This document shows, in pieces, positions 1 through 64,000 of a stretch of 64,000 bases of DNA. A program made the position numbers and the translations under genes. Source of the stretch: a virus (taxonomy: Duplodnaviria; Caudoviricetes). The notes beneath the pieces are model-generated. The model was given only the letters and a program-made list of their open reading frames with translations. It did not search any database and had not been told where the DNA came from. The stretch spans positions 304 through 64,303 of IMG/VR virus record IMGVR_UViG_3300047323_000477; one strand, given 5' to 3'. Position 1 is the first letter of the stretch; every line of letters starts with the position of its first letter.

Positions 1-75
1 TGAGATCCGCAAGGAGAGCGCCGCCGTCGTGGCCGCCGAGACCGAGCTCGCCCACACCGACGTGGTCGGCGCCCG

Positions 76-528
76 ATGAGCGCCCCGATGACGCCGGAGC
101 GCGAAGCCGAGTACCGCGCCCTCATCGCTCGCACGACCGACCTCGGCGCCCTCGTGGCTTCCCCCGGGGTGCTGCAGGTGCTGCTGGCCGAGCTGGACCG
201 TGTCCGCGCTGAGCTAGCCGACACTCAGGAGAACTTGGCGTTCCTCCACCGGAACACGCTGCCTGAGGTGCGCCGAGAGTCGCAGCGGCACGAGGCCGGC
301 AAGAAGCGCTGGCGTGACCGCGCGCAGAAGGCCGAAGCCGCCCTGGCCGCCAAGCCCGCCCAGGTTCTCCGCGACCTCGCCCTCATCGTGGTGGATTCCT
401 GCCCAGACCATCAGCCCGCTGACACCGAGGGGTCCTGGATGGACTGCCACTGCCCCGTCGCGGACGAGTTCCGCCGCATGGCAGCCGTGACGGCAGCCGT
501 GAGCGAGAAGAGCAGCCGCACCTCGTGA
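76..528 (+). CDS. Hypothetical phage protein, coiled coil
   Basis: 150 aa ORF with ATGA overlap to the upstream partial gene. Confidence 0.75.
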   Translation: MSAPMTPEREAEYRALIARTTDLGALVASPGVLQVLLAELDRVRAELADTQENLAFLHRNTLPEVRRESQRHEAGKKRWRDRAQKAEAALAAKPAQVLRDLALIVVDSCPDHQPADTEGSWMDCHCPVADEFRRMAAVTAAVSEKSSRTS

Positions 529-659
529 CCTGGCCCACCGCACCCGAGCTCATAGCCGCCGCGCTGGGAGTCACCGCACTCCTCATGATCTGCGCCTCCC
601 AGCACGGCATCGGCACCACCAACCCGCAAGACCCGCCGGACGACGGAGACAAACCGTGA
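525..659 (+). CDS. Small membrane protein (44 aa)
   Basis: GTG start with GTGA overlaps on both sides; hydrophobic stretch ELIAAALGVTALLMIC. Confidence 0.55.
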   Translation: MTWPTAPELIAAALGVTALLMICASQHGIGTTNPQDPPDDGDKP

Positions 660-1228
660 CCAGGAAGACCAGCACCAGCACCGAGCAGCGCCCGCGCCCC
701 GCAGCCAAGAAGCGCACCGCACGCCCCGCGCCCAAGAAGCGCACGGCCGCCCAGCTCCCCCCGGTACGCGCAGTCCTCCCCGTCCGACCCCACAACACCG
801 ACACCCCGCCCACCGCCTACCCCGAGTTCATCACCGAGCAGCAGATCAAAGCCGCCTACGCCGCCCGCCTCGCCGACCTCCCCCTCATACCCATCACCGC
901 CTGGACCCCCCAGCCCGACGGCACCGTCCGCGCCCACTTCCCCGCCGGGGCCAGCCTCACCCACACCCCCACCGGCTTCCACGCCCTCACCCCCTGCCCC
1001 AACGGCGCCCTACACCACCACCACATCACCAACGGCACCGAACTCCGCCACGCCGCCGCAGCCACCGCCCACTGCACCAACCTCCACGGCCAGCCCCGCG
1101 TACTCACCCTCACCCAAGCCGACACCACCAACGCCGACACCCAGCAACTTGCCCGCGACGACATCGACACCGGCCTCGCCAACCGCACCCCCGATACCGA
1201 GACGCCGAAGGAGCACCCCCAGCCATGA
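656..1228 (+). CDS. Hypothetical phage protein with basic N-terminus
   Basis: RBS GGAG; coupled ORF; repeated RP(A)AKKRTA motif. Confidence 0.75.
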   Translation: MTRKTSTSTEQRPRPAAKKRTARPAPKKRTAAQLPPVRAVLPVRPHNTDTPPTAYPEFITEQQIKAAYAARLADLPLIPITAWTPQPDGTVRAHFPAGASLTHTPTGFHALTPCPNGALHHHHITNGTELRHAAAATAHCTNLHGQPRVLTLTQADTTNADTQQLARDDIDTGLANRTPDTETPKEHPQP

Positions 1229-1632
1229 CCACGCCCCACAACCAGACGTACATCGAAGGCCTCGTCACCGACCTCGTCGTCCGGACCGACGCCAACGCAC
1301 TCGTACTCGCAGAGAACGGCGACAACCAGCTCGGCCGCCGACACCCCCACCACGCCGGCTACCGCATCTGGAACGGCAACCTCTGCCGGGTCGGCCACCA
1401 CAACAAGGACACCTTCGTCCTCGAGGCCAACGCGATCCTGCCCGGCTACATGTTCGTCGACAGGGCCCACCACGAACACGCCCACCTCGAGCACATCGCC
1501 CTACCGCCCGGATACGACGACGACCCGTCGAACCTCGAGTGGGTCTACTGCGCGGCCAACGCCAACGGCGCTGTCCCCGTCACCGTCGCCATCACCCAGA
1601 CCCGCGACACCGACGAGGGGGCCGGCCAGTGA
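1225..1632 (+). CDS. Hypothetical phage protein
   Basis: RBS AAGGAG; ATGA coupling. Confidence 0.75.
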   Translation: MTTPHNQTYIEGLVTDLVVRTDANALVLAENGDNQLGRRHPHHAGYRIWNGNLCRVGHHNKDTFVLEANAILPGYMFVDRAHHEHAHLEHIALPPGYDDDPSNLEWVYCAANANGAVPVTVAITQTRDTDEGAGQ

Positions 1633-2414
1633 CCGCCATCGAATGGACCGAGCAGACCTGGAACCCGACAACCGGCTGCGACCGCATCAGCCCCGGCTGC
1701 ACGAATTGCTACGCCCTCACCATGGCCAAGCGCCTCAAGGGCATGGGCTCCGCGAAGTACCAGATCGACGGCGACCCACGCACCTCCGGCCCCGGGTTCG
1801 CACTCACCGTCCACCCTGACACCCTCGACGAGCCGCTCCGCTGGAAGAAGCCCCGCAAGGTTTTCGTGAACAGCATGAGCGACCTGTTCCACGCCCGCGT
1901 CCCCGTCGCGTTCATCGTCCAGGTCTGGCGCACCATGCAGGCCACACCGCAGCACACCTACCAGATCCTCACGAAGCGCCCCGAACGCCTCGTGCGTGTC
2001 CTCGACAGGGTCTACGACGCGCTCGGACTGGACGAGCCACTGGCGAACGTGTGGATCGGAACCAGCGTCGAGTCCGACGAGTACGTGCGCCGCATCGACG
2101 CCCTCGCCCAAGTACGCGCCGCTGTCCGGTTCGTGTCCGCGGAACCCTTGCTCGGCCCCCTGCCCTCCGCCGACTTCACCGGCATCGACTGGCTGATCGT
2201 CGGCGGCGAGTCAGGCCCTGGCGCTCGCCCGTTCGACCCGGACTGGGCCGACGGCCTCATCACCGCAGCGCGCGCCACTGGCACAGCCCCCTTCATCAAG
2301 CAGCTCGGCTCCGTCTGGGCCCGCGACAACAACGCGTCCGATGCCAAGGGTGGCAAGCCCGCCGACTGGCCCGAAGCCATCCGCGTCCGGGAGTACCCGG
2401 AGGTGACCCCGTGA
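1629..2414 (+). CDS. DUF5131 (phage Gp37/Gp68) family protein
   Basis: IEWTEQTWNPTTGCDRISPGCTNCYA, FVNSMSDLFH, QILTKRP, SAEPLLG and IVGGESG motifs; GTG start overlapping the upstream stop. Confidence 0.92.
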   Translation: MTAIEWTEQTWNPTTGCDRISPGCTNCYALTMAKRLKGMGSAKYQIDGDPRTSGPGFALTVHPDTLDEPLRWKKPRKVFVNSMSDLFHARVPVAFIVQVWRTMQATPQHTYQILTKRPERLVRVLDRVYDALGLDEPLANVWIGTSVESDEYVRRIDALAQVRAAVRFVSAEPLLGPLPSADFTGIDWLIVGGESGPGARPFDPDWADGLITAARATGTAPFIKQLGSVWARDNNASDAKGGKPADWPEAIRVREYPEVTP

Positions 2415-3196
2415 TCGCCTGCCCCACACCCGACAAGAAGCGCTTCGCCACCGAACGCGCAGCCGCCGACGCCGGACGGCGCCGCCAAATAGCCGCCGGT
2501 CAAATCCTCAACCCCTACCCCTGCGCCTGCACCTGGTGGCACGTCTCCCGATCCGAACCCACTCCCGCACTCCCCACCACACCCCCCGACCCCATCGACG
2601 TCGAACGCCTCAAGACCATTCCCGACATCGCCTTCCGCGGAATCGTCGCCGAAGACGCCACCGGCAAAGCCGCACTGCCCGACCGGCTCGCCCTCCGCCA
2701 CGTCGCCAACCTCCGACGCTGGCAGCGCATCCTCGGCGAACTCCTCATCGACCTCGGCAAGCAGCGCAAAGAAACCCAGAACGACCAGTCCCTCTCCGCA
2801 CACGACTGGCGCAAGCGCAGCGAGTCCTACGAAGCCACCCTCCGCGTTCGCGCCGCCGAATGCCAGCAGCTCCGCTCCGACGCCCAAGTCGAAGCCCTCA
2901 AGCAGGCCCAGGCCGCCGCACAGCGCAAAGCAGACCGCGCCGCCCTCCTGGAAGCACTGAACGACCCAGAAGCCAAGGCGCACCGCGAAGCCACACGGGC
3001 CGCCAAGCACGACCAGAAGGAACTCCGCCGTATCGCCGGCGACGCCGCCATCCAACGCCTCATCGACGCACACGGCACCGAGTGGTGCCAGCTCCTCACC
3101 GAAGAGTGCAACCGCATCGGCGCCGAAGTACCCGCCCGCGTCACCAAATACCTCCGCCCCCAGCGCACCTCACCCGAGATGGAACACGCCGCATGA
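2411..3196 (+). CDS. Hypothetical protein with N-terminal zinc-finger-like motif
   Basis: CPTPDKKRF...YPCACTWWH; GTG start at 2411. Confidence 0.75.
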   Translation: MIACPTPDKKRFATERAAADAGRRRQIAAGQILNPYPCACTWWHVSRSEPTPALPTTPPDPIDVERLKTIPDIAFRGIVAEDATGKAALPDRLALRHVANLRRWQRILGELLIDLGKQRKETQNDQSLSAHDWRKRSESYEATLRVRAAECQQLRSDAQVEALKQAQAAAQRKADRAALLEALNDPEAKAHREATRAAKHDQKELRRIAGDAAIQRLIDAHGTEWCQLLTEECNRIGAEVPARVTKYLRPQRTSPEMEHAA

Positions 3197-3648
3197 CACT
3201 CACCGCCCCCGAGCCCGCCAGCCTCCACAGGCCCCCGTCCTGGCGCATCGAGCTCCCCGTCGGAACCCTCCTCATCAACGCCAACGACAGCCTCCACTTC
3301 CGCAAGAGAGCAGAGCTCGTCAAAGCCCTCCGCGCCACCGCATGGGCCACGGCACGGCAAGCCAAACTCCCCGCCATCCAGCGAGCCCACATCCACTACG
3401 TCATCCACCCCGACACCAAAAGCCGGCGCCGAGACCCAGGGAACTGGTCACCCTCCGCCAAAGCCGCAGTCGACGGACTCGTAGACGCCGGAGTCCTCCC
3501 CGACGACAACCACAAACACCTCATCGGCCCCGACCCCCGCATAGGCCACCCCATCAAGGGATCCCAGCTCGTCCTCTGGATCACCGACCTCGACCAGATG
3601 ACCCCCGACCACATCGCCCTTCTCAACCCGCCCGGAGACCCGTCATGA
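3193..3648 (+). CDS. RusA-like Holliday junction resolvase
   Basis: RRRDPGN...KAAVDGLVDAGVLPDDN motif. Confidence 0.8.
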   Translation: MTLTAPEPASLHRPPSWRIELPVGTLLINANDSLHFRKRAELVKALRATAWATARQAKLPAIQRAHIHYVIHPDTKSRRRDPGNWSPSAKAAVDGLVDAGVLPDDNHKHLIGPDPRIGHPIKGSQLVLWITDLDQMTPDHIALLNPPGDPS

Positions 3649-4310
3649 GCTCGCCGCAGATGAACACAACCCGCCGCGGTAGGAGGCCCGCCGCGCAACG
3701 GCCCGTGGACTGGAAGACCCGCAGCGAATGCCGCGGCGCTGACACTGACGACTTCTTCAGCACGACGACCGCCGAGAAGGACCGCGCCCGCGCCCTGTGC
3801 GCCAAGTGCCCCGTCATAGCCGAGTGCCTGATCGAGCACAGGGCCACGGACGAGGAAATCTACCGGTGGGGTATCGGCGGCGGGTTGGACGCCCATCAGC
3901 GTCGGGCGTTGGAGATGGAGGAGCTGCTCGGGAACCACGCGGACCTTGCCTTGGCCCAGCTGTTGATCTCACCGCGGTGGCTGCTCCGGTTGCAGGACCT
4001 CCGGTCGTCGTGCCGGTCCCTGCAGGAGGTGACGCGGAAGCTGCGGCTGGACGGTCTCCTGGTCAACGAGGTGACCGTGCGGGTCGCGGTGTGGTGGTCC
4101 GGTGGCCACGGTTCGCGGATGGCGTGGAACTGCCCGACTGATCTGCGGCCGCTTCGGTCGCAGATCCGGGAGGACTACATGGACGTTGTCCTGGAGTTGC
4201 GTGCTGCTGGTGCCCGCCAGTCGGACATAGCCGCGTACTTGGGTGTCCCGGGCAGTCAGGGCAGCCAGGCCATCGCGAAGGCCTTGAGGGCTGTGGAGGT
4301 GGCGGCATGA
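3645..4310 (+). CDS. WhiB-family Fe-S transcription factor with C-terminal extension
   Basis: W...C...FF...ALCAKCPV..EC...WGIGGGL; four conserved Cys. Confidence 0.88.
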   Translation: MSSPQMNTTRRGRRPAAQRPVDWKTRSECRGADTDDFFSTTTAEKDRARALCAKCPVIAECLIEHRATDEEIYRWGIGGGLDAHQRRALEMEELLGNHADLALAQLLISPRWLLRLQDLRSSCRSLQEVTRKLRLDGLLVNEVTVRVAVWWSGGHGSRMAWNCPTDLRPLRSQIREDYMDVVLELRAAGARQSDIAAYLGVPGSQGSQAIAKALRAVEVAA

Positions 4311-5236
4311 GCAGGCCGACTCCGCCGCACGGGCACCCGAACCGGTACGCCTACGGGTGCAGGTGCACGCCGTGCACCAAGGCAGCCAGCAGAGCGGACG
4401 CCGAGCGGCGCCTGGACCGCATGGCGGGCCGGTCCCGCAAGGTTCCTGCGGGGCCTGCGCGGGAGCACGCGCAGAAGCTCCTGGAGCAGGGGCTGTCCAT
4501 GGCACAGATTGACCGGGCCAGTGGTGTTCCGGTCACTACTGTGCAGCGCCTGGTCAGAGGTCAGGTCAACCTCAGGCGAGAGAACGCCGAGAAGATCCTG
4601 GCCGTTCCGCTGAAGGTTCGCGTGACCCTCGGGGATGTCTCCGCATGCGGTGCCACCCGCCGGGTTCGTGCCCTGTACGCGCTGGGCCACTTCAACTGGG
4701 AGATCGCTCTGGCAGCCGGGGTGTCCCGGGACACGATCGGCTACCTGGCGGTTGGGAAGTGGTCGACGCTGAGGGTGTCTGCAGATGACGGGGTCCGTGC
4801 CGCGTATGACCAGCTGTCGATGCGGGCCGGCGCGTCAGGGAAGACGCGAATGCTGGCCGAACGGAACGGGTGGGCACCACCGTTGGCATGGGACGACGAC
4901 ACGATCGACGACCCTGCCGCGGTCCCGCAGATCGATGCTGCGCCTGCCGGTTACACCGTGGGCAAGGACGTGGCGGCCCGGTTCCTGATGGGCGAGTCCG
5001 TGGTCCTCGACGACGCGGGTCGCCGCGAGGTCATTGCGCACCTCATGGAGTGGACGCAGCACACCCCGGCTGAGATTGCTGGCCGGCTCGAGATGTCCCC
5101 GGACGCGGTGTCGCGGACGTGGGAGCGCATCAAGCGCAAGGCCCGTGATGAGGGCCGCAAAGCACCGTGGCGGCGGGTGTACGTACCGCTGCGCGACATG
5201 GATCTGACACAAGACGAACTGAGGAGTGTGGCCTGA
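4307..5236 (+). CDS. Phage DNA-binding protein (multiple HTH motifs)
   Basis: HG...[10 protein letters not shown]-terminus; HTH-like [21 protein letters not shown]; [16 protein letters not shown] motif common in actinophages. Confidence 0.75.
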
Positions 5237-5799
5237 TGGCTGGCGAGACCGTAATCACGATCATCGGCAATCTAGTCGAAGATCCCGAACTTCGATTCAC
5301 CCCGGCCGGTGCCGCGGTTGCCAAGTTCCGGGTGGCGTCGACCCCGCGGAAGCTGAACCGTGAGACGAACACGTGGGAGGACGACAAGGAAGGGTCGCTC
5401 TTCCTTACCTGCTCGGTGTGGCGTCAGCAGGCCGAGAACGCCGCTGAGAGCCTGCAGAAGGGCATGCGGGTCATCGTGCAGGGCCGGTTGAAGCAGCGGT
5501 CGTACGAGGACCGTGAGGGCGTCAAGCGGACGGTGTACGAGGTGGACGTCGAAGAAGTGGCCGCCAGCCTGAAGAACGCGACGGCGAAGGTGACGAAGGC
5601 TGCCGGGAAGGGTGGCCAGGGCGGCTACGGCGGCCAGCAGGGCGCCGGTTCTGGTGGTGGCGGCCGGCAGGGTGGCGGTGCTGCCGCGGATGACCCGTGG
5701 GCGTCCAGTGCGCCGTCTGGCGGCCAGCAGGGCGGCTGGGGCCAGGGAGGCAGCTCCGGCGGCTCTGGTGGCGGCTACTCGGACGAGGCGCCGTTCTAG
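5236..5799 (+). CDS. ssb: Single-stranded DNA-binding protein
   Basis: [25 protein letters not shown]; Gly-rich linker; acidic tail DEAPF. Confidence 0.97.
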
Positions 5800-5818
5800 C
5801 AGGCAGGCGTAAGGCGTT

Positions 5819-5852
5819 GGGCCCGGTTCCCGGTTGGGGGTCGGGCCCTTTG
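5819..5852 (+). terminator. Intrinsic terminator after ssb
   Basis: GGGCCCGG...TCGGGCCC hairpin followed by TTTGT. Confidence 0.6.
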
Positions 5853-5881
5853 TCGTGCCTGGGTGCTGCGCCTCCGACACG

Positions 5882-5914
5882 CCTATTGCGTACGCCATAG
5901 GGAATGGGTAGTCT
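5882..5914 (+). promoter_or_regulatory. Promoter with overlapping 17-bp operator (copy 1)
   Basis: CCTATTGCGTACGCCAT; TTGCGT-N17-TAGTCT matches HrdB/sigma70 spacing. Confidence 0.65.
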
Positions 5915-5970
5915 GGCAGAGCCGACAACGGAGACGCACACAGCGTCTCGGAGTGATCAAGGGGATTCAC

Positions 5971-6351
5971 ATGCAGACCAAGGGCCAGCAGTTCGCGAAG
6001 GACATGCGGAAGAACCTCGGCATCGGATCCCGCACCCGCCGGACCCGCAACGGCATCGACCTGCACGCCGACATCCTCGAGTGCATCCGCACCGCCACCT
6101 ACAACAACGGCTGGTACAGCGAGCAGCGCACCGACCTGTTCCGTGCCGCATTCGGTGCCCAGATGGCTTACGAGAAGCACATCGCCGGCTACCGCGTGGA
6201 CCCCAGCGTCCAGCGCTACGTCAGCGAGCTGTCGCCGTACCAGTTCTGCAACCTCCTCGGCCGCATGGTCGACGCCGGGATCAGCAACGTGGGCGAAGGC
6301 GAGCTCTTCTTCCAGCAGCTCCGCGCCGAGCTCTACGCCCAGGCGGCATGA
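5971..6351 (+). CDS. Hypothetical protein
   Basis: RBS AAGGGG before the ATG at 5971; good GC3 bias. Confidence 0.75.
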   Translation: MQTKGQQFAKDMRKNLGIGSRTRRTRNGIDLHADILECIRTATYNNGWYSEQRTDLFRAAFGAQMAYEKHIAGYRVDPSVQRYVSELSPYQFCNLLGRMVDAGISNVGEGELFFQQLRAELYAQAA

Positions 6352-6458
6352 CCATGCTCTGCGACTGCGACACCTGCTGCGACACATGCGGACACGACAC
6401 CAACTGCATGTCCCAGCAGGCGCCGGCCGCCGACCCCAGCGACGACTACACCCGCTGA
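6348..6458 (+). CDS. Small Cys-rich peptide (36 aa)
   Basis: ATGA coupling; MTMLCDCDTCCDTCGHDTNC. Confidence 0.5.
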   Translation: MTMLCDCDTCCDTCGHDTNCMSQQAPAADPSDDYTR

Positions 6459-6562
6459 CCCCCCTGCCCGGTCTCCTCGCCCCCTGGGAGACCGCCCGGG
6501 CCGCGCCCCAGCACCCCCCTGAGGGCGCGGCCCCCCATTTCTGAGACCCCATGGAGCCACGA

Positions 6563-6739
6563 ATGACCCTGCTCGAGCGCCTCATCAACGAATCCATCCC
6601 GGACGGCACCTACGGCGACGTCGACCGCCGCCCGTGGACCCCGGCCGAGCAGCTCGCGCACCGCATGGTCCTCGAGGAGGCCATTGACGGCTGGAGCTGG
6701 AAGGCCGACCCCCGCAACCGCACCAAGCGTGCCGCGTGA
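6563..6739 (+). CDS. Small hypothetical protein
   Basis: RBS GGAG upstream of the ATG at 6563. Confidence 0.6.
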   Translation: MTLLERLINESIPDGTYGDVDRRPWTPAEQLAHRMVLEEAIDGWSWKADPRNRTKRAA

Positions 6740-6838
6740 AGCAGCGCAACTACCGCGCCTGACCCACTGACCGGTTCCCCCACCCCCATCCGGGACCGCA
6801 TCCCTTACCCCGCCACACCAGCTGTACCTGGAGGAACC

Positions 6839-7570
6839 ATGAAGCGTCAGATAGTCCGTGCCGCGCGTGCCTCAGTGCTCGCCGCCGTAGCGGTCACCAC
6901 GGCCCTCACCGCGACCGCTGAGGCCGCCACTCCCGGGCAGGCGGTTGCTGGACCGGGCTGGAATCTGATCAGCCCAGAGCAGACCACGTCGCTCGCGCCC
7001 GGCACGTACACCATCCAGTTCGACAGCACGGCGGCCCGCACCAAGCTGACGTCGTACCTCAAGCTCGCCGCCGCCAACACCCAGAAGCAGACGGCCGGCG
7101 TGAAGTTCGTCGTCTCCACCACGATCCAGAAGCGGGTCACGACCGGCTGCCAGAAGGCCGGGACGCTGGTCGCCTCTCTGGAGTACCGGCCCATTGGCAA
7201 GAAGGGCTTCTCGTGGGGCGGGAACTGCTACCGCCTGACGGATCACAGCCTGTTCTCGGGGGCCATGCGGTTCGACACCGAGTGGTGGTACCCGAAGTGG
7301 TTCTCCACCAACGCGACCACCAACGAGTACAAGATCCGCAACTACACGACGCACGAGTTCGGCCACGCGATCGGCCTGGGCCACCCCAACCGGGACCTGA
7401 ACCACGACGGGGTCATCCGGGACTACGAGTGCCCGCTGAACAAGGACAAGACGCGGCCCCTGATGTGCTCGCCCAACGGTGGCGTGGTCACCAGCACGGG
7501 AGCGGGCAACTACACGCCCCTGGACATCCCGGGCCTTCGGGCGCTCGTCGCCAACTACCAGTACCGGTGA
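6839..7570 (+). CDS. Secreted metzincin (matrixin/M10-like) zinc metalloprotease
   Basis: Sec signal peptide ending AEA-A; HEFGHAIGLGH zinc motif; Met-turn PLMC; RBS GGAGG. Confidence 0.88.
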   Translation: MKRQIVRAARASVLAAVAVTTALTATAEAATPGQAVAGPGWNLISPEQTTSLAPGTYTIQFDSTAARTKLTSYLKLAAANTQKQTAGVKFVVSTTIQKRVTTGCQKAGTLVASLEYRPIGKKGFSWGGNCYRLTDHSLFSGAMRFDTEWWYPKWFSTNATTNEYKIRNYTTHEFGHAIGLGHPNRDLNHDGVIRDYECPLNKDKTRPLMCSPNGGVVTSTGAGNYTPLDIPGLRALVANYQYR

Positions 7571-7673
7571 CCGCCGTGACCGCGTTCCTGCTGTGGCCGC
7601 TCGCCTTTGCCGAGCTCACACCGCGCGCCCTCGCACACCTCATCCGCACCCTCGCCCCCAAGGAGAACTGACC

Positions 7674-8156
7674 ATGACCGACACCCACGAGTCCGGCGCC
7701 TACTACTGGAACGCCGACACCGACGAGTGCCCGCACAGCACCGAGCCCAACATCAAGACCGACGGCGAAGCGTGGGACCTCTGGAGCGATCGGCACCCCG
7801 TCAGCGACGACGGCCGCATCTGCCTCGATGCGCCTGCCGGTGAAGCCTGTCTGGCCTGCTCCGCCGAGGACGGCGAGATGGTGCCGTGGGCGGCCTGCCG
7901 GGTTCGCGAGCACGCCCGTCCCAAGCAGGGGGTTGTTCCGAACGTGGACGCCGAGCACCAGCCCGTAACCGTCTGGGTCGGCACCTTCGAGTGCTTGGAC
8001 CGTGAGTGCGAGGAGTACTTCACCGACGACGGCGACTCCGACCCGGGCGTGGAGCGCTGCTCACACATCCGCGAGGAGACCGCCTGCTCATGCCAGCGGC
8101 AGAACGACGGCGAGTACGGCAGCGAGCCGTGCCCGGCACTGGTCGTGGCCTCATGA
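7674..8156 (+). CDS. Acidic Cys-rich hypothetical protein
   Basis: RBS AAGGAG; about 11 Cys. Confidence 0.7.
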   Translation: MTDTHESGAYYWNADTDECPHSTEPNIKTDGEAWDLWSDRHPVSDDGRICLDAPAGEACLACSAEDGEMVPWAACRVREHARPKQGVVPNVDAEHQPVTVWVGTFECLDRECEEYFTDDGDSDPGVERCSHIREETACSCQRQNDGEYGSEPCPALVVAS

Positions 8157-8620
8157 CCGACCCGATCGCCGTCCAGCACGCCGCGTCCCGCGCCTGGTCC
8201 CTGTTCACGCAGGACCGGCAGACCACCGAAACCGTGGAGAACTGGGAGACGAGCACGACCCCGGACGGTTCTCCGTGCCTGTCCGGCCAGGTGGTCGGGG
8301 CGAACCCGGAGGCGGCGCTGCGCTTGTTCACCGCGGACTACCCGATACCCCTCGGCCAGCCCGGGGACCAGCGCCCGACGGTGGAGTACCGGGATGGCCG
8401 TGTCGTCACGGTGTGGCGGTCTGCGGGGGTGTGGGTGGAGTTGTGGCACCCGGAGGCCCCGACACCCCGCCCGGGCCCGCAGGCGGGCGCACAGAGACCC
8501 GCACGCCCCGTTCCCGCCCCGCCACGCCGCACCGTCAACACCCCGTCCGGCCGGCTCCCCCTCGGACAACGCCTCACCAACATCCGCCGCCAGTACGCCA
8601 ACAAGGAGACCGCCCGATGA
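8153..8620 (+). CDS. Hypothetical protein
   Basis: ATGA-coupled ORF. Confidence 0.7.
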   Translation: MTDPIAVQHAASRAWSLFTQDRQTTETVENWETSTTPDGSPCLSGQVVGANPEAALRLFTADYPIPLGQPGDQRPTVEYRDGRVVTVWRSAGVWVELWHPEAPTPRPGPQAGAQRPARPVPAPPRRTVNTPSGRLPLGQRLTNIRRQYANKETAR

Positions 8621-9132
8621 CCACCGCCCTCGAGACCAAGGCGGTCGTCGGCGGCCGCGTCGAGTTCGCCTACTACCGCGACCAGGACACCTACCTCCCC
8701 GGCATCATCACCGCGGTCACCGAGGACGAGGCCAGTCTCCGGATCCGCCTCGACGGCGCCCGGTCGAACCTCGCTGTACGCCCCGACTACGACGGACTGC
8801 GCTACCTCGACGACGTCGTCTCCGTACCCGCCCTGCCCATGGGCCGCTTCCACCCCACCGCCGGCGACTTCGGCGGTACCTGGGAAGGCGTGGCCGTCTG
8901 CCAGTTCGAAGACGAAGACATCGTCATCCTCACCGCGGACTGCCGTCCTGCCGCTGTTGCACTCCTCGCCTACTGCGCCGACATGGGCATCGACAGCGAA
9001 TCCCTCGCTCCGATGGAGACCCACTGGGTGGTCTTCGAGTGGCAGCCCGAGGACGACGAATCCCAGTGGCTCATGCACTTCGCCAAGCAGGGCGACGACA
9101 TGGCCATCCAGATCCACTACCTGCCCGCCTGA
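8617..9132 (+). CDS. Hypothetical protein
   Basis: RBS AAGGAG; ATGA coupling. Confidence 0.72.
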   Translation: MTTALETKAVVGGRVEFAYYRDQDTYLPGIITAVTEDEASLRIRLDGARSNLAVRPDYDGLRYLDDVVSVPALPMGRFHPTAGDFGGTWEGVAVCQFEDEDIVILTADCRPAAVALLAYCADMGIDSESLAPMETHWVVFEWQPEDDESQWLMHFAKQGDDMAIQIHYLPA

Positions 9133-9147
9133 GAAGGAGAACTGACC

Positions 9148-9453
9148 ATGTCCGACACCCGAATCGAAGAGATCCGCGCCCGCGCTGACGCCGCAACCCC
9201 GGGCCACTGGGGCACCAGCTACGACGGCAAAGGCACGTACACGATCGAGGCTCAGCCGCGGCTCATCCCCGGCCAGGGGATCGTCAACGAGGGGGCTGTC
9301 GCCACGCTGGCCGGCGAGCACGGTGACGGGCAGACGTACTCCAACGCCCGCTTCGCCGCCCACGCCCGCGAGGACGTCCCGTTCCTGCTGGCCCGCATTG
9401 CCCAACTCGAGGCGCTGCTCGCCCTTCAGACGCCGGATGGAGCCGGCAAGTGA
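9148..9453 (+). CDS. Ead/Ea22-like phage protein
   Basis: IRARADAATPGHW...NARFAAHAREDVPFLLARI motif. Confidence 0.75.
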   Translation: MSDTRIEEIRARADAATPGHWGTSYDGKGTYTIEAQPRLIPGQGIVNEGAVATLAGEHGDGQTYSNARFAAHAREDVPFLLARIAQLEALLALQTPDGAGK

Positions 9454-10115
9454 CCGTCTCCGCACAGGTGGGCCCGTCGCCTTCGGGTGGCGGGCCCAGC
9501 GCGTACAACGACGGCTACGGGGATGCCCCCACCGTCGACGAAGCTCTCGCCGACTACGACGCCTGGCTCCACCGCCGCGCGCACCAGATGCTGCCGTCCA
9601 CCGACCACCGGCACGACGACCTCGTCCAAGAAGGCCGGATAGCGATGTGGCAGGCCTACCGCCAGCACGACCCGGCGAAGGGTGCACTGCCGTCCTGGCT
9701 GACGCAGAACGCCACGTGGCACATGCGGGAGGTCCTGGCGCGGCGTGGGAAGTGGACGGGCAGCCCGGCCCGTCTGCATGGCCGGCACCCGGTTCAGGAC
9801 CTGCCGACCGAGTCCCTGGACGTCCTACTGGATCCGTCGGATGACGGGCGCAGAGATGAGACGGCGGGCGGCGTGGTCCCGGACATTGCCGACGTGGCGA
9901 TGACCGCCTACCACCGTGCCGAGATCGTGGAGGCTCTCGCCGGCCTCACCGCGGGGCAGCGCCGCTATGTGTTGCACCGGTTCTGGGGCGATGCGGTGGG
10001 GGCGGAGTTGAAGGCCGAGTTCGGCTACGACCCGAAGGCGTTGTGGAGCCGTTCCGGCCGTGCTGCGGCGCGTGACCAGCTGGCTGATTCCCTCGCCCAC
10101 TTGAACGCAGCGTGA
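9450..10115 (+). CDS. Sigma-70 family RNA polymerase sigma factor (group 3/4-like)
   Basis: Region 2 DDLVQEGRIAMWQAYRQHDPAKG; region 4-like ALAGLTAGQRRYV. Confidence 0.78.
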   Translation: MTVSAQVGPSPSGGGPSAYNDGYGDAPTVDEALADYDAWLHRRAHQMLPSTDHRHDDLVQEGRIAMWQAYRQHDPAKGALPSWLTQNATWHMREVLARRGKWTGSPARLHGRHPVQDLPTESLDVLLDPSDDGRRDETAGGVVPDIADVAMTAYHRAEIVEALAGLTAGQRRYVLHRFWGDAVGAELKAEFGYDPKALWSRSGRAAARDQLADSLAHLNAA

Positions 10116-10243
10116 CCGGTCGGGGTTCGCGTAGCCCCGTTTCTTGATCGAACTATCCCCGTTCCCCACGGCGAAGACCCATACCCATCAGTACGCCCCA
10201 CGCATCCGTAACCCACCGTCACCTATCGCCCTTGGGGGCCCTC

Positions 10244-10504
10244 ATGCTCCGTAAACGCCTCAGACGCCTCCGCGGAAGCGTCAACGACCTCAGCACCATC
10301 GTTTACCTGTCCGTACTCGTCGGCGTCCTATTCCCCGCCGGGGCAGCGTGGCTGCTTCTCGTCCGCCCGACCCGGCCGGCGATTTGGGTGCACATCGCCC
10401 TGGCAGTCGGCGTGGGCGTGGCCATGGCGCTGCTCGCCAACCTGGCCGAATGGATCGTGGTCCGTTGGCGGAAGGCTGCGGCCCGCGCGAAGGCAGTGTC
10501 GTGA
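10244..10504 (+). CDS. Membrane protein (2 TM)
   Basis: Two hydrophobic segments. Confidence 0.65.
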   Translation: MLRKRLRRLRGSVNDLSTIVYLSVLVGVLFPAGAAWLLLVRPTRPAIWVHIALAVGVGVAMALLANLAEWIVVRWRKAAARAKAVS

Positions 10505-10698
10505 GCGCCGACCAGCAGCGGCTCCTCCGCCAACTCGAGGGCTGCCTGCGCCGCGGCCGCGCCAAGACGGACATCTGCTGGCAGCTCACCCAGGCCGGCA
10601 TGACGGCAGACGACATCTGGAAATTCGAGTGCACCGTCCGCCGCCGAATCCGCAAAGAACGCGCAGCCCGGACCCTCAACGCCCAGGAGGCAGCATGA
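10501..10698 (+). CDS. Small hypothetical protein
   Basis: GTGA/ATGA coupling on both sides. Confidence 0.6.
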   Translation: MSADQQRLLRQLEGCLRRGRAKTDICWQLTQAGMTADDIWKFECTVRRRIRKERAARTLNAQEAA

Positions 10699-11186
10699 CC
10701 AAGCAGACCGCCCCGCAGCCCGCCGAAGGCCTGCGCCAGCACCTTGCCGAGGCCATGGCGAAGGAGGCCGGGTCGAAGGCGTTCCGCGAATCCGGCCGCG
10801 AGTGGAACCAGATGCGGTCCGTATGGCTGGCCCACGCCGATGCCGCGGTGAATGCCCTGCACCGGTGGGAGGAGGAAGGGACCCTCGTCCGGCTGTGCAC
10901 CATCCCCGGGTGCTTCCGGCAGCTCAACATTGCCAAGGTCGAGCCCGGGTGGCTGCAGTCGTCCGCGGTCGGCTACATGTGCCCCGACCACGCTGCAGCC
11001 CTCTGGGGAGAGCCGGACGACCCGCGCGACCGCCACGTCCCAACCTGGCAGCGCCGTTTCACGGAGACGCGGCTGTACTGCTCGTGCGGGTGGGACGCAG
11101 GCAAGACCCGGTTCCGCGGCCACGGCACCACCCTGTGGCAGGCCCACGCCCTCGAGGTCCTCGACACCCAGGAGACCGCAGCATGA
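10695..11186 (+). CDS. Cys/His-rich hypothetical protein
   Basis: RBS GGAGG; CTIPGC, CPDH and CSCGW motifs. Confidence 0.72.
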   Translation: MTKQTAPQPAEGLRQHLAEAMAKEAGSKAFRESGREWNQMRSVWLAHADAAVNALHRWEEEGTLVRLCTIPGCFRQLNIAKVEPGWLQSSAVGYMCPDHAAALWGEPDDPRDRHVPTWQRRFTETRLYCSCGWDAGKTRFRGHGTTLWQAHALEVLDTQETAA

Positions 11187-11674
11187 GCGAGCAGGTCGAA
11201 CAGTCCACCGAAGAGCAGCTGCAGCACTGGCACGCCGAGCTCGCCCGCGTCCTGCAGGCCAATAAGGCGTTGCCGTGGCCGACCCTCATCGAGTGGGCGG
11301 AGGAGTCCAACGAGTGGGCTCTGAAGGCCGCGACACGGTCTGGACGGAAACGGCTCGCCGGGCTGGAGCAGCGCGCGAAGGATGCCGAAGCGGCACTGAA
11401 GACGCAGACGGCTGAGCTCGATCGGGTTCGGAAGAATCTCGCGCTGACGCAGCAGGCGGTGTTCGCGTTGACGGACATGGTGGAGAACGCAGCGTATGAC
11501 CGGACGTGGCCGGACGACCGTGAGAGGCCTGCCGACGTGGCGCGCGAGGTCGAGAGGGCTGTTGCCGCTGAGCGGGAGAAGACCCGTGTTGTCGAGGCCC
11601 AGTTCGGTGAGGCGGCCGAGCGGTGGCGTGCCCAGCGGGTGCTGCTGGAGAAGGCGGTGCGCGGTGAGGCGTGA
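11183..11674 (+). CDS. Coiled-coil hypothetical protein
   Basis: RBS AGGAG; ATGA coupling. Confidence 0.7.
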   Translation: MSEQVEQSTEEQLQHWHAELARVLQANKALPWPTLIEWAEESNEWALKAATRSGRKRLAGLEQRAKDAEAALKTQTAELDRVRKNLALTQQAVFALTDMVENAAYDRTWPDDRERPADVAREVERAVAAEREKTRVVEAQFGEAAERWRAQRVLLEKAVRGEA

Positions 11675-12320
11675 GAACTCTGCGGCCGCGCAGGCTGCTG
11701 CCATCCGGGCGGGTGCCCGTCGTGGCCCGTGGCGGCGTCTCCTGGTCCTCCTGGGGGTTCGTACCCCGGGGATGCGTAGGGCGGACTCCCGGGCGTTCCT
11801 GTGGGGCCACGGGGCGGAAGGCGAGGCGGTCACAGCGCGAATGCTGGCCGCGCTCGAGGCCCGAGGGTGGGCGATACGGCACGACCGTCGATTACGCGGC
11901 CGCCGCTTCAACCTCGATCACGTCCTGGTACCCCCGTGCGGGACGGCGGCGGTGGTCCTGGATACGAAGCGTTGGCACCGCGGCCGCACCACCGACCTGG
12001 TGAACGGCCGGGTCCACTGCGGTACGGAGGACCGGCACACGCAGGTCCAGAGGGTTGCCGAGTACGCGCTGCTCGTCGACCAGGCCCTGAAACTGCCGGA
12101 CGTGGCGGTGTGGCCGCTTCTCGTGGTGCACGGGTCACCGGTGGCCGGCGGGCAGCTCGAGGCCCGGGTGAACGGCTGGGATGGTCCTGTGTTCGTGCTG
12201 GGCCCGGAGCTGCTGCTCCCGCGCTTGGCGGGCGCACCGAAGGGCTGGGATCCGCGTCGGGCTCAGGCGGTGGCGGACCGGGTCGATTCGGTGCTTCTGC
12301 CGTACACGGAGGGCGCCTGA
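11664..12320 (+). CDS. NERD-domain nuclease-like protein
   Basis: WGHGAEGEAVTARML...HD...NLDHVLV...VLDTKRW; contains an in-frame TTA codon at 11892. Confidence 0.85.
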   Translation: MRRENSAAAQAAAIRAGARRGPWRRLLVLLGVRTPGMRRADSRAFLWGHGAEGEAVTARMLAALEARGWAIRHDRRLRGRRFNLDHVLVPPCGTAAVVLDTKRWHRGRTTDLVNGRVHCGTEDRHTQVQRVAEYALLVDQALKLPDVAVWPLLVVHGSPVAGGQLEARVNGWDGPVFVLGPELLLPRLAGAPKGWDPRRAQAVADRVDSVLLPYTEGA

Positions 12321-12521
12321 GACATACGGTGGCCTGGCTGGCTATGGGCCCACCAGGCCAGCGGCCCGTTGTCCCTGGGGGGATGACGGGCCGCTTTTGT
12401 GCGTTGTCTGGTGGCCTCGCAGACGGGGGTGCCGCGAGGCCGGGTCCAGTCTGGCAGGGGCTGGCGGGATTGTTCGGCGCGCCATTGGATTCCGATATTC
12501 GAACAGTCGTAGCATCGGTGC

Positions 12522-12623
12522 GTGCCCACGAACGACGCCTATGACTTCCCCCAGGACCTCCTGGACGCTCAGCTCGCCCTCCACGAGACCCGTGCCGCCC
12601 ACGAGCAGCCGGCCGAGGCGTAG
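12522..12623 (+). pseudogene. Short or truncated ORF (33 aa)
   Basis: YDFPQDLLDAQLAL resembles the N-terminus of longer Streptomyces proteins but stops early. Confidence 0.35.
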
Positions 12624-12625
12624 CC

Positions 12626-12955
12626 GTGTCCGACCCATCACAGATCTCTGACCTCGACAAAAACCGGGCTCTGGCTGAATGGCTCGAGTGGCAGCTGCGC
12701 CAGGTCCGGAACCGGATCCGGGAGCTTGAGGTCAAGGAGCAGCAGGAGCAGCGTGCGCGGGAGCGGGCTCGGGCGGAGATGTCGTGGAAGATTCAGCCGC
12801 AGCGGGGTGGGATGGCGGCGATGCTGCACCGCGGGGGCTGCTCGACGTACAGCGAGCAGTTCGGTTTCATCAACCGCGAGGAGGCGATCATCGCGTTGGG
12901 CGAGCCGGATATTGAGTCGTGCCCGATCTGCACCCCGGAGACGGGGCTGACGTAG
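12626..12955 (+). CDS. DUF6233 domain protein
   Basis: LHRGGC...REEAIIALGEPDIESCPICTPETGL. Confidence 0.82.
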   Translation: MSDPSQISDLDKNRALAEWLEWQLRQVRNRIRELEVKEQQEQRARERARAEMSWKIQPQRGGMAAMLHRGGCSTYSEQFGFINREEAIIALGEPDIESCPICTPETGLT

Positions 12956-12957
12956 CA

Positions 12958-12997
12958 GCGCCCCCGCTTGGCCTCTTGGCCGCGGGGGCGTTCTTTG
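12958..12997. terminator. Terminator at the convergence of the two early arms
   Basis: GCGCCCCCGC...GCGGGGGCGT hairpin followed by TCTTT. Confidence 0.7.
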
Positions 12998-13036
12998 TCG
13001 TTGGGGCCCAGCGTGGCATGCGGCACTGACAGCGGC

Positions 13037-13252
13037 TCAGGAGGCGTCTCGGCGCCATCGGCGGATGGCTCGGGCTACCTGGTCACCTATCTGGGCGGGC
13101 GAGCCGGCGGGGCGAACGTCGACCTTCACGCGGGTATCGTTCTCCGCTTCTTCCCATGGGGCGGGGCGAAGTGCTAGTTGCCCGTACGGTCCGTACTCCC
13201 ACCAGTACGGCTTGTCGAACAGCCACACGATGCGGTTGGTGTCGTGGTTCAT
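13037..13252 (-). CDS. Small hypothetical protein
   Basis: ATGA-coupled; C-terminus AQIGDQVARAIRR resembles that of the upstream gene. Confidence 0.6.
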   Translation of the reverse strand: MNHDTNRIVWLFDKPYWWEYGPYGQLALRPAPWEEAENDTRVKVDVRPAGSPAQIGDQVARAIRRWRRDAS

Positions 13253-13620
13253 GCGTCACCGCGGCGGGCGCGACGCACCGCCCGGCCGATCTGCGCGCCA
13301 AGCTCAGTAGCGTCACCACCGGGGTTGACGACGACATCCACAGGTTGCACAACCTCGAGGACGTGCCAGACCAGGTTGCCGTTGGGCGCGAGGACGGTTC
13401 CAACGTGCCAGGTACCGGGAGAGATGGGGTGTCCGGTGCCGGTGACGGTGAACTCGCGGACGATCGAGCAGGACGACGTGGGGGCGTAGGCCCAGAACTC
13501 GACCCTGTCGCCCTGGCGGCACGCGAAGTGCAGGGGGCCTTGGCCGATGGTGAACCTGTGGGTCAGGCCGTCGATGGGGATCTCGTAGCGGTGGATGACG
13601 TCGGGCTGGGAAGGGCTCAT
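13249..13620 (-). CDS. Hypothetical phage protein
   Basis: IHRYEIP...VEFWA...FTVTGTGHPI...HVGT...LVWHV, a conserved phage family pattern. Confidence 0.75.
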   Translation of the reverse strand: MSPSQPDVIHRYEIPIDGLTHRFTIGQGPLHFACRQGDRVEFWAYAPTSSCSIVREFTVTGTGHPISPGTWHVGTVLAPNGNLVWHVLEVVQPVDVVVNPGGDATELGAQIGRAVRRARRGDA

Positions 13621-13698
13621 GCATCCATGCTGGCCCCGGCAGCCTGGTTCGTTGCCCCTGGTCGGGGTGCGGGCCGACGCAGGGGGACGGGCGGTGGT

Positions 13699-14748
13699 TC
13701 AGCCCTGCCAGGTGCCGCGGAGTGCTGCGGTGATGAAGCCCGGCCCGTAGGCGACGGCGACACCGGTGGCCCCGGCCGCTGGGGGTGTGGTGTGGGTGCG
13801 CTCGAGGATCCGCAGCACGCTGACGCCGCCAAGGTTGCCTTCGTCGGCGAGGGTGTCCGTGCTGTGCCGGGTGTCGTGGGCGTCGAGGCCCAACGCGGTG
13901 GCGGTGTCGGTGATGATGCGGGCGCTGCCGGGGTGGATGGCCGCCCAGTCGACGATGCGGGGTCCGAGCCAGTGCAGGAGGTGGGGCAGGACGTCGTCGG
14001 CGGCGGTCAACGCGGCCTTCGTGGAGTCGAAGTGGAAGCCGGTGTGGTCGACGCGCCCGTTGTATCGGGTGAGGCTGCCTGGGAGGACGTGTTCGTACGT
14101 GTCCGCCGGTCCGTCGACGCGGAGGCCTGGGCCGAGGGGTTGGCTGGTGACGAGGACGGCTGCGGCGGAGTCCCCGAACAACGCCTTGTAGATCATGTGC
14201 TCGACGTCGGTGTCCTGGTGGTTGTACACCGCGGAGATTACCTCTGAGGCAACAACGAGGACGGTGGTGCCGGGTCGGGCGGTGACCATGTCGACGGCCC
14301 GGATCAGTCCTTGGGTGCCGCCGGCGCACGCCATGGTGGTGAGGGCGATGCGGGAGACGTTGGGGCGGAGGCCGAGCCGGTCGACGAGGTGGATGTCCAA
14401 ATTGGGGACGGACCAGCCGGTGGAGTGCGTCGTGATGATGGCGTCGACGTCGGTGGGGCGTACTTGGTGGGTGGTGAGGGTGTGGCGGGCTGCTTGCTCG
14501 GCGAGGTCGAGGGCGTCGCCGAACGCGGTGCGGGCCCGTTCTGCGATCCCGGCGGTGCCGGACACGGTGGGGGCGTCGAGGGGGCGGGTGAAGTACCGGG
14601 TGTTCACACCGGTGTTGTTGACGATGCGGAGGATGGCAGGCAGGCGCGGGTGGTCGGGGTGGTGGGTGCGGATGTCTTCGGCGATGTCGCTGGTGTTCAC
14701 CTTGTTGTCGGGGAACACGGTGCTGGGGCGGTTTATGTAGGCGGGCAC
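13699..14748 (-). CDS. Type III polyketide synthase (germicidin/violapyrone synthase- or PhlD-like)
   Basis: Intact catalytic triad Cys (MACAGG), His (AIHPGS), Asn (EGNLGG); ALFGDSAAA and YGPG motifs; RBS GGAGG before the GTG at 14748. Confidence 0.95.
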   Translation of the reverse strand: MPAYINRPSTVFPDNKVNTSDIAEDIRTHHPDHPRLPAILRIVNNTGVNTRYFTRPLDAPTVSGTAGIAERARTAFGDALDLAEQAARHTLTTHQVRPTDVDAIITTHSTGWSVPNLDIHLVDRLGLRPNVSRIALTTMACAGGTQGLIRAVDMVTARPGTTVLVVASEVISAVYNHQDTDVEHMIYKALFGDSAAAVLVTSQPLGPGLRVDGPADTYEHVLPGSLTRYNGRVDHTGFHFDSTKAALTAADDVLPHLLHWLGPRIVDWAAIHPGSARIITDTATALGLDAHDTRHSTDTLADEGNLGGVSVLRILERTHTTPPAAGATGVAVAYGPGFITAALRGTWQG

Positions 14749-14836
14749 GACGTTCCTCCGGCAGGCAGGGTCCAGCTGCGGTGTGGGGGCTGCGCCCAAC
14801 CTACGGCACCGTAGGGCCGGTATTGCCCCTGCTCAG

Positions 14837-14880
14837 GGCATTGCAAGGAACAGACCCCCCGTTCTGTTCTTTGCAATGCC
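14837..14880. promoter_or_regulatory. 18-bp-arm inverted repeat between the regulator and the PKS (operator or terminator)
   Basis: GGCATTGCAAGGAACAGA-N8-TCTGTTCTTTGCAATGCC, one mismatch. Confidence 0.7.
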
Positions 14881-14893
14881 TTGACGTGCCAGG

Positions 14894-15715
14894 TCAGTAG
14901 GCACGGAGCATGTGAGTCCGGATATGGGCGCGTCTCTTCCCGGGATGGAACACGAGAACAATCAGGCGGGCGCCGGGCGCCGTCATCGGCTCCGCGGCGC
15001 ACATCGTGACCCATCCCGGCCCGTCGATGGCGTGGAGAAGGGGGCGTTCGTCACCGTCGGGATGTATGTGCGCACCGCCGGCATCCCAGATCGGCGCACA
15101 CTCCGGGTCGGCCAGGACTTCCTTCTCCAGCTGCTGGAGCGTCTCGTCGTCGGGGCGCGCGGCGAGCGCGGCCCGCAGCTGGGGCAGGACCAACGGCGCC
15201 CAGGAGGTCGCCCAGTCCGTCAGTGTGTTCCGCCCGTCGGGGTCGAAGAGCATCCACCGCATGGTGTTCGTCGGGACACGGCAGCCGGGGAACAGGCGGG
15301 CGAACGGGGCGTTGTACGCGATCAGTTCCCACGACGCGTCCGTCACGTAGGCCATGTGCCGCATTCCGTCGACGGCCTCCTGCCACACCCCGGGGATCTC
15401 TTTCCCGGAGCGGGGGGTGAGCGGGCCGGGCGGGTTACCGATCCCCGCGTACCGGCACAGCGACACCCACTCCTGCTCGTTCAGCGCGAACAGCGTGGCA
15501 ATGTCACGCAGGAGGTCGGCCGGCGGGTTCGGGTAGGACCCGGACTCGAGCCTGCGGTACGTCCCGAGGGTTCGGTGGCACAGCTGGTCGACCTGGTACT
15601 GGGTGAGCCCGGGGGCGCGCCGCCCTTGTCCGGTCGGGCGTTCGAACCCGTGCCCTTCCGGCTCGACGAGGGCACGGCGTTCCCTGAGGAGATCCCGTAG
15701 CGCCTTCTTGTTCAT
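14894..15715 (-). CDS. MmyB-family transcriptional regulator (XRE HTH plus PAS-like ligand-binding domain)
   Basis: LRDLLRERRA...GRRAPGLTQ..V...YRRLESG; AYVTDASWELIAYN...F...NTMRWMLF. Confidence 0.92.
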   Translation of the reverse strand: MNKKALRDLLRERRALVEPEGHGFERPTGQGRRAPGLTQYQVDQLCHRTLGTYRRLESGSYPNPPADLLRDIATLFALNEQEWVSLCRYAGIGNPPGPLTPRSGKEIPGVWQEAVDGMRHMAYVTDASWELIAYNAPFARLFPGCRVPTNTMRWMLFDPDGRNTLTDWATSWAPLVLPQLRAALAARPDDETLQQLEKEVLADPECAPIWDAGGAHIHPDGDERPLLHAIDGPGWVTMCAAEPMTAPGARLIVLVFHPGKRRAHIRTHMLRAY

Positions 15716-16174
15716 CGTGTGAAATCCCCCATGTATAGGTCACGTTGCGCACCACGAACCCTATTTACGTGCATGGTTCTTGGCGATAAAAACCGACAGT
15801 AGAAAACCAACACTTGACCCGCCATGCTCTCTGGTGTGGGGCACTGGCCTGCGGTCCTTCCGGACCGTGAACACAGTGCTACACGCGCAGGATTCTTGAC
15901 TAGACCGCTCCCTGAAAAGGGCCGGTTTACCTCTAGGGCAAGAATTCCTGCATCCCGCCGGAACGGTGGCGGGAAGGAACGGAGGCGTCTCGTATTCCGT
16001 CTTTCAGGGGCGGAGCTTCGCAGCACGAGCGTCCTCTGCACTTCCCCGTTGTTGTTCCTGGGGCCGCCGACTGTGGTCGGTGCCGTCACTTCCGCCATGT
16101 GCGGCCACGGCACCGGCCGCACCCATTTCACGGCCCATCAGACGCCCGCGGTTCCAGCGGGGCGCAGGACGTTC

Positions 16175-16777
16175 TCACTCGCCGGCCTTCGTAGTGGTGG
16201 GCTGCTGCGGCTGGTCGAGGGCTTGGACCGTCGGGCACGGGTAGGGCAGCGGGGTGCCGTAGCTGTCGTGGCAGTGGGCGCAGCTTCCGGGATCGGCATT
16301 CCAGCGCTGGTGCAGTTCCCGCACGCGTTCGATGGCGGCCTCGGCGGTGCGGGCGCGCTTCTCCTCTGCGGTGCGCGCTGCCCGCTCGCTCTCCCGGTCG
16401 GCGAGGACGGCATCCAGGCGCTTCGAGTTGAGTCGCAGGGCTTCGGCGGTGCGGCAGGCCGCCTGCTGCACGCGGTTCCGCTCGGCCTCGGCCTCCTCGG
16501 CACGCTTCCCGTTCTCGATGGCGCGGTCGGCGTACTGCGCGGCCATGCGCACGGCCTGGCCCGGCTCGCTGCTCGCGGCAACGAGGAGCTTCAGCCGCTC
16601 CATCTCTCGGTCCCGGACTTCGGCGAGCTCCTTGGCGATCCAGTCGACCCACTCGTTGATGCGCTGAGTTCCGCCGGGGCCGTCGAGTTCGGCGTCCTGG
16701 AGGCCCATGAGCATGTTGGGGCGGATCGCTGCCGCGTACCGCTCGCGCACGGCGTCGGCTGTCGGCTGGTCGGTCAC
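16175..16777 (-). CDS. Coiled-coil hypothetical protein with C-terminal Zn motif
   Basis: RBS GGAGG; RVRELH...CAHC...YPCPTVQAL. Confidence 0.72.
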   Translation of the reverse strand: MTDQPTADAVRERYAAAIRPNMLMGLQDAELDGPGGTQRINEWVDWIAKELAEVRDREMERLKLLVAASSEPGQAVRMAAQYADRAIENGKRAEEAEAERNRVQQAACRTAEALRLNSKRLDAVLADRESERAARTAEEKRARTAEAAIERVRELHQRWNADPGSCAHCHDSYGTPLPYPCPTVQALDQPQQPTTTKAGE

Positions 16778-16959
16778 TTCTTCCTCCGTGCTGCTGCTCG
16801 CCGGTTGGCCCGGTTGGCGGGGGCCGGTGCTGGTAGGACCTCCACGTCGGCAAGGGCGCCAGGGTCTGCGTCGTAGTGTTCGCCGGACGCTGGGACGAAC
16901 ACGGTCTCCACCCGGGTTATGAGGCGCTCTCCGCGCGGGACGCTGCTCGGTCCGGTCAT
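16774..16959 (-). CDS. Small hypothetical protein
   Basis: Coupled ORF; ends NRANRRAAARRKK. Confidence 0.6.
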   Translation of the reverse strand: MTGPSSVPRGERLITRVETVFVPASGEHYDADPGALADVEVLPAPAPANRANRRAAARRKK

Positions 16960-17342
16960 CGGGTGGTCTCCTCGGGCTTCGGTTCGGCAAGGGCATCGGC
17001 CACGGTGTACCCGCGGTACTGCAGCGTCGGGGCGGCCTCCTTGGCGAGGCGCAGCGCCGTGTCGTGGTCGAAGTGGTGCGCGGCAGTCCACGCCTCCTGC
17101 TCCTTGTCGTGCAGCTCCTGCTCCGCATCGGTGGCCGGCCCTTCGATGTGGCCGCTCCACTCGAAGCCCCACGACCAGGTGCCGTCGGCGCCGAGGAGTT
17201 GGCTGCGCTGGATGACGGCCCACCGGCCCGCGGCGCGGCGTTCGACTTGGATGGTGAAGAGGTCCCAGTCGACGTGGCCTTCGGGGAGGCAGGACACGAG
17301 GTACTTCCACGGCTGGACGGACGGCTCGGGGAGCTCGGTCAT
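16956..17342 (-). CDS. Hypothetical phage protein
   Basis: RBS GAGGAG; ATGA coupling. Confidence 0.72.
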   Translation of the reverse strand: MTELPEPSVQPWKYLVSCLPEGHVDWDLFTIQVERRAAGRWAVIQRSQLLGADGTWSWGFEWSGHIEGPATDAEQELHDKEQEAWTAAHHFDHDTALRLAKEAAPTLQYRGYTVADALAEPKPEETTR

Positions 17343-17752
17343 CGGGTCGTCTCCTCGGGGGTGCCGAGGATCTTCCGGGCCACGGTCAGAGCGGTCTGCC
17401 ACATGCCGTAACCGGGCTCGTTATCCCGGTACGGCGCCAGCCAGGCCAGCGCGTTGGCGGTTTCGTCGAGCCAGTCCGCTACCGGGTCGGCGAGTCCGGC
17501 GAGTCGGCCCTGGATCTGCGGTGCCACGGCGCGCAGGGTGTCGGCCGCCTGCTGGAGTTCAACCGCGGCCGGCCATGTGGTGCGGCGCCGGTCGACGGGT
17601 GCAGGATGGACGGCGGCTCGGACTTCGGCGGCGTGAGCATCGAGGAGGGCGTTGGTCTTCTCCTCGCCCGCCCCGTAGCTCTCGGAGGTCGGGTTCCACT
17701 CGGGCCACATCAGCTCGCTGTACACAGCGTTGCGGGCCGGCTGGTCGCTCAT
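17339..17752 (-). CDS. Hypothetical phage protein
   Basis: RBS GAGGAG; ATGA coupling. Confidence 0.7.
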   Translation of the reverse strand: MSDQPARNAVYSELMWPEWNPTSESYGAGEEKTNALLDAHAAEVRAAVHPAPVDRRRTTWPAAVELQQAADTLRAVAPQIQGRLAGLADPVADWLDETANALAWLAPYRDNEPGYGMWQTALTVARKILGTPEETTR

Positions 17753-18066
17753 CGGGTTGTCTCCTCGGTTGTGGTGGCCTGCTGGGCGATGCCGGCCAGC
17801 CAGTCGGGCCAGGTGTCGACGGGGCCGTGGAAGTGCTGCCCGAGGGCGTGGTTGGTGAGGGTGTCGTCTGCCTTGCGCCAGTGCCCGTCGACGTAGGCGG
17901 CGATGCCGCTTTGGCGCGGGTGGTTCTCGGTGCGCCAGGTGATCGTGACCTTGGCGGGAATGATGAAGCCCTCGCCGTACTGGTTGGGCACATCGGGGTA
18001 GCCGACGGCGGCGAACGTCACGGAGTGACCTATGGCGGTCAGGGTGACGGCGGTGGGGCCGGTCAT
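17749..18066 (-). CDS. Hypothetical phage protein
   Basis: RBS GGAG; ATGA coupling. Confidence 0.7.
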   Translation of the reverse strand: MTGPTAVTLTAIGHSVTFAAVGYPDVPNQYGEGFIIPAKVTITWRTENHPRQSGIAAYVDGHWRKADDTLTNHALGQHFHGPVDTWPDWLAGIAQQATTTEETTR

Positions 18067-18656
18067 GCCGCGCTCCATTCGTCGCCCTCGGCGTCCCGGT
18101 AGACGAGCGTCGGCAGGGTGTACGTCGACCCCGTGTCTGCGATGGCCTTCCGGGCTCGCTCCTCGGACGGGTACTGCTGAACGCGGGTGACGCCGTAGTT
18201 GGTGGTTTGGGTGGCCCACTGGCGATTGCCGCGCCACAGGTACCAGCGGAGCTCGGTGGGCAGGTGACGGAACCAGGCGGCCTCAGTGGCGGACCCCGGA
18301 TACTGGCCGACCATTGTGGCTGCCGGGGCCACGCCAAGTGCCATGCCACATGAGCAGGACACCGCGACGTTCGACTTGTACCCGCACCCGTCAGTGATCG
18401 GTTGGTGGGGGTCGAACGCGGTCGGGTGCTCAGGACACAGGTGGACAGCGAACCGGCCGTAGCAGCGTTCGCTGTACGACAGGGCCTTCGGACGGCGGCC
18501 GCGGGGCGGGAACAGGGGGTCCTTTGTGATGGGAATGTGAGCGGTCGATTTGAGGGCGGTCCACCCGTCGGGCGGGGTGATGTTGTTGGAGCCGATGCCG
18601 TTGGCCTCGCAGTGCGGGGCGTCGCATCGGAACCGGGTCAGAGTCTCCGTGCTCAT
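18063..18656 (-). CDS. Cys-rich hypothetical protein
   Basis: RBS AAGGAGG; CDAPHC, LCPEH and CSCG motifs. Confidence 0.7.
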   Translation of the reverse strand: MSTETLTRFRCDAPHCEANGIGSNNITPPDGWTALKSTAHIPITKDPLFPPRGRRPKALSYSERCYGRFAVHLCPEHPTAFDPHQPITDGCGYKSNVAVSCSCGMALGVAPAATMVGQYPGSATEAAWFRHLPTELRWYLWRGNRQWATQTTNYGVTRVQQYPSEERARKAIADTGSTYTLPTLVYRDAEGDEWSAA

Positions 18657-19297
18657 CGGTTCGCCTCCTTGGCGGATGGATTCGGCAGGCCGGTGATGGT
18701 TGCGATGCTGGAGGCGTCGAGGCTTCCATCGGCAATGAGCGCGTCTGCGAGAGCGATGACGCGGGGCCAGTGACCCCCGAGGCGTCCATCGGCCCGTGAG
18801 CAGACCTGGGTCCAGCCGTCCCACGGGTGGGACAGGAAGCTGAACTCCTGACCGTCCTTCGCGGCGGACTCGACCGCTTTTGCCCGGTCGCTGCGTGCGC
18901 CCCGCTCGATCGACCAGGCTCGTTCGGGTGTCCACGCACCGATCTCGCGAAGCCACCGGTCGGCAGCTCGTTCACCAGCGGCCAGCATGGTGGCGTAGTC
19001 GCTCCACCGGGCGTAGGTGCCGGTGAGAACGGTGTGGAACATGTGCCCCTGATTGCTGGGGGCGAGTTCGGTGGAGTCGACGCCGATCCCGACGACGAGA
19101 GCGGCGACCGCGTGCCCGGCTTCGTGGATAGCTCCGTGCCGTTGGAGAAGGGCACCGTCCTGGAACGGTTCGTAGATGCTGGTCTCGCTGGCCTGTGGGT
19201 GCCATGTCCAGACGCCATCCGTGTTCTCAGTCCATTCGGCGGTGGCGGCACGAATGCTCAACTCGGGCATTGGCTCGCGGGCCTGGTGGTCGGGCAT
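18653..19297 (-). CDS. Stand-alone M41 (FtsH-protease-like) zinc peptidase domain protein
   Basis: AIHEAGHAVAA...MLAAGERA...SD...LADALIADGSL. Confidence 0.75.
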   Translation of the reverse strand: MPDHQAREPMPELSIRAATAEWTENTDGVWTWHPQASETSIYEPFQDGALLQRHGAIHEAGHAVAALVVGIGVDSTELAPSNQGHMFHTVLTGTYARWSDYATMLAAGERAADRWLREIGAWTPERAWSIERGARSDRAKAVESAAKDGQEFSFLSHPWDGWTQVCSRADGRLGGHWPRVIALADALIADGSLDASSIATITGLPNPSAKEANR

Positions 19298-19384
19298 GTG
19301 ACTGCTCCTCGGGAAGGGGGCTCTTTCAGGGTGGCGTGGAATGTGCGCGGTGCTGCCCCCGGTCTGTTGGAGGGTGATGGGTCC

Positions 19385-19415
19385 ACCCTACCTCGAAACC
19401 TATTGCGTACGCCAT
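19385..19415 (-). promoter_or_regulatory. Leftward promoter with 17-bp operator (copy 2)
   Basis: CCTATTGCGTACGCCAT at 19399-19415; minus strand reads TGGCGT-N18-TAGGGT. Confidence 0.55.
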
Positions 19416-19572
19416 GAGAATGCGGGGATTGGTGAGACCCGAAACGTCTCAACTCCCACCCGGAAGCCGCGGGCAGACACGACGACGCCCCCAGCCGTTC
19501 GGCCAGGGGCGGGACTGCGCAGGTACTCGACCCCTACACGATGGCACCGGGGTTACGCCTCACCGAACCGCC

Positions 19573-20439
19573 TCAGTCGCGGGACTGGCCGAGGTGAGCA
19601 TCGAACATGGCGCGGGTGCGTTCCGGCCCGTAGAGGGCCATCTGTTTCTGGATGAAGGCATCGGCGCGTTTCCGAACTTCGTCGAGTTCCTCCGGCATCT
19701 CCACGTGTGCGGGATCGAACGGCTCCTCAACGCCAACCACCGCGGGGAACGGCTCGTCTGCCGTCCCAAGGTCGTATGCACGCACCTCAGGGACGAGCGG
19801 AAGCACGATCATGCGGGATCCCTCCTTCAGGTTCAGCCCGACAGCCGAGGGCGCGTACAGGCTTCCGACCTTCTCGCGCAGGAAGAACGTGGCCGCCTCT
19901 GGCGGGGAGACGATGAACCCCCACCTCTCGTACATGCGGGCTAGATCGTCGTCCCACACGAAGCCGGTCAGCATCCGGCGGCCGCGCTGACGCTCGACGC
20001 TGGCCGCCGCACGAATCAGCTGCCGGCCGATGCCCTGCCCGCGGGACGCAGGCGCCACGACCATAAAGGCCAGGTGCGCACAGACCGCGTTGATTCGGGA
20101 GAACATTGCGCGTTGCATGCCAGCCTGCTGGGCGTACAAGTTCTGGTGCGCTTGCAGCTCAGCCAAGTGTTCGCCCGGCTTCTGGCCGTGGTTGGCGCCC
20201 TGTACCAGCACTGCGCCCATCAGTGTGCGTCGCCGCTCAAAGACCAGCAGGCGGAACGGCTCGGTAAACCGGACCGTGTCGACCCCGCTGTCGAGGAGAC
20301 GGCAGGCCACCGCCAGCTGGATCCGGTCCTGTTCATCCCGGATGACTTCCGTGAGCAGGTCCCGGATGGCGTCGCCTTCTCCGACACGAGCCGGACGTAC
20401 GCCCGACGTTTCCCCTTTGCGCGCCTTGATCCGTCCCAT
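19573..20439 (-). CDS. GNAT-family acetyltransferase
   Basis: MVVAPASRGQGIGRQLI acetyl-CoA motif A; RMYERWGF. Confidence 0.88.
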   Translation of the reverse strand: MGRIKARKGETSGVRPARVGEGDAIRDLLTEVIRDEQDRIQLAVACRLLDSGVDTVRFTEPFRLLVFERRRTLMGAVLVQGANHGQKPGEHLAELQAHQNLYAQQAGMQRAMFSRINAVCAHLAFMVVAPASRGQGIGRQLIRAAASVERQRGRRMLTGFVWDDDLARMYERWGFIVSPPEAATFFLREKVGSLYAPSAVGLNLKEGSRMIVLPLVPEVRAYDLGTADEPFPAVVGVEEPFDPAHVEMPEELDEVRKRADAFIQKQMALYGPERTRAMFDAHLGQSRD

Positions 20440-20532
20440 GTGCGTCTCCTCGGTTCTGGTGGTGTGCAGCGTTGCTAGGTGCGGCTGCGCCCCGGACCAG
20501 TCTGTCGGTCCGGGGCGCAGCGAGGGTCGGGG

Positions 20533-21165
20533 TTACCGGGGCTTGAGCGGCTCGCATCCGCTGATGCTGACGACTCCGTCGGCCTTCTTCAGCGTGATGA
20601 TGATCCGCTCGTCTGCGTTGGCGGACTTGAGCTGCGGGAACACCGAATCGCTGGTCGGCTCGGTCGAGACCATGCACACCTCGAAGATTCCCTTTTCTGC
20701 GCCGGGCGTCGTGTACGTGCCTGCGGGGATGTCCTCGCCGACGACGTAGTCCCCGTTCGCGTACTGCTTCGGCTTCGGTGCGGCCGGCTTGGGCTTGGCG
20801 GGGGCCTTCTCCTTTTGGGTGGGGGCGGCCGGCTTGTCGTCGGTCTTCTCGGCGGGCTTGGCGTCGACCTTGGCGGGTGTGCTGGCCGCGGTGTCCGTGC
20901 TGTTGCTGCTCGAGTCTTCACCACCACCCGCAGCGATCCCGACGACGACGAAGAACAGGAACACACCGCCGACGATGCTGATCGCCTTGTGGCGGGCGAA
21001 CCACGACTTCTTCGGCGGGACCGGGCCGCCAGGGTAGCCGGCCGGGGCGCCGTAGAACGGCTGCTGCGGCTGTCCGGGGTAGGGCTGCTGGCCCGGGTAC
21101 GGCTGACCCTGGTACTGCGGCTGCTGCGGCTGCTGGTTCGGGTTGTACGGGTCCTGCTGGGACAC
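20533..21165 (-). CDS. Membrane-anchored surface protein
   Basis: Gln/Pro/Tyr-rich N-terminus; one TM helix; C-terminal GDYVVGEDIPAGTY domain. Confidence 0.8.
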   Translation of the reverse strand: MSQQDPYNPNQQPQQPQYQGQPYPGQQPYPGQPQQPFYGAPAGYPGGPVPPKKSWFARHKAISIVGGVFLFFVVVGIAAGGGEDSSSNSTDTAASTPAKVDAKPAEKTDDKPAAPTQKEKAPAKPKPAAPKPKQYANGDYVVGEDIPAGTYTTPGAEKGIFEVCMVSTEPTSDSVFPQLKSANADERIIITLKKADGVVSISGCEPLKPR

Positions 21166-21286
21166 GAGTGTGGCCTCCTGATGGGGCGAGCGGGGACGTG
21201 ACGTGGGGGTGCTGCGGTAGGGCGTGGGGGATGCGCGTAGGGGCGCAGGCGTGGAACGTGCGGGGAGAAGCGGGGACGGGGCGGGG

Positions 21287-21910
21287 TCAGCCCAGCGAGC
21301 CGGCGAACGCGCCGGACGTGGCCTCCTCAGCCGACAGCTGGATCTTCCCGCGGTGGGAGATCTCCACCTGGTAGAAGTCCTGGTCGCCTGGAACGTCCGG
21401 CACAGACACGTCGTACGTGCACGTTCCGGCGGCCCGATCGAACTCCGACAACACCAGCTCACTCGTCGCGATGACGGCACCCGCGGCGTCGTACACGGTC
21501 ACCGAGGTGCCGAGCCCGATGTCGTCGTACCCGCCGGACCCTTGACATCCACCGGTGCCGTCGTCGATCGCACCGTCGGTCAGGACGAACTCGCCGTTCA
21601 GCGTGAACGTGCCGTCCGGGGCGGCCTCGACGGCGGCCGGCTTCCCGTCCGCGGTGATGCTGCTGCCGCCGTTGTCGCCGTGGTCTCGGCTGGTGGAGTA
21701 CCAGGTGCCTCCGACGATCGCAGCACCGGCAATAGCGCCTATGAGCAGCGTGGTGAGGGTGCGTCGGGTGCTGGGCTTCCCGGCGGGCGTGGCCGCGGTG
21801 GGCGGTGCGGCCGGCATCGGCGGAACATCCGGGCCGGGCGTGGAGTCGGTGGTGGGGCTGGGGGTGGTCGGCTGCTCGCCGTCGGCCCAGGAGGGCACAG
21901 AGTCGGTCAT
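21287..21910 (-). CDS. Membrane-anchored protein
   Basis: TM helix; CQGSGGYDDIGLGTSVTVYD...FYQVEISHRG domain. Confidence 0.78.
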   Translation of the reverse strand: MTDSVPSWADGEQPTTPSPTTDSTPGPDVPPMPAAPPTAATPAGKPSTRRTLTTLLIGAIAGAAIVGGTWYSTSRDHGDNGGSSITADGKPAAVEAAPDGTFTLNGEFVLTDGAIDDGTGGCQGSGGYDDIGLGTSVTVYDAAGAVIATSELVLSEFDRAAGTCTYDVSVPDVPGDQDFYQVEISHRGKIQLSAEEATSGAFAGSLG

Positions 21911-22079
21911 AGACCTGCCTGTCGTGAGGGTCTGCCGGTGGTGGGGGCACGACGGCATCATGTGGATGATTTGTGTGACAACCGTGGAGCTCCGGTGGTT
22001 GCAGTGGGTGGGGGTGATTTCCGGAGCGTCGGGTTGCCGGCCTGCCGGGGAGTCCTGGCGGCGTCTTGGCGCATCACCC

Positions 22080-22112
22080 ACGCTACCCGTTTGTCATGGC
22101 GTACGCAATAGG
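22080..22112 (-). promoter_or_regulatory. Leftward promoter with 17-bp operator (copy 3)
   Basis: Reverse complement of CCTATTGCGTACGCCAT at 22096-22112; TTGCGT-N17-TAGCGT. Confidence 0.65.
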
Positions 22113-22189
22113 CAACGGGTGTGGGGCAGACACGACAACGCCCCGGACCCGAGTGCAGGTCCAGGGCGCGTACTCCACGTGCGCAAAGC

Positions 22190-22612
22190 CTACGGCGCTT
22201 GTTCCGACGGCTTCGTATCGGCTTCCTTCGCCAAACGGCCCGTCAGCAACGTTGCCGCGGTCAGACCGTGAATGTGGACATCGCCAAGCTTCAAGGCCTG
22301 CTCCAGCTCGCGCGCCAACACCGCCACTTCGGACTCCACGCACTCACCGCCCGGACCGGGATGCCAGTCGTGCTTCCGGGCAGCAACTTCCTGCTCCGCC
22401 TTGGGGAACGGCTCTCCGTCCCTCGGCCGGGGGACCTGCCCGCCGTTGTAGTAGGCCAGGACGGCCGTCTTGAGCAGAAGCTGTTGCTGCTGAACCTTCC
22501 ACAGGCACAGCTCCACGATCTCCCGGAGTTCCTTCGGCGAGGCGCACGCCTGCGCCTTGTCGATCTCAGCCTCCCAGGCCAGTTCTGCTGCGGGGCGGGG
22601 CTTCTGGTCCAT
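22190..22612 (-). CDS. Hypothetical protein
   Basis: ATG at 22612 with AAGGA RBS. Confidence 0.6.
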   Translation of the reverse strand: MDQKPRPAAELAWEAEIDKAQACASPKELREIVELCLWKVQQQQLLLKTAVLAYYNGGQVPRPRDGEPFPKAEQEVAARKHDWHPGPGGECVESEVAVLARELEQALKLGDVHIHGLTAATLLTGRLAKEADTKPSEQAP

Positions 22613-22730
22613 GAAGATCCTTGTCTGTAGATGCTGCGCCCGGCCTGCCCGGGCAGGCCAGTGGTCTGGGGTGATGTTCGTCCGGCCGCCCCAGACCAAT
22701 CTGTTCGGACCGGGGCGCAGGGCGGGTGGG

Positions 22731-23450
22731 CTACGAAGCGAGGCCCTTGTCGTTGTGGACATGCCGGGCCCGCGGACTGCCGGAAAACGTGGCGGACTGG
22801 CCGGCAGGGGCGCTACGCATGACCCGCTCCGCCTGCGCCCGGCGGGACTCCTCGTCACTGACGGGCTGCACGTCGGTCCAGTAGACGTCAAGCATGGAGC
22901 GAAGCGAAACCATCTTGCTGTCCGGGCCAAGCGGCACGCGGATGCGGTCCAGGGCCTGCCACAGCTCGTAGTCGTGTTGCTCGGCCACGCCGCCAATCCG
23001 CGCGTGGGCCACCTGGTGCCTCTGCAGAGCATGGGCCAACTCGCGCAGGCGTTCCCGCATGTCCTGGGCGGTCTGATGGTTCGTCGCCCGGTTGATGTTC
23101 CGCTTCGTTTCGTTCACCACGGCCAGCGCGTTCTGCATAGTGCGCCCGAAGTTCGTCGCCCGCCGCCGACGCTCCTCGTACTCAGTCTGCGCCGCGGCCA
23201 AGGACTTCCACCCGCGGTGCCCGAGCGCCCGGCATTCCCGCCGGAACGCTTCGTGCTCGTCGCGCCGCTTGATGATGCCGCCCATGTTCCGTTGGTACAG
23301 CGTCGTCAGGGTGTCGCGGGTTCGGTCGATCAAGCCGGGATCAGTGAGCGCGGCCCAGACCTCAGCATCCCGGTTCGGCGGGTGTGCGTTGGCGATGATG
23401 ACGCGCTCGAACTGCGAGTCCTCGAGGTTGGCGAGTTCCTGTACGTCCAT
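22731..23450 (-). CDS. Hypothetical helical protein
   Basis: RBS GGAGG before the ATG at 23450. Confidence 0.72.
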   Translation of the reverse strand: MDVQELANLEDSQFERVIIANAHPPNRDAEVWAALTDPGLIDRTRDTLTTLYQRNMGGIIKRRDEHEAFRRECRALGHRGWKSLAAAQTEYEERRRRATNFGRTMQNALAVVNETKRNINRATNHQTAQDMRERLRELAHALQRHQVAHARIGGVAEQHDYELWQALDRIRVPLGPDSKMVSLRSMLDVYWTDVQPVSDEESRRAQAERVMRSAPAGQSATFSGSPRARHVHNDKGLAS

Positions 23451-23586
23451 CTGGCGGCCTCCGAGCCGTGGTGGGCGTTCTCCTGCCTCCATGATGACGG
23501 GCACCACTGACAATCCGACCAGAACACCGCAACGCCCCCAACCCGGCATCGGGCAAGGGGCGTTGTGCTCAGGCGTGTGGTGCTGT

Positions 23587-24012
23587 CTAGATCTCCTGTA
23601 CGTACGAGGGGTAGTCGTCCCCCCAGTTGTGGCTCTCTCGAACGGCCGAAGACACGCGGTCTCGAACGTTCAGCACGTCGAACGAAGCTCGCTCCCACAT
23701 GCCGCTCGGGCCGTGTCCGCGGCTTCCCTCGGCAAAGTGGGCGACGGTTTGCAATGCCGGGCAGAAGGAGTCCAGGCCATAGAAGAGAGCCTCTCCAAGT
23801 TCGTCCAGATCCGCATGGGTGTGGGTAATCGACGCGTTCAGGGACCGCGCGACAGCAGACATCCCGGCCGAGCACACGATTCCAGCGTCGCGAGGCGACA
23901 GAGGGCTGGCCTTGCCGCGGTCGGGTAGCAGTAGACGTTCGATGAGCTCTGCTCGCTGGTTCGGGGTCAGGTCCTTGAGGAGCTGCTCCGCAAGGGCTTT
24001 GAGGTCGTCCAT
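23587..24012 (-). CDS. Hypothetical protein
   Basis: RBS GGAGAG; 141 aa. Confidence 0.65.
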   Translation of the reverse strand: MDDLKALAEQLLKDLTPNQRAELIERLLLPDRGKASPLSPRDAGIVCSAGMSAVARSLNASITHTHADLDELGEALFYGLDSFCPALQTVAHFAEGSRGHGPSGMWERASFDVLNVRDRVSSAVRESHNWGDDYPSYVQEI

Positions 24013-24075
24013 TTGAGCTCTCTCCCAGGTTGTTGCCGTATGGCGGGGCCGGCTCGCGGCCCCGCCAATGGTCAG

Positions 24076-25566
24076 TCAGAACGGGGCGTTGTTGCAGTAC
24101 GCGTCGACCTGCTCGGGGGTGCCGTACTGCGCGGCAAACTGCGCCCTGAGGCGGGCCGTCTCCTCCGCGTCGTCGACGTCCCGCCGGCACCTGGGGCACA
24201 TCGTGTCGTCGCTGTCCTTGGCGATCGGATCACCGCAGGAGCAGTCGCGGAAAGGCCGGTGGACCCGCTGTTCGGGCAACTCCGACGCTGCGCTGTCATC
24301 GTGCGACTCGGCGGCCTGGGCCCGGCGCTGCGCCGTACGGGCCGCGAGACGCTCCGGGCACGTCTGGCACTCCTGGTTCGTATCGACGTCCACTCCGGCC
24401 TCGCACCGCGGGTTCGCACACCCGTACCGATCCCCGGACTTCAGTGGCCGAACCATGGCAACAGCAGCACCGACAAGGGAGTCAATGCCCCCGGCGTAGA
24501 ACTTTGACGCCCAGCCGTGGTGGTTCCATCGCTGATGGATACGAGCACCCAGCTGCTCCACCGTCCGGTCCGCACCCGGCACGTCGCCTGCGAGGGCGTC
24601 CAGGATCACTTGCGACAGCGTCGGGACGTTCGGCAGCGGGTCGATGTGCTCACCCGTCTGCGGGTCCGTCCAGCCGGTCAGGACGTGCTCGGGGAAGTGC
24701 GCCCGCACCGAAGCAACCAGAGTCAGCTGCTCCCGGGTGTGCTTCGTCTTGTTGCTGCCGCTTTTCTGCCCTCGAGCCGGCCGGTCGGTGCCGTCGTGCT
24801 GGGGAGAGGAGGGGCTGGTCTTGCTGGACGCGGCGCAGCCGCCTTCAGCCTCGCGCACGCTACTACCGTCAGAGGGCCTACGGCCGTCCCCAGCGCTACG
24901 CGCTGCAAGCGCATCCCCACCGGTAGCCGTACCAAAAGAAGGAACCAGAGGGACTTCGCGTTCCGGCTGGTCAGCGCCCGGATCCGGGTCGCAATTCGAA
25001 CCCCGCGGGTCGGAATTCAAACCCGCCGGGTCGGAATTCCGACCCGCATCAGTCTCCGGGGAGCTCCTGTCACCGCCCGGGTCGGAATTCCGACCCGCAG
25101 CCTTCTCGGCCTCCATCCGGTTGATGTAGGAGAGCTTGACCTCGGCGTTCCGCCACCCCGAGTAGCCCTCCGCGGGCATGTCGTTGATGCGGATCCGGAT
25201 CGGCCTCTGAGCCGCCCCAGCACGAGACGACGTCTTCACGGGGCCTCCCTCGGGCGTGGAGATCAGGCCGGCCCCCGAGAGGCCCGTGATGATGCTCCGG
25301 ACTCGGGTCAGGCTGCTGGGCTTCCCGTTCGGACCGGGAATGAGTTCGCAGAGGACGGTCAGAGTCAGCTTCCGGACCGGGTTCTTGTACTTCTCGAGCA
25401 CCAAGGCGCGCAGGATGATGTATCCGCGGACGTCCGGGTCGCGGAGACCAGGGCAGAGGGCGATCCAGTCGTGGACCCGGGTGGTGTACCAGCCGTCGTT
25501 TTCGGGTCCGTAGAGCTCCACCGGGGTCGCGCCCTCGGGGCCGTACTGGAACTGGTCGGCGCTCAC
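24076..25566 (-). CDS. Phage replication initiator protein (N-terminal wHTH, C-terminal Zn fingers)
   Basis: wHTH-like N-terminus; internal iterons as in lambda O-type initiators; C-terminal Cys clusters; ends ...NAPF. Confidence 0.78.
   Translation of the reverse strand: MSADQFQYGPEGATPVELYGPENDGWYTTRVHDWIALCPGLRDPDVRGYIILRALVLEKYKNPVRKLTLTVLCELIPGPNGKPSSLTRVRSIITGLSGAGLISTPEGGPVKTSSRAGAAQRPIRIRINDMPAEGYSGWRNAEVKLSYINRMEAEKAAGRNSDPGGDRSSPETDAGRNSDPAGLNSDPRGSNCDPDPGADQPEREVPLVPSFGTATGGDALAARSAGDGRRPSDGSSVREAEGGCAASSKTSPSSPQHDGTDRPARGQKSGSNKTKHTREQLTLVASVRAHFPEHVLTGWTDPQTGEHIDPLPNVPTLSQVILDALAGDVPGADRTVEQLGARIHQRWNHHGWASKFYAGGIDSLVGAAVAMVRPLKSGDRYGCANPRCEAGVDVDTNQECQTCPERLAARTAQRRAQAAESHDDSAASELPEQRVHRPFRDCSCGDPIAKDSDDTMCPRCRRDVDDAEETARLRAQFAAQYGTPEQVDAYCNNAPF
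24986..25096. repeat. Four 18-bp palindromic iterons (putative replication origin)
   Basis: GGGTCGGAATTCCGACCC, perfect at 25028 and 25079, variant at 24986 and 25007; spacing 21, 21 and 51 bp. Confidence 0.85.
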
Positions 25567-25786
25567 AGGATCACTCCAGCCGTACGGAGGATCACGGAGC
25601 GTGCGCTTGCGGTGGTACTGGTTGCTACGGGTACCCTCACGGGGACACCTGTTCTTTCGTGAGTGGTGTGTCTGTCGCAGCGGGGTGCAACCCGCTGTAG
25701 TGCTTGGACGGCCGGTGGAGCTGCGATCCGCCGGCCGTTCGTGCGTCCCGGGCTACCTCGAGTCCGGGCCTGGCCCACTAAGGGGC

Positions 25787-26086
25787 TCACTGCGCGCTAC
25801 CCGAGTCGGGCGCCTGCTTTTGGCTGGCCAGAGGGTGCTCTCGGAAGAAGTCCAGGAACGGGTCGGTCTCCATGACCGTGGCGTTGGCGACCGGCCAATA
25901 CCGGTGCGCGCGGCCTTCGCCGAACGGCCAGTCAGGGTGGTGCTCGGCGATGTACCGGATGCCCTGATGGGTGATCTTCTCGACGATGCGCAGCTCCATG
26001 AGCAGAAGCGCGCCGCTCTGGAAAGTCACGACGGGGGGCAGGGGAATGTTTTTCGGGTCGCCCCGTTGGGCGCTAGTGAAGCTCAC
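25787..26086 (-). CDS. Small DNA-binding protein (excisionase/AlpA-like)
   Basis: VVTFQSGA...ITHQGIRYIAEHHPDWPF; position next to rep. Confidence 0.6.
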   Translation of the reverse strand: MSFTSAQRGDPKNIPLPPVVTFQSGALLLMELRIVEKITHQGIRYIAEHHPDWPFGEGRAHRYWPVANATVMETDPFLDFFREHPLASQKQAPDSGSAQ

Positions 26087-26234
26087 TAGTAGGCTCCCTT
26101 ATGTGAACAGCTCTTCGCGGGGTTGGTCACTGCTGCCGACTTCGCAGGTCGGTGGTGCATAGGACGGCCGGGTGGGGTCTGTAGCCCCTCCGGCCGTTCG
26201 TGCGTTCAGGCTGGCTTGCCTGGCGCTCGCGCGG

Positions 26235-26534
26235 CTAACGGATCATGCTTGCTGCTGCCGCCCGGATCGTCACGAACGGGCCTTGCGGAACGGCGCCGCC
26301 CGACGGGCAGGCGAACCAATTGTGTAGAGCGACGTCCGCGTCCGTGCCGGATCGGACCTGACCGATGAGCTGGCCGTTGAACGAGACCAGGAACGGTCCC
26401 AGCTGCTCCGACTCGTCGACGCAGGCGTACGCCAGGCCCGGCTTGGACTTCAGGGTGGCGATGACCTCTTCCCGACGGACCGCTTCGACTGCACGGTCCA
26501 GCTCCAGCTGAGCTGCTGATGGTTGGTCGCTCAT
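26235..26534 (-). CDS. Hypothetical protein
   Basis: RBS AAAGGA; ATGA coupling to the GntR gene. Confidence 0.65.
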   Translation of the reverse strand: MSDQPSAAQLELDRAVEAVRREEVIATLKSKPGLAYACVDESEQLGPFLVSFNGQLIGQVRSGTDADVALHNWFACPSGGAVPQGPFVTIRAAAASMIR

Positions 26535-27301
26535 GGACGGTCCTTTCGGGGTAGCGGCAACGCCTCGTACGACAACTCCATTCGGTCGCCCGCGGCAACT
26601 ACACGCAGTAGCTCGATGGGGCGGCCAGAGTCACTACGGCTGATCCTCTCAATGGTGAGCACGGGTAGGGAAACCCCTGTGCCGAGCTGCGCTCCTTCCT
26701 CCTTCGTTGGCATGCGGGCAGCAACCCGTTCATCTGCCTCAACAGCCGCCATTCCAGCGGCGGCGAGGGCGCGATAGACGCCACCGTCGACCTTGCCCGG
26801 TCGGTCCAGGCCGGCCGCTACGGCGACATCGAGCGGGTACCAGGCGTGCTGGATCTGCACGACCTGTTGCTCAATGAGCGCTTCCCGGCGCCGGCATACG
26901 AGGTCGTTCTCCGACTCCAGCCCCAACAGGGCGGCCACGTCTGGATCACGTACCTGTTCCACGGTGACCGTCTTCATCACGCCTTCGAGGCCCTGAGCCT
27001 TGCAAGCGGCCTCGAACGGCCCCAGTTGCCCATCGGACTCGATGGATCCTTTGTATCGGCTGAGCGGGATGCGCACCTTGCGCCTGTCCCGTACGACCGT
27101 TCCGTACCGCCGTCGAGCGACGACCAGCCCCTCCTGCACGAGCACATCCACCGCAGTTCGAACTGTCTGCTTGGACGCGCTGAACCGATCCATCAGGTCG
27201 GTGGTGTGGGGCAGCAAGCTCCCGGGCGGGAGATCGCCACTCTCGATCTGATCGCGCAGTGCGTCCGCGATGTCGCGGTACATCGGCTGGGTCTTCGGCA
27301 T
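26531..27301 (-). CDS. GntR/HutC-family repressor (KorSA/KorA-like, wHTH plus UTRA)
   Basis: YRDIADALRDQIESGDLPPGSLLP...TVRTAVDVLVQEGLV; UTRA domain ARMPT..E; divergent from the transfer operon as for pSAM2 korSA. Confidence 0.92.
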   Translation of the reverse strand: MPKTQPMYRDIADALRDQIESGDLPPGSLLPHTTDLMDRFSASKQTVRTAVDVLVQEGLVVARRRYGTVVRDRRKVRIPLSRYKGSIESDGQLGPFEAACKAQGLEGVMKTVTVEQVRDPDVAALLGLESENDLVCRRREALIEQQVVQIQHAWYPLDVAVAAGLDRPGKVDGGVYRALAAAGMAAVEADERVAARMPTKEEGAQLGTGVSLPVLTIERISRSDSGRPIELLRVVAAGDRMELSYEALPLPRKDRP

Positions 27302-27329
27302 ATGAACCTCCTTCCTGCTTAGTCAGCAT

Positions 27330-27376
27330 TATTCCTGGGACTAAGCTTGACATGCAAGTCTAGTCCTAGGAATATT
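27330..27376. promoter_or_regulatory. Divergent promoter region with palindromic operator
   Basis: TATTCCTGGGACTA...TAGTCCTAGGAATA inverted repeat enclosing TTGACA (27347) with AATATT 18 nt downstream; AT-rich. Confidence 0.75.
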
Positions 27377-27481
27377 AGAAGTGTCCTCATCGCCTCACGG
27401 CATGAGAACGGCCCCCGGTGGTTGGACACCGGAGGCCGCGTTACAGACCCACCCGCCTGCCATAACAGGAGGTTGATCCGC

Positions 27482-27997
27482 GTGAACAAGCCTAGCGGGC
27501 TCACCGGACACACCGCACATACCCCCGACAGGGACCTGCCGAGCAGCGAGTTCCTCGCCGGCCTCGTTCAGCGCCTGTCCCGCCCCGACAACGCCACCCG
27601 CACCTTCACCCCCGACACGCTTCGCACCGTGCTCCTCATGAGCGCCCGCCTCACCCACGAGTGCGCGAAGTACAACCGGGACGCCTCCCAGGCCTGGCAC
27701 GAGAACCGGCACGGGAACTACCACACGAAGGACGCCCGGACCCGGGCTATCCGCGACGCCAACGACCTTGCCGACTACGCGTGGGACGAAGCGACCCGCG
27801 ATGCCGAGGCCGCCTACGCGCTCCTCGTGACCCCGGACGTCATGGCCATCACCGCGGCCGACCTGGTGGACAGCCTGACCGCCGACGAGGCGCTGCGCCG
27901 CACCGTCGCCGACCCGACCGTCCGACCGCGCCGGCTGATCGCCGCCGGTATCAAGCGCGGCAGCGGCCAGCTCGTCGTCAAGGCGGTGGCGGCATGA
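27482..27997 (+). CDS. Hypothetical protein, first gene of the transfer operon
   Basis: RBS AGGAGG before the GTG at 27482. Confidence 0.72.
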   Translation: MNKPSGLTGHTAHTPDRDLPSSEFLAGLVQRLSRPDNATRTFTPDTLRTVLLMSARLTHECAKYNRDASQAWHENRHGNYHTKDARTRAIRDANDLADYAWDEATRDAEAAYALLVTPDVMAITAADLVDSLTADEALRRTVADPTVRPRRLIAAGIKRGSGQLVVKAVAA

Positions 27998-28386
27998 GCG
28001 TTCCAGACGACATCCGCGCCCTCGTCTATGCCCTGTACAAGCTGGGCGGCGGTGAACTCCGCCGCGGCCAGGCCGGCATTCGCGTCAACCTGTCGGGCCT
28101 GAACACGGGATCGAAGACCCCGTGGACGGACTGCTTCAGCGTCGACATGAGCGTTGAGACGTTCGCCCGGCTCGTCAAGGCAGCCGAGCAGGAAGTACAG
28201 CCCGCACAGGCCCCGCTGGTGGCGGCCCAGTCCGCCTCGGGTACGGACATCGACCCGCTTCTCGAGCAGGACCTGGAGGAGCACTGCATCGGTCTCGACA
28301 CGGACTTCCTGATGTCGATGGCCGCGCAGGACCCGCACCGGGCTGTGGCCGCGTTCGACGAGATCACCCGCGAGGGCGAGCTGTGA
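27994..28386 (+). CDS. Hypothetical protein
   Basis: ATGA coupling. Confidence 0.7.
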   Translation: MSVPDDIRALVYALYKLGGGELRRGQAGIRVNLSGLNTGSKTPWTDCFSVDMSVETFARLVKAAEQEVQPAQAPLVAAQSASGTDIDPLLEQDLEEHCIGLDTDFLMSMAAQDPHRAVAAFDEITREGEL

Positions 28387-28520
28387 CCGCCGCCGAGCAG
28401 CAGGCCAACGCCAACGCTGCCGCCGAACTGCAGGCCGCTCTCGAGCGCGCTGCCGCCGACCTGAAGGCCGCACAGGAAGCCCTGGCCCGCCTCACCGAAG
28501 TCTCCGGAGGCCAGAAGTGA
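28383..28520 (+). CDS. Small helical protein (45 aa)
   Basis: GTGA coupling on both sides. Confidence 0.55.
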   Translation: MTAAEQQANANAAAELQAALERAAADLKAAQEALARLTEVSGGQK

Positions 28521-28906
28521 CCGCCGTTCACACCGAGGGCAACGCCGTTCCGCCCCTGGATGACGACCTCGCCTACGCCCTCGACCGCACGGCCGATGTC
28601 CACGCCGGCATCGACCTCATCCGCGACGGGATCCGCCTGATCGCCCTCGACCGCCTCGACATCGACAAGACCCAGACCGTCATCGGCTTCCTCGCCGGAA
28701 TGCCCGAAGGCAACGACGTCCTCACCGCCCTCGCCCACCTTGTGGCCCGACTCTCCAACGCCGACACCAACCCGTCCCTCCGCACCCTGCCCCTCGACCA
28801 GCAGAAGACCGCCCAGCACCACGGCGAACAGGCCGCCCTCCACCTGACCGACGAATGGCTCCACCAGCACGCATCCGAAGCCTCCGCCGCCATCGACGGC
28901 ATCTGA
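28517..28906 (+). CDS. Hypothetical protein
   Basis: RBS GGAGG; coupled ORF. Confidence 0.72.
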   Translation: MTAVHTEGNAVPPLDDDLAYALDRTADVHAGIDLIRDGIRLIALDRLDIDKTQTVIGFLAGMPEGNDVLTALAHLVARLSNADTNPSLRTLPLDQQKTAQHHGEQAALHLTDEWLHQHASEASAAIDGI

Positions 28907-28924
28907 CCCGAAAGGACCAACGAC

Positions 28925-29074
28925 ATGCCCGACACCCGAGAGCCCGTACAGCTCGCGGCGGACGTCATCCGCGAGGCCGTGACCTGCGAGCGAGAGCAGT
29001 GCCTGCCGGAGGACCACCAGCGCTTCGTCGCCGAGAACATGCGGATCGCATCCGAGCAGATCAACAACTCCTAA
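28925..29074 (+). CDS. Small protein (49 aa)
   Basis: RBS AAAGGA; MPDTREPVQLAADVIRE. Confidence 0.55.
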   Translation: MPDTREPVQLAADVIREAVTCEREQCLPEDHQRFVAENMRIASEQINNS

Positions 29075-29165
29075 CCCCCCGCCGGGGTCCGGTTGCCGAG
29101 CCGACAGACGACCGGACCCCACCCCCCGACCACCCGCCAGAACATCCCCGGAAGGAACCAGAACC

Positions 29166-29321
29166 ATGAGCGACGCAATCCAGGCCGCAGCAGACGCCGT
29201 CCGAGCCCACCAGCAGGCCCCCGACACCGCGACCCTCCACGACATGCAGCAGAAGGTCCAGGACGCCCAGAACCAGGGCGCCAGCCTCCAGGACATCGCC
29301 GCCGCCAACCGCAACGCCTGA
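29166..29321 (+). CDS. Small protein (51 aa)
   Basis: RBS AAGGA; MSDAIQAAADAVRAH. Confidence 0.6.
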   Translation: MSDAIQAAADAVRAHQQAPDTATLHDMQQKVQDAQNQGASLQDIAAANRNA

Positions 29322-29430
29322 CCACCACAGCCCCGGCATTCACGCCGCGAAGGCGCCGGATCGACTCCGGCCCGGGGCACGCACCGCACCACCCGGCCAC
29401 CCGCCAGCACCAGCCAGGAAGGACCACCCC

Positions 29431-29592
29431 ATGGACGCCAACACCGCCCCCGCCCCGCACCAGCCCGCCAACGACGCCGACGCCCGCGAAGCCGCCCGCC
29501 AGATCCTCGGCGATGGCTTCGACCACGTCCTGACCGGCGACTGGCACCAGACCCTCGCCGAGGCCGCCGCCCTCTGGGCCCCCGCCGCCTGA
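29431..29592 (+). CDS. Small protein (53 aa)
   Basis: RBS AAGGA; TGATG overlap with the next gene. Confidence 0.55.
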   Translation: MDANTAPAPHQPANDADAREAARQILGDGFDHVLTGDWHQTLAEAAALWAPAA

Positions 29593-29723
29593 TGCGCAGC
29601 CACTACGCCGCCTACATCTTCCTGACCCTCGCCCTGCTCGCCGCCTACACCGACCAACCCGTCCCCGCGCTCGTCAGCGCAGGACTCGCCGCAATCACCT
29701 GGAAAGGAAACCGAAAGCGATGA
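29592..29723 (+). CDS. Small membrane peptide (43 aa, Spd-like)
   Basis: Hydrophobic; overlaps the start of the spdB-like gene. Confidence 0.5.
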   Translation: MRSHYAAYIFLTLALLAAYTDQPVPALVSAGLAAITWKGNRKR

Positions 29724-30856
29724 CCACCAAGCCCGCCCAGCAGGCAGCCGCCACCAACGCCCCCGTGCGCTCGCTCACCGGCGGGCAGAAGTGGGTGCTC
29801 GCCCTTGCCACCATCCCGATGATCGCCGTCGGTATCGCCGGCGCCATCGGTACCTACGCCAACGCCACCGCCGAACTCCACCGCTCCGAGACCGCCATCG
29901 GCGTCGTCGCGGCCGGTGAGGGCGCCACCCTCGTCGCCGCCATCGTGATGATCGGCGTCACGATGCTCGGCCAGGCAGCCCCCTTCATCGTTCGATCCGC
30001 CCTCTGGGCCCTTCCCGCCGCAGCCTCCACCATGGGCATCGTCATCGCCCCCCACGCCAAGGAAGCCGTCGTCTACGGGCTCACCCCCCTCGCGATGACG
30101 GCATCCGCCGAAGGCATCAGCTTCCTCGCCCGCCGGATCGTCTCCCACACCACCGGAGTCGACGTCGAGGCGCAGCGCCGCAACGCCGAGACGATGCGCC
30201 AGGTCGCCTACCACGCAGCCCGTGCGGAGCGGCACCCCGACGAGAAGGTCCGGGCGAAGTCGGCTCTGACGGCGTGGAAGCTCATGAGCCAGATCGGAAG
30301 CGGAGACGCCGAGCTCGGCTCAGGACTCATCTCTGTGCAGCGGGACCGGCTCACCGATGGAGCCGACGCGGCTCTCGTGGCCATGCTTGGCGGCACCCGT
30401 GAGCCCTCCCTGGCTCGGCCGGTGAGCCGGGCCATCGAGTCGGGTGAGCCGACCGTTGAGCCGACTCGTGAGCTGCCCGGCAGCGCCGTGAGCCTGACCG
30501 GGAACACGGAGCCGAACCAGGACGCCACCCCTCGCACTCTGACCGACCCGGCAACGATCACCGCACCGGCTGACCAGCAGCTTCGCCGTGAGCCCGTCTT
30601 GATCCCGGCTGAGCCGACCTTCGCCAAGACCGTCGAGCTGAGCACTGAGACGACCGCCACTGAGCCCGCTGAGACGGAGACCGGCTCAGACGAGAAGGAG
30701 CAGCAGATCGCCACGCTGGCTCACCGGCTCACGCTCGGCGACCGGCTCACCAAGACCACCGCGGCTCAGATCCTCGGAGTGAGCCCGGCCACCGCAGGCC
30801 GTCGGCTCAAGGACGCCCGCGACCGCATCAGCGACGGAACGGGGATGTACCTGTGA
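29720..30856 (+). CDS. SpdB2/DUF2637-like plasmid spread membrane protein with C-terminal HTH
   Basis: Four N-terminal TM helices; low-complexity linker; LTKTTAAQILGVSPATAGRRL HTH; context between Kor and TraB. Confidence 0.78.
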   Translation: MTTKPAQQAAATNAPVRSLTGGQKWVLALATIPMIAVGIAGAIGTYANATAELHRSETAIGVVAAGEGATLVAAIVMIGVTMLGQAAPFIVRSALWALPAAASTMGIVIAPHAKEAVVYGLTPLAMTASAEGISFLARRIVSHTTGVDVEAQRRNAETMRQVAYHAARAERHPDEKVRAKSALTAWKLMSQIGSGDAELGSGLISVQRDRLTDGADAALVAMLGGTREPSLARPVSRAIESGEPTVEPTRELPGSAVSLTGNTEPNQDATPRTLTDPATITAPADQQLRREPVLIPAEPTFAKTVELSTETTATEPAETETGSDEKEQQIATLAHRLTLGDRLTKTTAAQILGVSPATAGRRLKDARDRISDGTGMYL

Positions 30857-30859
30857 GCC
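30285..30859. repeat. Dense TGAGCC/GGCTCA hexamer array
   Basis: By manual count, 11 TGAGCC and 8 GGCTCA in about 575 bp, in several reading frames. Confidence 0.85.
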
Positions 30860-31371
30860 AGATCAGCATCGACCAGAAGCGCCCGCGGGCCGTTTCCTCG
30901 TCCGCGTTCACGAGCCCCGACATCCGCCCCACCGGCCCGGCCGGTATCCAGACCCCGGCCGTGGAGCTGGGGCACGCGGATACCCCGCCATGGAGCCATC
31001 GGCTTCTGCCCCCGTTCATCCGAGGGTTACTCGCTGACCTCGGCTGGTGGCAGGACCCGGCACCGCAACTGCCGTCCGTCCACCTCGAGCAGACCCTGGC
31101 CGTCCTCAAGAAGTACGGGTGGTGCCAGTCCCTCGACGTCACCCCCACCGGCCGGCTCTGCATCCGCGGCGCCCAGAACGTCCTCGAGAAGACCGGCCAC
31201 ACCACCCCGGAGGCCCGCGAAAAGGCCGTCGGCTACATGCAACAGGCCCTCGCCCAGGCCGGAATCAGCATGCAGTTCTTCGCCTGGAACGACCTGCCTG
31301 ACCAGCAGTTTTCCGCAGTTGAGGCCCTTCTGACGGGGGCCGCCCGCCTTGCCCGAGAGAACGGAGAGTAA
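30853..31371 (+). CDS. DUF6197-like protein
   Basis: VLKKYGWCQ...GRLCIRGA...FAWND; in-frame TTA codon at 31027. Confidence 0.72.
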   Translation: MSQISIDQKRPRAVSSSAFTSPDIRPTGPAGIQTPAVELGHADTPPWSHRLLPPFIRGLLADLGWWQDPAPQLPSVHLEQTLAVLKKYGWCQSLDVTPTGRLCIRGAQNVLEKTGHTTPEAREKAVGYMQQALAQAGISMQFFAWNDLPDQQFSAVEALLTGAARLARENGE

Positions 31372-31374
31372 AAA

Positions 31375-31980
31375 ATGTCCGCCCCCGAAGACGAATTCGA
31401 GCGCATCATCAAGGAATTCCGCGTGAACCCCTCCGAAATCATCGACCAGAACCCCTACAACGCCCCCACGCAGCACCAGAAGGCGGGCCTCACGAAGCGC
31501 GGAAAGGCCGCCCTCGGAATCGGTGCCGCGGTAATCGCCGGTGGCAGCCTGATCGGCTACCAGGTGCATTCCGCGAACGTCGCGGAACAGGAGACCAAGG
31601 CACAGGAACTCGCCGTGAAGTCGCAGGCCCTGGAGCTGGAGAAACTCCGCGAGACGAACCGCGCGAACGAATCCGACCGTAAGGAGAAGGCCAGCCAGGC
31701 GAAGGCCCGCCAGGCGTCCATCAACACGTGCGTGAAGGACAGCTCGGACCTGGTCGGCAAGGGCTTCGGCTCCCCGTCGCACCGGGACCTCGTGGACGAC
31801 TGCCAGGCCCAGTACGCCGACATCCCGGCCAGCGGCGACATGGAGGCCGCGGCCTCCGCTCAGGACACCGACAACAGCAACGGAGGCGGCGTGAACCAGG
31901 GCCTCCTGATCGGCGGCGGTGTCCTCGTCCTGTTCCTCGTGGGCGCCGCCAAGAAGGGCACCCGAACCAACCCCGCCTAG
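31375..31980 (+). CDS. Membrane protein with coiled coil (2 TM), transfer-associated
   Basis: RBS GGAG; TM - coiled coil - Cys pair - TM layout. Confidence 0.75.
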   Translation: MSAPEDEFERIIKEFRVNPSEIIDQNPYNAPTQHQKAGLTKRGKAALGIGAAVIAGGSLIGYQVHSANVAEQETKAQELAVKSQALELEKLRETNRANESDRKEKASQAKARQASINTCVKDSSDLVGKGFGSPSHRDLVDDCQAQYADIPASGDMEAAASAQDTDNSNGGGVNQGLLIGGGVLVLFLVGAAKKGTRTNPA

Positions 31981-32109
31981 TTACTTCCCACTTCCTCCCA
32001 GCCCGAGAATGCCCGATCTTCGCCTCCCAGGGGGCGTCTGAACGGGCCTTTTCGGGGGCGGGAAGTCAGTAGGAAGTGATCACCGACACCAGAGAGAGTG
32101 AGGAATGTT

Positions 32110-33933
32110 GTGGCATCCGACGCGATCAATCCGGCAGTTCCCGGCCCGGCCGACCCGCCCGACGCGAACGCCCCTGGCCGCCCCGCCGAGGGTCTGATCG
32201 CGTCCCTGCTCGCCCCCGTCGCACCCGCCCGGCCGACGTTCGACCTGACCGCTCCTGCGGGGGCGGGCGGGGCCACGGACGCGGCCGTCACGGGCGTCTC
32301 CAGCGCCGCCTTCCACGGCACTGAGGAGGCCACCCAGCAGGACAGCAAGGCCGCGGCCAACAGTGCCCAGAAGAAGGGCATCTGGCGGGCGTGGATGCTG
32401 GCCGGCGCAGCCCGCTGGGGACGGGGCGGCGGTACGCAGAACAAGCGCCTGGACATGAAGAAGGCAAAGGCTCAGGCGCAGCAGGTGAAGGAGACCCGAA
32501 CGGTTTCGATAAACCGCTCTCCTGCCCCGCTCAGTAAGGGTTCTTTCGGCGCCGGTTCGAAGGGATCTAGCAATAAGTCTCTGAATTCGAAGGGTAATTC
32601 TGGCGGTGCGGTGAAGGGCCCGCAGAATTCCAACGGGAAGGCTCACCAGGGTCCCGCCGGGCGTTCCGGAAACGGTGCCGGAACAGGCCCTGGTGGCAGC
32701 GGTGGCCGCGGACCGAGTGGCGGCCGCACAACCAACGGGCCGGGTGGGCGAGGTGACAGCGCTTCCCCGAAGAGCCCCAAGACGGATGCCGGTGGCCGCC
32801 GTACCCCGAAGCAGGAGAAGACCAGCCTGACGAAGGGCGGCACCACCAACAGCCCGAAGGACACGTCGGGTGGTTCCGCGGGCGGGAAGAAGGGCGCCCC
32901 GGGGCCGGCAGGCAGCCCCGGCAAGAGCGGCGGTACGGGCAGTGGCGGTTCGACCGGCGGCAGCAAGGGATCCGGTTCCGGCTGGTTCTCCAGCAGCAAG
33001 AACGGCAAGACCCCCGCCGCCAAGGACGCCCCCACCAGCAAGGACACCAAGCAGGCCCCGGCCCAGGGCGACAAGACGGCGAAGGGCAAGGACACCAAGG
33101 CCGCCCCCACCCCCGGCTCTGCCGCCACGGACCCGGCCAAGACGAACGGTAAGACGAAGGTCAACCTGCTCAAGCGCAAGCGCCAGACCCCCGACATGGC
33201 CGGCCAGAAGAGCAGCCCGGACACCCCGGCCAACGGGAAGCGGTTCTCCACCCGGGAGTCCCGCGAGACCGGATACCGCGACGGCACCCGCGCCGCGAAG
33301 GTCGCCGCCCACACCAAGGCGTACCGCGACGGCGTCAAGGACGGATGGGCCGACACCACCCAGGCCGCCGACCAGCAAAAGAGCCGCCTGGACGAGGCAC
33401 ACCAGGCACGCATCAAGGCCCGAGACGAGGAGAAGCCCGTGACCGGCATAGAAACCAGCGCGGACTACCACCAGCCCGAACCGATCGGCGTGAAGGAGGT
33501 CACCACCTCACACGTCGTCCTCGGCGACGGCGCGGCAAGGGAGTCCCTGAGCCGCGCCGAGGTTCGCTCCCTGAAGGGCTTCGAGCGGCGCCTGGAAGCG
33601 AAGACCGGAACCATGACGAAGATCGGGGAGCAGACGAAGTCCCTGAAGGGGCACGCCGACGAGCAGGCGAAGAAGGTCACCAAGCTCCTCGAGGACGCCA
33701 AGGCCGTCAAGGGCGGCGAGAAGCTGGCCGGCAGCCTCGCCAAGCTGCAGGAGGCCGCCGCAGTCCAGGCCGGCAAGGCCGAAGACATCCACAAGCGGGC
33801 CGTCCGCGCAGCCGAGGGCTGCGGCGTGGCCCTGGCCAACGTTGAGACCCGGTACGGCGGCATGTACAAGGCCGTCGTCGACTCCGACGAGACCGCCCCC
33901 GCCGAACTCCGCTTCTACAAGGACCAGGGGTGA
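32110..33933 (+). CDS. Large Gly/Lys-rich transfer-associated protein (TraA-like position)
   Basis: Long ORF with low-complexity middle and helical C-terminus; lies upstream of traB; start codon uncertain (32098 or 32110). Confidence 0.72.
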   Translation: MASDAINPAVPGPADPPDANAPGRPAEGLIASLLAPVAPARPTFDLTAPAGAGGATDAAVTGVSSAAFHGTEEATQQDSKAAANSAQKKGIWRAWMLAGAARWGRGGGTQNKRLDMKKAKAQAQQVKETRTVSINRSPAPLSKGSFGAGSKGSSNKSLNSKGNSGGAVKGPQNSNGKAHQGPAGRSGNGAGTGPGGSGGRGPSGGRTTNGPGGRGDSASPKSPKTDAGGRRTPKQEKTSLTKGGTTNSPKDTSGGSAGGKKGAPGPAGSPGKSGGTGSGGSTGGSKGSGSGWFSSSKNGKTPAAKDAPTSKDTKQAPAQGDKTAKGKDTKAAPTPGSAATDPAKTNGKTKVNLLKRKRQTPDMAGQKSSPDTPANGKRFSTRESRETGYRDGTRAAKVAAHTKAYRDGVKDGWADTTQAADQQKSRLDEAHQARIKARDEEKPVTGIETSADYHQPEPIGVKEVTTSHVVLGDGAARESLSRAEVRSLKGFERRLEAKTGTMTKIGEQTKSLKGHADEQAKKVTKLLEDAKAVKGGEKLAGSLAKLQEAAAVQAGKAEDIHKRAVRAAEGCGVALANVETRYGGMYKAVVDSDETAPAELRFYKDQG

Positions 33934-33939
33934 CCAGCC

Positions 33940-34317
33940 ATGGCTGACCTGACGTACAAGCAGCTCCAGAAGGCCGTGACTGACCTCGCGAAGGACGTTG
34001 CCAAGGGATCGGACGCCATTCGGACCGTTGCCCGGCAGATCGACGAAGAGGCGCAGGACACGGCCCGCGTTGCCGAGGCGATCGCCGGGGTGGGAGTCGA
34101 CCGCGACACCGTCTCCGAGACCAGCGAACTGTCAAAGATCATGCGTGGGGTGTCCGAAGCCGCCCTCGCCTACGCGTCCGCCGGCGACAACACGACCAAA
34201 GCCGCCAAGGCCGCATACGACCAGGCCCACACCACCCACAACGGGATACAGGAGGCCTACTCCCGCTCCACCGTCAACATCAGCAACCTCAACCGCGAAT
34301 GGCTGCGCCAGGAATAG
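33940..34317 (+). CDS. Small helical transfer-associated protein
   Basis: 125 aa helical hairpin directly upstream of traB. Confidence 0.75.
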   Translation: MADLTYKQLQKAVTDLAKDVAKGSDAIRTVARQIDEEAQDTARVAEAIAGVGVDRDTVSETSELSKIMRGVSEAALAYASAGDNTTKAAKAAYDQAHTTHNGIQEAYSRSTVNISNLNREWLRQE

Positions 34318-34400
34318 CGGACCCGACGGGCGGGACCAGGAGGCACCCCGGTCCCGCCCCCCATACCCCGGACTACCTACAACCCACGAAGGAGTATCCA

Positions 34401-36680
34401 GTGACCACCAACGCCACGACCACCCCGCGCGCCACGTCCGCTGAGCGCACCGCAGCCATTGTCACAACCGCCGCGCCCGTCGCCGTCGGCCTCGTGGCTC
34501 CGTTCCTCGACGGCGGCGCCGCACTGACCGCAGCCATTGCCTACGCTGGCGCGGCCAGCGTGACCGCCCTGAACTACTTTGAGCGCCTCCCGCAGGCCCT
34601 GACAGACAACCTCCCCGCAGAGGACATCGTCCAGGCCCACAAGACCCCGCTGTTCATCTGCACCATCACCACCGGAATGTCCCTCGGCATGGGCAGCATC
34701 ATGGGACCGGACGGCGCCGATGCATTGATGGCAGGAATGCTCGACCCGATGTCCATCCCTGGCATCGTGTCCCTCGGCTGGTGGGCTGCTGTCGCCCTCG
34801 TGCCGTGGAAGCTGCGCAACGTCCTCGGCCGCAAGCCCAAGGCAGCCACCCTCGTGCAGGGCGCCCCGGTGGGTGCACCCGCGCCCGCCCTGCCGCTCAC
34901 CGGCGCGCAGGCGATCCTCAAGCGGTGGGCAGAGCACGTATCCCACCCCCAGAACGGGGCACACCGGGGACAGGAGCTCACCGTCCGCACCTGCGGGACC
35001 ACCCGCTGGGTCGGCACCATCACCGCCCCTGTCGGATCGTCCGTCACCGTCACCGCGGAGACGGTGTCCTCCGTCTACCAGATCCCCGCCGCATGGATCT
35101 CCTTCAAGGCCGGCGCCCACGCAGGGGAGCGCCACATCGCCGTGAACCTGACCGCCCCCGCCGACCTCGACCCGTCCACCCTGACCGGGGCGTGGAAGAA
35201 GTGGGTGGCCAAGCCCAACGGCCTCATGGCCGGCACCCACCTCAAGGACCTCCGGGACGACCCCAACACCGGCGGGCAGGTCGCCCTCATCGTTGCCGGA
35301 GACGACCTCGACCGCCTTCGCCACCCCGACCGCATGGACCTTGCCGGAGCCATGCGCGTCACCAACCCGCTGCTGATCTCCTACGAGCCCCGCCAGAACC
35401 CCCGCGAAGCCGTCATCCGCAAGATGGACCGCAACCCCCTCGAGCAGGGCACCCCGTTCCCCGGCGTGCACGTCCTCAAGGCCAACGCCAACGGCTACAT
35501 CGAACTCGGCCGAGGCGTCTCTGGATTCCCCGCCCGCATCCAGCTCCACGACCCGGCACTCGGCGCCCAGCACTGCATCGTCGCCGGGGTCACCGGCTCC
35601 GGAAAGGGCGGCACCCTCCAGCTCATCGCCCTCGCCCACCACGTCAACGGATCCGCGATCATCTACGCCGACCCCAAGGGATCCTCGAACCCGGCGATCG
35701 AGACGATGGCCGCCTACTCCGGTCTCGGCCCGGACGACGCCATGGGGGCCCTCCGCCTCTGGTACCACGGCCTCCAGCACCGGGTTGCAGAGTCCGCGCG
35801 CCTCAGCATGAAGAACTTCAAGCCCAGCCCAGACCGCCCGTGGGCGCCCCTCATCCTCGACGAGGCCAGCAAACTCCTCGGAGAGAACGCCGAGCACCGC
35901 AAGGAAGCCACCTTCATCATCAACGCCGGCGCCACCTTGGGCCGCTCCCTCGGCATGCCCGTCATCCTCGCCAACCAGCTCATGCAGCTCGCTCAGCTCG
36001 GCGGAGACGCCGCGATCCGCGACAACGTCTTCTACGGCGGATCCCTGATCCTCCTCCGCTCCGACTCTCAGCAGAAGCACCTCATCGACCTCCCCGAGAA
36101 CTTCGCCGGCTGCAACCCCGCCGACATCCCCCCGGCCTGGTCTGGCGACCGCGACATGGTCTACGACCCCAACACCCCGCCGGACGACCCGAAGCGCACC
36201 TTCGGACTCGCGTTCGCCGCCAGCCCCGGCGCCCACGCCGAGATGATGCGGAACTGGATCCTCGAGGACGCCACCCCGCACATCGACACCGACAACATCG
36301 TCATCCCCGCCGACTGGCCGTTCTGGGACCAGCGCCACGAGCTCGCCACCCAGTCCGTCCTCCCCGACGACCAGGCCGGCAGCGACGATGACGACGACTT
36401 CGCCAGCGGCATGCTGTTCGGCTCCGTCAACGTGTCGAAGAAGGGCCCCTCGGCCGACGACAAGATCCTCCGGGCGCTTGAGGAGATCGCCGACCCGCTC
36501 GGCCTCGAGGTCATCTACAAGGACAAGGCCGAGATCGCCGTCCTCGCCAGGCTGGAAGGCTCCACCTTCGACAACGCCCTGTCCCGCCTGTACAAGGCCG
36601 AGAAGATCCACCGCCAGATGAGGGACGGCAAGGAAGTCCGCGGCTACTACGGCCTCGGCCCGGCCCCCGAAGACCAATGA
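34401..36680 (+). CDS. traB: TraB-like FtsK/SpoIIIE conjugal DNA translocase
   Basis: N-terminal TM helices; Walker A GVTGSGKG; Walker B LILDEA; C-terminal wHTH (STFDNALSRL); RBS AAGGAG. Confidence 0.85.
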   Translation: MTTNATTTPRATSAERTAAIVTTAAPVAVGLVAPFLDGGAALTAAIAYAGAASVTALNYFERLPQALTDNLPAEDIVQAHKTPLFICTITTGMSLGMGSIMGPDGADALMAGMLDPMSIPGIVSLGWWAAVALVPWKLRNVLGRKPKAATLVQGAPVGAPAPALPLTGAQAILKRWAEHVSHPQNGAHRGQELTVRTCGTTRWVGTITAPVGSSVTVTAETVSSVYQIPAAWISFKAGAHAGERHIAVNLTAPADLDPSTLTGAWKKWVAKPNGLMAGTHLKDLRDDPNTGGQVALIVAGDDLDRLRHPDRMDLAGAMRVTNPLLISYEPRQNPREAVIRKMDRNPLEQGTPFPGVHVLKANANGYIELGRGVSGFPARIQLHDPALGAQHCIVAGVTGSGKGGTLQLIALAHHVNGSAIIYADPKGSSNPAIETMAAYSGLGPDDAMGALRLWYHGLQHRVAESARLSMKNFKPSPDRPWAPLILDEASKLLGENAEHRKEATFIINAGATLGRSLGMPVILANQLMQLAQLGGDAAIRDNVFYGGSLILLRSDSQQKHLIDLPENFAGCNPADIPPAWSGDRDMVYDPNTPPDDPKRTFGLAFAASPGAHAEMMRNWILEDATPHIDTDNIVIPADWPFWDQRHELATQSVLPDDQAGSDDDDDFASGMLFGSVNVSKKGPSADDKILRALEEIADPLGLEVIYKDKAEIAVLARLEGSTFDNALSRLYKAEKIHRQMRDGKEVRGYYGLGPAPEDQ

Positions 36681-36884
36681 CCCGCAGGGGGAACCGGGGG
36701 AGGAGCAGCCCGGACAAACCCCTGATCGTGCGCCACGATTGAGTTGCACGGCCGGTCAGGGAGCCCCGGTGTCCCCGCGCCCACTCCCCGGCCAGGCCGT
36801 GCAACGCATAGCCACCCGGAACGCGGGCAGCAGACCGAACAACCCCGCTCGAGCCGGTACTTCCCCCGACCTGCTCGAGACACC

Positions 36885-36920
36885 CGGCCCCCATCAGGCA
36901 CCCCCCGCCTGGTGGGGGCC
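36885..36920. terminator. Bidirectional terminator hairpin
   Basis: GGCCCCCATCAGGC...GCCTGGTGGGGGCC between convergent genes. Confidence 0.65.
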
Positions 36921-36934
36921 GCGGCATGCCCCGG

Positions 36935-37594
36935 CTACTTCACCGGCTTCCAGATTCCGCAGTCCCGAGTCGTGAACTGCCCATCCGACGCACGGATTGT
37001 CACCGTGATCTGCTGCGCCGACGTCGCGAAGCTGTTGTCGATGATGTCCCCACCCCTGGAAGTCCGCTCCCAGTAGCAGTCCGCCAGGTCACCCTTCGCC
37101 CGGTACGTGCCCGGCCCGATCGCATCGTCGGCCGTCCCCGGCTTCGCCTTCACCTTGTACGTGCCATCCGAGTACGACCGGGACGCCTTCCCGTCCAACG
37201 CCTTCTCCACCGTCGTCATCAACTCCGGGCACAGCTTCGGCACCCCCATCCGCAGCACCGCAGCCTCGTCCTCGGTCGGCTTCCGCATCATCAGCCACTC
37301 AGCCGGATCGTCATCCACATCCTTGCGCTCCGGCAGCGCTTTGCAGATGTCCGCCACATAGTCGGACGCCGACTCACCAGGCATCCACCCCTTCGCGGTC
37401 GCCTCCTGGTCGATCTCGTCCTCCCAAGTCGGCGGCTCCTCCACCGTCAGAGAAGGCGCCGGTGCGGCCTCCGATACCGACGGACTCGAGGCCGCAGGCT
37501 TCGCATCATCACCGCCATCGCTTCCGCACCCCGACACCAGCGCCAGCGCGACGAATCCCGCCGCAACAGCCCCCACCCCACCCATATGCCTCAT
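36935..37594 (-). CDS. Lipoprotein
   Basis: Lipobox LVSG-C; C-terminal GTY...PGTYR...CYWER domain. Confidence 0.85.
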   Translation of the reverse strand: MRHMGGVGAVAAGFVALALVSGCGSDGGDDAKPAASSPSVSEAAPAPSLTVEEPPTWEDEIDQEATAKGWMPGESASDYVADICKALPERKDVDDDPAEWLMMRKPTEDEAAVLRMGVPKLCPELMTTVEKALDGKASRSYSDGTYKVKAKPGTADDAIGPGTYRAKGDLADCYWERTSRGGDIIDNSFATSAQQITVTIRASDGQFTTRDCGIWKPVK

Positions 37595-37707
37595 GCCGCG
37601 CAGGATCCCACCAGGACCGGGCAGGGGGAAGAAAGACCGGCACATCGGGGATCATCGGTTACAGGCGCGGGGCCTGACGACAACACAGAGCGGGAGCCCC
37701 GACCGCC

Positions 37708-38193
37708 ATGCCAGCCTCCAGAGCAAAGCAAGCCGAGACCGCAGGCCGCCGCGCCGACCTCATCCGACTGCGCCGCAGCGGCGTCCGATTCGATGACCCG
37801 CTCATCCTCGCCCTCGGGTACAGCAGCTCCGGCGCAGCGCGGAAGGACCTCATCCGCGCCCTCGAGCAGAACCGTGACGAGGAAGCTGCCGAGGTCTCCG
37901 TCTACCGGCAGCAGGAGAACGAGCGGTACGACGTCATGCTCCGCGCCATCTGGGCAGAGGTCGAAGCCGGTGACCTCCGGTCCATCGAGACGGCCCTGAA
38001 GATCTCCGACCGGCGTTCCAAGCTGAACGGGTGGGACGCCCCCGTGCGCACCGAACTGTCCGGCCCCGACGGAGGCGCCGTCCCTCTCGGCAGCGGGTCG
38101 CTGACCGAGCTGAACACCCTCATCAGCCTTGCGGGAGAGACCAGTACCGACGAGCAGGGCAGCCAGGGGCCCACGCGTGACCACGACGGATGA
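37708..38193 (+). CDS. Terminase small subunit
   Basis: HTH N-terminus; RRSKLNGWDAPVRTELSGPDGG; directly upstream of TerL. Confidence 0.8.
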   Translation: MPASRAKQAETAGRRADLIRLRRSGVRFDDPLILALGYSSSGAARKDLIRALEQNRDEEAAEVSVYRQQENERYDVMLRAIWAEVEAGDLRSIETALKISDRRSKLNGWDAPVRTELSGPDGGAVPLGSGSLTELNTLISLAGETSTDEQGSQGPTRDHDG

Positions 38194-39739
38194 CCTCCTC
38201 GAGGACACCCTCCTCGAGCACTACCGGACCCTTCCCGTCGCCGCCCGCAAGCGCATCGCCCAGCAGGCCGGCCCCGACGTGCGCCGCCGACTGGCCTGGG
38301 TGGAACGCCAGATGGCCATGGACCTGTCCCCGGGCGCCCTTGCCGCAGTCCTCACCGAGAACCGGGAGAAGCAGGCCCCGCACCTCGACATGATTGATGA
38401 CGTGTTCCGTCGCATTGCCGCAGGCGAGCGCATGCAGGTGATGATTACCTGCCCGCCGCGGCACGGAAAAAGCCAGAGGGCGTCCCGCTGGGGTCCGCTC
38501 TGGTACCTGCGGCGCAACCCGACCGCCCGCGTCATGCTCGCCTCCTACGGTGCCGAACTCGCCGACGACCACGGCCGATGGGTCCGCGACCAGCTTCGCG
38601 AGCACTCCGACACCCTCGGCGTCCGCCTCGACCCCGGATCCCACGCCGCGAACCGGTTCGACCTCGAAGCACCGCGCGGGTCGTCCGTGCGCGGCGGCAT
38701 GGTCACCGCCGGCGTCGGAGGCTCGCTTACTGGCAAAGGATTTTCGCTCGGTGTGATCGATGATCCTTTTAAAGGCTCCGACGACGCGAACAGCCCAGCC
38801 CAACGCCAACGCGTCTGGGACTGGTACCGGTCCGTCTTCTACACGCGTCGTGCCCCCGGCGCCTCCATCGTCTTGATCAACACCAGGTGGCATGAGCTCG
38901 ACCTGTCCGGACAGATCCTCGCCACCGAACCCGAGAACTGGACCCTCATCGACCTGCCGGCCCTCGCCCTGTCCGCCACCGACCCCCTCGGACGCGAACC
39001 CGGCGAAGCCCTGTGGCCCGCCCAGTACGATGCCGAAGAACTCCACCGCACCAAGAAGGCCGTCGGCGAACGAGTCTGGTGGGCGCTCTACCAACAGCAG
39101 CCCCGCCCCCTCGAAGGCGGCGTGTGGAAGTGGCCCTGGATCACCGAGAACCGCATCGACCCGATCGCGTTCCGGGCCGTCGACCTCTCCCGCGTCGTCG
39201 TCGCCCTCGACCCCGCCGGAGGCGACACCCCAGGACACGACGAATCCGGAATCGTTGCCGCAGGCCGCTCCACCGACGGCCACTACTACGTCCTCGCCGA
39301 CCGCACCGGCAACCACTCCGCCGACGCCCGAGGGCGCGAGACGTGCATCCTCGCCCTTGACCTGCAGGCGGACGCCATCGTCGTGGAGACGAACTACGGC
39401 GGCGACATGGCACGCCAGAACGTCGTCCAGGCATGGGCCGAGCTCGAGCGGCAAGGCCGAACCAAGGGCCAGCCGATGCCCAGGATCGTCGAAGTGACCG
39501 CGAAGAAGGGGAAGCGGCTGCGCGCCGAGCCCATCGCCCAGCTGTACGAAACCGGGCTCGTCCACCACACTGCAGAGTTCCCCGCACTGGAGACACAGAT
39601 GGTCACCTGGGTGCCTGGCCTCGACTCACCCGACCGCATGGACGCCGCCGTCCACGCCCTCACCGAGCTCGCCAACCCTGCCTCCGCGTCCGTGGGTAGC
39701 TCCTCGTACGCCGACCAGAGGCTAACGGGCCGCCGTTGA
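38177..39739 (+). CDS. Terminase large subunit
   Basis: PPRHGKS Walker A; IDDP Walker B; TRWH; ALYQQQP; DPA...DES nuclease; SPDRMDA. Confidence 0.96.
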   Translation: MTTTDDLLEDTLLEHYRTLPVAARKRIAQQAGPDVRRRLAWVERQMAMDLSPGALAAVLTENREKQAPHLDMIDDVFRRIAAGERMQVMITCPPRHGKSQRASRWGPLWYLRRNPTARVMLASYGAELADDHGRWVRDQLREHSDTLGVRLDPGSHAANRFDLEAPRGSSVRGGMVTAGVGGSLTGKGFSLGVIDDPFKGSDDANSPAQRQRVWDWYRSVFYTRRAPGASIVLINTRWHELDLSGQILATEPENWTLIDLPALALSATDPLGREPGEALWPAQYDAEELHRTKKAVGERVWWALYQQQPRPLEGGVWKWPWITENRIDPIAFRAVDLSRVVVALDPAGGDTPGHDESGIVAAGRSTDGHYYVLADRTGNHSADARGRETCILALDLQADAIVVETNYGGDMARQNVVQAWAELERQGRTKGQPMPRIVEVTAKKGKRLRAEPIAQLYETGLVHHTAEFPALETQMVTWVPGLDSPDRMDAAVHALTELANPASASVGSSSYADQRLTGRR

Positions 39740-39812
39740 CCGGGGGCAACACCCAGGCCCCGCGCCCGTACGCTGATCACATGGCGCGGGGCCTGGTGCA
39801 GAGGGGTTTCTG

Positions 39813-41678
39813 GTGGGTCTCAGGCAGATCGCCATCCACGCATGGAGCTGGCTGAACTACAAGCCTGTCTACAGCGACGCGATGGGCATGCCCAACCGTC
39901 GTGCGTTCCCCGAAGCGCAGGCCATGTGGGTGCCGGCCGAGGACGAACGGCGCCTCGCCGCGTACAAGCTGCTGTCCGCCTACGACCACAACCAGGCCGC
40001 GGAGATCGCCGAGGTCGTCGACGGCCCGAACGCCCGCGACCGGCGCGAGTTCGGGGACCCGTCGATGTTCATCGACACCCTCGTATCGAACGTGCTGGGC
40101 CGCGAGCAGAAGATCGTGGTCCCCGGTGCGGAGCAGACCGGAACGGTACAGAACGGGACTGTGTCAGCCGCAGCTGCGGAACGCGTCCAGGAACTCCTGC
40201 GCGACTGGGCCAAGGCCGAACTGCTGCCCATGCGTCTGCAGCAGTGCGAGCGGAAGACCGTTGCACTCGGGGACGGCGTGTACCGCATGGCGTGGGATCC
40301 GGCGAAGCGCCGCCCGACCCTGCGCGTCACCGACCCCGGGTTCTACTTCCCCGTCATCGGGGAGGACGACGACGGTGGGGAGTACCCGCGCCGTGTTCAC
40401 TTCGCCTGGGAACTTCCCGCGGATCCCAAGCGGGACCTCAAGGCCCGGTTGCGGCGCATCACGTACGAGCTGGACTGGATTCGGCCGCTGACCGTGACCG
40501 GGGTCGACGAGACCGGTACCCGTGCGGTCCGCGCCTTTCCTCCCGCCCCCGTGGTGGAGGGCGAAGACGGGACGGAGCCCGCAGCGCCCGTGCTGACGGC
40601 CGGCGACACCATCGAACCCGTCACCGGGGCCATCGCCCGCCAGTACGCGTGGAACGACGAACCCTCCTACTTCACCTGCTACCTCACCGACGCCACCTGG
40701 GTCATCGGCGACCTCAAAGGCCCTGTCGACGTCGACTCCCTGCCCCTCGCCAGTGCCACCTATGCCACCCGGTCGGACGGTGAGGTCCTCGACCACCTCG
40801 ACCTCCTCATCGACTTCATCCCGGTCATCCACGTCCCGAACACGGTGCCGCCGGCAGAGGAGCACTGGGGGCAGTCCAGCCTCGCGAAGGCCCTGCAGGT
40901 CTTCGACGAGCTCGCCGGGTCAGACACCGACTCCGCCCGCGCGTCCGCAACCACCGGACTGCCCATGCTCGCCGTGTCCGGTGTCACCGACTCCCGGCAG
41001 GAGCTGGCCGCCGGACCGGGCATGGTCTTCAAGCTCGGCGAGACCGGCCGCCTGACCGCCGTCGACACTTCCACGGCCCTGGCAGAACTCCGCAACCATG
41101 TTGCCGACCTGAAGGACCGGGCCTCCAACATCGTGCGGCTGCCCGCCGTATCCCTGGGCACTCTCAGCCCGTCCGAGGTGCCGTCCGGGTTCGCCATGCA
41201 GGTCTCCCTGGGCCCCCTCGACTCCCTCATCGGCAGCATGCGCCTGGCCCGCGAACACAAGGAACGACTCCTCCTGAAGTTCGTCCAGCGTCTCTACCTG
41301 GCAGGCCAGCACGACGACTGGGCCGGGATCACCCCGCAGGACGCCGAACTCGTCCGTGGCCCGTACACCCCCACCGACAAGGCCGCCGTTTTGGAGCAGG
41401 TCGCCAACGGTGTCCCCAAGGGCGTCATCTCCCTCGAGACCGGGGTGCGGATGCTCGCCGACGCCGGGTTCCCCATCGACGACATCGAGCAGGAGATCGA
41501 ACTCATCCAGTCCCGGGCGTTCGAGCAGGCCCGGTTCCTTGCCGACGCCCTCGGCAACCCCGACGAAGTCGCTTCCTTCCTCGGCCGTCAGGCCCCGGAA
41601 AACCCGGAGCCTCCCGTGCCGAACCTGCCGCCTGCCGCGGCCGACGACACTGTTCAGAACCTCCTGGAACAGGGGTAG
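39813..41678 (+). CDS. Portal protein
   Basis: Position after TerL; LGDGVY, IPVIHVPN, WGQS and SGFAM motifs; 621 aa. Confidence 0.85.
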   Translation: MGLRQIAIHAWSWLNYKPVYSDAMGMPNRRAFPEAQAMWVPAEDERRLAAYKLLSAYDHNQAAEIAEVVDGPNARDRREFGDPSMFIDTLVSNVLGREQKIVVPGAEQTGTVQNGTVSAAAAERVQELLRDWAKAELLPMRLQQCERKTVALGDGVYRMAWDPAKRRPTLRVTDPGFYFPVIGEDDDGGEYPRRVHFAWELPADPKRDLKARLRRITYELDWIRPLTVTGVDETGTRAVRAFPPAPVVEGEDGTEPAAPVLTAGDTIEPVTGAIARQYAWNDEPSYFTCYLTDATWVIGDLKGPVDVDSLPLASATYATRSDGEVLDHLDLLIDFIPVIHVPNTVPPAEEHWGQSSLAKALQVFDELAGSDTDSARASATTGLPMLAVSGVTDSRQELAAGPGMVFKLGETGRLTAVDTSTALAELRNHVADLKDRASNIVRLPAVSLGTLSPSEVPSGFAMQVSLGPLDSLIGSMRLAREHKERLLLKFVQRLYLAGQHDDWAGITPQDAELVRGPYTPTDKAAVLEQVANGVPKGVISLETGVRMLADAGFPIDDIEQEIELIQSRAFEQARFLADALGNPDEVASFLGRQAPENPEPPVPNLPPAAADDTVQNLLEQG

Positions 41679-41767
41679 CAGGGGAGCAGGGGGAACGAAT
41701 GACCCGAGCCGTGCTTTCCTTGATCTCAGGCGCGGGGCCTGGAACAAGTTCGGGAGGACTTGCGCTT

Positions 41768-42520
41768 ATGCGTCGCCCCACGCAGCACCACACCACCCCC
41801 GCCAGCACGGTGTGGGCGCACCCCTACACAGGTGTCGCCAGCCTCGGCGTGTTCTACAACGACGGTGGTGCCGGAGACGCCAGCGACTCAGCCAGTACGG
41901 ATGGCCAGGCTCCGAAGCCCGCCCCGCCCGCGCAGCGCACCTTCACGCAGGCCGAAGTCGAAGCGCTCGCCGCGAAGGAAAAGGCCCAGGGGAAGCGCAG
42001 CGCCGCCAAGGAGTTCGCGGAGCAGCACGGGTTCACCACCATCGAGGACGCCGCGACTTTCATCGCCGCCGCCCGCAAGGCACAGGAAGACGCACTCTCC
42101 GAGCAGGAGAAGCAGGCCCGCCAGGTCGCAGAGGAACGCAAGACACTCGAAGCCGACCGGGCCGCCCTGGCCGCGGAACGTCGAACCGTAAGCCTCGAGC
42201 AGGCCCTGACCCGGCTCGGCGCCATCGACACCGACGACGCACCGAACCTGCAGGACGCCATGGCGCTCCTGGAGCGCGAGCTCCGCACCACCCCGGACGC
42301 CGACACCGACGCCATCACGGCAGCAGCCGAGCGGATCAAGACGAGGCGGCCGGCGTTCTTCGGAGCCACCCAGCCCGCTGACTCCGCCGTCACGCAGCTC
42401 CCCCCGGCTCCCGGCGGTGCACCCGCAGGCGGCCCCCCGGCACGACAGGCACCCACCGGCAAGCCCGGCGACCGAGGCCGCGAAATGGCCCGCCTCCGCG
42501 GCCACAAGCCCGCCGCCTGA
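41768..42520 (+). CDS. Capsid scaffolding protein
   Basis: RTFTQAEVEAL motif; coiled coil; position. Confidence 0.82.
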   Translation: MRRPTQHHTTPASTVWAHPYTGVASLGVFYNDGGAGDASDSASTDGQAPKPAPPAQRTFTQAEVEALAAKEKAQGKRSAAKEFAEQHGFTTIEDAATFIAAARKAQEDALSEQEKQARQVAEERKTLEADRAALAAERRTVSLEQALTRLGAIDTDDAPNLQDAMALLERELRTTPDADTDAITAAAERIKTRRPAFFGATQPADSAVTQLPPAPGGAPAGGPPARQAPTGKPGDRGREMARLRGHKPAA

Positions 42521-42628
42521 ACCACAGACTTCCCGGCCACGGCCGGGGTTGGGACCACGCCCTCTCCTCGTGGACGCACACCCCCAGGGGTGCAGCTGTC
42601 ACCGCCGTTTTCATGAGGAGAGGCAGTC

Positions 42629-43381
42629 GTGAACGACTTCCAGCCCTACTCCTACACGGACAGCGTCACCGCCGACCGGCCGTGGCTCGCGTCCCTGGTA
42701 GGAGTCCAGGACACCAACACCATCACCCTCGACCTGAGCAAGTTCGTCGCGGGCACCCACTACGTCGTCTCGGCGAACCCGCTGCTTCAGGGCCGCACGG
42801 TCATGAAGTCCGGCATCCCGCTCGGCAAGGTCGCCGCCTCTGGGCTGTACGCCCCTTACGGTGGCACGACCAGCGAGCTGCAGACCGTCACCGTCACCGG
42901 CACCCCGACGGGCGGCACGTACACGCTGACGTTCTCCGGGCAGACCACCGCAGGCATCCCGTTCAACGCCACCGCGGCACAGGTGAAGACGGCCCTCGAG
43001 GCCCTGTCGAACATCAACCCCGGTGACGTCGTCGTCGCAGGCGGCCCGCACCCGGGCACCGCAGTGACCGTGACGTTCTCCGGGCAGTACGCCGGCGACA
43101 ACGTCGCCCAGATGACCGCCTCCGGGGCCGGCCTCACCGGCGGAACCACCCCCGCCGTTGCCGTCGCCACCACCACCGCGGGCGGCACCGACCTGGCCAC
43201 CGACGGCACGCAGATCTTCGCAGGCTTCCTCGTCTCCGAGATCAGCTTCAACCCTGGCTCGACCAAGGCGGCCGGAGCCCTGCTGTGGCGCGGCGAAGTG
43301 TTCGCCTCCAAGCTCCCCGTTTCCTTCGACCCGGCCAACGTCACCGCGACGGCGCCCGGCGTCAGCGTCCACTACCGGTAA
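42629..43381 (+). CDS. Head decoration protein with inserted beta domain
   Basis: KSGIPLGK...GLYAPY and GFL...ALLWRG motifs; position before the capsid gene. Confidence 0.8.
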   Translation: MNDFQPYSYTDSVTADRPWLASLVGVQDTNTITLDLSKFVAGTHYVVSANPLLQGRTVMKSGIPLGKVAASGLYAPYGGTTSELQTVTVTGTPTGGTYTLTFSGQTTAGIPFNATAAQVKTALEALSNINPGDVVVAGGPHPGTAVTVTFSGQYAGDNVAQMTASGAGLTGGTTPAVAVATTTAGGTDLATDGTQIFAGFLVSEISFNPGSTKAAGALLWRGEVFASKLPVSFDPANVTATAPGVSVHYR

Positions 43382-43396
43382 GAGGAGGAGAACACC

Positions 43397-44449
43397 ATGG
43401 AGGCTCTTGAGCTCCTCCTGCGGGACACCAACGACACCGACATGACGGTGTTTGCCCGTTCGATGGACACCCCCGCGAACTACCGGCTCACCCAGGAAGT
43501 TCTGCCCGAGAAGCAGATCCAGGGAGTCCGGTTCCGCACCACGTCCGCGAAGCGACGCGTCAACGCCGCGAAGTTCCGCGCCTACGACGCCCCCACTGCC
43601 ATGGCGAAGCGCCAGGCCGAGCGCGTCGTGAACGAGGGCATGCTGCCCGCCCTGGGCCAGACCCTCCCCGTCTCCGAGATGGACCAGATCCTTCTCGACG
43701 TCGGCCACGGCCTGGACACCCAGCAGTACATCGACCTGCTGTACTCGGACGTCGAGCGGCATGTCGAGTCCATCAAGACCGCCCAGGAACTCGCCGCCGG
43801 CCAGCTCCTGGCCACCGGTTCGGTCAACCTTCCGGGCCTCGGCCTCGACGTCGACTGGAACGTTCCGGCGGCGAACATGCCGACCGCAGCGATCCTGTGG
43901 GACGACCCGGACGCCACCCCGCTGTCCGACGAGCGGGCGTGGATCGACTACCTGATCGACAGTGGGGCGCCCATGCCGCGCGAGGTCATCACCTCCCGCC
44001 GTGCGCGTGCCCTCCTCGCGTCGAACGCCGAGTACCGGGCCGCGTTCTACGGGTCCTCCACGGTCGGAGGAACGCCGACGGCGACGCTGAACCCCGACGA
44101 CGTCAACACCGTGCGCGCCCGCTACGGGCTCCCACCGATCGTCACCTACGACGTCCAGGTGTGGAACGACGACGTCTACCAGCGTGTCCTCCCGGACAAC
44201 AAGTGGATCATGATTCCGGATGTTCCGGCCTCCGAGTGGGCCCAGACCCAGTACGGGGTCACCCGCGAAGCCGCGAAGTTCACCTCCGGCACCAACCCGG
44301 CGCTCACCCGCGAAGAGGCCCCCGGCATCGTCGTCGTCTCCCACGTCGACGACAACCCGGTCCAGATCTACACCCGCGGCGCAGCGATCGGCATGCCCGT
44401 CCTGTACGTCCCGGACATCCACATCTCTGCGACCGTCCTCGGGGCGTGA
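43397..44449 (+). CDS. Major capsid protein (lambda gpE-like family)
   Basis: AAKFRAYDAP...E...TG...W...P..D...PVL; RBS GAGGAG. Confidence 0.9.
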   Translation: MEALELLLRDTNDTDMTVFARSMDTPANYRLTQEVLPEKQIQGVRFRTTSAKRRVNAAKFRAYDAPTAMAKRQAERVVNEGMLPALGQTLPVSEMDQILLDVGHGLDTQQYIDLLYSDVERHVESIKTAQELAAGQLLATGSVNLPGLGLDVDWNVPAANMPTAAILWDDPDATPLSDERAWIDYLIDSGAPMPREVITSRRARALLASNAEYRAAFYGSSTVGGTPTATLNPDDVNTVRARYGLPPIVTYDVQVWNDDVYQRVLPDNKWIMIPDVPASEWAQTQYGVTREAAKFTSGTNPALTREEAPGIVVVSHVDDNPVQIYTRGAAIGMPVLYVPDIHISATVLGA

Positions 44450-44454
44450 CCGCC

Positions 44455-44745
44455 ATGGCCAAGCTCAGCAAGGCCGTGTACGTCCGCGACCCGGACCGCC
44501 ACCGCACCGTCCTCCTCAAGCCGGGGGAGGAGCCGGAGCAGCGCCTCGCCGCTCTGGTCACCAACCCCGACTGCTGGGAGGACGGCAAGGTGCCGGCCGC
44601 ACAGGAAAGCGTCACCCGCAAGTCCGAGGACGTTGCCCCCGACAAGGGCGACGACACCGAGGACACCAAGCCGGCCGCCCGTAAGGCGGCCCGTAAGCCG
44701 GCCCGGGGCCGGACGACCGCCGCTGAGGGCACCGGCGGTCAGTAA
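44455..44745 (+). CDS. Small virion-associated protein
   Basis: Follows the capsid gene; VTNPDCWE motif; basic tail. Confidence 0.75.
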   Translation: MAKLSKAVYVRDPDRHRTVLLKPGEEPEQRLAALVTNPDCWEDGKVPAAQESVTRKSEDVAPDKGDDTEDTKPAARKAARKPARGRTTAAEGTGGQ

Positions 44746-44836
44746 GCGGAGTGTGGGCCCGACCCCCTGGTGGGGCGCCAGGCCGGGCCCACACCCGCCG
44801 TACCCCTTCCCACCCCACACAACTCCGGAGGACCTG

Positions 44837-45172
44837 GTGGACGCAGCCGTACGCGCCTGGCTCATCTCCCAGCTCGGCACCGACACAGACCTGCCGGACC
44901 TCGAGCAGCGGTACACCCGGCTCGGCACCGCCCGCGCGGTAGCGCTCGAGATCCTCCGCGAACGCCTGGCCGCGCTGCTCGCCGCACCCGGCACCGTGTC
45001 CGTCTCCGGTGTCGTGTCCGTGAACTTCTCCGCGAACATCGCCGCATACGAACGGCAGATCACCAACCTCGAGTCCGGGGAACCCACCGCACCGGATGAC
45101 CCCGACGTACCGGGCGAACTCGTCGGTGACGGCTTGGAGGTCGTGTACCTCGTGGAACGGCCCCGCCGATGA
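44837..45172 (+). CDS. Putative head-tail adaptor
   Basis: RBS GGAGG; size and position. Confidence 0.65.
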   Translation: MDAAVRAWLISQLGTDTDLPDLEQRYTRLGTARAVALEILRERLAALLAAPGTVSVSGVVSVNFSANIAAYERQITNLESGEPTAPDDPDVPGELVGDGLEVVYLVERPRR

Positions 45173-46005
45173 CCACCCCCACCCGGCGCCGCACCCTCCG
45201 CGCCCGCCTCATGGCGTTCATCGCCGACGCCACCAGCCGCATCACCGCCGCGTGGCGAATCCTCACCAACGCCCAGAACCGGCTCCTGGACGCCCTCGCC
45301 GTCATCCGGCCCGGCCGTAGCGCCTCGGTCCGGATCCGTGCCGCGCAGCAGGTGTTCCAGCGCAGCATCGCCGACTTCAACCGGGCCGTCGGAGCGTTCA
45401 CCGAACGGTGGGCCGCAACCGACCTGCCCCTCGCCTACCGCGAAGGCGCGTTCGGAATGCTCGACCGGGCCGACCGGCCACGACGCATGTGGTCCTGGAC
45501 CGCCCGCCACCAGAGCGCCATCACCACCCTGTCCTCCCAGTACTACGCCGACCTCATGGGCCGCCTGCAGGAAGCGGTCCGCCGCGCCCAGACGTTCCTC
45601 CGTGCCGCCGTGGACGCCGCCCGTGTGCGCACCAGCCGGTTCGAGTACGGGTCGTTCAACCGGGACACGCTGCGCGAAGAGCACCCGCTGGGCACGGTCA
45701 TCTACGCCAACGACGCCCGGCACCCCGTCGAGGCCTGGGCCAGTGCCGCCATTGCCTGGCAGGCCGTGACCACCGCCAACGCGGGCGCGGTCGCCACCGC
45801 CTACGAGCAGCTGCAGTGCACCCAGGTCAAGGTCCGCGACGGATCTGGGTGCGGGTGGCGGAATCACGGTGACGCCGACAAGGCCGACGGCACCATCCGC
45901 GACATCGACGACGCCCTTGCCCACCCCACAGCTCACGCCCGCTGTGTCAGGGAGTTCCTCCCGCACTTCGACCGCCCTGCTCTCCCCCTCGGCGGGCTTA
46001 CGTGA
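45169..46005 (+). CDS. Minor head morphogenesis protein (MuF-like C-terminus)
   Basis: VRDGSGCGW...ADG...HPTAHARCVREF motif. Confidence 0.72.
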   Translation: MTTPTRRRTLRARLMAFIADATSRITAAWRILTNAQNRLLDALAVIRPGRSASVRIRAAQQVFQRSIADFNRAVGAFTERWAATDLPLAYREGAFGMLDRADRPRRMWSWTARHQSAITTLSSQYYADLMGRLQEAVRRAQTFLRAAVDAARVRTSRFEYGSFNRDTLREEHPLGTVIYANDARHPVEAWASAAIAWQAVTTANAGAVATAYEQLQCTQVKVRDGSGCGWRNHGDADKADGTIRDIDDALAHPTAHARCVREFLPHFDRPALPLGGLT

Positions 46006-46817
46006 CCGTAATCGACTACGACCTCGCGTGCGGGTTCAGGAAGTCAGGATGCCTTGTGGAGATAGCGACGCTGGGAGGACGAGGGGTAACCGTCACGCCG
46101 AATCATTCGATTATGGCGAGGCGCGGTGGGATTGCTTCGAGCGAAATCCACGAAGGCGACGATGTAGTCGTCCGCGCCACGGAATCCGCTGCCGTATCTA
46201 CTGCAACGGACTTCGATCAGGTGCCAGCCCTGATTGAGGATGTATTCGCGGCGCTTGGGGAGGTTATTCCGAGCTTGCGTTCCGTATCCTCCGCCCAGGA
46301 CTTCCACGGCGACGGAGCCTTGCTCAATGGCAAGGTCGATGTTGTAGGGACCGACGGCCAGCTGGGGCGTCAAGACGAGGCCTTGGGCCGTCAACAAGGA
46401 TCCAAGCTCAGCCTCAAGGTGACTGGCCGAAGCAACGCGGGCTTGCCTCTCAAGGGCGCGCCGGGCGAGCAGGTCGTCCGACTCAACCTGTCCACGTCTG
46501 GCGGCGTGAGCGGCTTCGACGTGTGCCGGGTAGCTGGTTCCCTTCCTGATAGTGATCCCGCGCTCCTGGAGACGACTGCGCAAGGTGTTGTCGCAGATTC
46601 CGAATTCTTGCGAGAGGCTCCGTGCCGACTCCCCGTCAATGTATCGACGGACGATATCTTCAAGGTTCGGTATTTCCACTCGGCGACGGGACACGTGTAT
46701 GACCTTTCGACGTCAGAGGGGGCCTATTTCGCTAATGGAATTCTAGTGCATAATTGCGTGCGAGAGTTCCTCCCTGCCCCCGAACGCCAGGACCAGAATG
46801 TGGGAGTGAATTCATGA
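46002..46817 (+). other. Orphan, N-terminally truncated intein (Hint) ORF followed by a duplicated C-extein
   Basis: Block B VTVTPNH; block F HVYDLST; block G NGILVHN-C; then CVREFLP, as in the upstream gene; no block A. Confidence 0.85.
46044..46694 (-). CDS. HTH plus DUF559/Vsr-like endonuclease encoded antisense inside the intein
   Basis: IVRRYIDGESARSLSQEFGICDNTLRSRL HTH; SHLE...Q..VGPYNIDLA...VAVEV.G...YILNQGW; RBS GAAAGG before GTG. Confidence 0.85.
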   Translation of the reverse strand: MSRRRVEIPNLEDIVRRYIDGESARSLSQEFGICDNTLRSRLQERGITIRKGTSYPAHVEAAHAARRGQVESDDLLARRALERQARVASASHLEAELGSLLTAQGLVLTPQLAVGPYNIDLAIEQGSVAVEVLGGGYGTQARNNLPKRREYILNQGWHLIEVRCSRYGSGFRGADDYIVAFVDFARSNPTAPRHNRMIRRDGYPSSSQRRYLHKAS

Positions 46818-47194
46818 CCGCCCCGAGCATGGCCGACCAGCCGCACCAGATCCGCCTCACCTCCAACGGCCTGTCCGGCACCGTGGAAGTGGACGGCGCC
46901 GATATCAGCGCGCAGGTGCAGGGCTACAACCTCGAGGCCCGCGTCGGTACCGCGCCGCTCCTGGTGCTGTACGCCAGCCCCCGTGAGGGCGGTGTTGCCT
47001 TCGAAGGCCTTGCGCACGTCGCGATCGGCACCGAGCAGGACCCCGGCCCGTCGATCGCCGCGTTCCTCGCCAGCATGGACCCGGCCTCCCTCCAGCAGGC
47101 AGCCCTGAACCGCGACGACCTCGAGAACAACAAGTACGGGGTCACCCGGGCGATCCTGGCGCAGCTCGCCGACTGGGCGCAGGGGAAAGCCTGA
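46814..47194 (+). CDS. Hypothetical virion-operon protein
   Basis: RBS GGGAG; ATGA coupling. Confidence 0.75.
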   Translation: MTAPSMADQPHQIRLTSNGLSGTVEVDGADISAQVQGYNLEARVGTAPLLVLYASPREGGVAFEGLAHVAIGTEQDPGPSIAAFLASMDPASLQQAALNRDDLENNKYGVTRAILAQLADWAQGKA

Positions 47195-47652
47195 TGGCCG
47201 GCCTCGACCAGGCGCTCGCCGGCGTCACGCGGTGGATCGGGAACTATCTCCTGATCGACACCGTGCGCATCACCCTGCCCGCCACCGGCGAGCCCGTCCT
47301 GAACACGGGGACCGGGCAGCTCGAGTACCCGGAGGGCGACGTGCTGTACGAGGGCCCCGGCGCGGTGGTCCCGTCCAGCGGCACCACGGAACGGGCAGCG
47401 ATCCAGGATGCTGTCCAGCCGTGGACGCAGCAGGCCAAGCTCTCCTACTTCCTCCTGACCCCTCTGACGGCACCTGTCCCGCCGGAGAACGCGGTGGCGT
47501 CCGTGGTCGGTGTCCACGACCCCGCCCGCACCGCGCTCATCGGCCGGACGTGGACGTGCGCCGGGCCGGGCATGGCCAGCACCGTCGAAGTCGTCCGCAA
47601 GACCCCGCTCGACCAGAACACGCTGCCATCGGACGCAGGCGGTGCGCCGTGA
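47194..47652 (+). CDS. Head closure protein (DUF6093-like)
   Basis: LIDTVRIT...TG...VLYEGPG; position. Confidence 0.72.
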   Translation: MAGLDQALAGVTRWIGNYLLIDTVRITLPATGEPVLNTGTGQLEYPEGDVLYEGPGAVVPSSGTTERAAIQDAVQPWTQQAKLSYFLLTPLTAPVPPENAVASVVGVHDPARTALIGRTWTCAGPGMASTVEVVRKTPLDQNTLPSDAGGAP

Positions 47653-48038
47653 CCCCTGACGAACTCGCCGACCGGCTCGAGCACGCCGCCGACCACATCG
47701 GCGATGCCATCGCCCGCAGGGTCGTACACACCGCCGAGATCGGCCGCGGAATGATCCGGGCCAACGCCAGCGGCCGCCCCGGGCCCAACGTCATCACCGG
47801 GAAGTACCGGGCGTCATGGGAGGTTGCCAGCCGCACCATCCCGTACGGCGCCCAGTGCACCATCGGCACGAACGCACCGCAGGGCCGACGCCTCGAGTTC
47901 GGATTCTGGGACATGACCGACAGCATCGGCCGGCATTTCTACCAGCCGCCGTACCCGCACGTCGGGCCCGCGATCCCGCGCATGGAGGCGGAGCTGCGGC
48001 AGCAGATGCTGGCCGCCGTATCGGAGGTCCTGTCGTGA
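47649..48038 (+). CDS. HK97 gp10-like tail completion protein
   Basis: SGRPGPNVITGKYRASW...RLEFG...QPPYPH..PA. Confidence 0.82.
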   Translation: MTPDELADRLEHAADHIGDAIARRVVHTAEIGRGMIRANASGRPGPNVITGKYRASWEVASRTIPYGAQCTIGTNAPQGRRLEFGFWDMTDSIGRHFYQPPYPHVGPAIPRMEAELRQQMLAAVSEVLS

Positions 48039-48484
48039 TTGAACGCCTGCCCGTCACGATGGCGCTGTCCGCTCTACTCACGTCGGCCACCGGCATTGCG
48101 GTCGGCCGCGGAAGCAAGCCGCCGAACATCACCCCGCCGTACTACCTGCTGCACGCCATGCCCGCCGCATACAGCGGGGCACCGTTCAGCGACCTCAACG
48201 AGGACTCGAGCCTCGTCTACCAGGTGACGTCCGTGTCTGGACCCGACCCCGTAAAGCCCGACTCTCACGGGGTGGCGGACCAGGCTGAGTGGATGGCCGA
48301 CAAGGCCCGCACCGCGATCCTCGGCCGCGACCCGGCAACCAAGCTGTGGCTCCACGAACTGTCCATCCCTGGCGTCAGGGTGATCGGGCGGAGCCTCGAC
48401 ACCGAACCGGGGGGAACGTCTGATCAATCCGATGCCATCATGAGCTATGTGCAGAGGTTCAGGTTCGACCTGACCTCAACCTGA
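48035..48484 (+). CDS. Tail terminator protein
   Basis: PPYYLL...YQVTSV...QAEWMAD; position before the tail tube gene. Confidence 0.75.
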   Translation: MIERLPVTMALSALLTSATGIAVGRGSKPPNITPPYYLLHAMPAAYSGAPFSDLNEDSSLVYQVTSVSGPDPVKPDSHGVADQAEWMADKARTAILGRDPATKLWLHELSIPGVRVIGRSLDTEPGGTSDQSDAIMSYVQRFRFDLTST

Positions 48485-48617
48485 CCCTGGTCAGGCTTTA
48501 CCGCACCGCGGCGGGACCCCACGCGGACGCCACCGACGCAGGTGGCCGCACCCACACACCACGTGTAAGGGGCCGGGTCCGCACCGCCGGATCGCCCCGG
48601 GACAAGGGGCCCATCCC

Positions 48618-49097
48618 ATGCCGGTCAAGAAGTACATGCGGCGCGGAACGTCGAAGTTCTACTTCCTCGAGACGATCGTCGCCACCACCATGATCCCCAG
48701 CCGTACCGAGCTCACCGCCGGCACGGAGTTCTCCGAGTTCATTGCCGCGATGGACGGCTGGACCGTTCAGAACAACGAGATCGAGACGCCGAACATGGCG
48801 GACACCTACGACTCGACGATCCCCGGCAGCGACAAGGCGGACACGTCGACGTTCACGTTCTACGAGGACGAGGTCGAGTCCGACATCGAGGAGATGCTCG
48901 CCAAGGGCACCGTCGGCTACGTCGTCATCCTCCGTAAGGGTGACGTCCCGACGAACAAGAGCATGGACGTGTTCCCGATCCGTGTTGCCTCCCAGTCGCC
49001 GCAGTACACGGCGGACAACGAGGCCGCGAAGTTCGTCGTGACGTGCTCCATCACCTCCCGGCCGGTCCAGGGCGCCGCGGTACCCGCCGCGACCTGA
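48618..49097 (+). CDS. Major tail (tube) protein
   Basis: PSRTELTAGT...GW...IPG; position. Confidence 0.88.
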   Translation: MPVKKYMRRGTSKFYFLETIVATTMIPSRTELTAGTEFSEFIAAMDGWTVQNNEIETPNMADTYDSTIPGSDKADTSTFTFYEDEVESDIEEMLAKGTVGYVVILRKGDVPTNKSMDVFPIRVASQSPQYTADNEAAKFVVTCSITSRPVQGAAVPAAT

Positions 49098-49197
49098 TCT
49101 GCCCCTCTCAGCTCCCGGCCGGGCCCGAGCAGTGTTCGGGAAGGGGCGCCGCACGGCGCCCGGCCGGGCCCCCTTCCCCTGACGGAGGACCCACCTC

Positions 49198-49758
49198 ATG
49201 ACCACCGCACGAAAGACCGCCGCACCCAAGCCGCCCACCGCCGCGATCGATGCCGACGCGCACTGGGCGGCCACCCGGGAGCGGCTCCTCAACCGCACCC
49301 GGCCCACGGTCCGCCTCACGATCTGCGACGACCACGACGCCAAGGAAGCCCTCACCGAAGCGCGATTCGTGGAACAGAGGGCACGCGAAGCAGCCGAACG
49401 GGACCCCAAGAACGAAGCCGCCCAGGCCGTTCTCCGCACCGCCACGGCCAGCCTCACCAAGGCGCAGGCCGCCTTCGACAAGGCGTCGATCGAGCTGCGC
49501 TTCCAGGCGTTGGACCGCAAGACATACAAGGAGCTCCTGGCCGCACACCCGCCGACCGAGGACCAGGCCGAGGACGGCTACGCCTTCAACGTCGACACCC
49601 TGGCGCCCGTCATCATCGCCGCGTCGTCGTTGGACGGCATCACCGAAGAGGACGCCGCACAGTTCCTCGACGACTGGGCGCAGGCCGAAGCCGAAGCTCT
49701 CCTGAACACCGCATTCGGGGTGCAGCGCGAAGAGCGCATGGACCTGGGAAAAGGCTGA
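49198..49758 (+). CDS. Tail assembly chaperone (gpG-like)
   Basis: FQAL...Y..LLAAHPPT; ends in a slippery site. Confidence 0.85.
   Translation: MTTARKTAAPKPPTAAIDADAHWAATRERLLNRTRPTVRLTICDDHDAKEALTEARFVEQRAREAAERDPKNEAAQAVLRTATASLTKAQAAFDKASIELRFQALDRKTYKELLAAHPPTEDQAEDGYAFNVDTLAPVIIAASSLDGITEEDAAQFLDDWAQAEAEALLNTAFGVQREERMDLGKG
49746..49752 (+). other. -1 programmed ribosomal frameshift site G GGA AAA
   Basis: X XXY YYZ heptamer just before the stop; the -1 frame is open to 50120. Confidence 0.85.
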
Positions 49759-50120
49759 TCACCGATGAGGCCCTGCGCGCCGAACTGGAGCTCTGCCACG
49801 AGTTCGGCATGCCCCACAGCCAGTTCAAGGGCGCGGGGGACGGCACGTGGACGCCGAAGGACCGGGCCAAAGCTCTCGCCTATCAGGCGTACCAGCGGAC
49901 CCTGTGCCCGCAGTGCGGGACCCGCGAATCCGAATGGGACCCAGACCTCGGCGGCGACCCCTACGCCTACGTCGCCAGCGCACGCAAGTGCTTCGGCTGC
50001 GAAGAGATCCACCGCGAACAGCAGCACATCCCCGACGGTGCGGCAGGCGCCGGACTGAAAGTCATGCTCCTGCCGGCCTCCGTGGCCGCAGCGATCGAAG
50101 TGCAGAACCACCTGGCCTGA
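49752..50120 (+). CDS. Tail assembly chaperone frameshift extension (gpT-like)
   Basis: RLITDEALRAEL...WT..DR..ALA...CPQCG. Confidence 0.8.
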   Translation, partial: RLITDEALRAELELCHEFGMPHSQFKGAGDGTWTPKDRAKALAYQAYQRTLCPQCGTRESEWDPDLGGDPYAYVASARKCFGCEEIHREQQHIPDGAAGAGLKVMLLPASVAAAIEVQNHLA

Positions 50121-50158
50121 CGGCCTGATCAGTAACCGACGGAGAGGAGGGCGGGCCG

Positions 50159-53100
50159 GTGGCCGAGTGGAACCTGAGCGTAGAACTACGCGGGCAGGGC
50201 AACGACCTCGCGAAGAAGCTCCGCAAGGCAGCAACGGAAGCCCAGTTGCTGAGCGCTGCCGCAAGCGACGCCCAGGACGAGGTGCGCCAGCTCGGCACCG
50301 CCTCGACCACCACGGCGAAGGCCGTCAAGAAACTCGGCACCTCCTCCCAGACCGCCACCGAGCGCCTCCTGGCCATGGCCGCCGAGGCAAAAGCGGCGGC
50401 GAAGGACTTCAGGAAGCTGGAGCGCGCCCTCAAGCGCACGGACGAACAGGTCCGCGCGATGGCGGACAGCGTCCGGATCACCGCCGAACTCGACGACCAG
50501 ACCGCGACCGGTATCGCCGCCATCAACACGGCCATCGCCGATCTCCACGCACTCAGCCCAATCCGGCTCACCGCAGACCTGGATGACCAGACGGCGACGG
50601 GCCTCGCCGGCGTCCGTACCGCCATCGCCGATCTCCACGCACTCAGCCCCATCAACCTGACCGCAGACCTGGATGACCAGACGGCGACGGGCCTCGCCGG
50701 AGTCCGTACCGCCGTGAACGACCTGCAAAGCCTCAGCCCCGTCGACCTCACGGTGAACTTCACCGGCAATAGCGCAGATATCACCGCCGCGGCTACCGCC
50801 ATGGGCGACCTCCGCGACCGTGCCGACAGCGCGCAGACCGCTCTGGCAGACCTCACCACTCAGGCTGCCGCAGCCGCCCCCGCCCTGAACCTGGTCCAGC
50901 AGGAAGCGAAAGACCTCTCAAGAGCGCTGCGTACCCTGCGTGGGCGTGCCGCTGCTGCAGCTGATGCCCTTGATGACCTGAACGTCCGAGCCATGGCAGC
51001 AGCCACCGGCATTCGCACCCTGGGATCCAGGTCGCGAACAGCAAACGGCCACCTGACCACCCTGTCCGGGAACACCCGCACTCTGCGCGGCGACTTGGAC
51101 GACCTTGACGGCAGCCTCACCCGGGTCACTGGCCGTATGGGCGGGCTCCGCGGGTCCCTTGGCACCCTCAGCTCCTCCAGTAACAGCGCGTCCGGCAACT
51201 CGAACAATCTGAAGCAGGCCCTCATCGGGCTGGCCACCGCCCTGATTCCGGTCGCATCCGCCGTGGTGCCGATCGCAGCCGGCATGGCTGCGGCGGGTGC
51301 GGCCGTCGGCGCGTTCGGTGTGGCCGTCGCCGGTCAGATCAAGGCCCTCACCGAATCTGCCGACGCGGAAGAGAAGTACCAGAAGGCGGTCCGCGAGCAC
51401 GGGAAGGCTTCCACCGAGGCCGCAACGGCCGAGAAGGAATACCTGCGCACGATCAGCGAGATGCCCCCGGCAAGCCGGGAAGCCGCCGCACAGCTGGCCG
51501 TACTGAAAGACCAGTACAAGGAGTGGTCGAACGCCCTGGCCGGGGACACCATGCCGGTCGTCACCAAGGGCATGGCGCTGTTCGGGTCGATGCTGCCGCG
51601 CCTGACGCCGCTGGTGAAGGGCACCTCGAAAGAGCTCGACCGGCTGATGAACGTTGCTGCCGGCGGGATGAGAACACCGGGCTTCGACCGGTTCGTGGCC
51701 TCGTTCACTCAGTTCGCAAACGAATCCCTTGCCCGCGGCACCAGCGCCCTCATCCGGTTCACGCAGGTCCTGAACACCGGGAAAATCGGTGGCAGCCTTC
51801 GCGAGTTCCTCGACTACGCCCACGCCAACGGGCCCCTCGTCGCCGACACCCTCGGCAACCTGTCACAGGCCCTCATACACCTCCTGGTCGCCGCCTCCGA
51901 CATGGGCGTCAGCGTCCTCACCGCAGTTAATGCCCTCGCCAAGCTCGTCAACGCGGTCCCCGCATCCGTTCTGTCGGTGTTCCTGCAGCTATACGCGGCG
52001 TTCAAGCTCGTCACCCTCGGCGCCGCGGCCCTCGGGGCAGTCACCGGGTCCGCGGCCGTCGCCCGCCTCGGCGCCTATTTCGCGGTCATGCGAGCGGCCG
52101 GAGTGGCGACCACGCTGCGCGCCACGGCCGCCAGCATGTCGATGATGACGAAGGCCGCGATCGGCCTGGGAGTTCTCGCCGTCGCCGCCGTGGGCATCAG
52201 CAAGCTCGCCGACAAGGCGCGCGGCGCGCCGCCGGACGTCGACCGGCTCACCACCTCGCTCAAGGAACTTGCCGTCACCGGCAAGATGACAGGCGAGTTC
52301 AAAAAGACGTTCGGCGACGTCGACGGTCTCGTCAAAAAAATGGGGGAGCTCGGGAAGGCCGCCAAGGATAACGACGAGTACGTCAAGAGCTTCGGCAACA
52401 GCGGCATCGGCCCCCTCGATGACCTGCGCAAAAAGGCCAACGACCTGTGGCAGGACTTCACCAAGGGCGACAAGTCCATCACCGCCCTCAAGGACGACTT
52501 CGGTGGTCTCGACGAGGCCATGGCGGGCATGGTGTCGTCTGGGTACGGCAAGCAGGCCGCCAGCGACTTTTCGCGGATCCAGGCTGCCGCGAAGAAGGCC
52601 GGCTACTCCACGAAGGAGATCGCGGACCTTTTCCCGAAGTATCAGGACGCTGTTGCCGCTGCCGCTGCCGAGCAGAAGCTGGCCGCCGCAGGGATGGGGC
52701 TCTTCGGGCAGCAGGCTCTCGACACCAAGGCAAAACTGGACGCGCAGAAGGCTTCGGCAGACGGGCTGCGGCAGTCGATCGTCGCGCTGAACGACGTCAA
52801 CCGGGCGGCGCTCGGCGGGATGATCGGGTTCGAGGCGGGCATCGACGCCGCGGCGAAGGCGGCGAAGGAGAACGCCGGATCGCTCCGCATGGTCAACGGC
52901 GAGCTGGACCTGAACAGCCCGAAGGCTCAGGCAGCCGCGACCGCCCTGGCAGACCTCGGTGCGAAGACTGACGCGGCCACGACCGCCGCCCGCGACTCCG
53001 GGAAGTCGTGGGAGTACGTCAACGGGATCTACAAGCGCGGCGAGCAGGCGATCATCAAGAACGCCATGGCGATGGGCCTGAGCAAGGCCGAAGCCACCGC

Positions 53101-54892
53101 GTTCGCCGCGACCGTCCTGACGATCCCGGACAAGAAGTCCACGGTGCTGGAGATGCGCACCGAGGATGCCATCGCCGGTCTGAACTCGGTCATCGCGAAG
53201 ATCAAGGCAACCCCGGGCGCGAAGTCCGTCACGGTGAGGGCCCTCACCACCGACGCGGTGAGCATGCTGGAGCGGCTCGGCTACAAGGTCACCCACCTGA
53301 AGGACGGCCGGTTCAAGGTCACGGCCCTAACTGGGGCGGCCTCCGCCGGCCTGGCCGGGCTACAGCGGCAGCGCGACGGCCTGCGAGACAAGACGGTCCG
53401 GATCACCACGGTCATGACGACGGTCCGGCGGACCATCGCGGAGAACAACACCATTGGCAGGCCCGGCTCCGGTGAGGGCGGGCAGTCGAAGTACGCCAAC
53501 GGTGGGGTCGTCGACTACTACGCCAACGGCGGCATCCAGCGCGGCGGTGTCCAGCACTTCGCGGGCGGCTCCGAGAACCACGTCGCGCAGATCGCCCGGG
53601 CCGGGTCGTGGCGGGTATGGGGCGAGCCGGAAACGATGGGCGAGGGCTACGTGCCGTTCGCCCCGTCGAAGCGCCCCCGCTCCCGCCAGATCACCGAGGA
53701 GATCGTGCGGCGCCTCGGTGGAGACCCGCGCGCAATCCAGTGGAACGCACAGGGCTCCGTCACCGACTGGCGGTACGACCCCCAGTCCGGATCCCTGTAC
53801 TCCGCCTCCGACGCCGGGCAGGCCGGCAACAAGACCAAGAAGGTGAAGGTCAAGGTCAAGGGCAAGACGACCACGAAGGAGGTCAACTACTTCGACCTCA
53901 AGGCCGTCGAGACCCAGCTGAAGAAGAACTCGAAGGCCACGGCAGCCTGGAACAAGGACCTGGGGAAGGTCGCCGACCGGGTCGGTGGGGACGTCGCCGA
54001 CGCGCTCGCCGCGATGGGCAAGGACGGTGTCGCCCTCGCGAAGAAGATGGCGAACGGGTCCACGAAGTACATCAACGACATGGCGAAGGCGCTGCGCGGT
54101 CTGGCCGCGACGGCGAAGGCCAGCCTGACGGACTACACCCGGCAGCTGTCCAAGGCGACCGCCGCCGACACCACGTTCTCGAAGAACCTCGCGACCCTCG
54201 CCGGGAAGGGCTACGGGGACCTCGCCAAGCAGTTGGCGGCGCAGGGCGACACCGCAGCGCAGGAGCTCGCCGCGGCTGCGGTGAAGGACAACAAGAAGGC
54301 GGGGTCGGCCAACAGTGCGGCAAAGAAGGCCAACAACAGCCTGACCAACGACGAGGTGCAGCAGCTCGTCGCCATCATCGCCGCCGTCAAGACCAGCAAG
54401 ACCGGCATCCACGATGTCGCGGACACCACTGGCCTTGGCGAAGACGAAATCATCGCCACCGCCACGAAGGCGTCCTCCCAGATCAAAAGCTCCCTCGGCT
54501 CCCGCGCCTCGAAGTTCCTCGCCGACCTCGCCCGCGCCAACAAGGGCATGTCGTACGCCAACGGTGGGATCCGGGAGGGCATCTACGCCTCCCAGGGCGG
54601 CCTGGTCCGCTGGGCCGAACCGGAGACCGGCGGCGAGGCGTACATCCCGCTCGGACCGAACAAGCGCGCCGCCGCCACCAACGTGCTGCGCGACGTCGCC
54701 GGACGGTTCGGCGTCGGCCTCACCGACGTATCCGCAACCCGCCCGGTCGTCATCGTCCAGGGCGGCGGCGACACCAACGTCAACGTCACCGCAGTACGCA
54801 CCGGCGCCACCGCGTCGGACATCGGAACACAGGTCGGCCGCAGCGTGCGGCGCGCTCGCAGGGGAGGGGTGAACGCCCGTGCCGCTGCCTGA
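50159..54892 (+). CDS. Tape measure protein
   Basis: 1577 aa Ala-rich helical protein after the chaperones; ANGG and AEPETGGEAYIPL motifs. Confidence 0.95.
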   Translation: MAEWNLSVELRGQGNDLAKKLRKAATEAQLLSAAASDAQDEVRQLGTASTTTAKAVKKLGTSSQTATERLLAMAAEAKAAAKDFRKLERALKRTDEQVRAMADSVRITAELDDQTATGIAAINTAIADLHALSPIRLTADLDDQTATGLAGVRTAIADLHALSPINLTADLDDQTATGLAGVRTAVNDLQSLSPVDLTVNFTGNSADITAAATAMGDLRDRADSAQTALADLTTQAAAAAPALNLVQQEAKDLSRALRTLRGRAAAAADALDDLNVRAMAAATGIRTLGSRSRTANGHLTTLSGNTRTLRGDLDDLDGSLTRVTGRMGGLRGSLGTLSSSSNSASGNSNNLKQALIGLATALIPVASAVVPIAAGMAAAGAAVGAFGVAVAGQIKALTESADAEEKYQKAVREHGKASTEAATAEKEYLRTISEMPPASREAAAQLAVLKDQYKEWSNALAGDTMPVVTKGMALFGSMLPRLTPLVKGTSKELDRLMNVAAGGMRTPGFDRFVASFTQFANESLARGTSALIRFTQVLNTGKIGGSLREFLDYAHANGPLVADTLGNLSQALIHLLVAASDMGVSVLTAVNALAKLVNAVPASVLSVFLQLYAAFKLVTLGAAALGAVTGSAAVARLGAYFAVMRAAGVATTLRATAASMSMMTKAAIGLGVLAVAAVGISKLADKARGAPPDVDRLTTSLKELAVTGKMTGEFKKTFGDVDGLVKKMGELGKAAKDNDEYVKSFGNSGIGPLDDLRKKANDLWQDFTKGDKSITALKDDFGGLDEAMAGMVSSGYGKQAASDFSRIQAAAKKAGYSTKEIADLFPKYQDAVAAAAAEQKLAAAGMGLFGQQALDTKAKLDAQKASADGLRQSIVALNDVNRAALGGMIGFEAGIDAAAKAAKENAGSLRMVNGELDLNSPKAQAAATALADLGAKTDAATTAARDSGKSWEYVNGIYKRGEQAIIKNAMAMGLSKAEATAFAATVLTIPDKKSTVLEMRTEDAIAGLNSVIAKIKATPGAKSVTVRALTTDAVSMLERLGYKVTHLKDGRFKVTALTGAASAGLAGLQRQRDGLRDKTVRITTVMTTVRRTIAENNTIGRPGSGEGGQSKYANGGVVDYYANGGIQRGGVQHFAGGSENHVAQIARAGSWRVWGEPETMGEGYVPFAPSKRPRSRQITEEIVRRLGGDPRAIQWNAQGSVTDWRYDPQSGSLYSASDAGQAGNKTKKVKVKVKGKTTTKEVNYFDLKAVETQLKKNSKATAAWNKDLGKVADRVGGDVADALAAMGKDGVALAKKMANGSTKYINDMAKALRGLAATAKASLTDYTRQLSKATAADTTFSKNLATLAGKGYGDLAKQLAAQGDTAAQELAAAAVKDNKKAGSANSAAKKANNSLTNDEVQQLVAIIAAVKTSKTGIHDVADTTGLGEDEIIATATKASSQIKSSLGSRASKFLADLARANKGMSYANGGIREGIYASQGGLVRWAEPETGGEAYIPLGPNKRAAATNVLRDVAGRFGVGLTDVSATRPVVIVQGGGDTNVNVTAVRTGATASDIGTQVGRSVRRARRGGVNARAAA
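50480..50750 (+). repeat. Three 90-bp (30-aa) tandem repeats in the TMP N-terminus
   Basis: TA(E/D)LDDQTATG(I/L)A...TA..DL..LSP x3; copies 2 and 3 are nearly identical at DNA level. Confidence 0.85.
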
Positions 54893-55784
54893 GCTCACGG
54901 ACTGGCAGTACGAACTCGGCGGTGTCCTCATGGGCGCCGACACCAGCGTCCAGATCATCGAGACCACCGGGCTGGGGCGCCCGCCGTCCCGGGAGAACGA
55001 CAGCGACCAGCCGTCGATGGACGGGGCGTTCGCCGGCCCGGACTACTACAGCACCCGGCAGGTCCAGTTCGACGCCGCGGTACGTATCCCGGGCGACCCG
55101 GCCGCCTGCCACGACGTTGTCGCATCCCTGCAGGCCGCGGCCGACGCCTCGACGGTGCGCCTGAGCGGCGGGACGACGATGCCGCTGCGCATGAAGCGCC
55201 CCGGCCGCCCCGTGAAGGTCCTCAACGGACGGCTGAGGAAGGTCGACCCGGAGTACAAGCAGGTCATCCACGGCTACGTCCCCCTCGACCTCGAGTTCGC
55301 CGCCACGGACCCGACGTTCTACGGGGACACGGAGACCACCACCGAGATCCCCCTCGGCTGGCTGACCGGCGGCGGCTTCGCGGCCCCGGTGGTCGCCCCG
55401 ATCTTTGTGCAGGACGGAACGACGGCCGCCGACCGGCCGGGCTGGGCCACCAACCAGGGGACGGCGGACGCCTGGCCGATCATCCGGATCACCGGCCCCG
55501 TCGCCACGGTCACCATCACCCACGCCGAATCCGGCCGCCAGCTTTCCCTGCCCACCCTGAACCTCACGTCCTCGGCCCAGTGGGTGCAGATCGACACCCG
55601 GCCCGGCTACCGCACCGTCACCCGGGAGAACGGCGGCAACGCCTCCGCCCTCCTGTCCCCGTCCTCCCGCATCGACCTGTTCTCCCTGCCGCCCGGCCAG
55701 TCCGAGCTGCGCTGGACCGGGTTCGACAACACCAACGCCGCCCGCATGCGCCTGACCTGGCGCGACGCCTACACCGCCCTCTGA
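54879..55784 (+). CDS. Distal tail protein (Dit)
   Basis: Follows TMP; FAATDPTFY, WPIIRITGP and LPPG motifs. Confidence 0.85.
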   Translation: MPLPELTDWQYELGGVLMGADTSVQIIETTGLGRPPSRENDSDQPSMDGAFAGPDYYSTRQVQFDAAVRIPGDPAACHDVVASLQAAADASTVRLSGGTTMPLRMKRPGRPVKVLNGRLRKVDPEYKQVIHGYVPLDLEFAATDPTFYGDTETTTEIPLGWLTGGGFAAPVVAPIFVQDGTTAADRPGWATNQGTADAWPIIRITGPVATVTITHAESGRQLSLPTLNLTSSAQWVQIDTRPGYRTVTRENGGNASALLSPSSRIDLFSLPPGQSELRWTGFDNTNAARMRLTWRDAYTAL

Positions 55785-55796
55785 GGAGCGCACCCC

Positions 55797-56735
55797 ATGT
55801 CCCTGTACCAAGTGCCGATCCTCGTGAACGGCGCCACCCACTCCGCGGAGCAGTTCCGGGCCATGGTCCAGGACCTGGCGCGCGGCGCCGAAGGCATCAC
55901 CCAGGGCGGCGACCTCAAGGTCACGCAGCTCGGCACACCGGGCACCAGCGTTCAGGTCGGTGACGGCTCCGGAGTGGTGCGCGGCCGCGTCAACGCGTTC
56001 CAGGGCACCTACGCCGTCCGCAACCAGGGCGCAGCCACCGTGCCGATCGCCTCGACCGGCGGGTCCGGGCGCTCCGACATGCTGATCCTGCGCGTCGAGG
56101 ACCCCCAGTACGAGGGCACCCTGAACCCCGCGGTCGACCAGATCAATTACTTCCAGGTCATCTCCGGGGTCAGCTCGTCCGCGACGACGATCCCCGACGG
56201 CCGCACCGGGATCCCGCTCGCCCGGATCGACATCCCCGCGTCCACGTCCACGATCACCAACGCGATGATCAAAGACATTCGGACGGTCGCGAACCCGCGG
56301 CGCGAGACCCGGCTGCTGACGCAGTCCCCGGCCTCCCTGTCCGCCGAAATCACCGGCACATCCAGCACCTTCGCGTACTTCACGACGGCCGCCGGATGGA
56401 ACATCACCATCCCGTCGTGGGCCACCACCGTCCGCGCCCGCGTCGACTTCGCCGGACTCCGCCTGACCACCGGCAACATCTTCGGGTACGTCCGCGCCAC
56501 GTTCGGGGCGTCCCTGACCCTGCAGTCGACGATCGTCGACGACAACCAGGGCACCGTCACCCGCCGCATCCCCATGCTCGTCGCCGACACCCTGACCATC
56601 CCCGACGCCTACCGGGGCACCACCCAGCTCCTGCGCCCCCAGGCCGCCGGAGGCACCGGCAACGCCGGACGCTTCACCGTCGACTCCTCCTCCACGTTCG
56701 TCACCCAGGTCGAGTTCGAGGAGGGGCCCCGGTGA
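55797..56735 (+). CDS. Minor tail/baseplate protein
   Basis: RSDMLILRVED...IPLARIDIPA...I.D.R motif. Confidence 0.8.
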   Translation: MSLYQVPILVNGATHSAEQFRAMVQDLARGAEGITQGGDLKVTQLGTPGTSVQVGDGSGVVRGRVNAFQGTYAVRNQGAATVPIASTGGSGRSDMLILRVEDPQYEGTLNPAVDQINYFQVISGVSSSATTIPDGRTGIPLARIDIPASTSTITNAMIKDIRTVANPRRETRLLTQSPASLSAEITGTSSTFAYFTTAAGWNITIPSWATTVRARVDFAGLRLTTGNIFGYVRATFGASLTLQSTIVDDNQGTVTRRIPMLVADTLTIPDAYRGTTQLLRPQAAGGTGNAGRFTVDSSSTFVTQVEFEEGPR

Positions 56736-57838
56736 CCGCACCCGTCCCGGACCGGGTCCTGACCCAGCACGCCCTCACGGGGGAGTGGCAGTCCCTCGCG
56801 CTCCCGCTCTCCGACCTCGAGTACGGCGACGAACTCAACGGCCCCGGATCGTTGACCGGGAAGCTCGAGCCGCGCCTGATCGCACAGAACCCGACCCTTG
56901 CCGACCCGGGCACCACTCTCATCTACGTGGAGTCCGCCGGCCAGCTCCGGTGGGGCGGCCTCGTGTGGGACGTCCGGACCCAGGACAACACCCTGACCCT
57001 CGAAGCTGCCGGGTGGTCGTCGTACCTGCAAAAACGCCACGACATCGACGGGAACTACGGCGGCCGCGGCCCCTACACGTACACCGACCGGTGCACCGTC
57101 ATCCGCGACATCTGGGCCTACGCCCAGTCCGTCACCGACGGCAACCTCGGCGTCATCGTCGACTCCACCACCTCGACATCCACCGTCGGCACGCCTGCCG
57201 ACCCGCTCAAATCGTTGTGGTGGGAACTGCCCGTCCTTGGCGACGCGGTCGACGACCTGGTGTCCGGTGACGCCACCCCCGACTACACCTGCACCACCGC
57301 CTGGAACTCAGCGAAGACCGCCCCGGTGCGCCGCATCCGGCTCGGCTGGCCACGACTCGGCGCCCGCCGCACCGACATCAGCTTCGCGTCGGGGGAGAAC
57401 ATCATCGAACCCCCGGAGATCGAGCTCGCCGCCGACGAGTACGCGCAGGTCGTCATCGCGAACGGGGCCGGCGACGGGTCCGCGAAACGCCGTGCGATCA
57501 GTGCCGTCCGCAACGGACGCCTGCGTCTCGAGTCCGCCCTGGACCTCCCCGACACCAAGGGCACCGACATCCTCGGCACCCGCGCGGCCGCCGAACGCGC
57601 CTGGCGCCAGACCTTGGGCTCCGTCGCACAGATCACCATCCGCAACACGCCCGCCGCCCCATTCGGGTCGTGGCAGATCGGCGACGACGTGTACACCCGC
57701 GTCCACAACTCCTGGACCTCGTACACCGGCTGGTGCCGCATCACCGGCTGGACCGTGAAACCCCACGCCAACGGCGGACCCCAGGCCGTCATCTCCCTGA
57801 AGCCCGCCGCGACGTTCCAGTACGGAGGAGTGGCATGA
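56732..57838 (+). CDS. Minor tail protein (baseplate hub, ReqiPepy6 Gp37-like)
   Basis: ELNGPG...WGGLVW...GWSSYL; position. Confidence 0.8.
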   Translation: MTAPVPDRVLTQHALTGEWQSLALPLSDLEYGDELNGPGSLTGKLEPRLIAQNPTLADPGTTLIYVESAGQLRWGGLVWDVRTQDNTLTLEAAGWSSYLQKRHDIDGNYGGRGPYTYTDRCTVIRDIWAYAQSVTDGNLGVIVDSTTSTSTVGTPADPLKSLWWELPVLGDAVDDLVSGDATPDYTCTTAWNSAKTAPVRRIRLGWPRLGARRTDISFASGENIIEPPEIELAADEYAQVVIANGAGDGSAKRRAISAVRNGRLRLESALDLPDTKGTDILGTRAAAERAWRQTLGSVAQITIRNTPAAPFGSWQIGDDVYTRVHNSWTSYTGWCRITGWTVKPHANGGPQAVISLKPAATFQYGGVA

Positions 57839-60315
57839 CGGACATCGGTGTCTCTCTCGCCCAGCTCGCAAAGCGGCTCGAGCGCCTCGAGCGGGCCGCC
57901 CGCCTCGGCTACGCATCCCTGGACGACACCGCCCTCGAGGTCCGCGACAGCACCGGATCCCTGCGCGCTCTGGTCGGCCAGCAGGGCGACGGCACCACCG
58001 CCGTCAACGTCGTCAACGGACCCCCACCCCCGGCCACGTCCGCCCCGATCGTCGTGTCCGTCCTCGGCGGCGTCACCGTCTCCTGGGACGGGACCTTCGC
58101 CGGCGGGGCGATCATGCCCCTGGACTGGTCCCGGGTCGAGGTCCACGCCTCCCCCCTCGCCGTCTACACCCCGACCGCTGCCACCCTGAAAGCGACGGTG
58201 GAAACCGCGCAGGGCTGCACCGTCGTCATCGCCACACCCGACCCGGTGTACGTGCAGCTGGTGGCGCGCAGCACCTCCGGTACCGCCTCGGACCCGTCCG
58301 CCACGGTCGGACCGGTCGGCCCCACCGCCGTCGTCGCCTCGGACATCCTCGACGGCATCGTCACCACCGTGAAACTCGCCGACGACGCGGTCACCCAGGC
58401 GAAGGTCGCGGTCGGAGCGATCGGCACCACGGAAATCAGCGACGACGCGATCACCACCCCGAAGATCGTGGCCGGTGCAGTCCAGACCGCACAGCTCGAC
58501 GCGCTCGCCGTCAACGCCTCGAAGATTGCCGCAGGGGCGGTCACGACCGCCAAGCTGGACGCGCTCGCCGTCACGGCGAACGAACTCGCCGCGAACGCCG
58601 TCACCGCCTCCAAAATCCTCGCCGGAAGCGTCAGCGCACAGGCCCTGACCATCGGCATCGCCCAGTCCATCGGCACCAAGCTCACCGACACGATGGCCGA
58701 CTCCACCACTTGGGCCAGGGTCGCCGAAACCGGCACCTTCACCACCGTCACCGGGGTCACCGACGCCGTCGCCGGATCCACCGTGATGCAGGTCAGCGGC
58801 CCCGCATCCATGGAGCGCACCGAGAACATCCCGTACGACTCCGCAGCCCTGTACCGGGTTACCGTCCGGCTGCGCACCACCACCGCACCCACCGCGGGCA
58901 GCCCGATTGTCTACCTCGGCCTCACCGGCATCGCCGCGGACGGCACCACTCGCGTCAACACGACCGGCGCCAACTCGGTCAGCTCCCAGCACTACGTGAC
59001 CGCAGCGAACCTCAACATCGGCGTCGGAACGGCGTGGACGACGCTCACCGGCTACATCCAAGGGACCGCCGCCACCGGCACATTCGCCGCATCCCCGGAC
59101 CCTCGCACCCCCGGCCAGGCCCACACCAACGTCCGCTACGTCCGCCCCCTGATGCGCCTCCTCAACGGGGCCACGGGCGGCGTCATGCAGGTCGACCAGG
59201 TCACCGTGGAAACCGTCCCGACCGGTGCGGTGAACTCCGTCAACATCGTCGACGGAGCCGTCACCGCCAACGCCATCGCGGCGAACACCATCACCGCCGT
59301 GAAACTCGCCGCCGGATCTGTCGACGCCACCGCCCTCAAAGCCGACGCCATCACCGGCAAGACCATCACCGGCGGCACCATCACCGGCACCGACATCAAC
59401 GGCGGCACGGTCACCGGCGGCACCGTACAGACCGCATCCACCGGGGTCCGCGTGGTCCTCACACCTACGCCACCAGCCCCGCTCGTTGCGCGCCCGTCGA
59501 TGCTGCTGTACTCCGGCGCCACCGACGAACTCGGCCCCGGCATCGTCAACTCCGGCCTGCCGGGCTCGGGCCAGCCAAATACCGTGATCTCATCCCCGTC
59601 AACCGGTGTCGACAGCCTGAGCGCACAGGTACGTTCACGCCTGACCCTGAACTCACCCAAACCGGGGACGCGTGCCGGACAGTTTCTCCTCTCGGCTGTC
59701 TCCAGCACCAGCGCCCCAGTCGGCAACGCCGAGGTCATCGGATCGACAGCCGTCGACGCCAACGGAACGTCCTCCGTCCAGATCTCAACCAAGGACGGCG
59801 ACACCACGCCCAAGCTGGCCCAGCTCACGGTCGGCACCGGCAAGGTCCTCGTGGAGGCCGAGGCGTTCCAGATCGCACCGACCGCCTCCACCACCCAATC
59901 CGCGGTCTACGTGAACTCGCCGTCCACTCACACCGGGAACCTGCTGCGCCTGCAGCACAACGCGGTGGACGGATTCGTCGTCGACAACTCCGGCAACGCC
60001 ACCATCGCGGGTAACGCCACCGTCACCGGCAAGCTCACCGCGGGCAACATCGCGTTCGGCCAGACGTCCATCACCCCGTCGGCGCCCTATGTCCCGACCA
60101 GTCAGACGGTCTTCTACAGCGTTACCGGCACGACATTCTTCGGCTACGCCACCGCGAACACCACAGCGGTCGGCTACCGCACCCCGGCCACCCCGTCCAA
60201 CCTGGGCGTCACCGGCGTAGCCGTCTCATCTGTGACCTCGAGCAGCATGCTCGTCTGGGTCAACCGAGAAAACACCACAGCAACCAACATCAATTGGATG
60301 GTGATGAGCACGTGA
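57835..60315 (+). CDS. Tail fibre / central tail protein
   Basis: 10-aa AVTxxK(L/I)Axx repeats; Thr-rich beta domains. Confidence 0.82.
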   Translation: MTDIGVSLAQLAKRLERLERAARLGYASLDDTALEVRDSTGSLRALVGQQGDGTTAVNVVNGPPPPATSAPIVVSVLGGVTVSWDGTFAGGAIMPLDWSRVEVHASPLAVYTPTAATLKATVETAQGCTVVIATPDPVYVQLVARSTSGTASDPSATVGPVGPTAVVASDILDGIVTTVKLADDAVTQAKVAVGAIGTTEISDDAITTPKIVAGAVQTAQLDALAVNASKIAAGAVTTAKLDALAVTANELAANAVTASKILAGSVSAQALTIGIAQSIGTKLTDTMADSTTWARVAETGTFTTVTGVTDAVAGSTVMQVSGPASMERTENIPYDSAALYRVTVRLRTTTAPTAGSPIVYLGLTGIAADGTTRVNTTGANSVSSQHYVTAANLNIGVGTAWTTLTGYIQGTAATGTFAASPDPRTPGQAHTNVRYVRPLMRLLNGATGGVMQVDQVTVETVPTGAVNSVNIVDGAVTANAIAANTITAVKLAAGSVDATALKADAITGKTITGGTITGTDINGGTVTGGTVQTASTGVRVVLTPTPPAPLVARPSMLLYSGATDELGPGIVNSGLPGSGQPNTVISSPSTGVDSLSAQVRSRLTLNSPKPGTRAGQFLLSAVSSTSAPVGNAEVIGSTAVDANGTSSVQISTKDGDTTPKLAQLTVGTGKVLVEAEAFQIAPTASTTQSAVYVNSPSTHTGNLLRLQHNAVDGFVVDNSGNATIAGNATVTGKLTAGNIAFGQTSITPSAPYVPTSQTVFYSVTGTTFFGYATANTTAVGYRTPATPSNLGVTGVAVSSVTSSSMLVWVNRENTTATNINWMVMST

Positions 60316-60548
60316 GCACCCCCCCCTTCGAGATCCCCGTCATCGAGTACGAACCCGCCACGTACTACTCGGTGACCGTCACCTGCCTCACACCGGGCTG
60401 CATCCACGAGAACAACGTCTACCCGATCGCAATGGTCTACTCGAACAACGGCGACCCCAACTACGTGCGCGTCCAGGACTCCGCCTGCCGCCAGTTCATG
60501 GTCATCCTGACCGCCACCAAGCTCGACCCCCAGCCCCCCGAGGACTAG
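60312..60548 (+). CDS. Small tail-fibre-associated protein
   Basis: GTGA coupling; C.T.GC motif. Confidence 0.65.
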   Translation: MSTPPFEIPVIEYEPATYYSVTVTCLTPGCIHENNVYPIAMVYSNNGDPNYVRVQDSACRQFMVILTATKLDPQPPED

Positions 60549-60704
60549 CCGGACCAGGGGGAGCCCTCACCCCCACCGGCCGTACGCTGATCAGGGGCGA
60601 CCCTCCGCCCCGCACGAACCCCCGAGGGACTGCCACCCGGCCCCGGCCGGCGCAGCACGCCAGCCATATTCGCTCTGGGCGCGGGGAGTTTCGGAGCACG
60701 GGCC

Positions 60705-61529
60705 TTGCCCGACAACCTCACGGTGCGCACCTACGACGCCCCCACGCACCTCGGGCGTCACCTCGTGCTCGACCCCCGCAGCCTCGCCTACCGTCGCCCC
60801 TACGACGGGCAGCCGCTGCGTGCCACCGAGTGGGAACCGCGCATCCCCGTCCTGGACCAGCAGAACCTTGTCGCGCAGGGCATCTACACCTCCCGGGACT
60901 ACGGCCTCGACGACGACGTCGACGCTCTGTCCTCCTGCACCGGCAACGCTGGCACCGCTCTCCTGTCGATCCTGCTTACCAAGGAGCAGGCGACTGGCGC
61001 CGGGCTGAACACCGACGACGCCACCGCGGCCGAGCACTACGCGATCGGCCTGTACGCCGACGCCACCGAACGCGACCAGTGGCAAGACGCCCAGTGGCCG
61101 TCCCAGGACGTCGGCTCGTCCGGTCTCGGCGTCGCCAAGGTCCTCCGCGACCGCGGCCTCATCGACCAGTACGGGCACGCCACCACCGCCGAGGAATTCT
61201 GCACCCTCCTGCAGTCCGGGCCGGTGCTGATGGGTGTCCCCTGGTACGCCGCGTTCAGCGAGCCCAACGCCGGCGGGTTCATCGATGCCGACCCGAACTG
61301 GGCGTCGTCCCCGCTCGAGGGCGGCCACGAAGTCTGCGTCACCGCACTCGAGGCCGTCGCCACCCGGGACGGTGCGCTGATCCCCGAGCAGACCGTCATC
61401 CGCTTCCGTAATTCCTGGTCGGCCTCCTGGTCGGACCACGGCGACGGACGCCTGACCCTCGCGTCCTATCTGGCCATGCGTGACCAGGTGGACGTTATCC
61501 AGCCCCGAATCGACGGAGTCCGCCCGTGA
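60705..61529 (+). CDS. Papain-like (C1) cysteine peptidase
   Basis: VLDQ oxyanion Gln; SSCTGNA Cys; GGHEV His; FRNSW Asn; TTG start with GGAG RBS. Confidence 0.85.
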   Translation: MPDNLTVRTYDAPTHLGRHLVLDPRSLAYRRPYDGQPLRATEWEPRIPVLDQQNLVAQGIYTSRDYGLDDDVDALSSCTGNAGTALLSILLTKEQATGAGLNTDDATAAEHYAIGLYADATERDQWQDAQWPSQDVGSSGLGVAKVLRDRGLIDQYGHATTAEEFCTLLQSGPVLMGVPWYAAFSEPNAGGFIDADPNWASSPLEGGHEVCVTALEAVATRDGALIPEQTVIRFRNSWSASWSDHGDGRLTLASYLAMRDQVDVIQPRIDGVRP

Positions 61530-63319
61530 CCACCTTCCATGCCGCGGTCGACCACATAGACCCCGACACCCTCGAGACCACGACCACCTACTGCGGAACC
61601 GTCGATCAGGCCCACGTCGACCAGGTCCGCGCCATCGCCGACCTGCCGGACACGGAGCGCTTCGTCAAGGAGCACCCCCGGCTCGAGGGCGCCTTCTGCG
61701 TCCTGCGCGAGGACGGCGACCTCGACGTGTACGTCCCTGTCGACGCCGCCGAGCACCGGGTGTACGCGCCCGACCCCGACGCGAAGAGCGATGACAAGGA
61801 CCTGCCGCGCGGTCTCTCTGGCCCGTCCTACATCTCCGGTGCCATCCGGCTCGGCAGCCAGTCGATCGGCGGCGCCAGCGACAGCCCCAGCAAGCCGCCG
61901 CGCGCCGTGTGGCACACCACCGAGTCCCCGGCCGGCGGCAACTACCTGACCAGCATCGGCGCCTACCTCATCCGAGTCGGTGCCGAACCCCAGGTCATCT
62001 ACTGCCCCGTCACCGACCGGATCGGTCAGTTCGGTCCCCTCACCTCGAGCGGGCGGGCGCTGCGCAACGACGGCAGCTACCGGACGAACCGCACAGGCAG
62101 GGTCTGTATCCAGGTAGAGGTCCTCGGCTACGCGAAGTCTCCGTGGACGAAGGGCTTCGATCCGTCGAAGAAGCCGAACTACCAGCGGCTGATCGCCGCG
62201 ATGCGAGCGCACGGAATCCCGGACGTCTGGCCCGTGGGGAAGCCGCCGGCTACAGCTGCCGCAGCGACGAAGCGCCCGAAGGACATCTGGGAGAACGAGG
62301 GCGGCCACTTCGGGCACTCGCAGATTCGCGGCCAGGATCACTGGGACCCGGGTGCGATCGACACGGCGATCGTGCCGGGCAAGGCCAACGACTCCAGCAG
62401 CCCGTCGAAGCCCCCCGCGACCAGCACCAGCATCACCCCGAAGTCCCGCGAGACGGCCGCCACCATGCTCAAGCAGCAGGCCGCCGCACTGAAGACCTGG
62501 CCGTTCATCCCCGACGTCGAGAAGACCCACGGCCTCCCCGTCAACCTGCTGATCGCGGTTGGCTCCCGGGAGACCAACCTCACCAACAAGATCGGCGACG
62601 GCGGCCACGGCTTCGGTGTGTGGCAGCGAGACAACCGATGGCACGACGTCGACGAGACGTACCTGAAGGATGTCCGCAAGCAGGCTGAAGATGCGGCCGC
62701 GTTGCTCGCCTCGAACTACAAAGCGCTGAAGGACTGGGCCTACGCCGTCGCTGCCTACAACAGGGGCGTTACCGGCGTGAAGGAGGCCCTCGCTGCAGGG
62801 AAGTCGCCGGATTCGGTGACCGCGGGCGGGGACTACGCGGCGGACATACTCGGCCGCCTGGCCCACCTCCAGGCAGCGGCCCCGGCGCCCAGCAGCAGCA
62901 CGGGCACGTACACGGTGGAGAAGGGCGACACGCTCTCCTCCATCGCCGACGACCACAACACGACCGTGGCCGTCCTGGTGAAGCTGAACAGCCTCAAGGA
63001 CCCGAACAAGCTGGCCATCGGGCAAAAGCTCAAGGTCCCGGGCAAGACGGCCACTCCTGCCGCGCAGCCGTTGGAGCCGTTCCCCGGCGCCGCGTTCTTC
63101 CATGGCGGCCGCCACAGCCCGATCATCACGGCCCTTGGCCGCCGTCTCGTCGCACTCGGCTTCGGCAAGCACTACAAGGGCGGTCCGGGTCCCAATTGGA
63201 CGAACGCGGACAAGCGCAACGTCCAGGACTTCCAGCGGTCCCGTCCCGAACTCGCCGGCGACGCCGACGGAATCCCCGGCCCCAAGACCTGGGCAGCGCT
63301 CAAGGTCCCCAAGTCCTGA
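61526..63319 (+). CDS. Multidomain endolysin: amidase-2, SLT-like glycosidase, LysM and peptidoglycan-binding domain
   Basis: AVWHTTE...GH...HWDPG; AVGSRET...G.GVWQ...AAYNRG; YTVEKGDTLSSIA; FQ...ADGIPGPKTW. Confidence 0.9.
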   Translation: MTTFHAAVDHIDPDTLETTTTYCGTVDQAHVDQVRAIADLPDTERFVKEHPRLEGAFCVLREDGDLDVYVPVDAAEHRVYAPDPDAKSDDKDLPRGLSGPSYISGAIRLGSQSIGGASDSPSKPPRAVWHTTESPAGGNYLTSIGAYLIRVGAEPQVIYCPVTDRIGQFGPLTSSGRALRNDGSYRTNRTGRVCIQVEVLGYAKSPWTKGFDPSKKPNYQRLIAAMRAHGIPDVWPVGKPPATAAAATKRPKDIWENEGGHFGHSQIRGQDHWDPGAIDTAIVPGKANDSSSPSKPPATSTSITPKSRETAATMLKQQAAALKTWPFIPDVEKTHGLPVNLLIAVGSRETNLTNKIGDGGHGFGVWQRDNRWHDVDETYLKDVRKQAEDAAALLASNYKALKDWAYAVAAYNRGVTGVKEALAAGKSPDSVTAGGDYAADILGRLAHLQAAAPAPSSSTGTYTVEKGDTLSSIADDHNTTVAVLVKLNSLKDPNKLAIGQKLKVPGKTATPAAQPLEPFPGAAFFHGGRHSPIITALGRRLVALGFGKHYKGGPGPNWTNADKRNVQDFQRSRPELAGDADGIPGPKTWAALKVPKS

Positions 63320-63357
63320 ACACCCCTGCTCCACTCCATCCTGCAAGGAGAAAACCC

Positions 63358-63717
63358 GTGAAGATCCTCGGACGTGAACCGGCTGTACTGCTGGGATTTG
63401 TCGCCGTCGTCGTCAAGCTCGTCGCCGCGTTCGGTGTCGACGTCAGCGGCGAGCAGCAGGCCGTCATCAACGCCGTTGCCGCGGCCGCAGTCGGCGTCAC
63501 CCTGGCCGTCATGGCCAGCGACGGTGTCGGCGCAGCGCTGGTCGGCTTCATCCAGGCCGCCCTCGCCCTCGCGGTGGGGTTCGGTCTGGACTGGTCGGCA
63601 GATCAGCAGGCCGTCGTGCTTTCCGTAGCCGCTGGTGTCGTCGCCATGTGGGACCGGACGCAGGTCACCGCGCCCGTGGCGGCTGGTGCAGGCAAGCCCG
63701 TTTCTTCGGTCTCCTGA
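63358..63717 (+). CDS. Holin
   Basis: KILGREPA...; TM helices; R.QVT C-terminus; follows the endolysin. Confidence 0.78.
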   Translation: MKILGREPAVLLGFVAVVVKLVAAFGVDVSGEQQAVINAVAAAAVGVTLAVMASDGVGAALVGFIQAALALAVGFGLDWSADQQAVVLSVAAGVVAMWDRTQVTAPVAAGAGKPVSSVS

Positions 63718-63748
63718 CCAACCCTTCCTGATCTAACGGAGCAAACCA

Positions 63749-64000
63749 ATGGCCGATGAGCCGTCTCTGGGAGAGCTGGGGCGGCTCATCCAGCTCATGC
63801 GTGGCGATATTCGCGACGACATGGCCCAGATCAACTCGCGTCTCGACCGCATGGTGTCCACCGATGTCTACGGGGTGGAAAAAGCGGCACTGGAGCGAGA
63901 GATCGCCGATGTGAAGAAGGACGTGGAGAACGTGCAGGCGCAGCGGGTCGCGGACGCCGAGCGGGTCACTCAGACCCGTCGGTGGATGTTCGCGTCGGTC
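63749..64000 (+). CDS. Lysis-cassette coiled-coil membrane protein (partial)
   Basis: EPSLGELGR...RRW; RBS GGAG; runs off the window edge. Confidence 0.7.
   Translation, partial: MADEPSLGELGRLIQLMRGDIRDDMAQINSRLDRMVSTDVYGVEKAALEREIADVKKDVENVQAQRVADAERVTQTRRWMFASV

What the first reader, a model, noticed from the sequence alone, without database searches (positions are those of the whole stretch)
13699..15715. Phage-borne type III PKS plus MmyB ligand sensor: candidate small-molecule signalling system
Seen: an intact type III PKS (Cys-His-Asn) directly downstream of an XRE-HTH/PAS-like MmyB regulator, with typical phage ORFs on both sides. Established: similar two-gene units make alkyl-alpha-pyrones in Streptomyces (violapyrone vioAB; the germicidin synthase product inhibits spore germination), and MmyB ligand domains bind fatty-acid-like molecules. 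Inference: the prophage makes and senses a diffusible polyketide. It could be a non-peptide analogue of arbitrium controlling lysis, lysogeny or conjugation, or a manipulator of host germination. Biosynthetic genes in phages are rare.
Basis: partly seen in the sequence, partly recalled or inferred. Interest (0 to 1): 0.85.

Follow-up and report, generated by a model that had tools for sequence, protein, structure and literature searches.

The report
Violapyrone-type pyrone cassette on a phage-plasmid
The two genes are a relative of the already characterised violapyrone pair vioB/vioA (a repressor and a small polyketide synthase that makes alkyl-pyrones), carried as common cargo by a known family of Streptomyces plasmids that are also phages, so the genes are real but largely known and a signalling role remains untested.

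Summary
An intact type III PKS (true start GTG 14748, 349 aa; Cys141-His272-Asn305) lies directly downstream of an XRE-HTH/MmyB-type regulator (14894-15715). Both sit in a virus record with a terminase and a major capsid protein.

It is not new. The record is a roughly 71%-complete fragment of a pZL12-like Streptomyces phage-plasmid. Phage ZL12 has carried the same annotated pair (pZL12.99/100) since its deposit. The PKS is 70.8% identical to pCQ3.110c, which Huang et al. 2016 report as 95% identical to VioA. VioA is the proven violapyrone (3-methyl-4-hydroxy-6-alkyl-alpha-pyrone) synthase, on a ~85 kb plasmid. Its neighbour vioB acts as a negative regulator.

The pair is present in 26 of 34 plasmids with a related terminase, in 4 of 4 IMG/VR relatives and in 24 of 24 genomic loci. 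Sixteen of those 24 loci have non-phage flanks, and 12 form one syntenic chromosomal locus.

Best reading (0.8): a self-regulated alkyl-pyrone cassette carried as accessory cargo. The "arbitrium-like" or germination-control idea is neither supported nor excluded (about 0.1). The only candidate operator motif occurs solely at the cassette's own two promoters.

Novelty: new member of a known kind.

The parts
13699..14748 (-). Type III polyketide synthase, vioA-like, 349 aa. GTG start, TGA stop. Catalytic residues C141, H272, N305.
   Evidence: ORF. Pfam. PDB matches. Start inferred from homologue lengths and from the RBS and start codon. Triad invariant in 54 of 54 rows. 70.8% identical to pCQ3.110c, the stand-in for VioA.
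14749..14759 (-). Ribosome-binding region (GGAGG) directly upstream of the GTG start.
   Evidence: The GGAGG/GGGAG column block is conserved in all 18 aligned loci.
14780..14792 (-). C-rich motif (CCCCCAC core) between the -10-like box and the RBS. It is conserved in phage-plasmid and chromosomal loci alike. Function unknown.
   Evidence: Alignment A1, invariant or nearly invariant C columns. Coordinates.
14798..14803 (-). -10-like hexamer TAGGTT (TAnGTT in relatives).
   Evidence: Invariant T/TG columns in A1. Coordinates. The generic sigma-70 scan did not call it, so the promoter assignment is inference.
14824..14840 (-). Imperfect palindrome TGCCCTGAGCAGGGGCA, ending 20 nt upstream of the -10-like box. 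Candidate operator. Two relatives have perfect palindromes at this position: CCCTGATCAGGG in pZL12 and TGCCCTGATCAGGGCA in L006.
   Evidence: It is the only site in the window at up to 3 mismatches.
14837..14880 (-). 18-bp-stem hairpin just after the regulator's stop codon. Terminator-like, but with no T tract.
   Evidence: ViennaRNA fold of the intergenic region: -44.9 kcal/mol, z -4.3 against mononucleotide shuffles. Hairpins of different sequence occur at the same place in L002-L005, L031 and L008. They are absent in loci with short spacers.
14894..15715 (-). XRE-HTH + MmyB-like ligand-binding-domain regulator, vioB-like, 273 aa.
   Evidence: Pfam. Fold match to 3pxp. 64.3% identical to pCQ4.19c, the stand-in for VioB. 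82-87% identical to the regulators of the nearest phage-plasmids.
15716..15975 (-). Conserved, locally AT-rich upstream region of the regulator, read as promoter and leader. It contains TAAATAGGGT (15758-15767), a T-rich block (15779-15792), a small hairpin (15852-15867) and a second GCCCT-N3-CAGGG site (15910-15922).
   Evidence: Alignment A2 of 19 loci, with 13 invariant and 15 nearly invariant columns across phage-plasmid and chromosomal loci. Coordinates.
38129..39739 (+). Context: large terminase subunit of the phage-plasmid.
   Evidence: Terminase_6N and 6C. 89% identity to pZL12.67c by tblastx. 95.1% identity to CP108852.
43397..44449 (+). Context: major capsid protein.
   Evidence: Phage_cap_E, 88.1 bits. 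Collinear with pZL12.63c.

Best explanation
The two genes are a self-contained vioB/vioA-type cassette carried as accessory cargo by a pZL12-like Streptomyces phage-plasmid.

The PKS most likely takes fatty-acid-derived acyl or beta-ketoacyl starters (as CoA or ACP thioesters), extends them with methylmalonyl- or ethylmalonyl-CoA, and lactonises the product. This would give 3-alkyl-4-hydroxy-6-alkyl-alpha-pyrones (violapyrones, also called presulficidins, which are close chemical relatives of germicidins).

The upstream MmyB-type regulator most likely represses the PKS promoter until a lipid-like ligand or a host developmental cue relieves it. Each gene has its own conserved promoter-like region.

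Shown here: the homology, the intact catalytic residues, the conserved gene pairing, the phage-plasmid context, and the fact that the pair moves as a unit.

Taken from papers on the orthologue: the product, and repression by VioB.

Inferred: that this copy makes the same product class, that the palindrome is the operator, and that the benefit is to the carrier cell (a mildly antibacterial or bioactive lipid under developmental control) rather than a phage-specific decision circuit.
For: 1. Homology to the characterised pair. The PKS is 70.8% identical over 349 columns to pCQ3.110c (WP_012840496.1). Huang et al. give that protein as 95% identical to VioA. The regulator is 64.3% identical to pCQ4.19c (WP_015060958.1), given as 95% identical to VioB (PMC4924298, Table 1 in section 6).

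2. Experiments on the orthologue (PMC4924298). Deleting vioA abolishes violapyrone B. Deleting vioB raises it about eightfold. Flanking ORFs are dispensable. The cluster sits on a ~85 kb circular plasmid. Cpz6, only 53% identical to VioA, makes the same compound.

3. Tree of 54 PKS rows (quick IQ-TREE). The window falls in a 12-row clade (SH-aLRT 99) with pZL12 and pCQ3/pCQ4.

4. Catalytic residues. The Cys-His-Asn triad is invariant in 54 of 54 rows. The glycine aligned with pCQ3.110c position 231 is kept in 33 of 34 locus rows, including the window.

5. Pairing. The regulator lies directly upstream on the same strand in 24 of 24 genome loci and 4 of 4 IMG/VR loci. It does so in 32 of the 40 plasmid records listed, by comparison with the coordinates. 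Identities of the two proteins to the window co-vary (Pearson 0.88, Spearman 0.72, n = 33).

6. Phage-plasmid context. The structural module is collinear with pZL12. TerL and MCP are present. 26 of 34 plasmids with a related TerL carry the PKS.

7. Regulator family. MLTR_LBD scores 66 bits and the fold matches 3pxp. MltR was crystallised with myristic acid (PMC3406030, abstract).

8. Enzymology. [quoted passage not shown]
Against: - No product, expression or binding data exist for this copy. At 71% identity, chain length or extender choice may differ.
- The best solved-structure match is THN synthase (1u0m, 149.7 bits), marginally ahead of germicidin synthase (3v7i, 143.6 bits). Sequence alone therefore does not fix the product.
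- In the regulator tree, the pCQ3/pCQ4 regulators (the stand-ins for VioB) group with pSLE1's, not with the window's. "Repressor" is therefore transferred across a deeper split than for the PKS. MmyB itself is described as an activator (my recollection, not from a call).
- Chal_sti_synt_C scores 25.1 bits, below Pfam's cut-off of 27.
- Retention in 26 of 34 related elements, down to 41% PKS identity, hints at a benefit to the element itself. "Mere cargo" does not explain that.
- The record is a 71% fragment, so targets on the missing ~26 kb cannot be excluded.
Confidence: 0.8

Rival explanations
1. First reader's model. The pyrone is a diffusible, element-encoded signal, and the MmyB-type regulator senses it. 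The circuit sets a phage-plasmid decision (plasmid state versus lytic growth or transfer) or manipulates host spore germination, in the manner of arbitrium or a germicidin.
For: - The cassette is kept in 26 of 34 plasmids with a related TerL, and across PKS identities from 85% down to 41%.
- Phage-plasmid lineages (pSLE1, L033, L034/L035, L036) branch deeper than the chromosomal group in the PKS tree.
- The regulator has a ligand-binding domain of a family crystallised with a fatty acid (PMC3406030 abstract).
- In the orthologue, expression is tied to the developmental regulator WblA (PMC4924298, section 9 passage). This element also encodes its own WhiB-like protein.
- From my own recollection, not from any call: alkyl-pyrones act as quorum signals in Photorhabdus (PpyS/PluR), and germicidins inhibit germination.
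Against: - The same pair is conserved in non-phage chromosomal settings: 16 of 24 loci, 12 of them one syntenic locus among transporter, kinase, TetR and SDR genes.
- 8 of 34 related elements lack the PKS.
- The candidate operator (17-mer at up to 3 mismatches; GCCCT-N3-CAGGG exact) is found only at the cassette's own two promoters in the 64 kb, so no phage target is seen. That pattern was derived from those two sites and is not an independent test.
- No ligand is known for VioB.
- The two violapyrone papers do not contain the word 'phage', and the 2018 paper does not contain 'signal' or 'germination'.
Confidence: 0.1
2. The enzyme makes a different polyketide from violapyrones, for example a malonyl-CoA-primed aromatic such as THN/flaviolin pigment or an alkylresorcinol. 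This is what the old 'RppA-like' or 'PhlD' annotations imply.
For: - The pZL12.100 note reads 'similar to RppA'.
- The top PDB match is THN synthase 1u0m.
- Plasmid records name the gene PhlD.
- The best NCBIfam match is DpgA.
Against: - The NCBIfam DpgA score of 101.8 bits is far below its cut-off of 425.
- The strain that yielded VioA has a separate THNS orthologue (72% identical to S. coelicolor THNS), and deleting it did not affect violapyrone (PMC4924298, section 6).
- The window's PKS groups with the stand-ins for VioA at SH-aLRT 99.
Confidence: 0.07
3. The pyrones serve as sulfate carriers (presulficidins) for a host or element sulfotransferase pathway, as Cpz6 products do in caprazamycin biosynthesis.
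For: Violapyrone B is the same compound as presulficidin A. Cpz6 is the nearest characterised relative of VioA (PMC4924298 background and discussion; PMC5898002).
Against: - No gene other than the pair is conserved next to it across contexts.
- Pfam scans of 8 flanking proteins each in L021 and L006, plus the pair itself in each scan, showed no sulfotransferase.
- Huang et al. themselves argue for a different role, because the vio cluster has only two genes.
Confidence: 0.03

Closest known systems
vioA/vioB violapyrone cluster of Streptomyces somaliensis SCSIO ZH66 (Huang et al. 2016, PMC4924298; Hou et al. 2018, PMC5898002)
   Same: - The same two-gene layout: an XRE-family regulator upstream of a ~350-aa type III PKS on a ~85-90 kb plasmid.
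- The PKS lies in the same well-supported clade as the 95%-identical stand-ins for VioA.
- It is 70.8% identical (PKS) and 64.3% identical (regulator) to those stand-ins.
   Different: - A different element: its terminase is 66-78% identical to those of pCQ3/pCQ4.
- The regulator belongs to a different branch from VioB's stand-ins.
- No chemistry has been done on this copy.
- The papers call the replicon a plasmid and never a phage.
pZL12.99 / pZL12.100 of Streptomyces plasmid-phage pZL12 (phage ZL12, GQ919031), and the PKS of pSLE1 (PMC4487206)
   Same: - The same pair, annotated 'transcriptional regulator' plus 'type III polyketide synthase': 77% and 75% identity.
- The structural module is collinear with pZL12.
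- The pSLE1 paper notes the PKS in both plasmids and that its neighbours do not form a cluster.
   Different: - The window's record lacks the ~26 kb of pZL12 that holds ParAB, the integrase and the methylases. It is most likely a fragment, with estimated completeness 71.
- pZL12.100 is annotated with a longer N-terminus that overlaps pZL12.99.
Germicidin synthase Gcs (3v7i) and Cpz6 (presulficidin synthase)
   Same: - Bacterial type III PKSs that make 4-hydroxy-alpha-pyrones from fatty-acid-derived starters.
- Gcs matches at 143.6 bits.
- VioA is placed with Cpz6, DpyA and Gcs in Hou et al.'s tree.
   Different: - A distant relationship: the Gcs match splits into two stretches, with a long insertion in Gcs.
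- Cpz6 sits inside a large antibiotic cluster.
MmyB / MltR family regulators (Pfam MLTR_LBD; structure 3pxp; PMC3406030)
   Same: An XRE HTH followed by a PAS-like ligand-binding domain.
   Different: - Only 18-19% identity to 3pxp, and TM 0.29 for the whole chain.
- No sequence-level PDB hit.
- The orthologue acts genetically as a repressor, whereas MmyB is described as an activator (my recollection).
Phage small-molecule or peptide communication (arbitrium AimP/AimR/AimX) and pyrone quorum sensing (PpyS/PluR). Both are recalled, not retrieved.
   Same: Only the general concept: a producer gene next to a ligand-sensing regulator on a mobile element, and an alkyl-pyrone as a possible signal.
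   Different: - There is no homology.
- No downstream lysis-lysogeny effector has been identified.
- The cassette also lives in chromosomes outside any phage.

Membership tests
Type III polyketide synthase (chalcone-synthase superfamily) | Thiolase-fold KS with N- and C-terminal chalcone/stilbene synthase domains, in a stand-alone protein of about 350-400 aa | tested here: met
   Chal_sti_synt_N scores 77.9 bits. The C-terminal domain scores 25.1 bits, just under the cut-off of 27. End-to-end alignment to 1u0m covers residues 20-365 at 149.7 bits. The protein is 349 aa.
Type III polyketide synthase (chalcone-synthase superfamily) | Cys-His-Asn catalytic triad | tested here: met
   C141, H272 and N305 are invariant in 54 of 54 aligned rows. 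They align with the Cys, His and Asn motifs of 1u0m. The residue numbers of 1u0m are recalled, not taken from a call.
Type III polyketide synthase (chalcone-synthase superfamily) | Homodimer; ACP-independent iterative condensation | not testable with these tools
   No complex prediction or assay was run.
vioAB violapyrone cassette | PKS orthologous to VioA | tested here: met
   70.8% identity to pCQ3.110c, which the paper gives as 95% identical to VioA. Same 12-row clade at SH-aLRT 99, by the quick method.
vioAB violapyrone cassette | XRE-family regulator immediately upstream on the same strand, homologous to VioB | tested here: met
   The gap is 145 bp on the same strand. 64.3% identity to pCQ4.19c, which is 95% identical to VioB. 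However, the regulator tree places pCQ3/4's regulators on another branch, with pSLE1.
vioAB violapyrone cassette | Produces 3-methyl-4-hydroxy-6-alkyl-alpha-pyrones; the regulator represses production | not testable with these tools
   Known only for the S. somaliensis cluster (PMC4924298).
MmyB-like transcription regulators (MLTR) | N-terminal XRE-type HTH plus C-terminal MLTR ligand-binding domain | tested here: met
   HTH_31 scores 28.9 bits (cut-off 27) and MLTR_LBD 66 bits (cut-off 26.3). The only significant fold match is 3pxp, E 2.9e-7 over 266 columns.
MmyB-like transcription regulators (MLTR) | Binds a lipid-like ligand | not testable with these tools
   Only the 3pxp-myristate precedent exists (PMC3406030 abstract).
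pZL12-like Streptomyces phage-plasmids | Tailed-phage structural and packaging module collinear with pZL12 | tested here: met
   tblastx collinearity of genome 38-64 kb with pZL12 57.5-31.1 kb. TerL and MCP by Pfam.
pZL12-like Streptomyces phage-plasmids | Plasmid maintenance genes (ParA/ParB, replication locus) | tested here: inconclusive
   There is no tblastx match to pZL12 ParAB (8475-10276) or its integrase. The record is linear with estimated completeness 71, and its two ends border exactly the pZL12 segment that is missing.
Phage communication systems (arbitrium-like) | Signal producer, cognate receptor, and a controlled lysis-lysogeny effector; confined to phages | tested here: not met
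   No further copy of the candidate operator occurs in the 64 kb. The cassette is also conserved in non-phage chromosomal loci, 16 of 24. Receptor-ligand pairing is untested.

The most novel reading that the evidence does not exclude
The violapyrone-type pyrone is a diffusible, germicidin-like signal encoded by the element itself. A whole family of Streptomyces phage-plasmids would use it, through the MmyB-type sensor and in step with Wbl-controlled development. It would couple their plasmid-versus-lytic or transfer decisions, or the germination of carrier and neighbouring spores, to population state. That would be a first polyketide-based phage communication or host-manipulation system. The chromosomal copies would then be domesticated or donor versions.
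Probability: 0.1. Interest if true: 0.85.

Novelty: new member of a known kind. Interest (0 to 1): 0.33.

Why it matters
As an annotation it is ordinary. It is another copy of a two-gene cluster whose product and regulator were worked out in 2016-2018, and which was already annotated in phage ZL12.

The modest added value is the link between two literatures. The papers I could read call the violapyrone cluster "plasmid-situated". The replicons concerned are phage-plasmids with a terminase and capsid genes, and the cassette is one of their most persistent accessory modules (26 of 34).

That gives a genetically tractable and chemically defined system: a known compound, known knock-outs, and pZL12 as a model. 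It could be used to ask what a biosynthetic gene does for a temperate phage-plasmid, whether as weapon, signal or developmental effector.

If the signalling reading were true it would be a new class of phage communication. Nothing here shows that it is.

Tried and rejected
Searches and scans that gave nothing useful:
- Megablast of window 8000-22000 against the phage collection found no match.
- A sequence search of the regulator against the PDB found no hit at E <= 0.01. The fold search was needed instead.
- NCBIfam matched no equivalog for either protein. The best score, DpgA at 101.8 bits, is far below its cut-off of 425.
- Rfam on 12500-17500 gave two sub-threshold matches (20.9 and 20.7 bits), which I treat as chance.
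- The generic sigma-70 and terminator scan of 13400-16400 found 0 promoters and one terminator-like site, on the + strand inside the regulator gene. The promoter elements I name therefore rest on conservation only.

Ideas considered and rejected:
- An upstream ORF, 15712-16131 (-), whose TGA overlaps the regulator's ATG. I rejected it because the stretch is AT-rich, aligns as non-coding blocks with indels across loci, and did not pass the GC3 filter.
- The hairpin after the regulator as a family-wide feature. It is present only in the nearest clade, pZL12 and L008, and absent where the spacer is short.
- A motif shared by both promoters. GCCCT-N3-CAGGG occurs at both. It was derived from those two sites, and it is not kept in L002 or pZL12's regulator upstream region. 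I regard it as weak.

On the missing terminal repeat: no terminal repeat or circular overlap of the contig was found.

Expression: no RNA holder is listed for this stretch.

Tools not available or not used:
- Zhong et al. 2010 on pZL12 (PMC2897331) is not held. Anything I say about pZL12's biology beyond its GenBank annotation is recollection.
- Complex prediction, the second structure job and the protein-atlas search were not used.

Supplements are closed. Table S3 of PMC5898002 (the 21 genomes with vioAB) and Table S9 of PMC10023795 (which plasmid prophages hold T3PKS) may already list members of this family. I could not see them.

Literature searches behind "not in print":
- 'type III polyketide synthase' + 'MmyB': 0 papers.
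- 'violapyrone' + 'phage': 6 papers, seen as a listing only. None is about phage carriage, judging by title and abstract start.
- 'phage-plasmid' + 'Streptomyces' + 'polyketide synthase': 6 papers matched, 5 were listed, and I read passages of one (PMC10023795).

Limits of the counts:
- The PP and CHR labels in the trees rest on tblastx of 10-kb flanks or on a terminase hit. L033 (CP109578) was labelled PP from its 92-kb size alone.
- The 20 outgroup rows were my choice among the 150 listed representatives.
- Both trees used the 'quick' method. No AU test was run.
- "8 of 34 lack the PKS" means they are absent from the 58 records with tblastn E <= 1e-40. A remote or broken copy is not excluded.


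Full report
**What is there**

On the minus strand, the ORF listing gives a 366-aa ORF (13699-14799, TTG start) and a 273-aa ORF (14894-15715, ATG start).

The first ORF is a type III PKS.
- Pfam Chal_sti_synt_N scores 77.9 bits, FAE1_CUT1_RppA 53 bits and ACP_syn_III 40.2 bits. The C-terminal chalcone-synthase domain scores 25.1 bits, just under its cut-off of 27.
- It aligns end to end with solved bacterial type III PKSs. S. coelicolor THN synthase 1u0m scores 149.7 bits, germicidin synthase 3v7i 143.6 bits, and M. tuberculosis Pks11 and PKS18 score 108-116 bits.
- The catalytic Cys, His and Asn are present as C141, H272 and N305 in the corrected numbering. They are invariant in 54 of 54 aligned relatives.
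- The true start is almost certainly GTG at 14748, preceded by GGAGG. Homologues are 346-350 aa and cover 95% of the long ORF. The TTG at 14799 lies inside a conserved -10-like TAGGTT.

The second ORF is an XRE-HTH plus MmyB-type regulator.
- HTH_31 scores 28.9 bits and MLTR_LBD 66 bits.
- No PDB entry matches it by sequence.
- An AlphaFold model built on 25 sequences has mean pLDDT 77.3. Its only significant fold match is 3pxp, the MmyB-like MltR of Chloroflexus (E 2.9e-7, 266 columns). The whole-chain TM-score is only 0.29.

**What the window is**

The window is all but 303 bases of a single 64,303-bp record. The genome tool describes it as a linear virus record with estimated completeness 71. 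A near-identical stretch is held by rhizosphere metagenome runs.

It encodes the following:
- a large terminase and a major capsid protein E;
- a 1577-aa protein collinear with pZL12.51c;
- a LysM/SLT protein.

From about 38 kb to its end it is collinear, gene for gene, with the structural module of Streptomyces plasmid-phage pZL12 (phage ZL12, GQ919031).

There is no match to the pZL12 segment from roughly 5.4 kb to 31 kb. That segment holds ParAB, the methylases, the integrase and the lysis-side genes. The two ends of the record abut exactly that segment. With 64.3 kb against about 90 kb, this fits the 71% completeness estimate.

The element is therefore a fragment of a pZL12-like phage-plasmid, not an integrated prophage. 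No host chromosomal flank is present.

ORFs next to the pair are small. Where they match anything, they match PHROG families of unknown function (phrog_3848, phrog_19953, phrog_38277). An acetyltransferase and a sigma factor lie further out.

**The pair is already annotated in a phage and in many plasmids**

In the phage collection, only phage ZL12 holds a relative.
- pZL12.100 is annotated "type III polyketide synthase" (77.2% identity).
- pZL12.99, annotated "transcriptional regulator", lies just upstream (75.4% identity).

In the plasmid collection:
- 205 records match the PKS at E <= 1e-5, and 58 match at E <= 1e-40.
- 31 of those 58 are Streptomyces or Kitasatospora replicons of 84-103 kb.
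- I compared the coordinates by hand. In 32 of the 40 records listed, the regulator lies within about 0.6 kb upstream on the same strand. In 4 more it lies 0.9-1.2 kb upstream. In the remaining 4, no adjacent regulator appears among the 60 of 113 regulator hits that were listed.

With the window's terminase as probe, 34 Streptomyces or Kitasatospora plasmids have a relative at 53% identity or more. 26 of these 34 are also in the PKS list, and 8 are not.

In IMG/VR, 4 contigs carry the PKS (33.8, 90.6, 95.7 and 92.6 kb). All 4 have the regulator upstream. One has both genes in pieces.

The protein search shows the same picture. Most of the 120 best clusters come from contigs of about 85-100 kb, and a minority from chromosomes of several Mb.

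**It is the violapyrone cluster**

A literature search led to Huang et al. 2016 (PMC4924298). I read the outline, the find passages, and sections 6 and 11.

In Streptomyces somaliensis SCSIO ZH66:
- It lies on a circular plasmid of about 85 kb.
- Deleting vioA abolishes violapyrone B.
- Deleting vioB raises violapyrone B about eightfold and yields four further violapyrones.
- Deleting the flanking ORFs has no effect.

VioA is 95% identical to pCQ3.110c (WP_012840496.1), and VioB is 95% identical to pCQ4.19c (WP_015060958.1). I fetched both stand-ins.
- The window's PKS is 70.8% identical to pCQ3.110c.
- The window's regulator is 64.3% identical to pCQ4.19c.
- pCQ3 and pCQ4 carry relatives of the window's terminase, at 65.8% and 77.9% identity.

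Hou et al. 2018 (PMC5898002, passages only) add three points:
- 21 further genomes hold vioAB loci, "most of them ... in a linear plasmid".
- VioA groups with Cpz6, DpyA and Gcs.

Cpz6 is only 53% identical to VioA, yet makes the same compound (presulficidin A, which is violapyrone B). This makes the same product class likely at 71% identity.

Neither violapyrone paper contains the word "phage". In the other direction:
- The pSLE1 paper notes the PKS in pSLE1 and pZL12 without linking it to violapyrones.
- Sharma et al. [quoted passage not shown]

The pieces are therefore in print, but not joined in anything I could search.

**How the cassette is distributed and moves**

A scan of one genome per species returned 24 loci. 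All 24 have the regulator directly upstream on the same strand.

- In 8 loci, the 10-kb flanks also match the window or pZL12. These are phage-plasmid contexts.
- In the other 16, only the cassette matches.
- 12 of those 16 share flanks with one another, forming a syntenic chromosomal locus on contigs of 53 kb to 2 Mb. In L021 the neighbours are an MFS transporter, a DUF4032/kinase protein, a TetR regulator, an SDR and an acyltransferase.
- L006 lies near the end of an 8.5-Mb chromosome, among an acyl-CoA ligase, a PucR regulator, an alpha-galactosidase and a helicase.

The PKS tree has 54 rows: the window, 33 loci and 20 outgroup representatives that I chose from the 150 listed. It used the quick IQ-TREE method with SH-aLRT support.
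- The window sits in a 12-row clade (99) with pZL12, pCQ3/pCQ4 and the nearest phage-plasmids, plus the chromosomal L006/L007.
- That clade lies within a 16-row clade (97) made of 13 phage-plasmid rows and 3 chromosomal rows.
- The syntenic chromosomal group branches next to it, unresolved.
- More divergent phage-plasmid copies (pSLE1, L033, L034/L035 and the Kitasatospora plasmid L036) branch deeper.
- The root is not established, so donor and recipient cannot be named.

The regulator tree (34 rows) has the same main clades, with one exception. The pCQ3/pCQ4 regulators group with pSLE1's, which suggests recombination inside the cassette. pCQ4 also has a 942-bp insert with two small ORFs between the two genes.

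Identities of the two proteins to the window co-vary (Pearson 0.88, Spearman 0.72, n = 33). The pair therefore behaves as one mobile unit, with its own upstream region.

**Non-coding anatomy**

Upstream of the PKS (14749-14893), the alignment of 18 loci keeps the following:
- a TAnGTT box (14798-14803);
- a C-rich CCCCCAC motif (14780-14792);
- the RBS.

In the phage-plasmid clade there is also a palindrome 20 nt upstream of the box. It is TGCCCTGAGCAGGGGCA at 14824-14840. The perfect versions CCCTGATCAGGG and TGCCCTGATCAGGGCA occur in pZL12 and L006. Its position suits a repressor that occludes the -35 region. That reading is inference.

A strong hairpin follows the regulator's stop codon (14837-14880; -44.9 kcal/mol, z -4.3). 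The nearest relatives have hairpins of different sequence at the same place. Loci with short spacers have none.

Upstream of the regulator, about 260 nt are conserved in blocks across phage-plasmid and chromosomal loci alike. There are 13 invariant columns in 19 sequences. The region includes an AT-rich stretch that is unusual for this 66-72% G+C DNA.

The 17-mer has no second site in the window at up to 3 mismatches. The relaxed pattern GCCCT-N3-CAGGG has exactly two sites, one before each gene (expected 0.29; 5 of 100 shuffles reach 2). That pattern was derived from these two sites, so the only real information is that no third site exists in the 64 kb.

**Mechanism and role**

The best-supported reading is a self-regulated alkyl-pyrone cassette.
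- The PKS makes violapyrone- or germicidin-type 4-hydroxy-alpha-pyrones from fatty-acid-derived starters.
- The MmyB-type protein holds the PKS promoter down until a lipid-like ligand or a developmental cue relieves it.
- In S. somaliensis, loss of the host regulator WblA lowers vioB transcription and raises vioA transcription, with no direct WblA binding seen.

The biological role is open. Violapyrones are weak antibacterials; the best anti-MRSA value reported is 25 ug/mL. The authors suggest their role differs from that of Cpz6's sulfate carriers.

- The cassette persists in the phage-plasmid family (26 of 34) over deep divergence.
- The regulator has a ligand-binding domain.
- Expression is tied to host development.

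Against it:
- The pair is equally conserved in ordinary chromosomal loci.
- It is absent from 8 of 34 relatives.
- No operator-like site lies outside the cassette.

I put the cargo reading at 0.8, the signalling reading at 0.1, a different product at 0.07 and a sulfate-carrier role at 0.03.

**Verdict**

Novelty is a new member of a known kind. The residual interest lies in the link, apparently not yet explicit in print, between the violapyrone cluster and the pZL12 phage-plasmid family, which makes the role of a phage-borne biosynthetic gene directly testable.

Noticed in passing
window 3711-3911 (+) (G000:C1:4014-4214): The element encodes a WhiB-like protein (Pfam Whib, 54.3 bits, over the cut-off). 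Its neighbourhood matches the pZL12.2c region by tblastx. This is notable because the orthologous vio cluster responds to the host's WblA (PMC4924298).
   Followed up: partly
window 15716-15975 (-), and alignment A2: About 260 nt upstream of the regulator are conserved in blocks between phage-plasmid and chromosomal loci. They include an AT-rich stretch in otherwise 66-72% G+C DNA. No Rfam family matches. I read the region as promoter and leader, but a small RNA or a binding platform is not excluded.
   Followed up: partly
window 14780-14792 (-), and alignment A1: A C-rich CCCCCAC motif lies between the -10-like box and the RBS of the PKS gene. It is kept across loci whose PKSs are only about 60-68% identical. 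pZL12 lacks it. Function unknown.
   Followed up: no
L029 (pCQ4) 2571-3512; L028/L030 (pCQ3): pCQ4 has a 942-bp insert with two small annotated ORFs between the regulator and the PKS. The pCQ3/pCQ4 regulators group with pSLE1's, while their PKSs group with pZL12's. This suggests recombination inside the cassette.
   Followed up: partly
Plasmid records NC_013449, NC_019307, CP032230, CP108353, CP134214, CP108377 and CP109524: In several family members the terminase match is split into two pieces, with an HNH or LAGLIDADG homing-endonuclease gene annotated under or within it. This points to an intein or intron-like insertion in terL. The window's terL is uninterrupted.
   Followed up: no
P0123: One representative protein of 4818 aa matches the PKS in 12 separate stretches (25% identity, 412 bits). 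It is apparently a giant protein, or a mis-called one, with a dozen type III PKS-like repeats.
   Followed up: no
L040 (IMG/VR contig of 92,592 bases) and plasmid CP042280 (also 92,592 bases): Both cassette genes are in several frames here: the PKS in 3 pieces and the regulator in 2. This is either decay of the cassette or indel errors in that assembly.
   Followed up: no
window 9450-10115 (+): An ECF/sigma-70-like sigma factor gene (phrog_351, E 2e-9), next to small phage ORFs. pZL12 also annotates a sigma factor, pZL12.7c.
   Followed up: no
window ends (1 and 64000) compared with pZL12 5.4-31.1 kb: The record's two ends border the pZL12 segment that carries ParAB, the methylases, the integrase and a glycerophosphodiesterase, and none of these matches the window. 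This fits a 71%-complete fragment, but a genuinely smaller element cannot be excluded.
   Followed up: partly

Follow-up and report, generated by a model that had tools for sequence, protein, structure and literature searches.

The 3′ half of the SpdB-like gene in the analysed DNA (a stretch of 64,000 nucleotides, from here on the window) carries an array of the hexamer TGAGCC, with 19 copies on both strands within 575 bp. This array is under selection at the DNA level, and comparisons among homologous genes indicate that it is conserved and strictly coupled to the helix-turn-helix (HTH) domain that the same gene encodes. We propose that the array may be a cis site read by this HTH, which would tether the DNA to the membrane spread machinery, an explanation in which we would place about half of our confidence. 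The host element is a pZL12-like Streptomyces plasmid-phage.

The positions had been counted by hand in a first-pass annotation of the sequence, and a motif scan recovered exactly the same set: eleven TGAGCC on the + strand (30285, 30400, 30423, 30445, 30457, 30489, 30589, 30610, 30661, 30780 and 30854) and eight GGCTCA, that is, TGAGCC on the − strand (30317, 30348, 30683, 30718, 30726, 30744, 30763 and 30804), which together make up the array at 30285..30859. Eighteen of these sites lie inside the SpdB-like gene (29720..30856, + strand, 378 aa, GC3 0.86) and one (30854) lies across its stop codon, while an outlying twentieth hexamer of the same gene (30078..30083, − strand) is common to three of ten aligned plasmid genes. 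The array covers the DNA for the end of the helical domain, for a disordered linker and for the C-terminal HTH. Three leading sites (+, −, −; 30285..30353) fall in the DNA for residues 189-212, which form the final helix of the N-terminal part, and the two on the − strand, within LGSGL and RLT codons, are present in all ten aligned genes. They are followed by a block of eight + sites (30400..30666, start positions 30400-30661) that coincides with the linker DNA (residues 226-321, nt 30395-30682) and in which site positions turn over between homologues. A block of five − sites (30683..30768), located within codons for LAH, RLT, RLT and AAQ, opens the HTH-coding DNA, so that the flip in orientation previously placed near 30670 is found as eight + sites (30400-30661) and then five − sites (30683-30763). 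The final three sites (+, −, +; 30780..30859) end with one that includes the TGA stop codon, and such an overlap of stop codon and TGAGCC is seen in 20 of 32 homologous genes. The core is an asymmetric hexamer with weak flanks (G at about 0.55 at two positions 3′ of the core), and a longer motif was therefore rejected. A tandem repeat was rejected as well, since the output of Tandem Repeats Finder (TRF) was limited to a weak repeat of period 12 (30444-30500, 68% matches) and one of period 18 with 2.2 copies, and the array is dispersed. No strong helical phasing was found, the Rayleigh R over 589 spacings being 0.11 at 10.5 bp vs 0.235 at the codon period.

Over the whole window, 41 TGAGCC/GGCTCA sites were counted against 44.0 ± 6.3 in shuffled sequences. 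Twenty of them (the array and the site at 30078) fall within about 800 bp, the remainder being at or below chance. Among all 6-, 7- and 8-mers, this cluster ranks first in the window, and its best 500 bp hold 17 sites (Poisson p ~1e-27). The gene itself was compared with synonymous nulls on the basis of 19 sites (the one at 30078 plus 18 of the array, excluding 30854). Resampling from the codon usage of eight window genes gave 1.98 ± 1.31 sites with a maximum of 8 in 2000 replicates, and shuffling of synonymous codons within the gene gave 3.29 ± 1.59 with a maximum of 11 in 2000. When the same synonymous test was applied to 29 window genes, the SpdB-like gene reached z = 11.0, while the other 28 stayed at z ≤ 4.3. 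The first-pass annotation had described the array as a DNA-level signal and not a peptide repeat, with sites in different frames and on both strands; a per-site frame check bears this out for all three frames and both strands, and the excess over synonymous recoding points the same way. All ten aligned genes use the same codon for 13 of 18 invariant residues inside hexamers vs 29 of 63 outside, a tendency in the expected direction.

Several other words were considered in the window. The only other strong cluster is a palindrome set at 24985-25097, to which a cluster of the common word GACCCG (119 sites) belongs. A run of CGGTGA at 58.6-59.4 kb is confined to one strand inside a tail gene (z = 1.8 vs synonymous shuffles) and was treated as a coding or codon effect. 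A role of TGAGCC as a KOPS-like polar guide word was rejected, as outside the cluster 21 sites are found in 63 kb, on both strands and at or below chance.

The protein encoded by the array-bearing gene had been taken for an SpdB-like protein with a C-terminal HTH, and the analysis is in line with this assignment. Its residues 17-256 match PHROG 16651 (E 2.8e-52), and the AF2 model has helices over residues 21-223, disorder over 226-321 and a three-helix bundle at 323-374. This last bundle (30686..30841, + strand) is the probable HTH domain proposed as array reader; it is modelled with pLDDT 88-93 (88-91 in the whole-protein model), and at a mean of 80 when modelled alone. On the C-terminal domain, the Pfam HTH families all scored below threshold (e.g., Xre-like-HTH and HTH_Tnp_ISL3 at E 1.3e-3), a Foldseek search with the domain model returned nothing at E ≤ 1e-3, its weak matches being nearly all HTH DNA-binding domains, and the last 63 aa had a single match among PDB sequences (E 0.45). 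The whole protein had no match in Pfam or NCBIfam at E ≤ 0.01, nor did its model in Foldseek at E ≤ 1e-3. The N-terminal part is linked to DUF2637 and SpdB_N by Atlas feature scores of 0.92 and 0.87, respectively, and to DUF2637 also by an Atlas structure match (TM 0.50/0.66). In total, 1476 homologues were identified at E ≤ 1e-5. The gene is located between a GntR-type regulator and traB, as on most sister plasmids, while at two loci (L001 and L006) a different HTH regulator replaces GntR.

Three collections of homologous genes were used to follow the array. The ten plasmid homologues (61-83% amino-acid identity) carry 17-22 sites each, and all ten likewise exceed their synonymous-recoding nulls; in every gene tested, this excess was 6- to 10-fold. 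In genome contigs, 15-21 sites were found at all 22 loci with the window-type HTH and 0-2 at 57 others. In viral contigs, all 27 complete genes with the window-type HTH have 15-35 sites and three of three genes with a variant HTH have 17-26, compared to 0-2 in 20 others. At least 15 sites were thus present in 10 of 10, 22 of 22 and 30 of 30 HTH-bearing genes of the three collections, a co-inheritance that is partly automatic because the same 0.6 kb encodes both array and HTH, and that is weaker evidence than co-variation of unlinked parts. Site positions are not fixed: the ten aligned genes have 40 distinct positions, of which 10 are common to at least nine genes and 17 to at most three. The linker, HTH and array were also found fused to a different membrane domain (DUF2637, E 4e-39) at loci L096 and L098, and plasmid H13, with an otherwise unrelated neighbourhood, matches the window across the SpdB-like gene only (86.8% identity). 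A gene-content profile was drawn up for eight whole plasmids, five with the array and three without; of the 62 open reading frames (ORFs) of the window, the SpdB-like gene alone is present in all five of the former and in none of the latter.

It had been asked whether homologues carry different hexamers that co-vary with their HTH, and the answer differs with the level of comparison. Other C-terminal classes of the family have motifs of their own at the same 3′ position in the gene as the TGAGCC array: CGTCACG (7.9 per gene vs 2.5 expected, 40 of 42 genes having 5 or more), GTCCGGA (10 vs 1.0 expected, n = 2) and CGCATCA (11 vs 2.6 expected, n = 1). CGTCACG, the motif of class B, lies mostly in one frame (GTC ACG, encoding Val-Thr), and part of its signal may come from the peptide level. 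No clear array was seen in four of the eight named C-terminal classes, so that the family as a whole does not require one. Within the TGAGCC class, on the other hand, there is almost no variation in either the recognition helix or the hexamer, TGAGCC being retained even by the divergent double-HTH variants, and fine co-variation is absent.

From these comparisons we infer that the HTH binds TGAGCC, and also what the binding would be for. The roughly 20 copies in the coding DNA of a spread gene would form a cis-acting set of protein-binding sites, with the C-terminal HTH of the protein encoded by that gene as their reader. Since the protein joins its HTH to a polytopic membrane part through some 100 residues of disordered linker, many anchored copies could grip one DNA molecule. 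The element may in this way be held at the membrane beside the Spd/TraB DNA-translocation machinery, which would serve spread between hyphal compartments as well as stable inheritance. Because the sites sit in the 3′ half of the gene itself, newly made protein would find them nearby, and the pair of protein and array could move between elements as a self-contained cassette. A broader proposal, which we put forward tentatively and rate as somewhat improbable, is that SpdB-family membrane proteins are sequence-specific DNA receptors, each with a recognition array in the DNA of its own linker and DNA-binding tail, the protein and its site forming an exchangeable “membrane DNA-capture cassette”. 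If true, intramycelial spreading would have in this cassette its missing cis-acting locus, separate from the clt of TraB; the cassette classes (TGAGCC, CGTCACG, GTCCGGA and CGCATCA) would give elements private spreading specificities, and a protein whose sites lie within its own gene would act preferentially in cis, on the DNA that encodes it.

The own HTH might also read the array for a different purpose, with binding in the coding region blocking or slowing transcription into the downstream spd genes and traB, as a feedback on functions that are toxic when over-expressed. The evidence for the coupling of array and HTH fits this explanation equally, and the gene order agrees with it, as the SpdB-like gene is located upstream of, and codirectional with, the genes running to traB, in frames that overlap or are closely spaced; moreover, traB of Streptomyces plasmids is known to be under kil-kor control (PMC4447253). 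We nevertheless consider regulation unlikely: about 20 sites over 575 bp in two orientations are far beyond the needs of a roadblock, the module recurs beside other genes and joined to another membrane domain, and a protein with regulation as its sole task would have no evident use for a membrane anchor.

Another protein, encoded by the host or by an unlinked part of the element, might instead read the array as a partition centromere, for packaging (pac site) or for replication. Centromeres, iterons and pac sites typically consist of short repeats in arrays, the plasmid comparison is blind to a host factor common to Streptomyces, and part of the element may be missing from the window record (64.3 kb vs about 90 kb in relatives). 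Judging from the plasmid comparison, on the other hand, the array is independent of ParB, terminase and GntR as well as of TraB, and no ORF besides the SpdB-like gene tracks it. One array-bearing plasmid has a ParB that shares 77% identity with its counterpart on two array-less plasmids and only 29% with that of a second array-bearing plasmid; as ParB types cut across array presence in this way and no other ORF follows the array, a partition centromere was rejected. A phage pac or cos site was rejected because the proteins of the terminase region are nearly identical on an array-less plasmid: the pair in the window (a gene at the small-terminase position and the large terminase, Terminase_6N/6C; 37708..39739, + strand) is 96% and 95% identical to its counterparts on CP108852. 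The GntR/UTRA regulator, which is divergent from the spd-tra operon (26531..27301, − strand; Pfam GntR E 3.5e-16, UTRA E 2.3e-18), is missing at two loci that have the array and is found at one that lacks it. A strict tie to one HTH class would be unexpected for a host-factor site. Taken together, a reader other than the SpdB-like protein appears quite improbable.

The first-pass annotation had offered two candidate readers, the gene's own HTH and TraB, with the array as clt locus in the latter case. The comparisons favour the former, as array and HTH always occur together, and speak against the latter. The TraB-like translocase of the window is of the FtsK type (34299..36680, + strand, with the true start probably about 34 codons downstream of 34299); it has weak P-loop matches (HerA_C, TraD and an FtsK/SpoIIIE-like PHROG), and conjugative DNA transfer is the annotated function of its homologues on sister plasmids. 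Recognition of the repeats by its C-terminal winged helix, with transfer starting there, would agree with the known clt loci, which are clusters of short repeats bound by TraB (PMC4447253, PMC3583192). A repeat cluster is present on the element (19 hexamers in 575 bp), within the transfer region and 3.4 kb upstream of traB, and no other strong clt-like repeat cluster was found near traB in the window and the eight whole plasmids. The motif, however, does not go with its supposed cognate TraB. Three plasmids (CP108805, CP108852 and CP130725) have a TraB 66-74% identical to that of the window and yet no TGAGCC cluster anywhere, their 32, 38 and 28 sites being scattered over 88-92 kb, and two of these three share the putative recognition-helix sequence of the window TraB. 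Conversely, the array is found on CP108469 and CP108377, where the TraB position is taken by a translocase of only 22% identity and no window-type TraB is encoded elsewhere. The core is, moreover, a hexamer with weak flanks and not an 8-mer, and we regard a clt function as very improbable.

Least probable of all, and in our opinion hardly credible, is an array that has no protein reader and arose as a by-product of peptide or codon constraint, repeat slippage, gene conversion or RNA structure: many + sites do encode Glu-Pro, the sites of the double-HTH variants form a (Glu-Pro)n microrepeat with 6-nt spacing, the weak period-12 stretch mentioned above would suit slippage, and TGAGCC could pair in the mRNA with its complement GGCTCA, but the sites occupy three frames and both strands in excess of the synonymous nulls, their counts hold at 15-35 across lineages despite position turnover, and the RNA fold of 30270-30870 is ordinary (z = −1.54, with one of 20 shuffles folding as well).

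Spd proteins are needed for moving Streptomyces plasmids across hyphal cross-walls after transfer, and to our knowledge no specific DNA target is known for SpdB-type proteins, the one member studied reportedly binding DNA in a non-specific manner. A conserved array of 20 copies tied to the protein's own HTH is a concrete candidate for such a target. If the own HTH is indeed the reader, this would explain why the linker is variable in sequence and yet rich in Glu-Pro, as there the DNA word is conserved and not the peptide. In plasmids, AICEs and actinophages, motif classes could be used for typing of spread specificity. The array also illustrates that a DNA-level signal can be the main influence on a coding sequence.

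Among known systems, plasmid centromere arrays (e.g., parC of R1) consist of many close short repeats to which a small DNA-binding domain binds cooperatively, resulting in a large nucleoprotein handle. The array described here resembles them in its many closely spaced short repeats, but it has no partner NTPase beside it, does not follow ParB type and would have a membrane-anchored reader. At the protein level, Pfam 38.1 contains the families SpdB_N (PF27080), HTH_SpdB_C (PF27079) and DUF2637 (PF10935), and since Atlas clusters combine DUF2637 or SpdB_N domains with HTH_SpdB_C, the architecture of a membrane domain with a C-terminal HTH has already been catalogued; these are protein families, however, and they are silent on a cognate DNA array. 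In searches of the literature on SpdB, HTH domains, repeats and spreading no such array was found, although an earlier mention in Vogelmann 2011, Sepulveda 2011 or Zhong 2010 (pZL12) is possible. The listed matches to the hexamer in the Streptomyces plasmid literature look like primers or oligonucleotides, that in PMC9045223 being an oligonucleotide.

The clt repeats of pSVH1, pJV1, pIJ101 and pWTY27 are described as 5-9 bp long, present in 3-9 copies, mostly non-coding, adjoining tra and read by TraB, with the TRS repeats of pSVH1 measuring 8 bp (PMC4447253, PMC3583192). They share with the window array the clustering of short repeats on a conjugative element of Streptomyces and the marking (in the present case proposed) of DNA for a membrane transfer machine, but the window array lies within coding DNA and does not follow TraB type. 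SpdB2 of pSVH1, an integral membrane protein that binds double-stranded DNA and TraB (Thoma 2015, PMC4447253), is a membrane spread protein with the same operon position between a GntR regulator and traB, the likeness being one of reported properties. Its DNA binding is reported as non-specific (Tiffert 2007 as cited in PMC4170104), which counts against a reading of the array by the own HTH, and the sections of these papers drawn on here report no site array for it.

SpdA2, with its sps site on pIJ101 and relatives, offers a further parallel. According to the relevant sections of Thoma et al. 2014 (PMC4170104), SpdA2 of pIJ101 binds a palindrome (sps) inside its own gene, as shown by EMSA, and affects plasmid stability. 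The sps palindrome measures 12 bp, is present in 1-3 copies, always occurs together with its gene and shapes the encoded peptide; SpdA itself is small and soluble. The window shares with this system a DNA-binding protein (here a putative one) of the spread region, a motif within or beside its own gene, a strict co-occurrence of motif and gene, sites that shape the encoded peptide and (as proposed here) an effect on plasmid stability. It differs in having an asymmetric hexamer in about 20 copies and two orientation blocks instead of a 12-bp palindrome, and in encoding a membrane-anchored protein of 378 aa that would bind these sites through its C-terminal HTH.

All nineteen TGAGCC hexamers that the first-pass annotation had placed in the 3′ half of the SpdB-like gene were recovered exactly by motif search: eleven on the plus strand (30285, 30400, 30423, 30445, 30457, 30489, 30589, 30610, 30661, 30780 and 30854) and eight on the minus strand, as GGCTCA (30317, 30348, 30683, 30718, 30726, 30744, 30763 and 30804). 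A twentieth site was found at 30078 inside the same gene. The whole window contains 41 sites, compared with 44.0 ± 6.3 in shuffles; with 20 of them in or touching this gene, half therefore lie within about 800 bp, and elsewhere in the window their density does not exceed chance. In a k-mer enrichment check over all 6-, 7- and 8-mers, TGAGCC formed the window's strongest cluster (17 copies within 500 bp, p ~1e-27). As had been described, the sites fall in all three frames and on both strands, and their orientation largely flips near 30670: a plus block of eight sites (30400-30666), coinciding with the DNA of the disordered linker, is followed by a minus block of five (30683-30768) at the start of the helix-turn-helix (HTH) DNA (codons LAH, RLT, RLT and AAQ). 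Three sites precede both blocks (+, −, −) and three follow (+, −, +), the last of which (30854) contains the TGA stop codon of the gene. The core is strictly TGAGCC, flank preferences are weak and the site spacing showed no convincing helical phase. Because TRF detected only a weak local period-12 stretch, the array is dispersed, and a tandem repeat was ruled out as its identity.

The proposal that this is a signal in the DNA and not a peptide repeat was supported by recoding. The gene carries 19 scorable sites (30078 plus 18 of the original 19, the stop-spanning 30854 being left out), compared with 1.98 ± 1.31 (maximum 8) in 2000 draws of synonymous-codon resampling based on codon frequencies in eight of the window's genes, and 3.29 ± 1.59 (maximum 11) in 2000 within-gene shuffles of synonymous codons. 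When the commonest hexamer of each gene was compared with the commonest hexamer in its shuffles, a family-wise test, the SpdB-like gene reached z = 11.0 and the other 28 window genes tested z ≤ 4.3. The mRNA of the array region folded no better than shuffles (z = −1.54; equalled by 1 of 20). The array is a DNA element under selection.

Second in strength among the window's motif clusters is a 20-bp palindrome in four copies (24985-25097; spacings of 21, 21 and 51 bp), located upstream of the GntR gene and inside a doubtful 496-aa reading frame. The copies at 25027-25046 and 25078-25097 are perfect (CGGGTCGGAATTCCGACCCG), those beginning at 24985 and 25006 degenerate; the set may serve as an operator, iteron or clt. 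CGGTGA (TCACCG on the plus strand) occurs 14 times, 13 of them on one strand, in a tail gene (58600-59411), showed no enrichment over synonymous shuffles there (z = 1.8), and probably reflects coding or codon constraints.

The window covers nearly all of a 64,303-base virus record and combines a Streptomyces transfer/spread region with phage genes (terminase, capsid, tail tube, a 1577-aa gene of the tail region, lysis) and a type III polyketide synthase. The transfer/spread region comprises a GntR regulator (26531-27301, minus strand), small ORFs, the SpdB-like gene (29720-30856), another four ORFs, including a DUF6197 one, and a TraB-like translocase (34299-36680). The long ORF of the latter begins about 34 codons ahead of its homologues’ starts (34299-34400), so translation probably begins downstream of 34299. 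Two genes beyond the SpdB-like gene, the ORF at 31375-31980 weakly matches an Rz-like spanin in PHROG (E 2e-4), odd inside a spread operon. The polyketide synthase, with chalcone/stilbene synthase domains, adjoins an MmyB-like regulator (13699-15715), and a comparable gene has been reported in pSLE1 and pZL12. Relatives of the window are 85-94 kb Streptomyces plasmids, including pSLE1, for which its authors describe homology and synteny with the plasmid-phage pZL12 (PMC4487206). Compared with eight plasmids, the element is strongly mosaic, its terminase genes being 95-96% identical to those of CP108852, its portal-position and capsid genes 87-92% to those of CP108469 and CP109494, and its tail genes 81-84% to those of CP070261; pZL12-like plasmid-phages have reshuffled modules among themselves.

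That the 378-aa product is SpdB-like with a predicted C-terminal HTH is well supported. Local Pfam and NCBIfam searches with the whole protein gave no match at E ≤ 0.01; PHROG 16651 matched residues 17-256 (E 2.8e-52), and in the ESM Atlas the N-terminal part falls among DUF2637 and SpdB_N clusters. AlphaFold2 (47 sequences) predicted helices at 21-223, disorder at 226-321 (pLDDT < 50) and, with confidence, a bundle of three helices at 323-374; for the C-terminal domain modelled alone the mean pLDDT was 80. Matches to the last 63 residues were all sub-threshold, all HTH families and all on the same stretch. Foldseek returned nothing at E ≤ 1e-3; its weak matches were nearly all HTH DNA-binding domains, the best being that of DeoR on its operator (probability 0.93, rmsd 2.3 Å, 47 columns). 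HTH_SpdB_C is an existing Pfam 38.1 family, seen via the ESM Atlas. Phage clusters in the Atlas combine DUF2637 with an Lsr2-type DNA-binding domain; thus a membrane anchor with an exchangeable DNA-binding tail seems widespread in actinophages.

Wherever this HTH was found in a complete gene, the array was present. In PLSDB plasmids, where a comparison with other classes does not apply, all ten full-length genes (the window’s and nine others, 61-83% identity) carry 17-22 sites, each above its own recoding null. On contigs of species-representative genomes, 79 of 80 loci could be scored (the other ran off its contig); here all 22 genes with this HTH carry 15-21 sites, compared with 0-2 in 57 genes of other C-terminal classes, two of these with truncated frames. 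The 53 viral loci include 27 complete genes with 15-35 sites, three variants with a double HTH (17-26), three genes cut by contig ends (3-13 in the remaining part) and 20 of other classes (0-2). The three collections overlap, since at least four of the viral records also figure among the plasmid or genome loci and some viral loci duplicate one another; their counts are not to be summed. Of 40 distinct site positions in the alignment of the ten plasmid genes, 10 are common to at least nine genes and 17, mostly in the variable linker, occur in three or fewer: judged from this alignment, site number is kept and positions turn over. The orientation plan recurs throughout the homologues (“<” first, a long “>” block, a “<” block, then “><>”), and the stop codon lies within a site in 20 of 32 genes. 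Linker, HTH and array were also found fused to another membrane domain, DUF2637 (E 4e-39); viral loci matching only residues ~230-378 may be further cases. In a tandem double-HTH lineage the linker consists of a (Glu-Pro)n run, and TGAGCC recurs there every 6 nt (loci L081 5315-5831, L086 5750-5919 and L093 5660-5763; viral L164 and L170). About 1.1 kb further downstream these loci have another 8-15 clustered sites, which in L081 fall where the next large gene encodes its Glu-Pro-rich N-terminal region; in the other loci they were seen as a site cluster alone.

The SpdB-like family was then sorted by C-terminal sequence and motifs were compared per class. The 31 genes with this HTH average 19.2 TGAGCC (expected 3.0); the 42 “DPPLSYRQA” genes average 7.9 CGTCACG (expected 2.5; at least five in 40 of 42), the two “VADSIRR” genes 10 GTCCGGA (expected 1.0), and the alternative gene of CP130725 holds 11 CGCATCA (expected 2.6; z = 10.2), the top cluster of that whole plasmid. 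In every class that has an array, it falls in the 3′ half of the gene. The CGTCACG copies are mostly in one frame (Val-Thr) and so less clearly a DNA-level signal. By locus, CGCATCA was counted 11 times in L012 (4184-5200), CCGGAC 16-18 times with 10 GTCCGGA in L036 and L037, and CGTCACG 8-15 times in L013, L017, L018 and about 40 genome loci. As to whether hexamers co-vary with the HTH across homologues, other classes have their own motifs, no clear array was found in four further classes, and within the TGAGCC class HTH and hexamer showed no fine co-variation.

Binding of the array by the gene’s own C-terminal HTH is the simplest reading of the coupling between array and HTH, and we give about an even chance to the array being such a site set, tethering the element to the membrane. 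The membrane-anchored protein would carry its predicted HTH on a long flexible linker, and we therefore propose that some 20 sites could act as a high-avidity tether. Since one stretch of DNA both encodes the HTH and holds the array, their coupling is in part a matter of linkage alone. A regulatory roadblock formed by the same HTH is an unlikely alternative use of the sites. Less likely again is another protein as reader: when 62 window ORFs were compared with eight whole plasmids, ORF 29720-30856 alone occurred on each of the five plasmids that bear the array and on none of the three that lack it. The terminase pair has counterparts of 96% and 95% identity on CP108852, which lacks the array. 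ParB types do not follow the array: one plasmid that has it shares 77% ParB identity with two that lack it, and two plasmids that both have it share 29%. GntR is replaced at two loci that carry the array and occurs at one that does not. That TraB reads the array as its clt, as the first-pass annotation had also suggested, is now improbable. Close TraB proteins occur on CP108805, CP108852 and CP130725 (67.7%, 74.3% and 65.6% identity), with a putative recognition-helix stretch, assigned by position, identical to the window’s in the first and third, yet these plasmids have a different gene in the SpdB position and no TGAGCC cluster replicon-wide (32, 38 and 28 scattered sites, respectively). Conversely, CP108469 and CP108377 carry the SpdB-like gene and the array with a translocase only 22% identical in the TraB position and no window-type TraB found elsewhere; CP108469 matches the 10-kb query (27000-37000) at nucleotide level only across the SpdB-like gene (86.8%). 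A non-binding by-product is very improbable given counts far above the recoding means and an ordinary mRNA fold. By these comparisons, the array travels with one HTH and with nothing else found among the candidates.

The literature searched held no account that we could find of a ~20-copy intragenic hexamer array linked to the C-terminal HTH of SpdB, or of arrays particular to individual classes within the SpdB family. Site arrays for transfer and spread proteins (clt, sps) are already known, as is the SpdB membrane and HTH architecture, catalogued in Pfam 38.1. The membrane tether proposed for this HTH fits published Spd protein data: SpdA2 of pIJ101 binds a palindrome within its own gene and affects stability (PMC4447253 and PMC4170104), and the array described here likewise lies in the gene of its proposed reader.

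Follow-up and report, generated by a model that had tools for sequence, protein, structure and literature searches.

Does a 651-bp segment that is open on both strands of a viral genome hold an intein whose homing endonuclease is a separate gene on the opposite strand? The initial annotation of the 64,000-nucleotide stretch of viral DNA analyzed here (the window) proposed this arrangement, having noted Hint motifs at both ends of the plus-strand frame, a featureless middle between them and, on the minus strand, an HTH plus DUF559/Vsr-like nuclease with a GAAAGG ribosome-binding site formed by Hint codons. Both strands are indeed stop-free over 46044-46694, in exact codon-on-codon antisense. 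The plus-strand open reading frame (ORF; 46002..46817) encodes 271 aa, and the minus-strand ORF (46044..46694) encodes 216 aa followed by TGA. The segment is also less GC-rich than its neighbors, as had been remarked (0.59-0.64 versus approximately 0.70-0.72), and its GC3 is 0.65-0.68 versus 0.90 in the neighboring genes. In this GC-rich window, long antisense ORFs often arise spuriously.

A Vsr-like nuclease gene on the minus strand

The 216-aa ORF represents a true gene, conserved among relatives, that encodes an HTH plus Vsr-like nuclease of the homing-endonuclease type. Its AlphaFold2 model has a mean pLDDT of 88.1 and comprises an N-terminal HTH (residues 2-50; 46545-46691, minus strand), which matches HTH domains of known structure with a Z score of about 5.3, and a Vsr/DUF559-like nuclease core (residues 88-206; 46077-46433, minus strand). 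The core aligned with Vsr (1cw0_A) at Z 11.5 (rmsd 2.4, 111 aligned residues), with the DUF559-like protein 3hrl at Z 11.0, with I-Bth0305I (3r3p_A) at Z 10.7 (rmsd 2.2, 94 aligned residues), and with 1vsr at Z 10.4. Foldseek returned Vsr-like entries for the model at probabilities of 0.89 (3hrl) to 1.00 with E values of 5e-3 or weaker; taken alone, it gave nothing at E ≤ 0.001. An HMM search of both strands, a check suggested in the initial annotation, matched MTES_1575 on the minus strand and Intein_splicing on the plus strand, both below their gathering scores. The MTES_1575 match had an E value of 8e-7 (29.5 bits versus a gathering score of 38.2) and was accompanied by DUF559 at E = 0.17 (12.2 bits versus a cut-off of 20.6) and by weak HTH matches. 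The profile of the nuclease family, in turn, matched 3hrl at E = 7.5e-6 and 3r3p at E = 0.005.

Among 942 candidates, 26 were related to the nuclease at E ≤ 1e-3, the closest (P0003) being 64% identical, and the nucleases located inside the inteins of three loci (L004-L006) were 61 to 63% identical to that of the window. D120 and E131 are invariant in 24/24 nuclease sequences; together with G115, Y117, N118, and A129, they make up six family-invariant residues, all of which the window nuclease keeps. It also retains 22 of 23 conserved columns, the single change being equal to the family median. On the other side, the near-invariant Tyr195 is Asn in the window nuclease alone, and the V-A-V-E-V-x-G-G motif, which is followed by W-H in most relatives, is followed by Y-G in the window's subfamily. 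Because W-H is missing and Tyr195 is replaced, the window nuclease could be weakened. As read from the sequence, the GAAAGG described at first, a putative Shine-Dalgarno-like site (46703-46708, minus strand), is placed 8 nt upstream of the nuclease GTG. On the opposite strand, GAAAGG falls in the D-L-S codons of Hint block F and the GTG start pairs with the His codon of that block.

Layout and selection across the family

Two sets of loci were used to survey the layout. The Hint-side set consisted of 82 loci, of which 80 were retrieved with Hint-only patterns and the other two were L003 and the window; every one of the 82 had an uninterrupted full-length antisense nuclease match (E values of 1e-34 to 1e-100), so the survey for antisense nucleases in related Hint loci that had been proposed found them throughout. 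The nuclease-side set of 73 loci (44 viral and 29 metagenome) was retrieved with the nuclease, and the intein was scored by HMM. An intein was located opposite the nuclease in 43 of the 44 viral loci and in all 29 metagenome loci (72/73). The same layout was present in 106 GenBank phage records, mostly from phages of Proteobacteria; Gordonia phages are among those with the intact form. The insertion site, H-x-x|C, is common to 109 inteins. In the intact family, the nuclease gene starts opposite the His codon of block F and stops opposite a Ser TCA codon, roughly 23 residues from the beginning of the intein. At the family level, the nuclease takes the position within the Hint domain that an in-frame endonuclease would otherwise hold. 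The antisense-nuclease intein architecture put forward for this locus thus holds across the family, but the window copy itself is truncated and detached, as described below.

A frame-wise check of selection, also proposed at the outset, was carried out by comparing codon phases. Of 44 pairs preselected by blastn, 15 at 100% identity and 4 pairs made redundant by identical cores (L007/L010, L016/L038, L038/L051, and L038/L065) were left out. In the remaining 25 pairs, which share lineages and hence are not independent, pooled differences at Hint codon positions 1/2/3 were.377/.167/.279 inside the overlap and.316/.278/.474 outside it. Inside the overlap, position 1 exceeded position 3 in 24/25 pairs, whereas outside it, position 3 exceeded position 1 in 25/25; moreover, nuclease-frame identity equaled or exceeded Hint-frame identity in every pair. 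These data indicate that substitutions in the overlap follow the nuclease codon phase. The plus-strand middle (residues 61-212) is as featureless as had been claimed, with a pLDDT of <50 in the predicted structure and no Pfam family detected; it is no more than the antisense shadow of the nuclease gene.

Codon usage bears the mark of the opposite frame. TTA, CTA, and TCA codons were absent from 72 non-identical cores, against expectations of 315 for the nuclease frame and 472 for the Hint frame. The window's nuclease frame likewise has none versus 6.2 predicted (P(0) ~7e-4), a prediction based on A at 16% of third positions in the other four-fold families. Among the 73 nuclease-retrieved loci, we found a single clean free-standing relative, L124, which encodes a 328-aa nuclease homologue that is convergent with and abuts a MuF gene lacking an intein (Phage_Mu_F, E = 1e-20). 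Neither end of a Hint domain is left in L124. Its nuclease gene contains 17 TTA/CTA/TCA codons and its antisense frame is filled with stops. L124 and the window serve as a natural control that proves that the stop-free Hint frame of embedded copies is maintained by selection. L124 also demonstrates that the nuclease family is able to persist without an intein.

A truncated Hint remnant detached from its host gene

On the plus strand, Pfam and alignment with the L004-L006 inteins delineate a Hint remnant that begins at intein residue 17 and runs through the terminal His-Asn (46026..46754, plus strand). Of the Hint motifs reported for both ends, blocks B, F, and G stand, and block A with Cys1 is absent. 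Block B reads TPNH (residues 32-35; 46095-46106, plus strand), in keeping with T-x-x-H, and blocks F/G read GHVYDL...GILVHN (46689-46754, plus strand), ending in His-Asn and followed by a +1 Cys. Missing from the window are block A, Cys1, and the rest of intein residues 1-16 (C-V-V-E-G-T...), the sequence with which the inteins of L004-L006 and P0030 begin. In the intein HMM, positions 1-5 are unaligned to the window and positions 6-16 fall on exonuclease-derived residues. Cys1 is found in 102 of 109 non-identical family members, and the Asn and +1 Cys are found in 107 of 109; the Cys of ..KSGCLVE.. in the window corresponds to a position that full-length relatives do not conserve. Furthermore, 5 of 24 conserved Hint columns are changed in the window, compared with a family median of 2, and all five belong to block B: after TPNH, the near-invariant P, V, L, T, and W have become S, I, M, A, and G.

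The Intein_splicing match to the remnant (E = 2e-7, 31.4 bits) is below the gathering score of 35.8, a score reached by 5 of 10 full-length relatives. Its alignment to profile positions 45-155 was considered as a sign of truncation and discarded, since full-length relatives start at positions 37-48 too; the evidence for truncation is the alignment with the inteins of L004-L006 at both the DNA and the protein level, the intein HMM, and the Cys1 survey. From stop to stop, the Hint-frame ORF of the window measures 314 aa, whereas 79 of the 82 loci have at least 515 aa. The window holds the only short Hint-frame ORF that is not cut by a contig end; L025 and L027 are so cut. L149, a candidate for a second internal truncation, was rejected because one frameshift, in a contig of low coverage, disrupts both of its frames. 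As a Hint domain without Cys1 and strand 1 cannot splice, the window copy, judged by its sequence, is not an intact intein and is predicted to be unable to splice. Accurate annotation would not term the 271-aa ORF an intein-containing protein and would call the 216-aa minus-strand gene, which at least 106 GenBank phage records leave without annotation.

The gene upstream of the remnant (45169..46005, plus strand) encodes a 278-aa MuF-like minor capsid/head-morphogenesis protein (phrog_37388, E = 6e-95). It is complete and intein-free, with the C-terminal end ..AHAR-CVREFLPHFDRP..*, and the intein site of its relatives, H-x-x|C, is unbroken (the allele is H-A-R|C here and H-P-N|C in ZL12). The protein is 71% identical to pZL12.60c of ZL12, which has the same C-terminal ending, and its homologues include the N-exteins of L004-L006 and P0030, all of which carry an in-frame intein. 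Because this gene is complete and intein-free, the Hint remnant is not inside a host protein. Instead, the plus-strand ORF begins with a GTG that overlaps the TGA of the MuF-like gene, and this GTG and the 8 codons that follow it, (M)TVIDYDL (46002..46025, plus strand), come from the beginning of a gene for an RNase H-like exonuclease. Such a gene fills the corresponding slot in ZL12 and L005: pZL12.59c, which matches phrog_2259 'Rnase H', starts with MTAIHYDL, and the downstream gene of L005 reads ..CIDYDLEFLEDG. No other copy of the RNase H-like gene was found in the contig. The last 6 nt of the exonuclease remnant, GACCTC, constitute a microhomology at the junction (46020-46031), where ..TAC GAC CTC is joined to GCG TGC GGG TTC AGG AAG TCA GGA, which encodes intein residues 17-24. 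The junction lies 18 nt past the nuclease stop and leaves the nuclease ORF whole.

At the other end, the remnant continues into a diverged duplicate of the MuF C-extein, CVREFLPAPERQDQNVGVNS plus stop (46755..46817, plus strand), whose first residue is the +1 Cys. This copy shares CVREFLP with the true C terminus (45943-46005), from which it departs at synonymous sites and beyond residue 7. On its right, the cassette is bordered by the next virion-module gene (46814..47194, plus strand; 126 aa), which is homologous to pZL12.58c of ZL12 (63% identical) and whose ATG overlaps the stop of the plus-strand ORF. The two flanks are 71% and 63% identical to ZL12, compared to 60 to 63% and 40 to 45% for L004-L006. 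Both flanks being closest to ZL12, a single crossover and a two-ended replacement fit alike, and no donor is singled out. A 2,021-nt contig (X2) from another sample and another study spans 45300-46775, including the junction; it differs from the window at 18 positions, all in 45843-45881, and at none across the cassette. An empty-site allele is hinted at in a further run (X4).

Origin of the window copy and relation to known systems

We favor, with a probability of roughly 0.6, the reading that the nuclease is an HTH plus Vsr-like homing-endonuclease gene from the intein-antisense family and that the window copy is a product of illegitimate recombination. Intact members of the family normally carry the nuclease gene antisense within a class-1 intein, which is inserted in MuF/minor-capsid proteins of phages at their H-x-x|C(R)C motif, and the Hint frame needs only to stay open across it. 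By analogy with homing endonucleases, and given the association with one insertion site, the predicted nuclease would cut MuF alleles that lack the intein in co-infecting phages, and repair of the break would copy the intein and the nuclease together. In the putative order of events, an illegitimate crossover at a microhomology of 5 to 6 nt, GA[C/G]CT[C/T], would then have joined codon 8-9 of the RNase H-like gene to intein residue 17. The MuF-like gene would thereby have been left whole and intein-free, the RNase H-like gene lost, and the Hint sequence left as a translationally coupled chimeric ORF with an eroding block B, while the nuclease gene, possibly still active, would have been kept entire with 18 nt past its stop. 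We read the intein-borne endonuclease in the window as effectively free-standing now. Several observations count against this: the Pfam matches of the nuclease fall short of the curated cut-offs, its subfamily lacks W-H and its Tyr195 is replaced, no donor is singled out by the flanks, and only one clean free-standing relative turned up among the 73 nuclease-retrieved loci. Decoupling of the nuclease from late-gene timing, part of the initial proposal, is a conjecture, and no sigma-70-like promoter was found in 45800-47100. In addition, the nuclease frame still lacks TTA, CTA, and TCA codons, so either the detachment is recent or the Hint frame is still being kept open for some other reason, and if recent, the 'free-standing life' of the nuclease has barely been tested.

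The lack of these codons also speaks for the main rival, which we judge unlikely, namely, that the locus is a decaying relic in which the rearrangement killed the element, the Hint ORF and the nuclease are both non-functional, and the nuclease ORF is intact only through recency. The retained stop-avoiding codon usage, set beside the 17 such codons in L124, suggests that the detachment happened not long ago; the Tyr195-to-Asn change and the missing W-H motif are consistent with decay, as is the failure to find a sigma-70-like promoter in 45800-47100 (an intrinsic terminator was not found there either). Nonetheless, a relic would not readily account for a nuclease that keeps 22 of 23 conserved columns and all six invariant residues next to a Hint domain that lost 5 of 24, for a junction that spares the entire nuclease ORF by only 18 nt, for a cassette without differences in a second sample, or for L124, where the family persists without an intein. 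It is highly improbable that the window holds an intact, splicing-competent intein with a separately expressed antisense homing nuclease: the open frame does contain blocks B, F, and G, the final His-Asn, and the +1 Cys, and the architecture is real in relatives, but residues 1-16 with Cys1 are missing, the 'N-extein' amounts to 8-9 codons of an unrelated gene, the MuF-like host gene is complete upstream and has no intein, and five near-invariant block B residues are lost. An artifact, whether a chance antisense ORF of the kind common in this GC-rich DNA or a chimeric assembly of the metagenome-derived contig at the junction, is hardly credible given the confident Vsr-like fold, the independent relatives, a selection pattern that tracks the nuclease frame, and an independent contig that crosses the junction.

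Under the favored reading of a recombined member of the family, the window copy means that a nuclease gene can part from a functional intein and yet be kept whole and that such cassettes can displace neighboring phage genes. Tentatively, and with more doubt than confidence, we extend it as follows: microhomology recombination may have removed the N-terminal splice junction and replaced the RNase H-like gene, with the intein-free MuF gene either restored or kept; the nuclease, left intact beside its target, may still spread by co-conversion ('intronless homing'), and L124 may represent the end state of this route. If true, the window would be an observed intermediate that links intein-encoded and free-standing phage endonucleases, in the direction opposite to the model in which a free-standing gene invades an intein.

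The initial annotation knew of no well-described precedent for the arrangement, a claim contradicted by the preprint of Gosselin, Arsenault, and Gogarten (2025; bioRxiv 10.1101/2025.01.02.630785). There, anti-sense VSR-like homing endonucleases are described in full inteins of actinobacteriophage minor capsid (IPR006528), terminase, polymerase, and ThyX genes; the antisense product matches 1CW0 at Z 10.6, the in-frame middle is unfolded, a link to I-Bth0305I/EDxHD enzymes is drawn, and the layout is termed rare. The antisense Vsr-like nuclease, the unfolded middle, and the match to Vsr (here at Z 11.5) are shared with our locus. In contrast to the preprint's examples, which are full inteins in host genes, the window copy is truncated and detached, and it has a fused exonuclease-gene remnant and a duplicate C-extein. 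Moreover, a layout termed rare in the preprint was present here in 82/82 and 72/73 retrieved loci and in 106 GenBank phage records. Our literature search found no report of a truncated, detached copy, although the supplementary tables of the preprint may list closer relatives or decayed forms, and nothing on anti-sense endonucleases in minor-capsid inteins beyond this preprint. The dual-coding layout, with about 650 bases used on both strands, is therefore already in print as a preprint, and the rearranged copy is what is added here.

According to the same preprint, anti-sense LAGLIDADG inteins were described by Gorbalenya (1998) and Gogarten et al. (2002). These likewise have an endonuclease gene opposite the intein strand, but their nuclease belongs to another family and their hosts are dnaX, SpoVR-like, and Gordonia-phage minor capsid genes. 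The 'fractured genes' of Dassa et al. (2009; PMC2677866), reported mainly from phage-like DNA, are split inteins with a free-standing Vsr-like or GIY-YIG gene between the halves, and the model offered for them is that a free-standing endonuclease invaded the intein. Common to both systems is a Vsr-like gene at the place of the intein endonuclease domain. Whereas fractured genes have an endonuclease in the same orientation, a host gene split in two, and trans-splicing, the nuclease gene of the window's family is antisense and the Hint frame reads through, and the window copy is without any splicing partner. Among EDxHD homing endonucleases, I-Bth0305I (Taylor et al., 2011; PMC3239194) is the prototype. 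Like it (3r3p), the window nuclease joins a catalytic core of Vsr-like fold to an additional DNA-binding region; I-Bth0305I differs in being encoded by a group I intron and is only 15% identical to the window nuclease over the aligned core.

Seg and Mob of phage T4 are free-standing homing endonucleases that act on an adjacent gene, a process known as 'intronless homing.' The nuclease of L124 and, functionally, that of the window are similarly placed between conserved genes and beside their presumed target, and by analogy, spread through co-conversion of flanking DNA would be expected for both. Unlike in Seg and Mob, the intein origin of the window nuclease is visible because the gene is still wrapped in Hint sequence.

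Antisense nuclease and Hint frames at the window locus

Among named relatives, the window (an IMG/VR viral contig) comes closest to Streptomyces phage ZL12, at ~74% nucleotide identity across the flanking genes. A 271-aa Hint-type ORF on its plus strand (46002..46817) encloses a 216-aa nuclease ORF on the minus strand (46044..46694). The two lie in exact codon-on-codon register, so that a stop in one frame reads as TTA, CTA, or TCA in the other. This confirms the two-strand open segment at 46044-46694 described in the initial annotation, and its lower GC content was borne out as well (0.59 to 0.64 versus about 0.70 to 0.72 around it; GC3, 0.65 to 0.68 versus 0.90 in neighbouring genes). Many long ORFs (100 to 600 aa) also lie opposite virion genes across 42611-49529; unlike the nuclease ORF, these are typical chance open frames at a GC3 of about 0.9.

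Profile searches of the two strands recovered nuclease, HTH, and Intein_splicing families, but every match fell below the Pfam cut-off: MTES_1575 (E 8e-7), several HTH families, and DUF559 (E 0.17) for the 216-aa ORF, and Intein_splicing (E 2e-7) for the 271-aa ORF. A database search (942 candidates) returned 26 relatives of the nuclease at E ≤ 1e-3, the best of them 64% identical and several bearing the source name "very-short-patch-repair endonuclease." In a 24-sequence alignment, G115, Y117, N118, D120, A129, and E131 were invariant, and the AlphaFold2 model built on that alignment reached a mean pLDDT of 88.1 and a pTM of 0.69. By structural alignment, residues 88-206 matched Vsr (1cw0_A; Z 11.5, rmsd 2.4, 111 aligned), the DUF559-like 3hrl (Z 11.0), and the catalytic domain of I-Bth0305I (3r3p_A; Z 10.7), while residues 2-50 matched HTH DNA-binding domains (Z 5.3 to 5.4). 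Foldseek alone gave the same top entries, yet at E 5e-3 or weaker; the family profile matched 3hrl (E 7.5e-6) and, less strongly, 3r3p (E 0.005). The relatives, the model confidence, and the Vsr match thus uphold an HTH plus Vsr-like nuclease, and the minus-strand gene is real.

In the 271-aa ORF, block B reads TPNH and blocks F/G read GHVYDL...GILVHN, with Cys as the next residue. AlphaFold2 modelled this ORF at a mean pLDDT of 40.1, with residues 61-212 under 50, from an alignment of 11 rows against 24 for the nuclease model. Searching 1.84 billion representatives yielded 4511 related proteins at E ≤ 1e-3, of which 2355 reached E ≤ 1e-10. For 79 of the 150 relatives listed, the match is one stretch spanning roughly query residues 15-255; the proteins holding it range from 234 to about 1900 residues, the window's own being the shortest among the matches listed. 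When 10 full-length relatives were scanned with Pfam, five matched the intein family alone, two matched minor capsid protein 2 (only one passing the gathering score), two matched Phage_portal (one also with a weak Phage_Mu_F match), and one matched Portal_Mu together with a weak Phage_Mu_F match. Three of the 10 full-length relatives in the Hint protein alignment (P0036, P0046, and P0047) have Ala for Cys at aligned intein position 1, after H-P-N, which would imply different splicing chemistry or lost N-terminal cleavage.

The initial annotation knew of no well-described precedent, a view overturned by a preprint by Gosselin, Arsenault and Gogarten (bioRxiv 10.1101/2025.01.02.630785). It describes inteins with an "anti-sense VSR-like HEN" in PhagesDB, including in minor capsid proteins, with an HHpred link of the antisense product to 3R3P, and proposes that inteins were invaded by free-standing endonucleases. 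The preprint inteins and the window copy share an unfolded in-frame middle and an antisense match to Vsr (1CW0; Z 10.6 there, 11.5 here). Dassa et al. 2009 (PMC2677866) report split inteins accompanied by free-standing genes for Vsr-like endonucleases on the same strand. Since the preprint already describes the antisense layout, the architecture is known and offers little that is new; the window copy is a rearranged example of it, and the rearranged state is modestly novel.

Spread of the layout and its insertion site

Two Hint patterns from outside the overlap, N-H-P-V-L-T-x-R-G and G-I-L-V-H-N-C-x-R, retrieved 235 viral loci, of which the best 80 were kept. In all 82 loci (these 80, a further related locus, L003, and the window), the opposite strand matches the nuclease over its full length without interruption (E 1e-34 to 1e-100), which answers the proposed survey of phage Hint proteins for antisense nuclease ORFs. 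The Hint frame lies within an ORF of at least 515 aa in 79 of the 82; the exceptions are L025 and L027, cut by contig ends, and the window, the sole internal exception. With the nuclease as the query, the intein HMM matched the opposite strand in 43/44 viral loci (three on the same contigs as L004 to L006) and in 29/29 metagenome loci. Twenty-two of the 29 metagenome inteins are full length, five (L128, L141, L147, L148, and L151) are truncated where the contig or locus ends, the L135 match stops at model position 248 uncut by ends, and L149 is frameshifted. In L149 (1129-2399; contig coverage, about 3x), the single frameshift breaks both frames at the same place. L150 (1303-3117) has a full-length intein match with the nuclease frame open only from model position 71 on; here an intact intein may enclose a nuclease that is decaying.

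Of 109 non-identical inteins, 102 begin with Cys, 107 end in Asn, and 107 are followed by Cys at +1. The intein lies between H-x-x and C-(R/D/Q/H)-C, a motif conserved at the C terminus of MuF-like (minor capsid/head-morphogenesis) proteins, and these data show one insertion site across the family. Two loci, L110 (637-2457) and L117 (671-2383), contain the same unit of intein and antisense nuclease with other C-exteins, C-V-W-A-G.. and C-Q-F-D.. after H-N; their N-terminal flanks are short, the intein is the only domain that Pfam finds, and the host protein is possibly not MuF.

By tblastn, 106 phage records in GenBank contain the nuclease (62 from Salmonella, 15 each from Gordonia and Pseudomonas, and others), and the annotation beneath it in the listed rows was MuF, head morphogenesis, structural, or hypothetical only. 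The antisense gene appears to go unannotated in GenBank phage records (e.g., Gordonia phages Angelicage and Vivi2, and Salmonella and Pseudomonas phages), also outside actinophages.

Selection on the two frames

With the frames in this register, the first codon position of the Hint frame coincides with the third of the nuclease frame. Pooled over 25 related pairs, differences per site at Hint-frame positions 1, 2, and 3 were.377,.167, and.279 inside the overlap and.316,.278, and.474 outside it; position 1 exceeded position 3 in 24/25 pairs inside, and position 3 exceeded position 1 in 25/25 outside. Nuclease-frame identity was at least that of the Hint frame in all 25 pairs and higher in 23, and the mean BLOSUM score favoured the nuclease frame in every pair. 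Because substitution pattern and identities both favour the nuclease frame, the Hint-frame middle is a shadow of the nuclease gene. The per-frame selection check proposed earlier thus came out in favour of the nuclease: judged from these codon-position differences, the gene is conserved and under purifying selection.

Across 72 non-identical cores (GC 0.42 to 0.71), TTA, CTA, and TCA codons numbered 0 against 315 expected in the nuclease frame and 0 against 472 expected in the Hint frame, the expectations coming from a simple third-position model and the loci not being independent. These codon counts show that the Hint frame is kept open in embedded copies, for which L124 (1189-2668) is a natural control. 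There, a free-standing 328-aa nuclease homologue with two HTH-like parts and a Vsr-like core lies convergent to a MuF gene that lacks the intein (Phage_Mu_F, E 1e-20; ending ..H-P-N-C-R-C..), overlapping its 3' end by 14 nt. No Hint ends remain at this locus, and the nuclease has 17 TTA, CTA, or TCA codons and hence 17 stops in the codon-on-codon antisense frame. At 46077-46110 in the window (nuclease residues about 193-202), the conserved C-terminal strand of the nuclease (consensus ..R-x-Y-R-V-I-R-G-x-G) lies exactly antisense to Hint block B (T-P-N-H-P-V-L-T), and the L124 nuclease retains Y-K-V-I-W-G there; both frames may therefore constrain this segment, which would then not be a one-frame shadow.

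The rearranged copy in the window

In homologues of the window MuF-like gene (45169..46005) at L004, L005, and L006 and in protein P0030, the intein is in frame, running from C-V-V-E-G-T-E-V-E-A.. after ..H-P-N to ..H-N before C-V-R-Q-F-L-P... The window gene is complete and ends like that of ZL12 (..H-A-R-C-V-R-E-F-L-P-H-F-D-R-P..stop). The 271-aa ORF begins at a GTG overlapping the MuF-like stop and reads (M)TVIDYDL, which corresponds to the 5' end of the RNase H-like gene located after the MuF-like gene in ZL12 and L005; it continues with A-C-G-F-R-K-S-G.., intein residues 17-24 of L004 to L006, the DNA join lying within GA(C/G)CT(C/T), common to both partners. Since the join falls at residue 17, intein residues 1-16, including Cys1, are missing. 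After His-Asn comes a second C-extein copy (C-V-R-E-F-L-P-A-P-E..), which differs from the true MuF C terminus at synonymous sites and after residue 7 and whose stop overlaps the start of the next gene. No other copy of the RNase H-like gene was found in the contig (estimated 71% complete). The nuclease stop, 18 nt from the junction in the window, is the complement of Ser TCA at intein residue 23 in the window and L004 to L006 alike; the gene begins opposite the block-F His codon, with GTG complementary to CAC in the window and ATG complementary to CAT in L004 to L006.

At the sequence level, these comparisons show that the window copy is truncated and detached. Lacking both a position-1 nucleophile and a genuine N-extein, the Hint remnant is unable to splice; coupling to the MuF gene probably keeps it translated, and we assign it no function. 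The initial interpretation is supported in part: it holds family-wide for a conserved nuclease gene antisense within a Hint domain but not for a working intein in the window.

By analogy with established homing endonucleases and inteins, the nuclease would cut intein-less MuF alleles, and repair would copy intein and nuclease together. In the window, recombination at the microhomology probably joined the RNase H-like gene start to intein residue 17; the RNase H-like gene and the splice junction would thereby have been lost, and the nuclease gene left whole next to a MuF gene free of the intein. Flank identities identified no donor. Across 75 non-identical loci, columns conserved in at least 85% were compared: the window Hint frame is changed at 5/24, all beside block B (family median, 2; maximum, 6), and the nuclease frame at only 1/23 (median, 1). 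The conserved residues kept by the window nuclease argue for continued activity; its Tyr195-to-Asn change, missing W-H motif, and still "embedded-type" codon usage leave room for a recent relic.

An assembly artefact at the junction was ruled out by a 2021-nt contig from a second sample and study (run X2), which covers 45300-46775 and so takes in the end of MuF, the junction, and the nuclease gene in full; run X1 may be where the window DNA itself comes from. Its 18 differences from the window over 1476 nt all fall in 39 nt of the MuF-like gene (45843-45881), about 60 to 100 nt upstream of the intein site, a pattern resembling a small mosaic or gene-conversion patch close to the presumed target of the endonuclease. 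In another run (X4), one low-depth contig joins 45597 to 46813 via 412 other letters instead of 1215, a weak join with flanking matches of only 49 and 30 letters at 90% likeness; the 412-letter length fits a diverged MuF 3' end without the cassette and without the RNase H-like gene, so this may be an empty-site allele.
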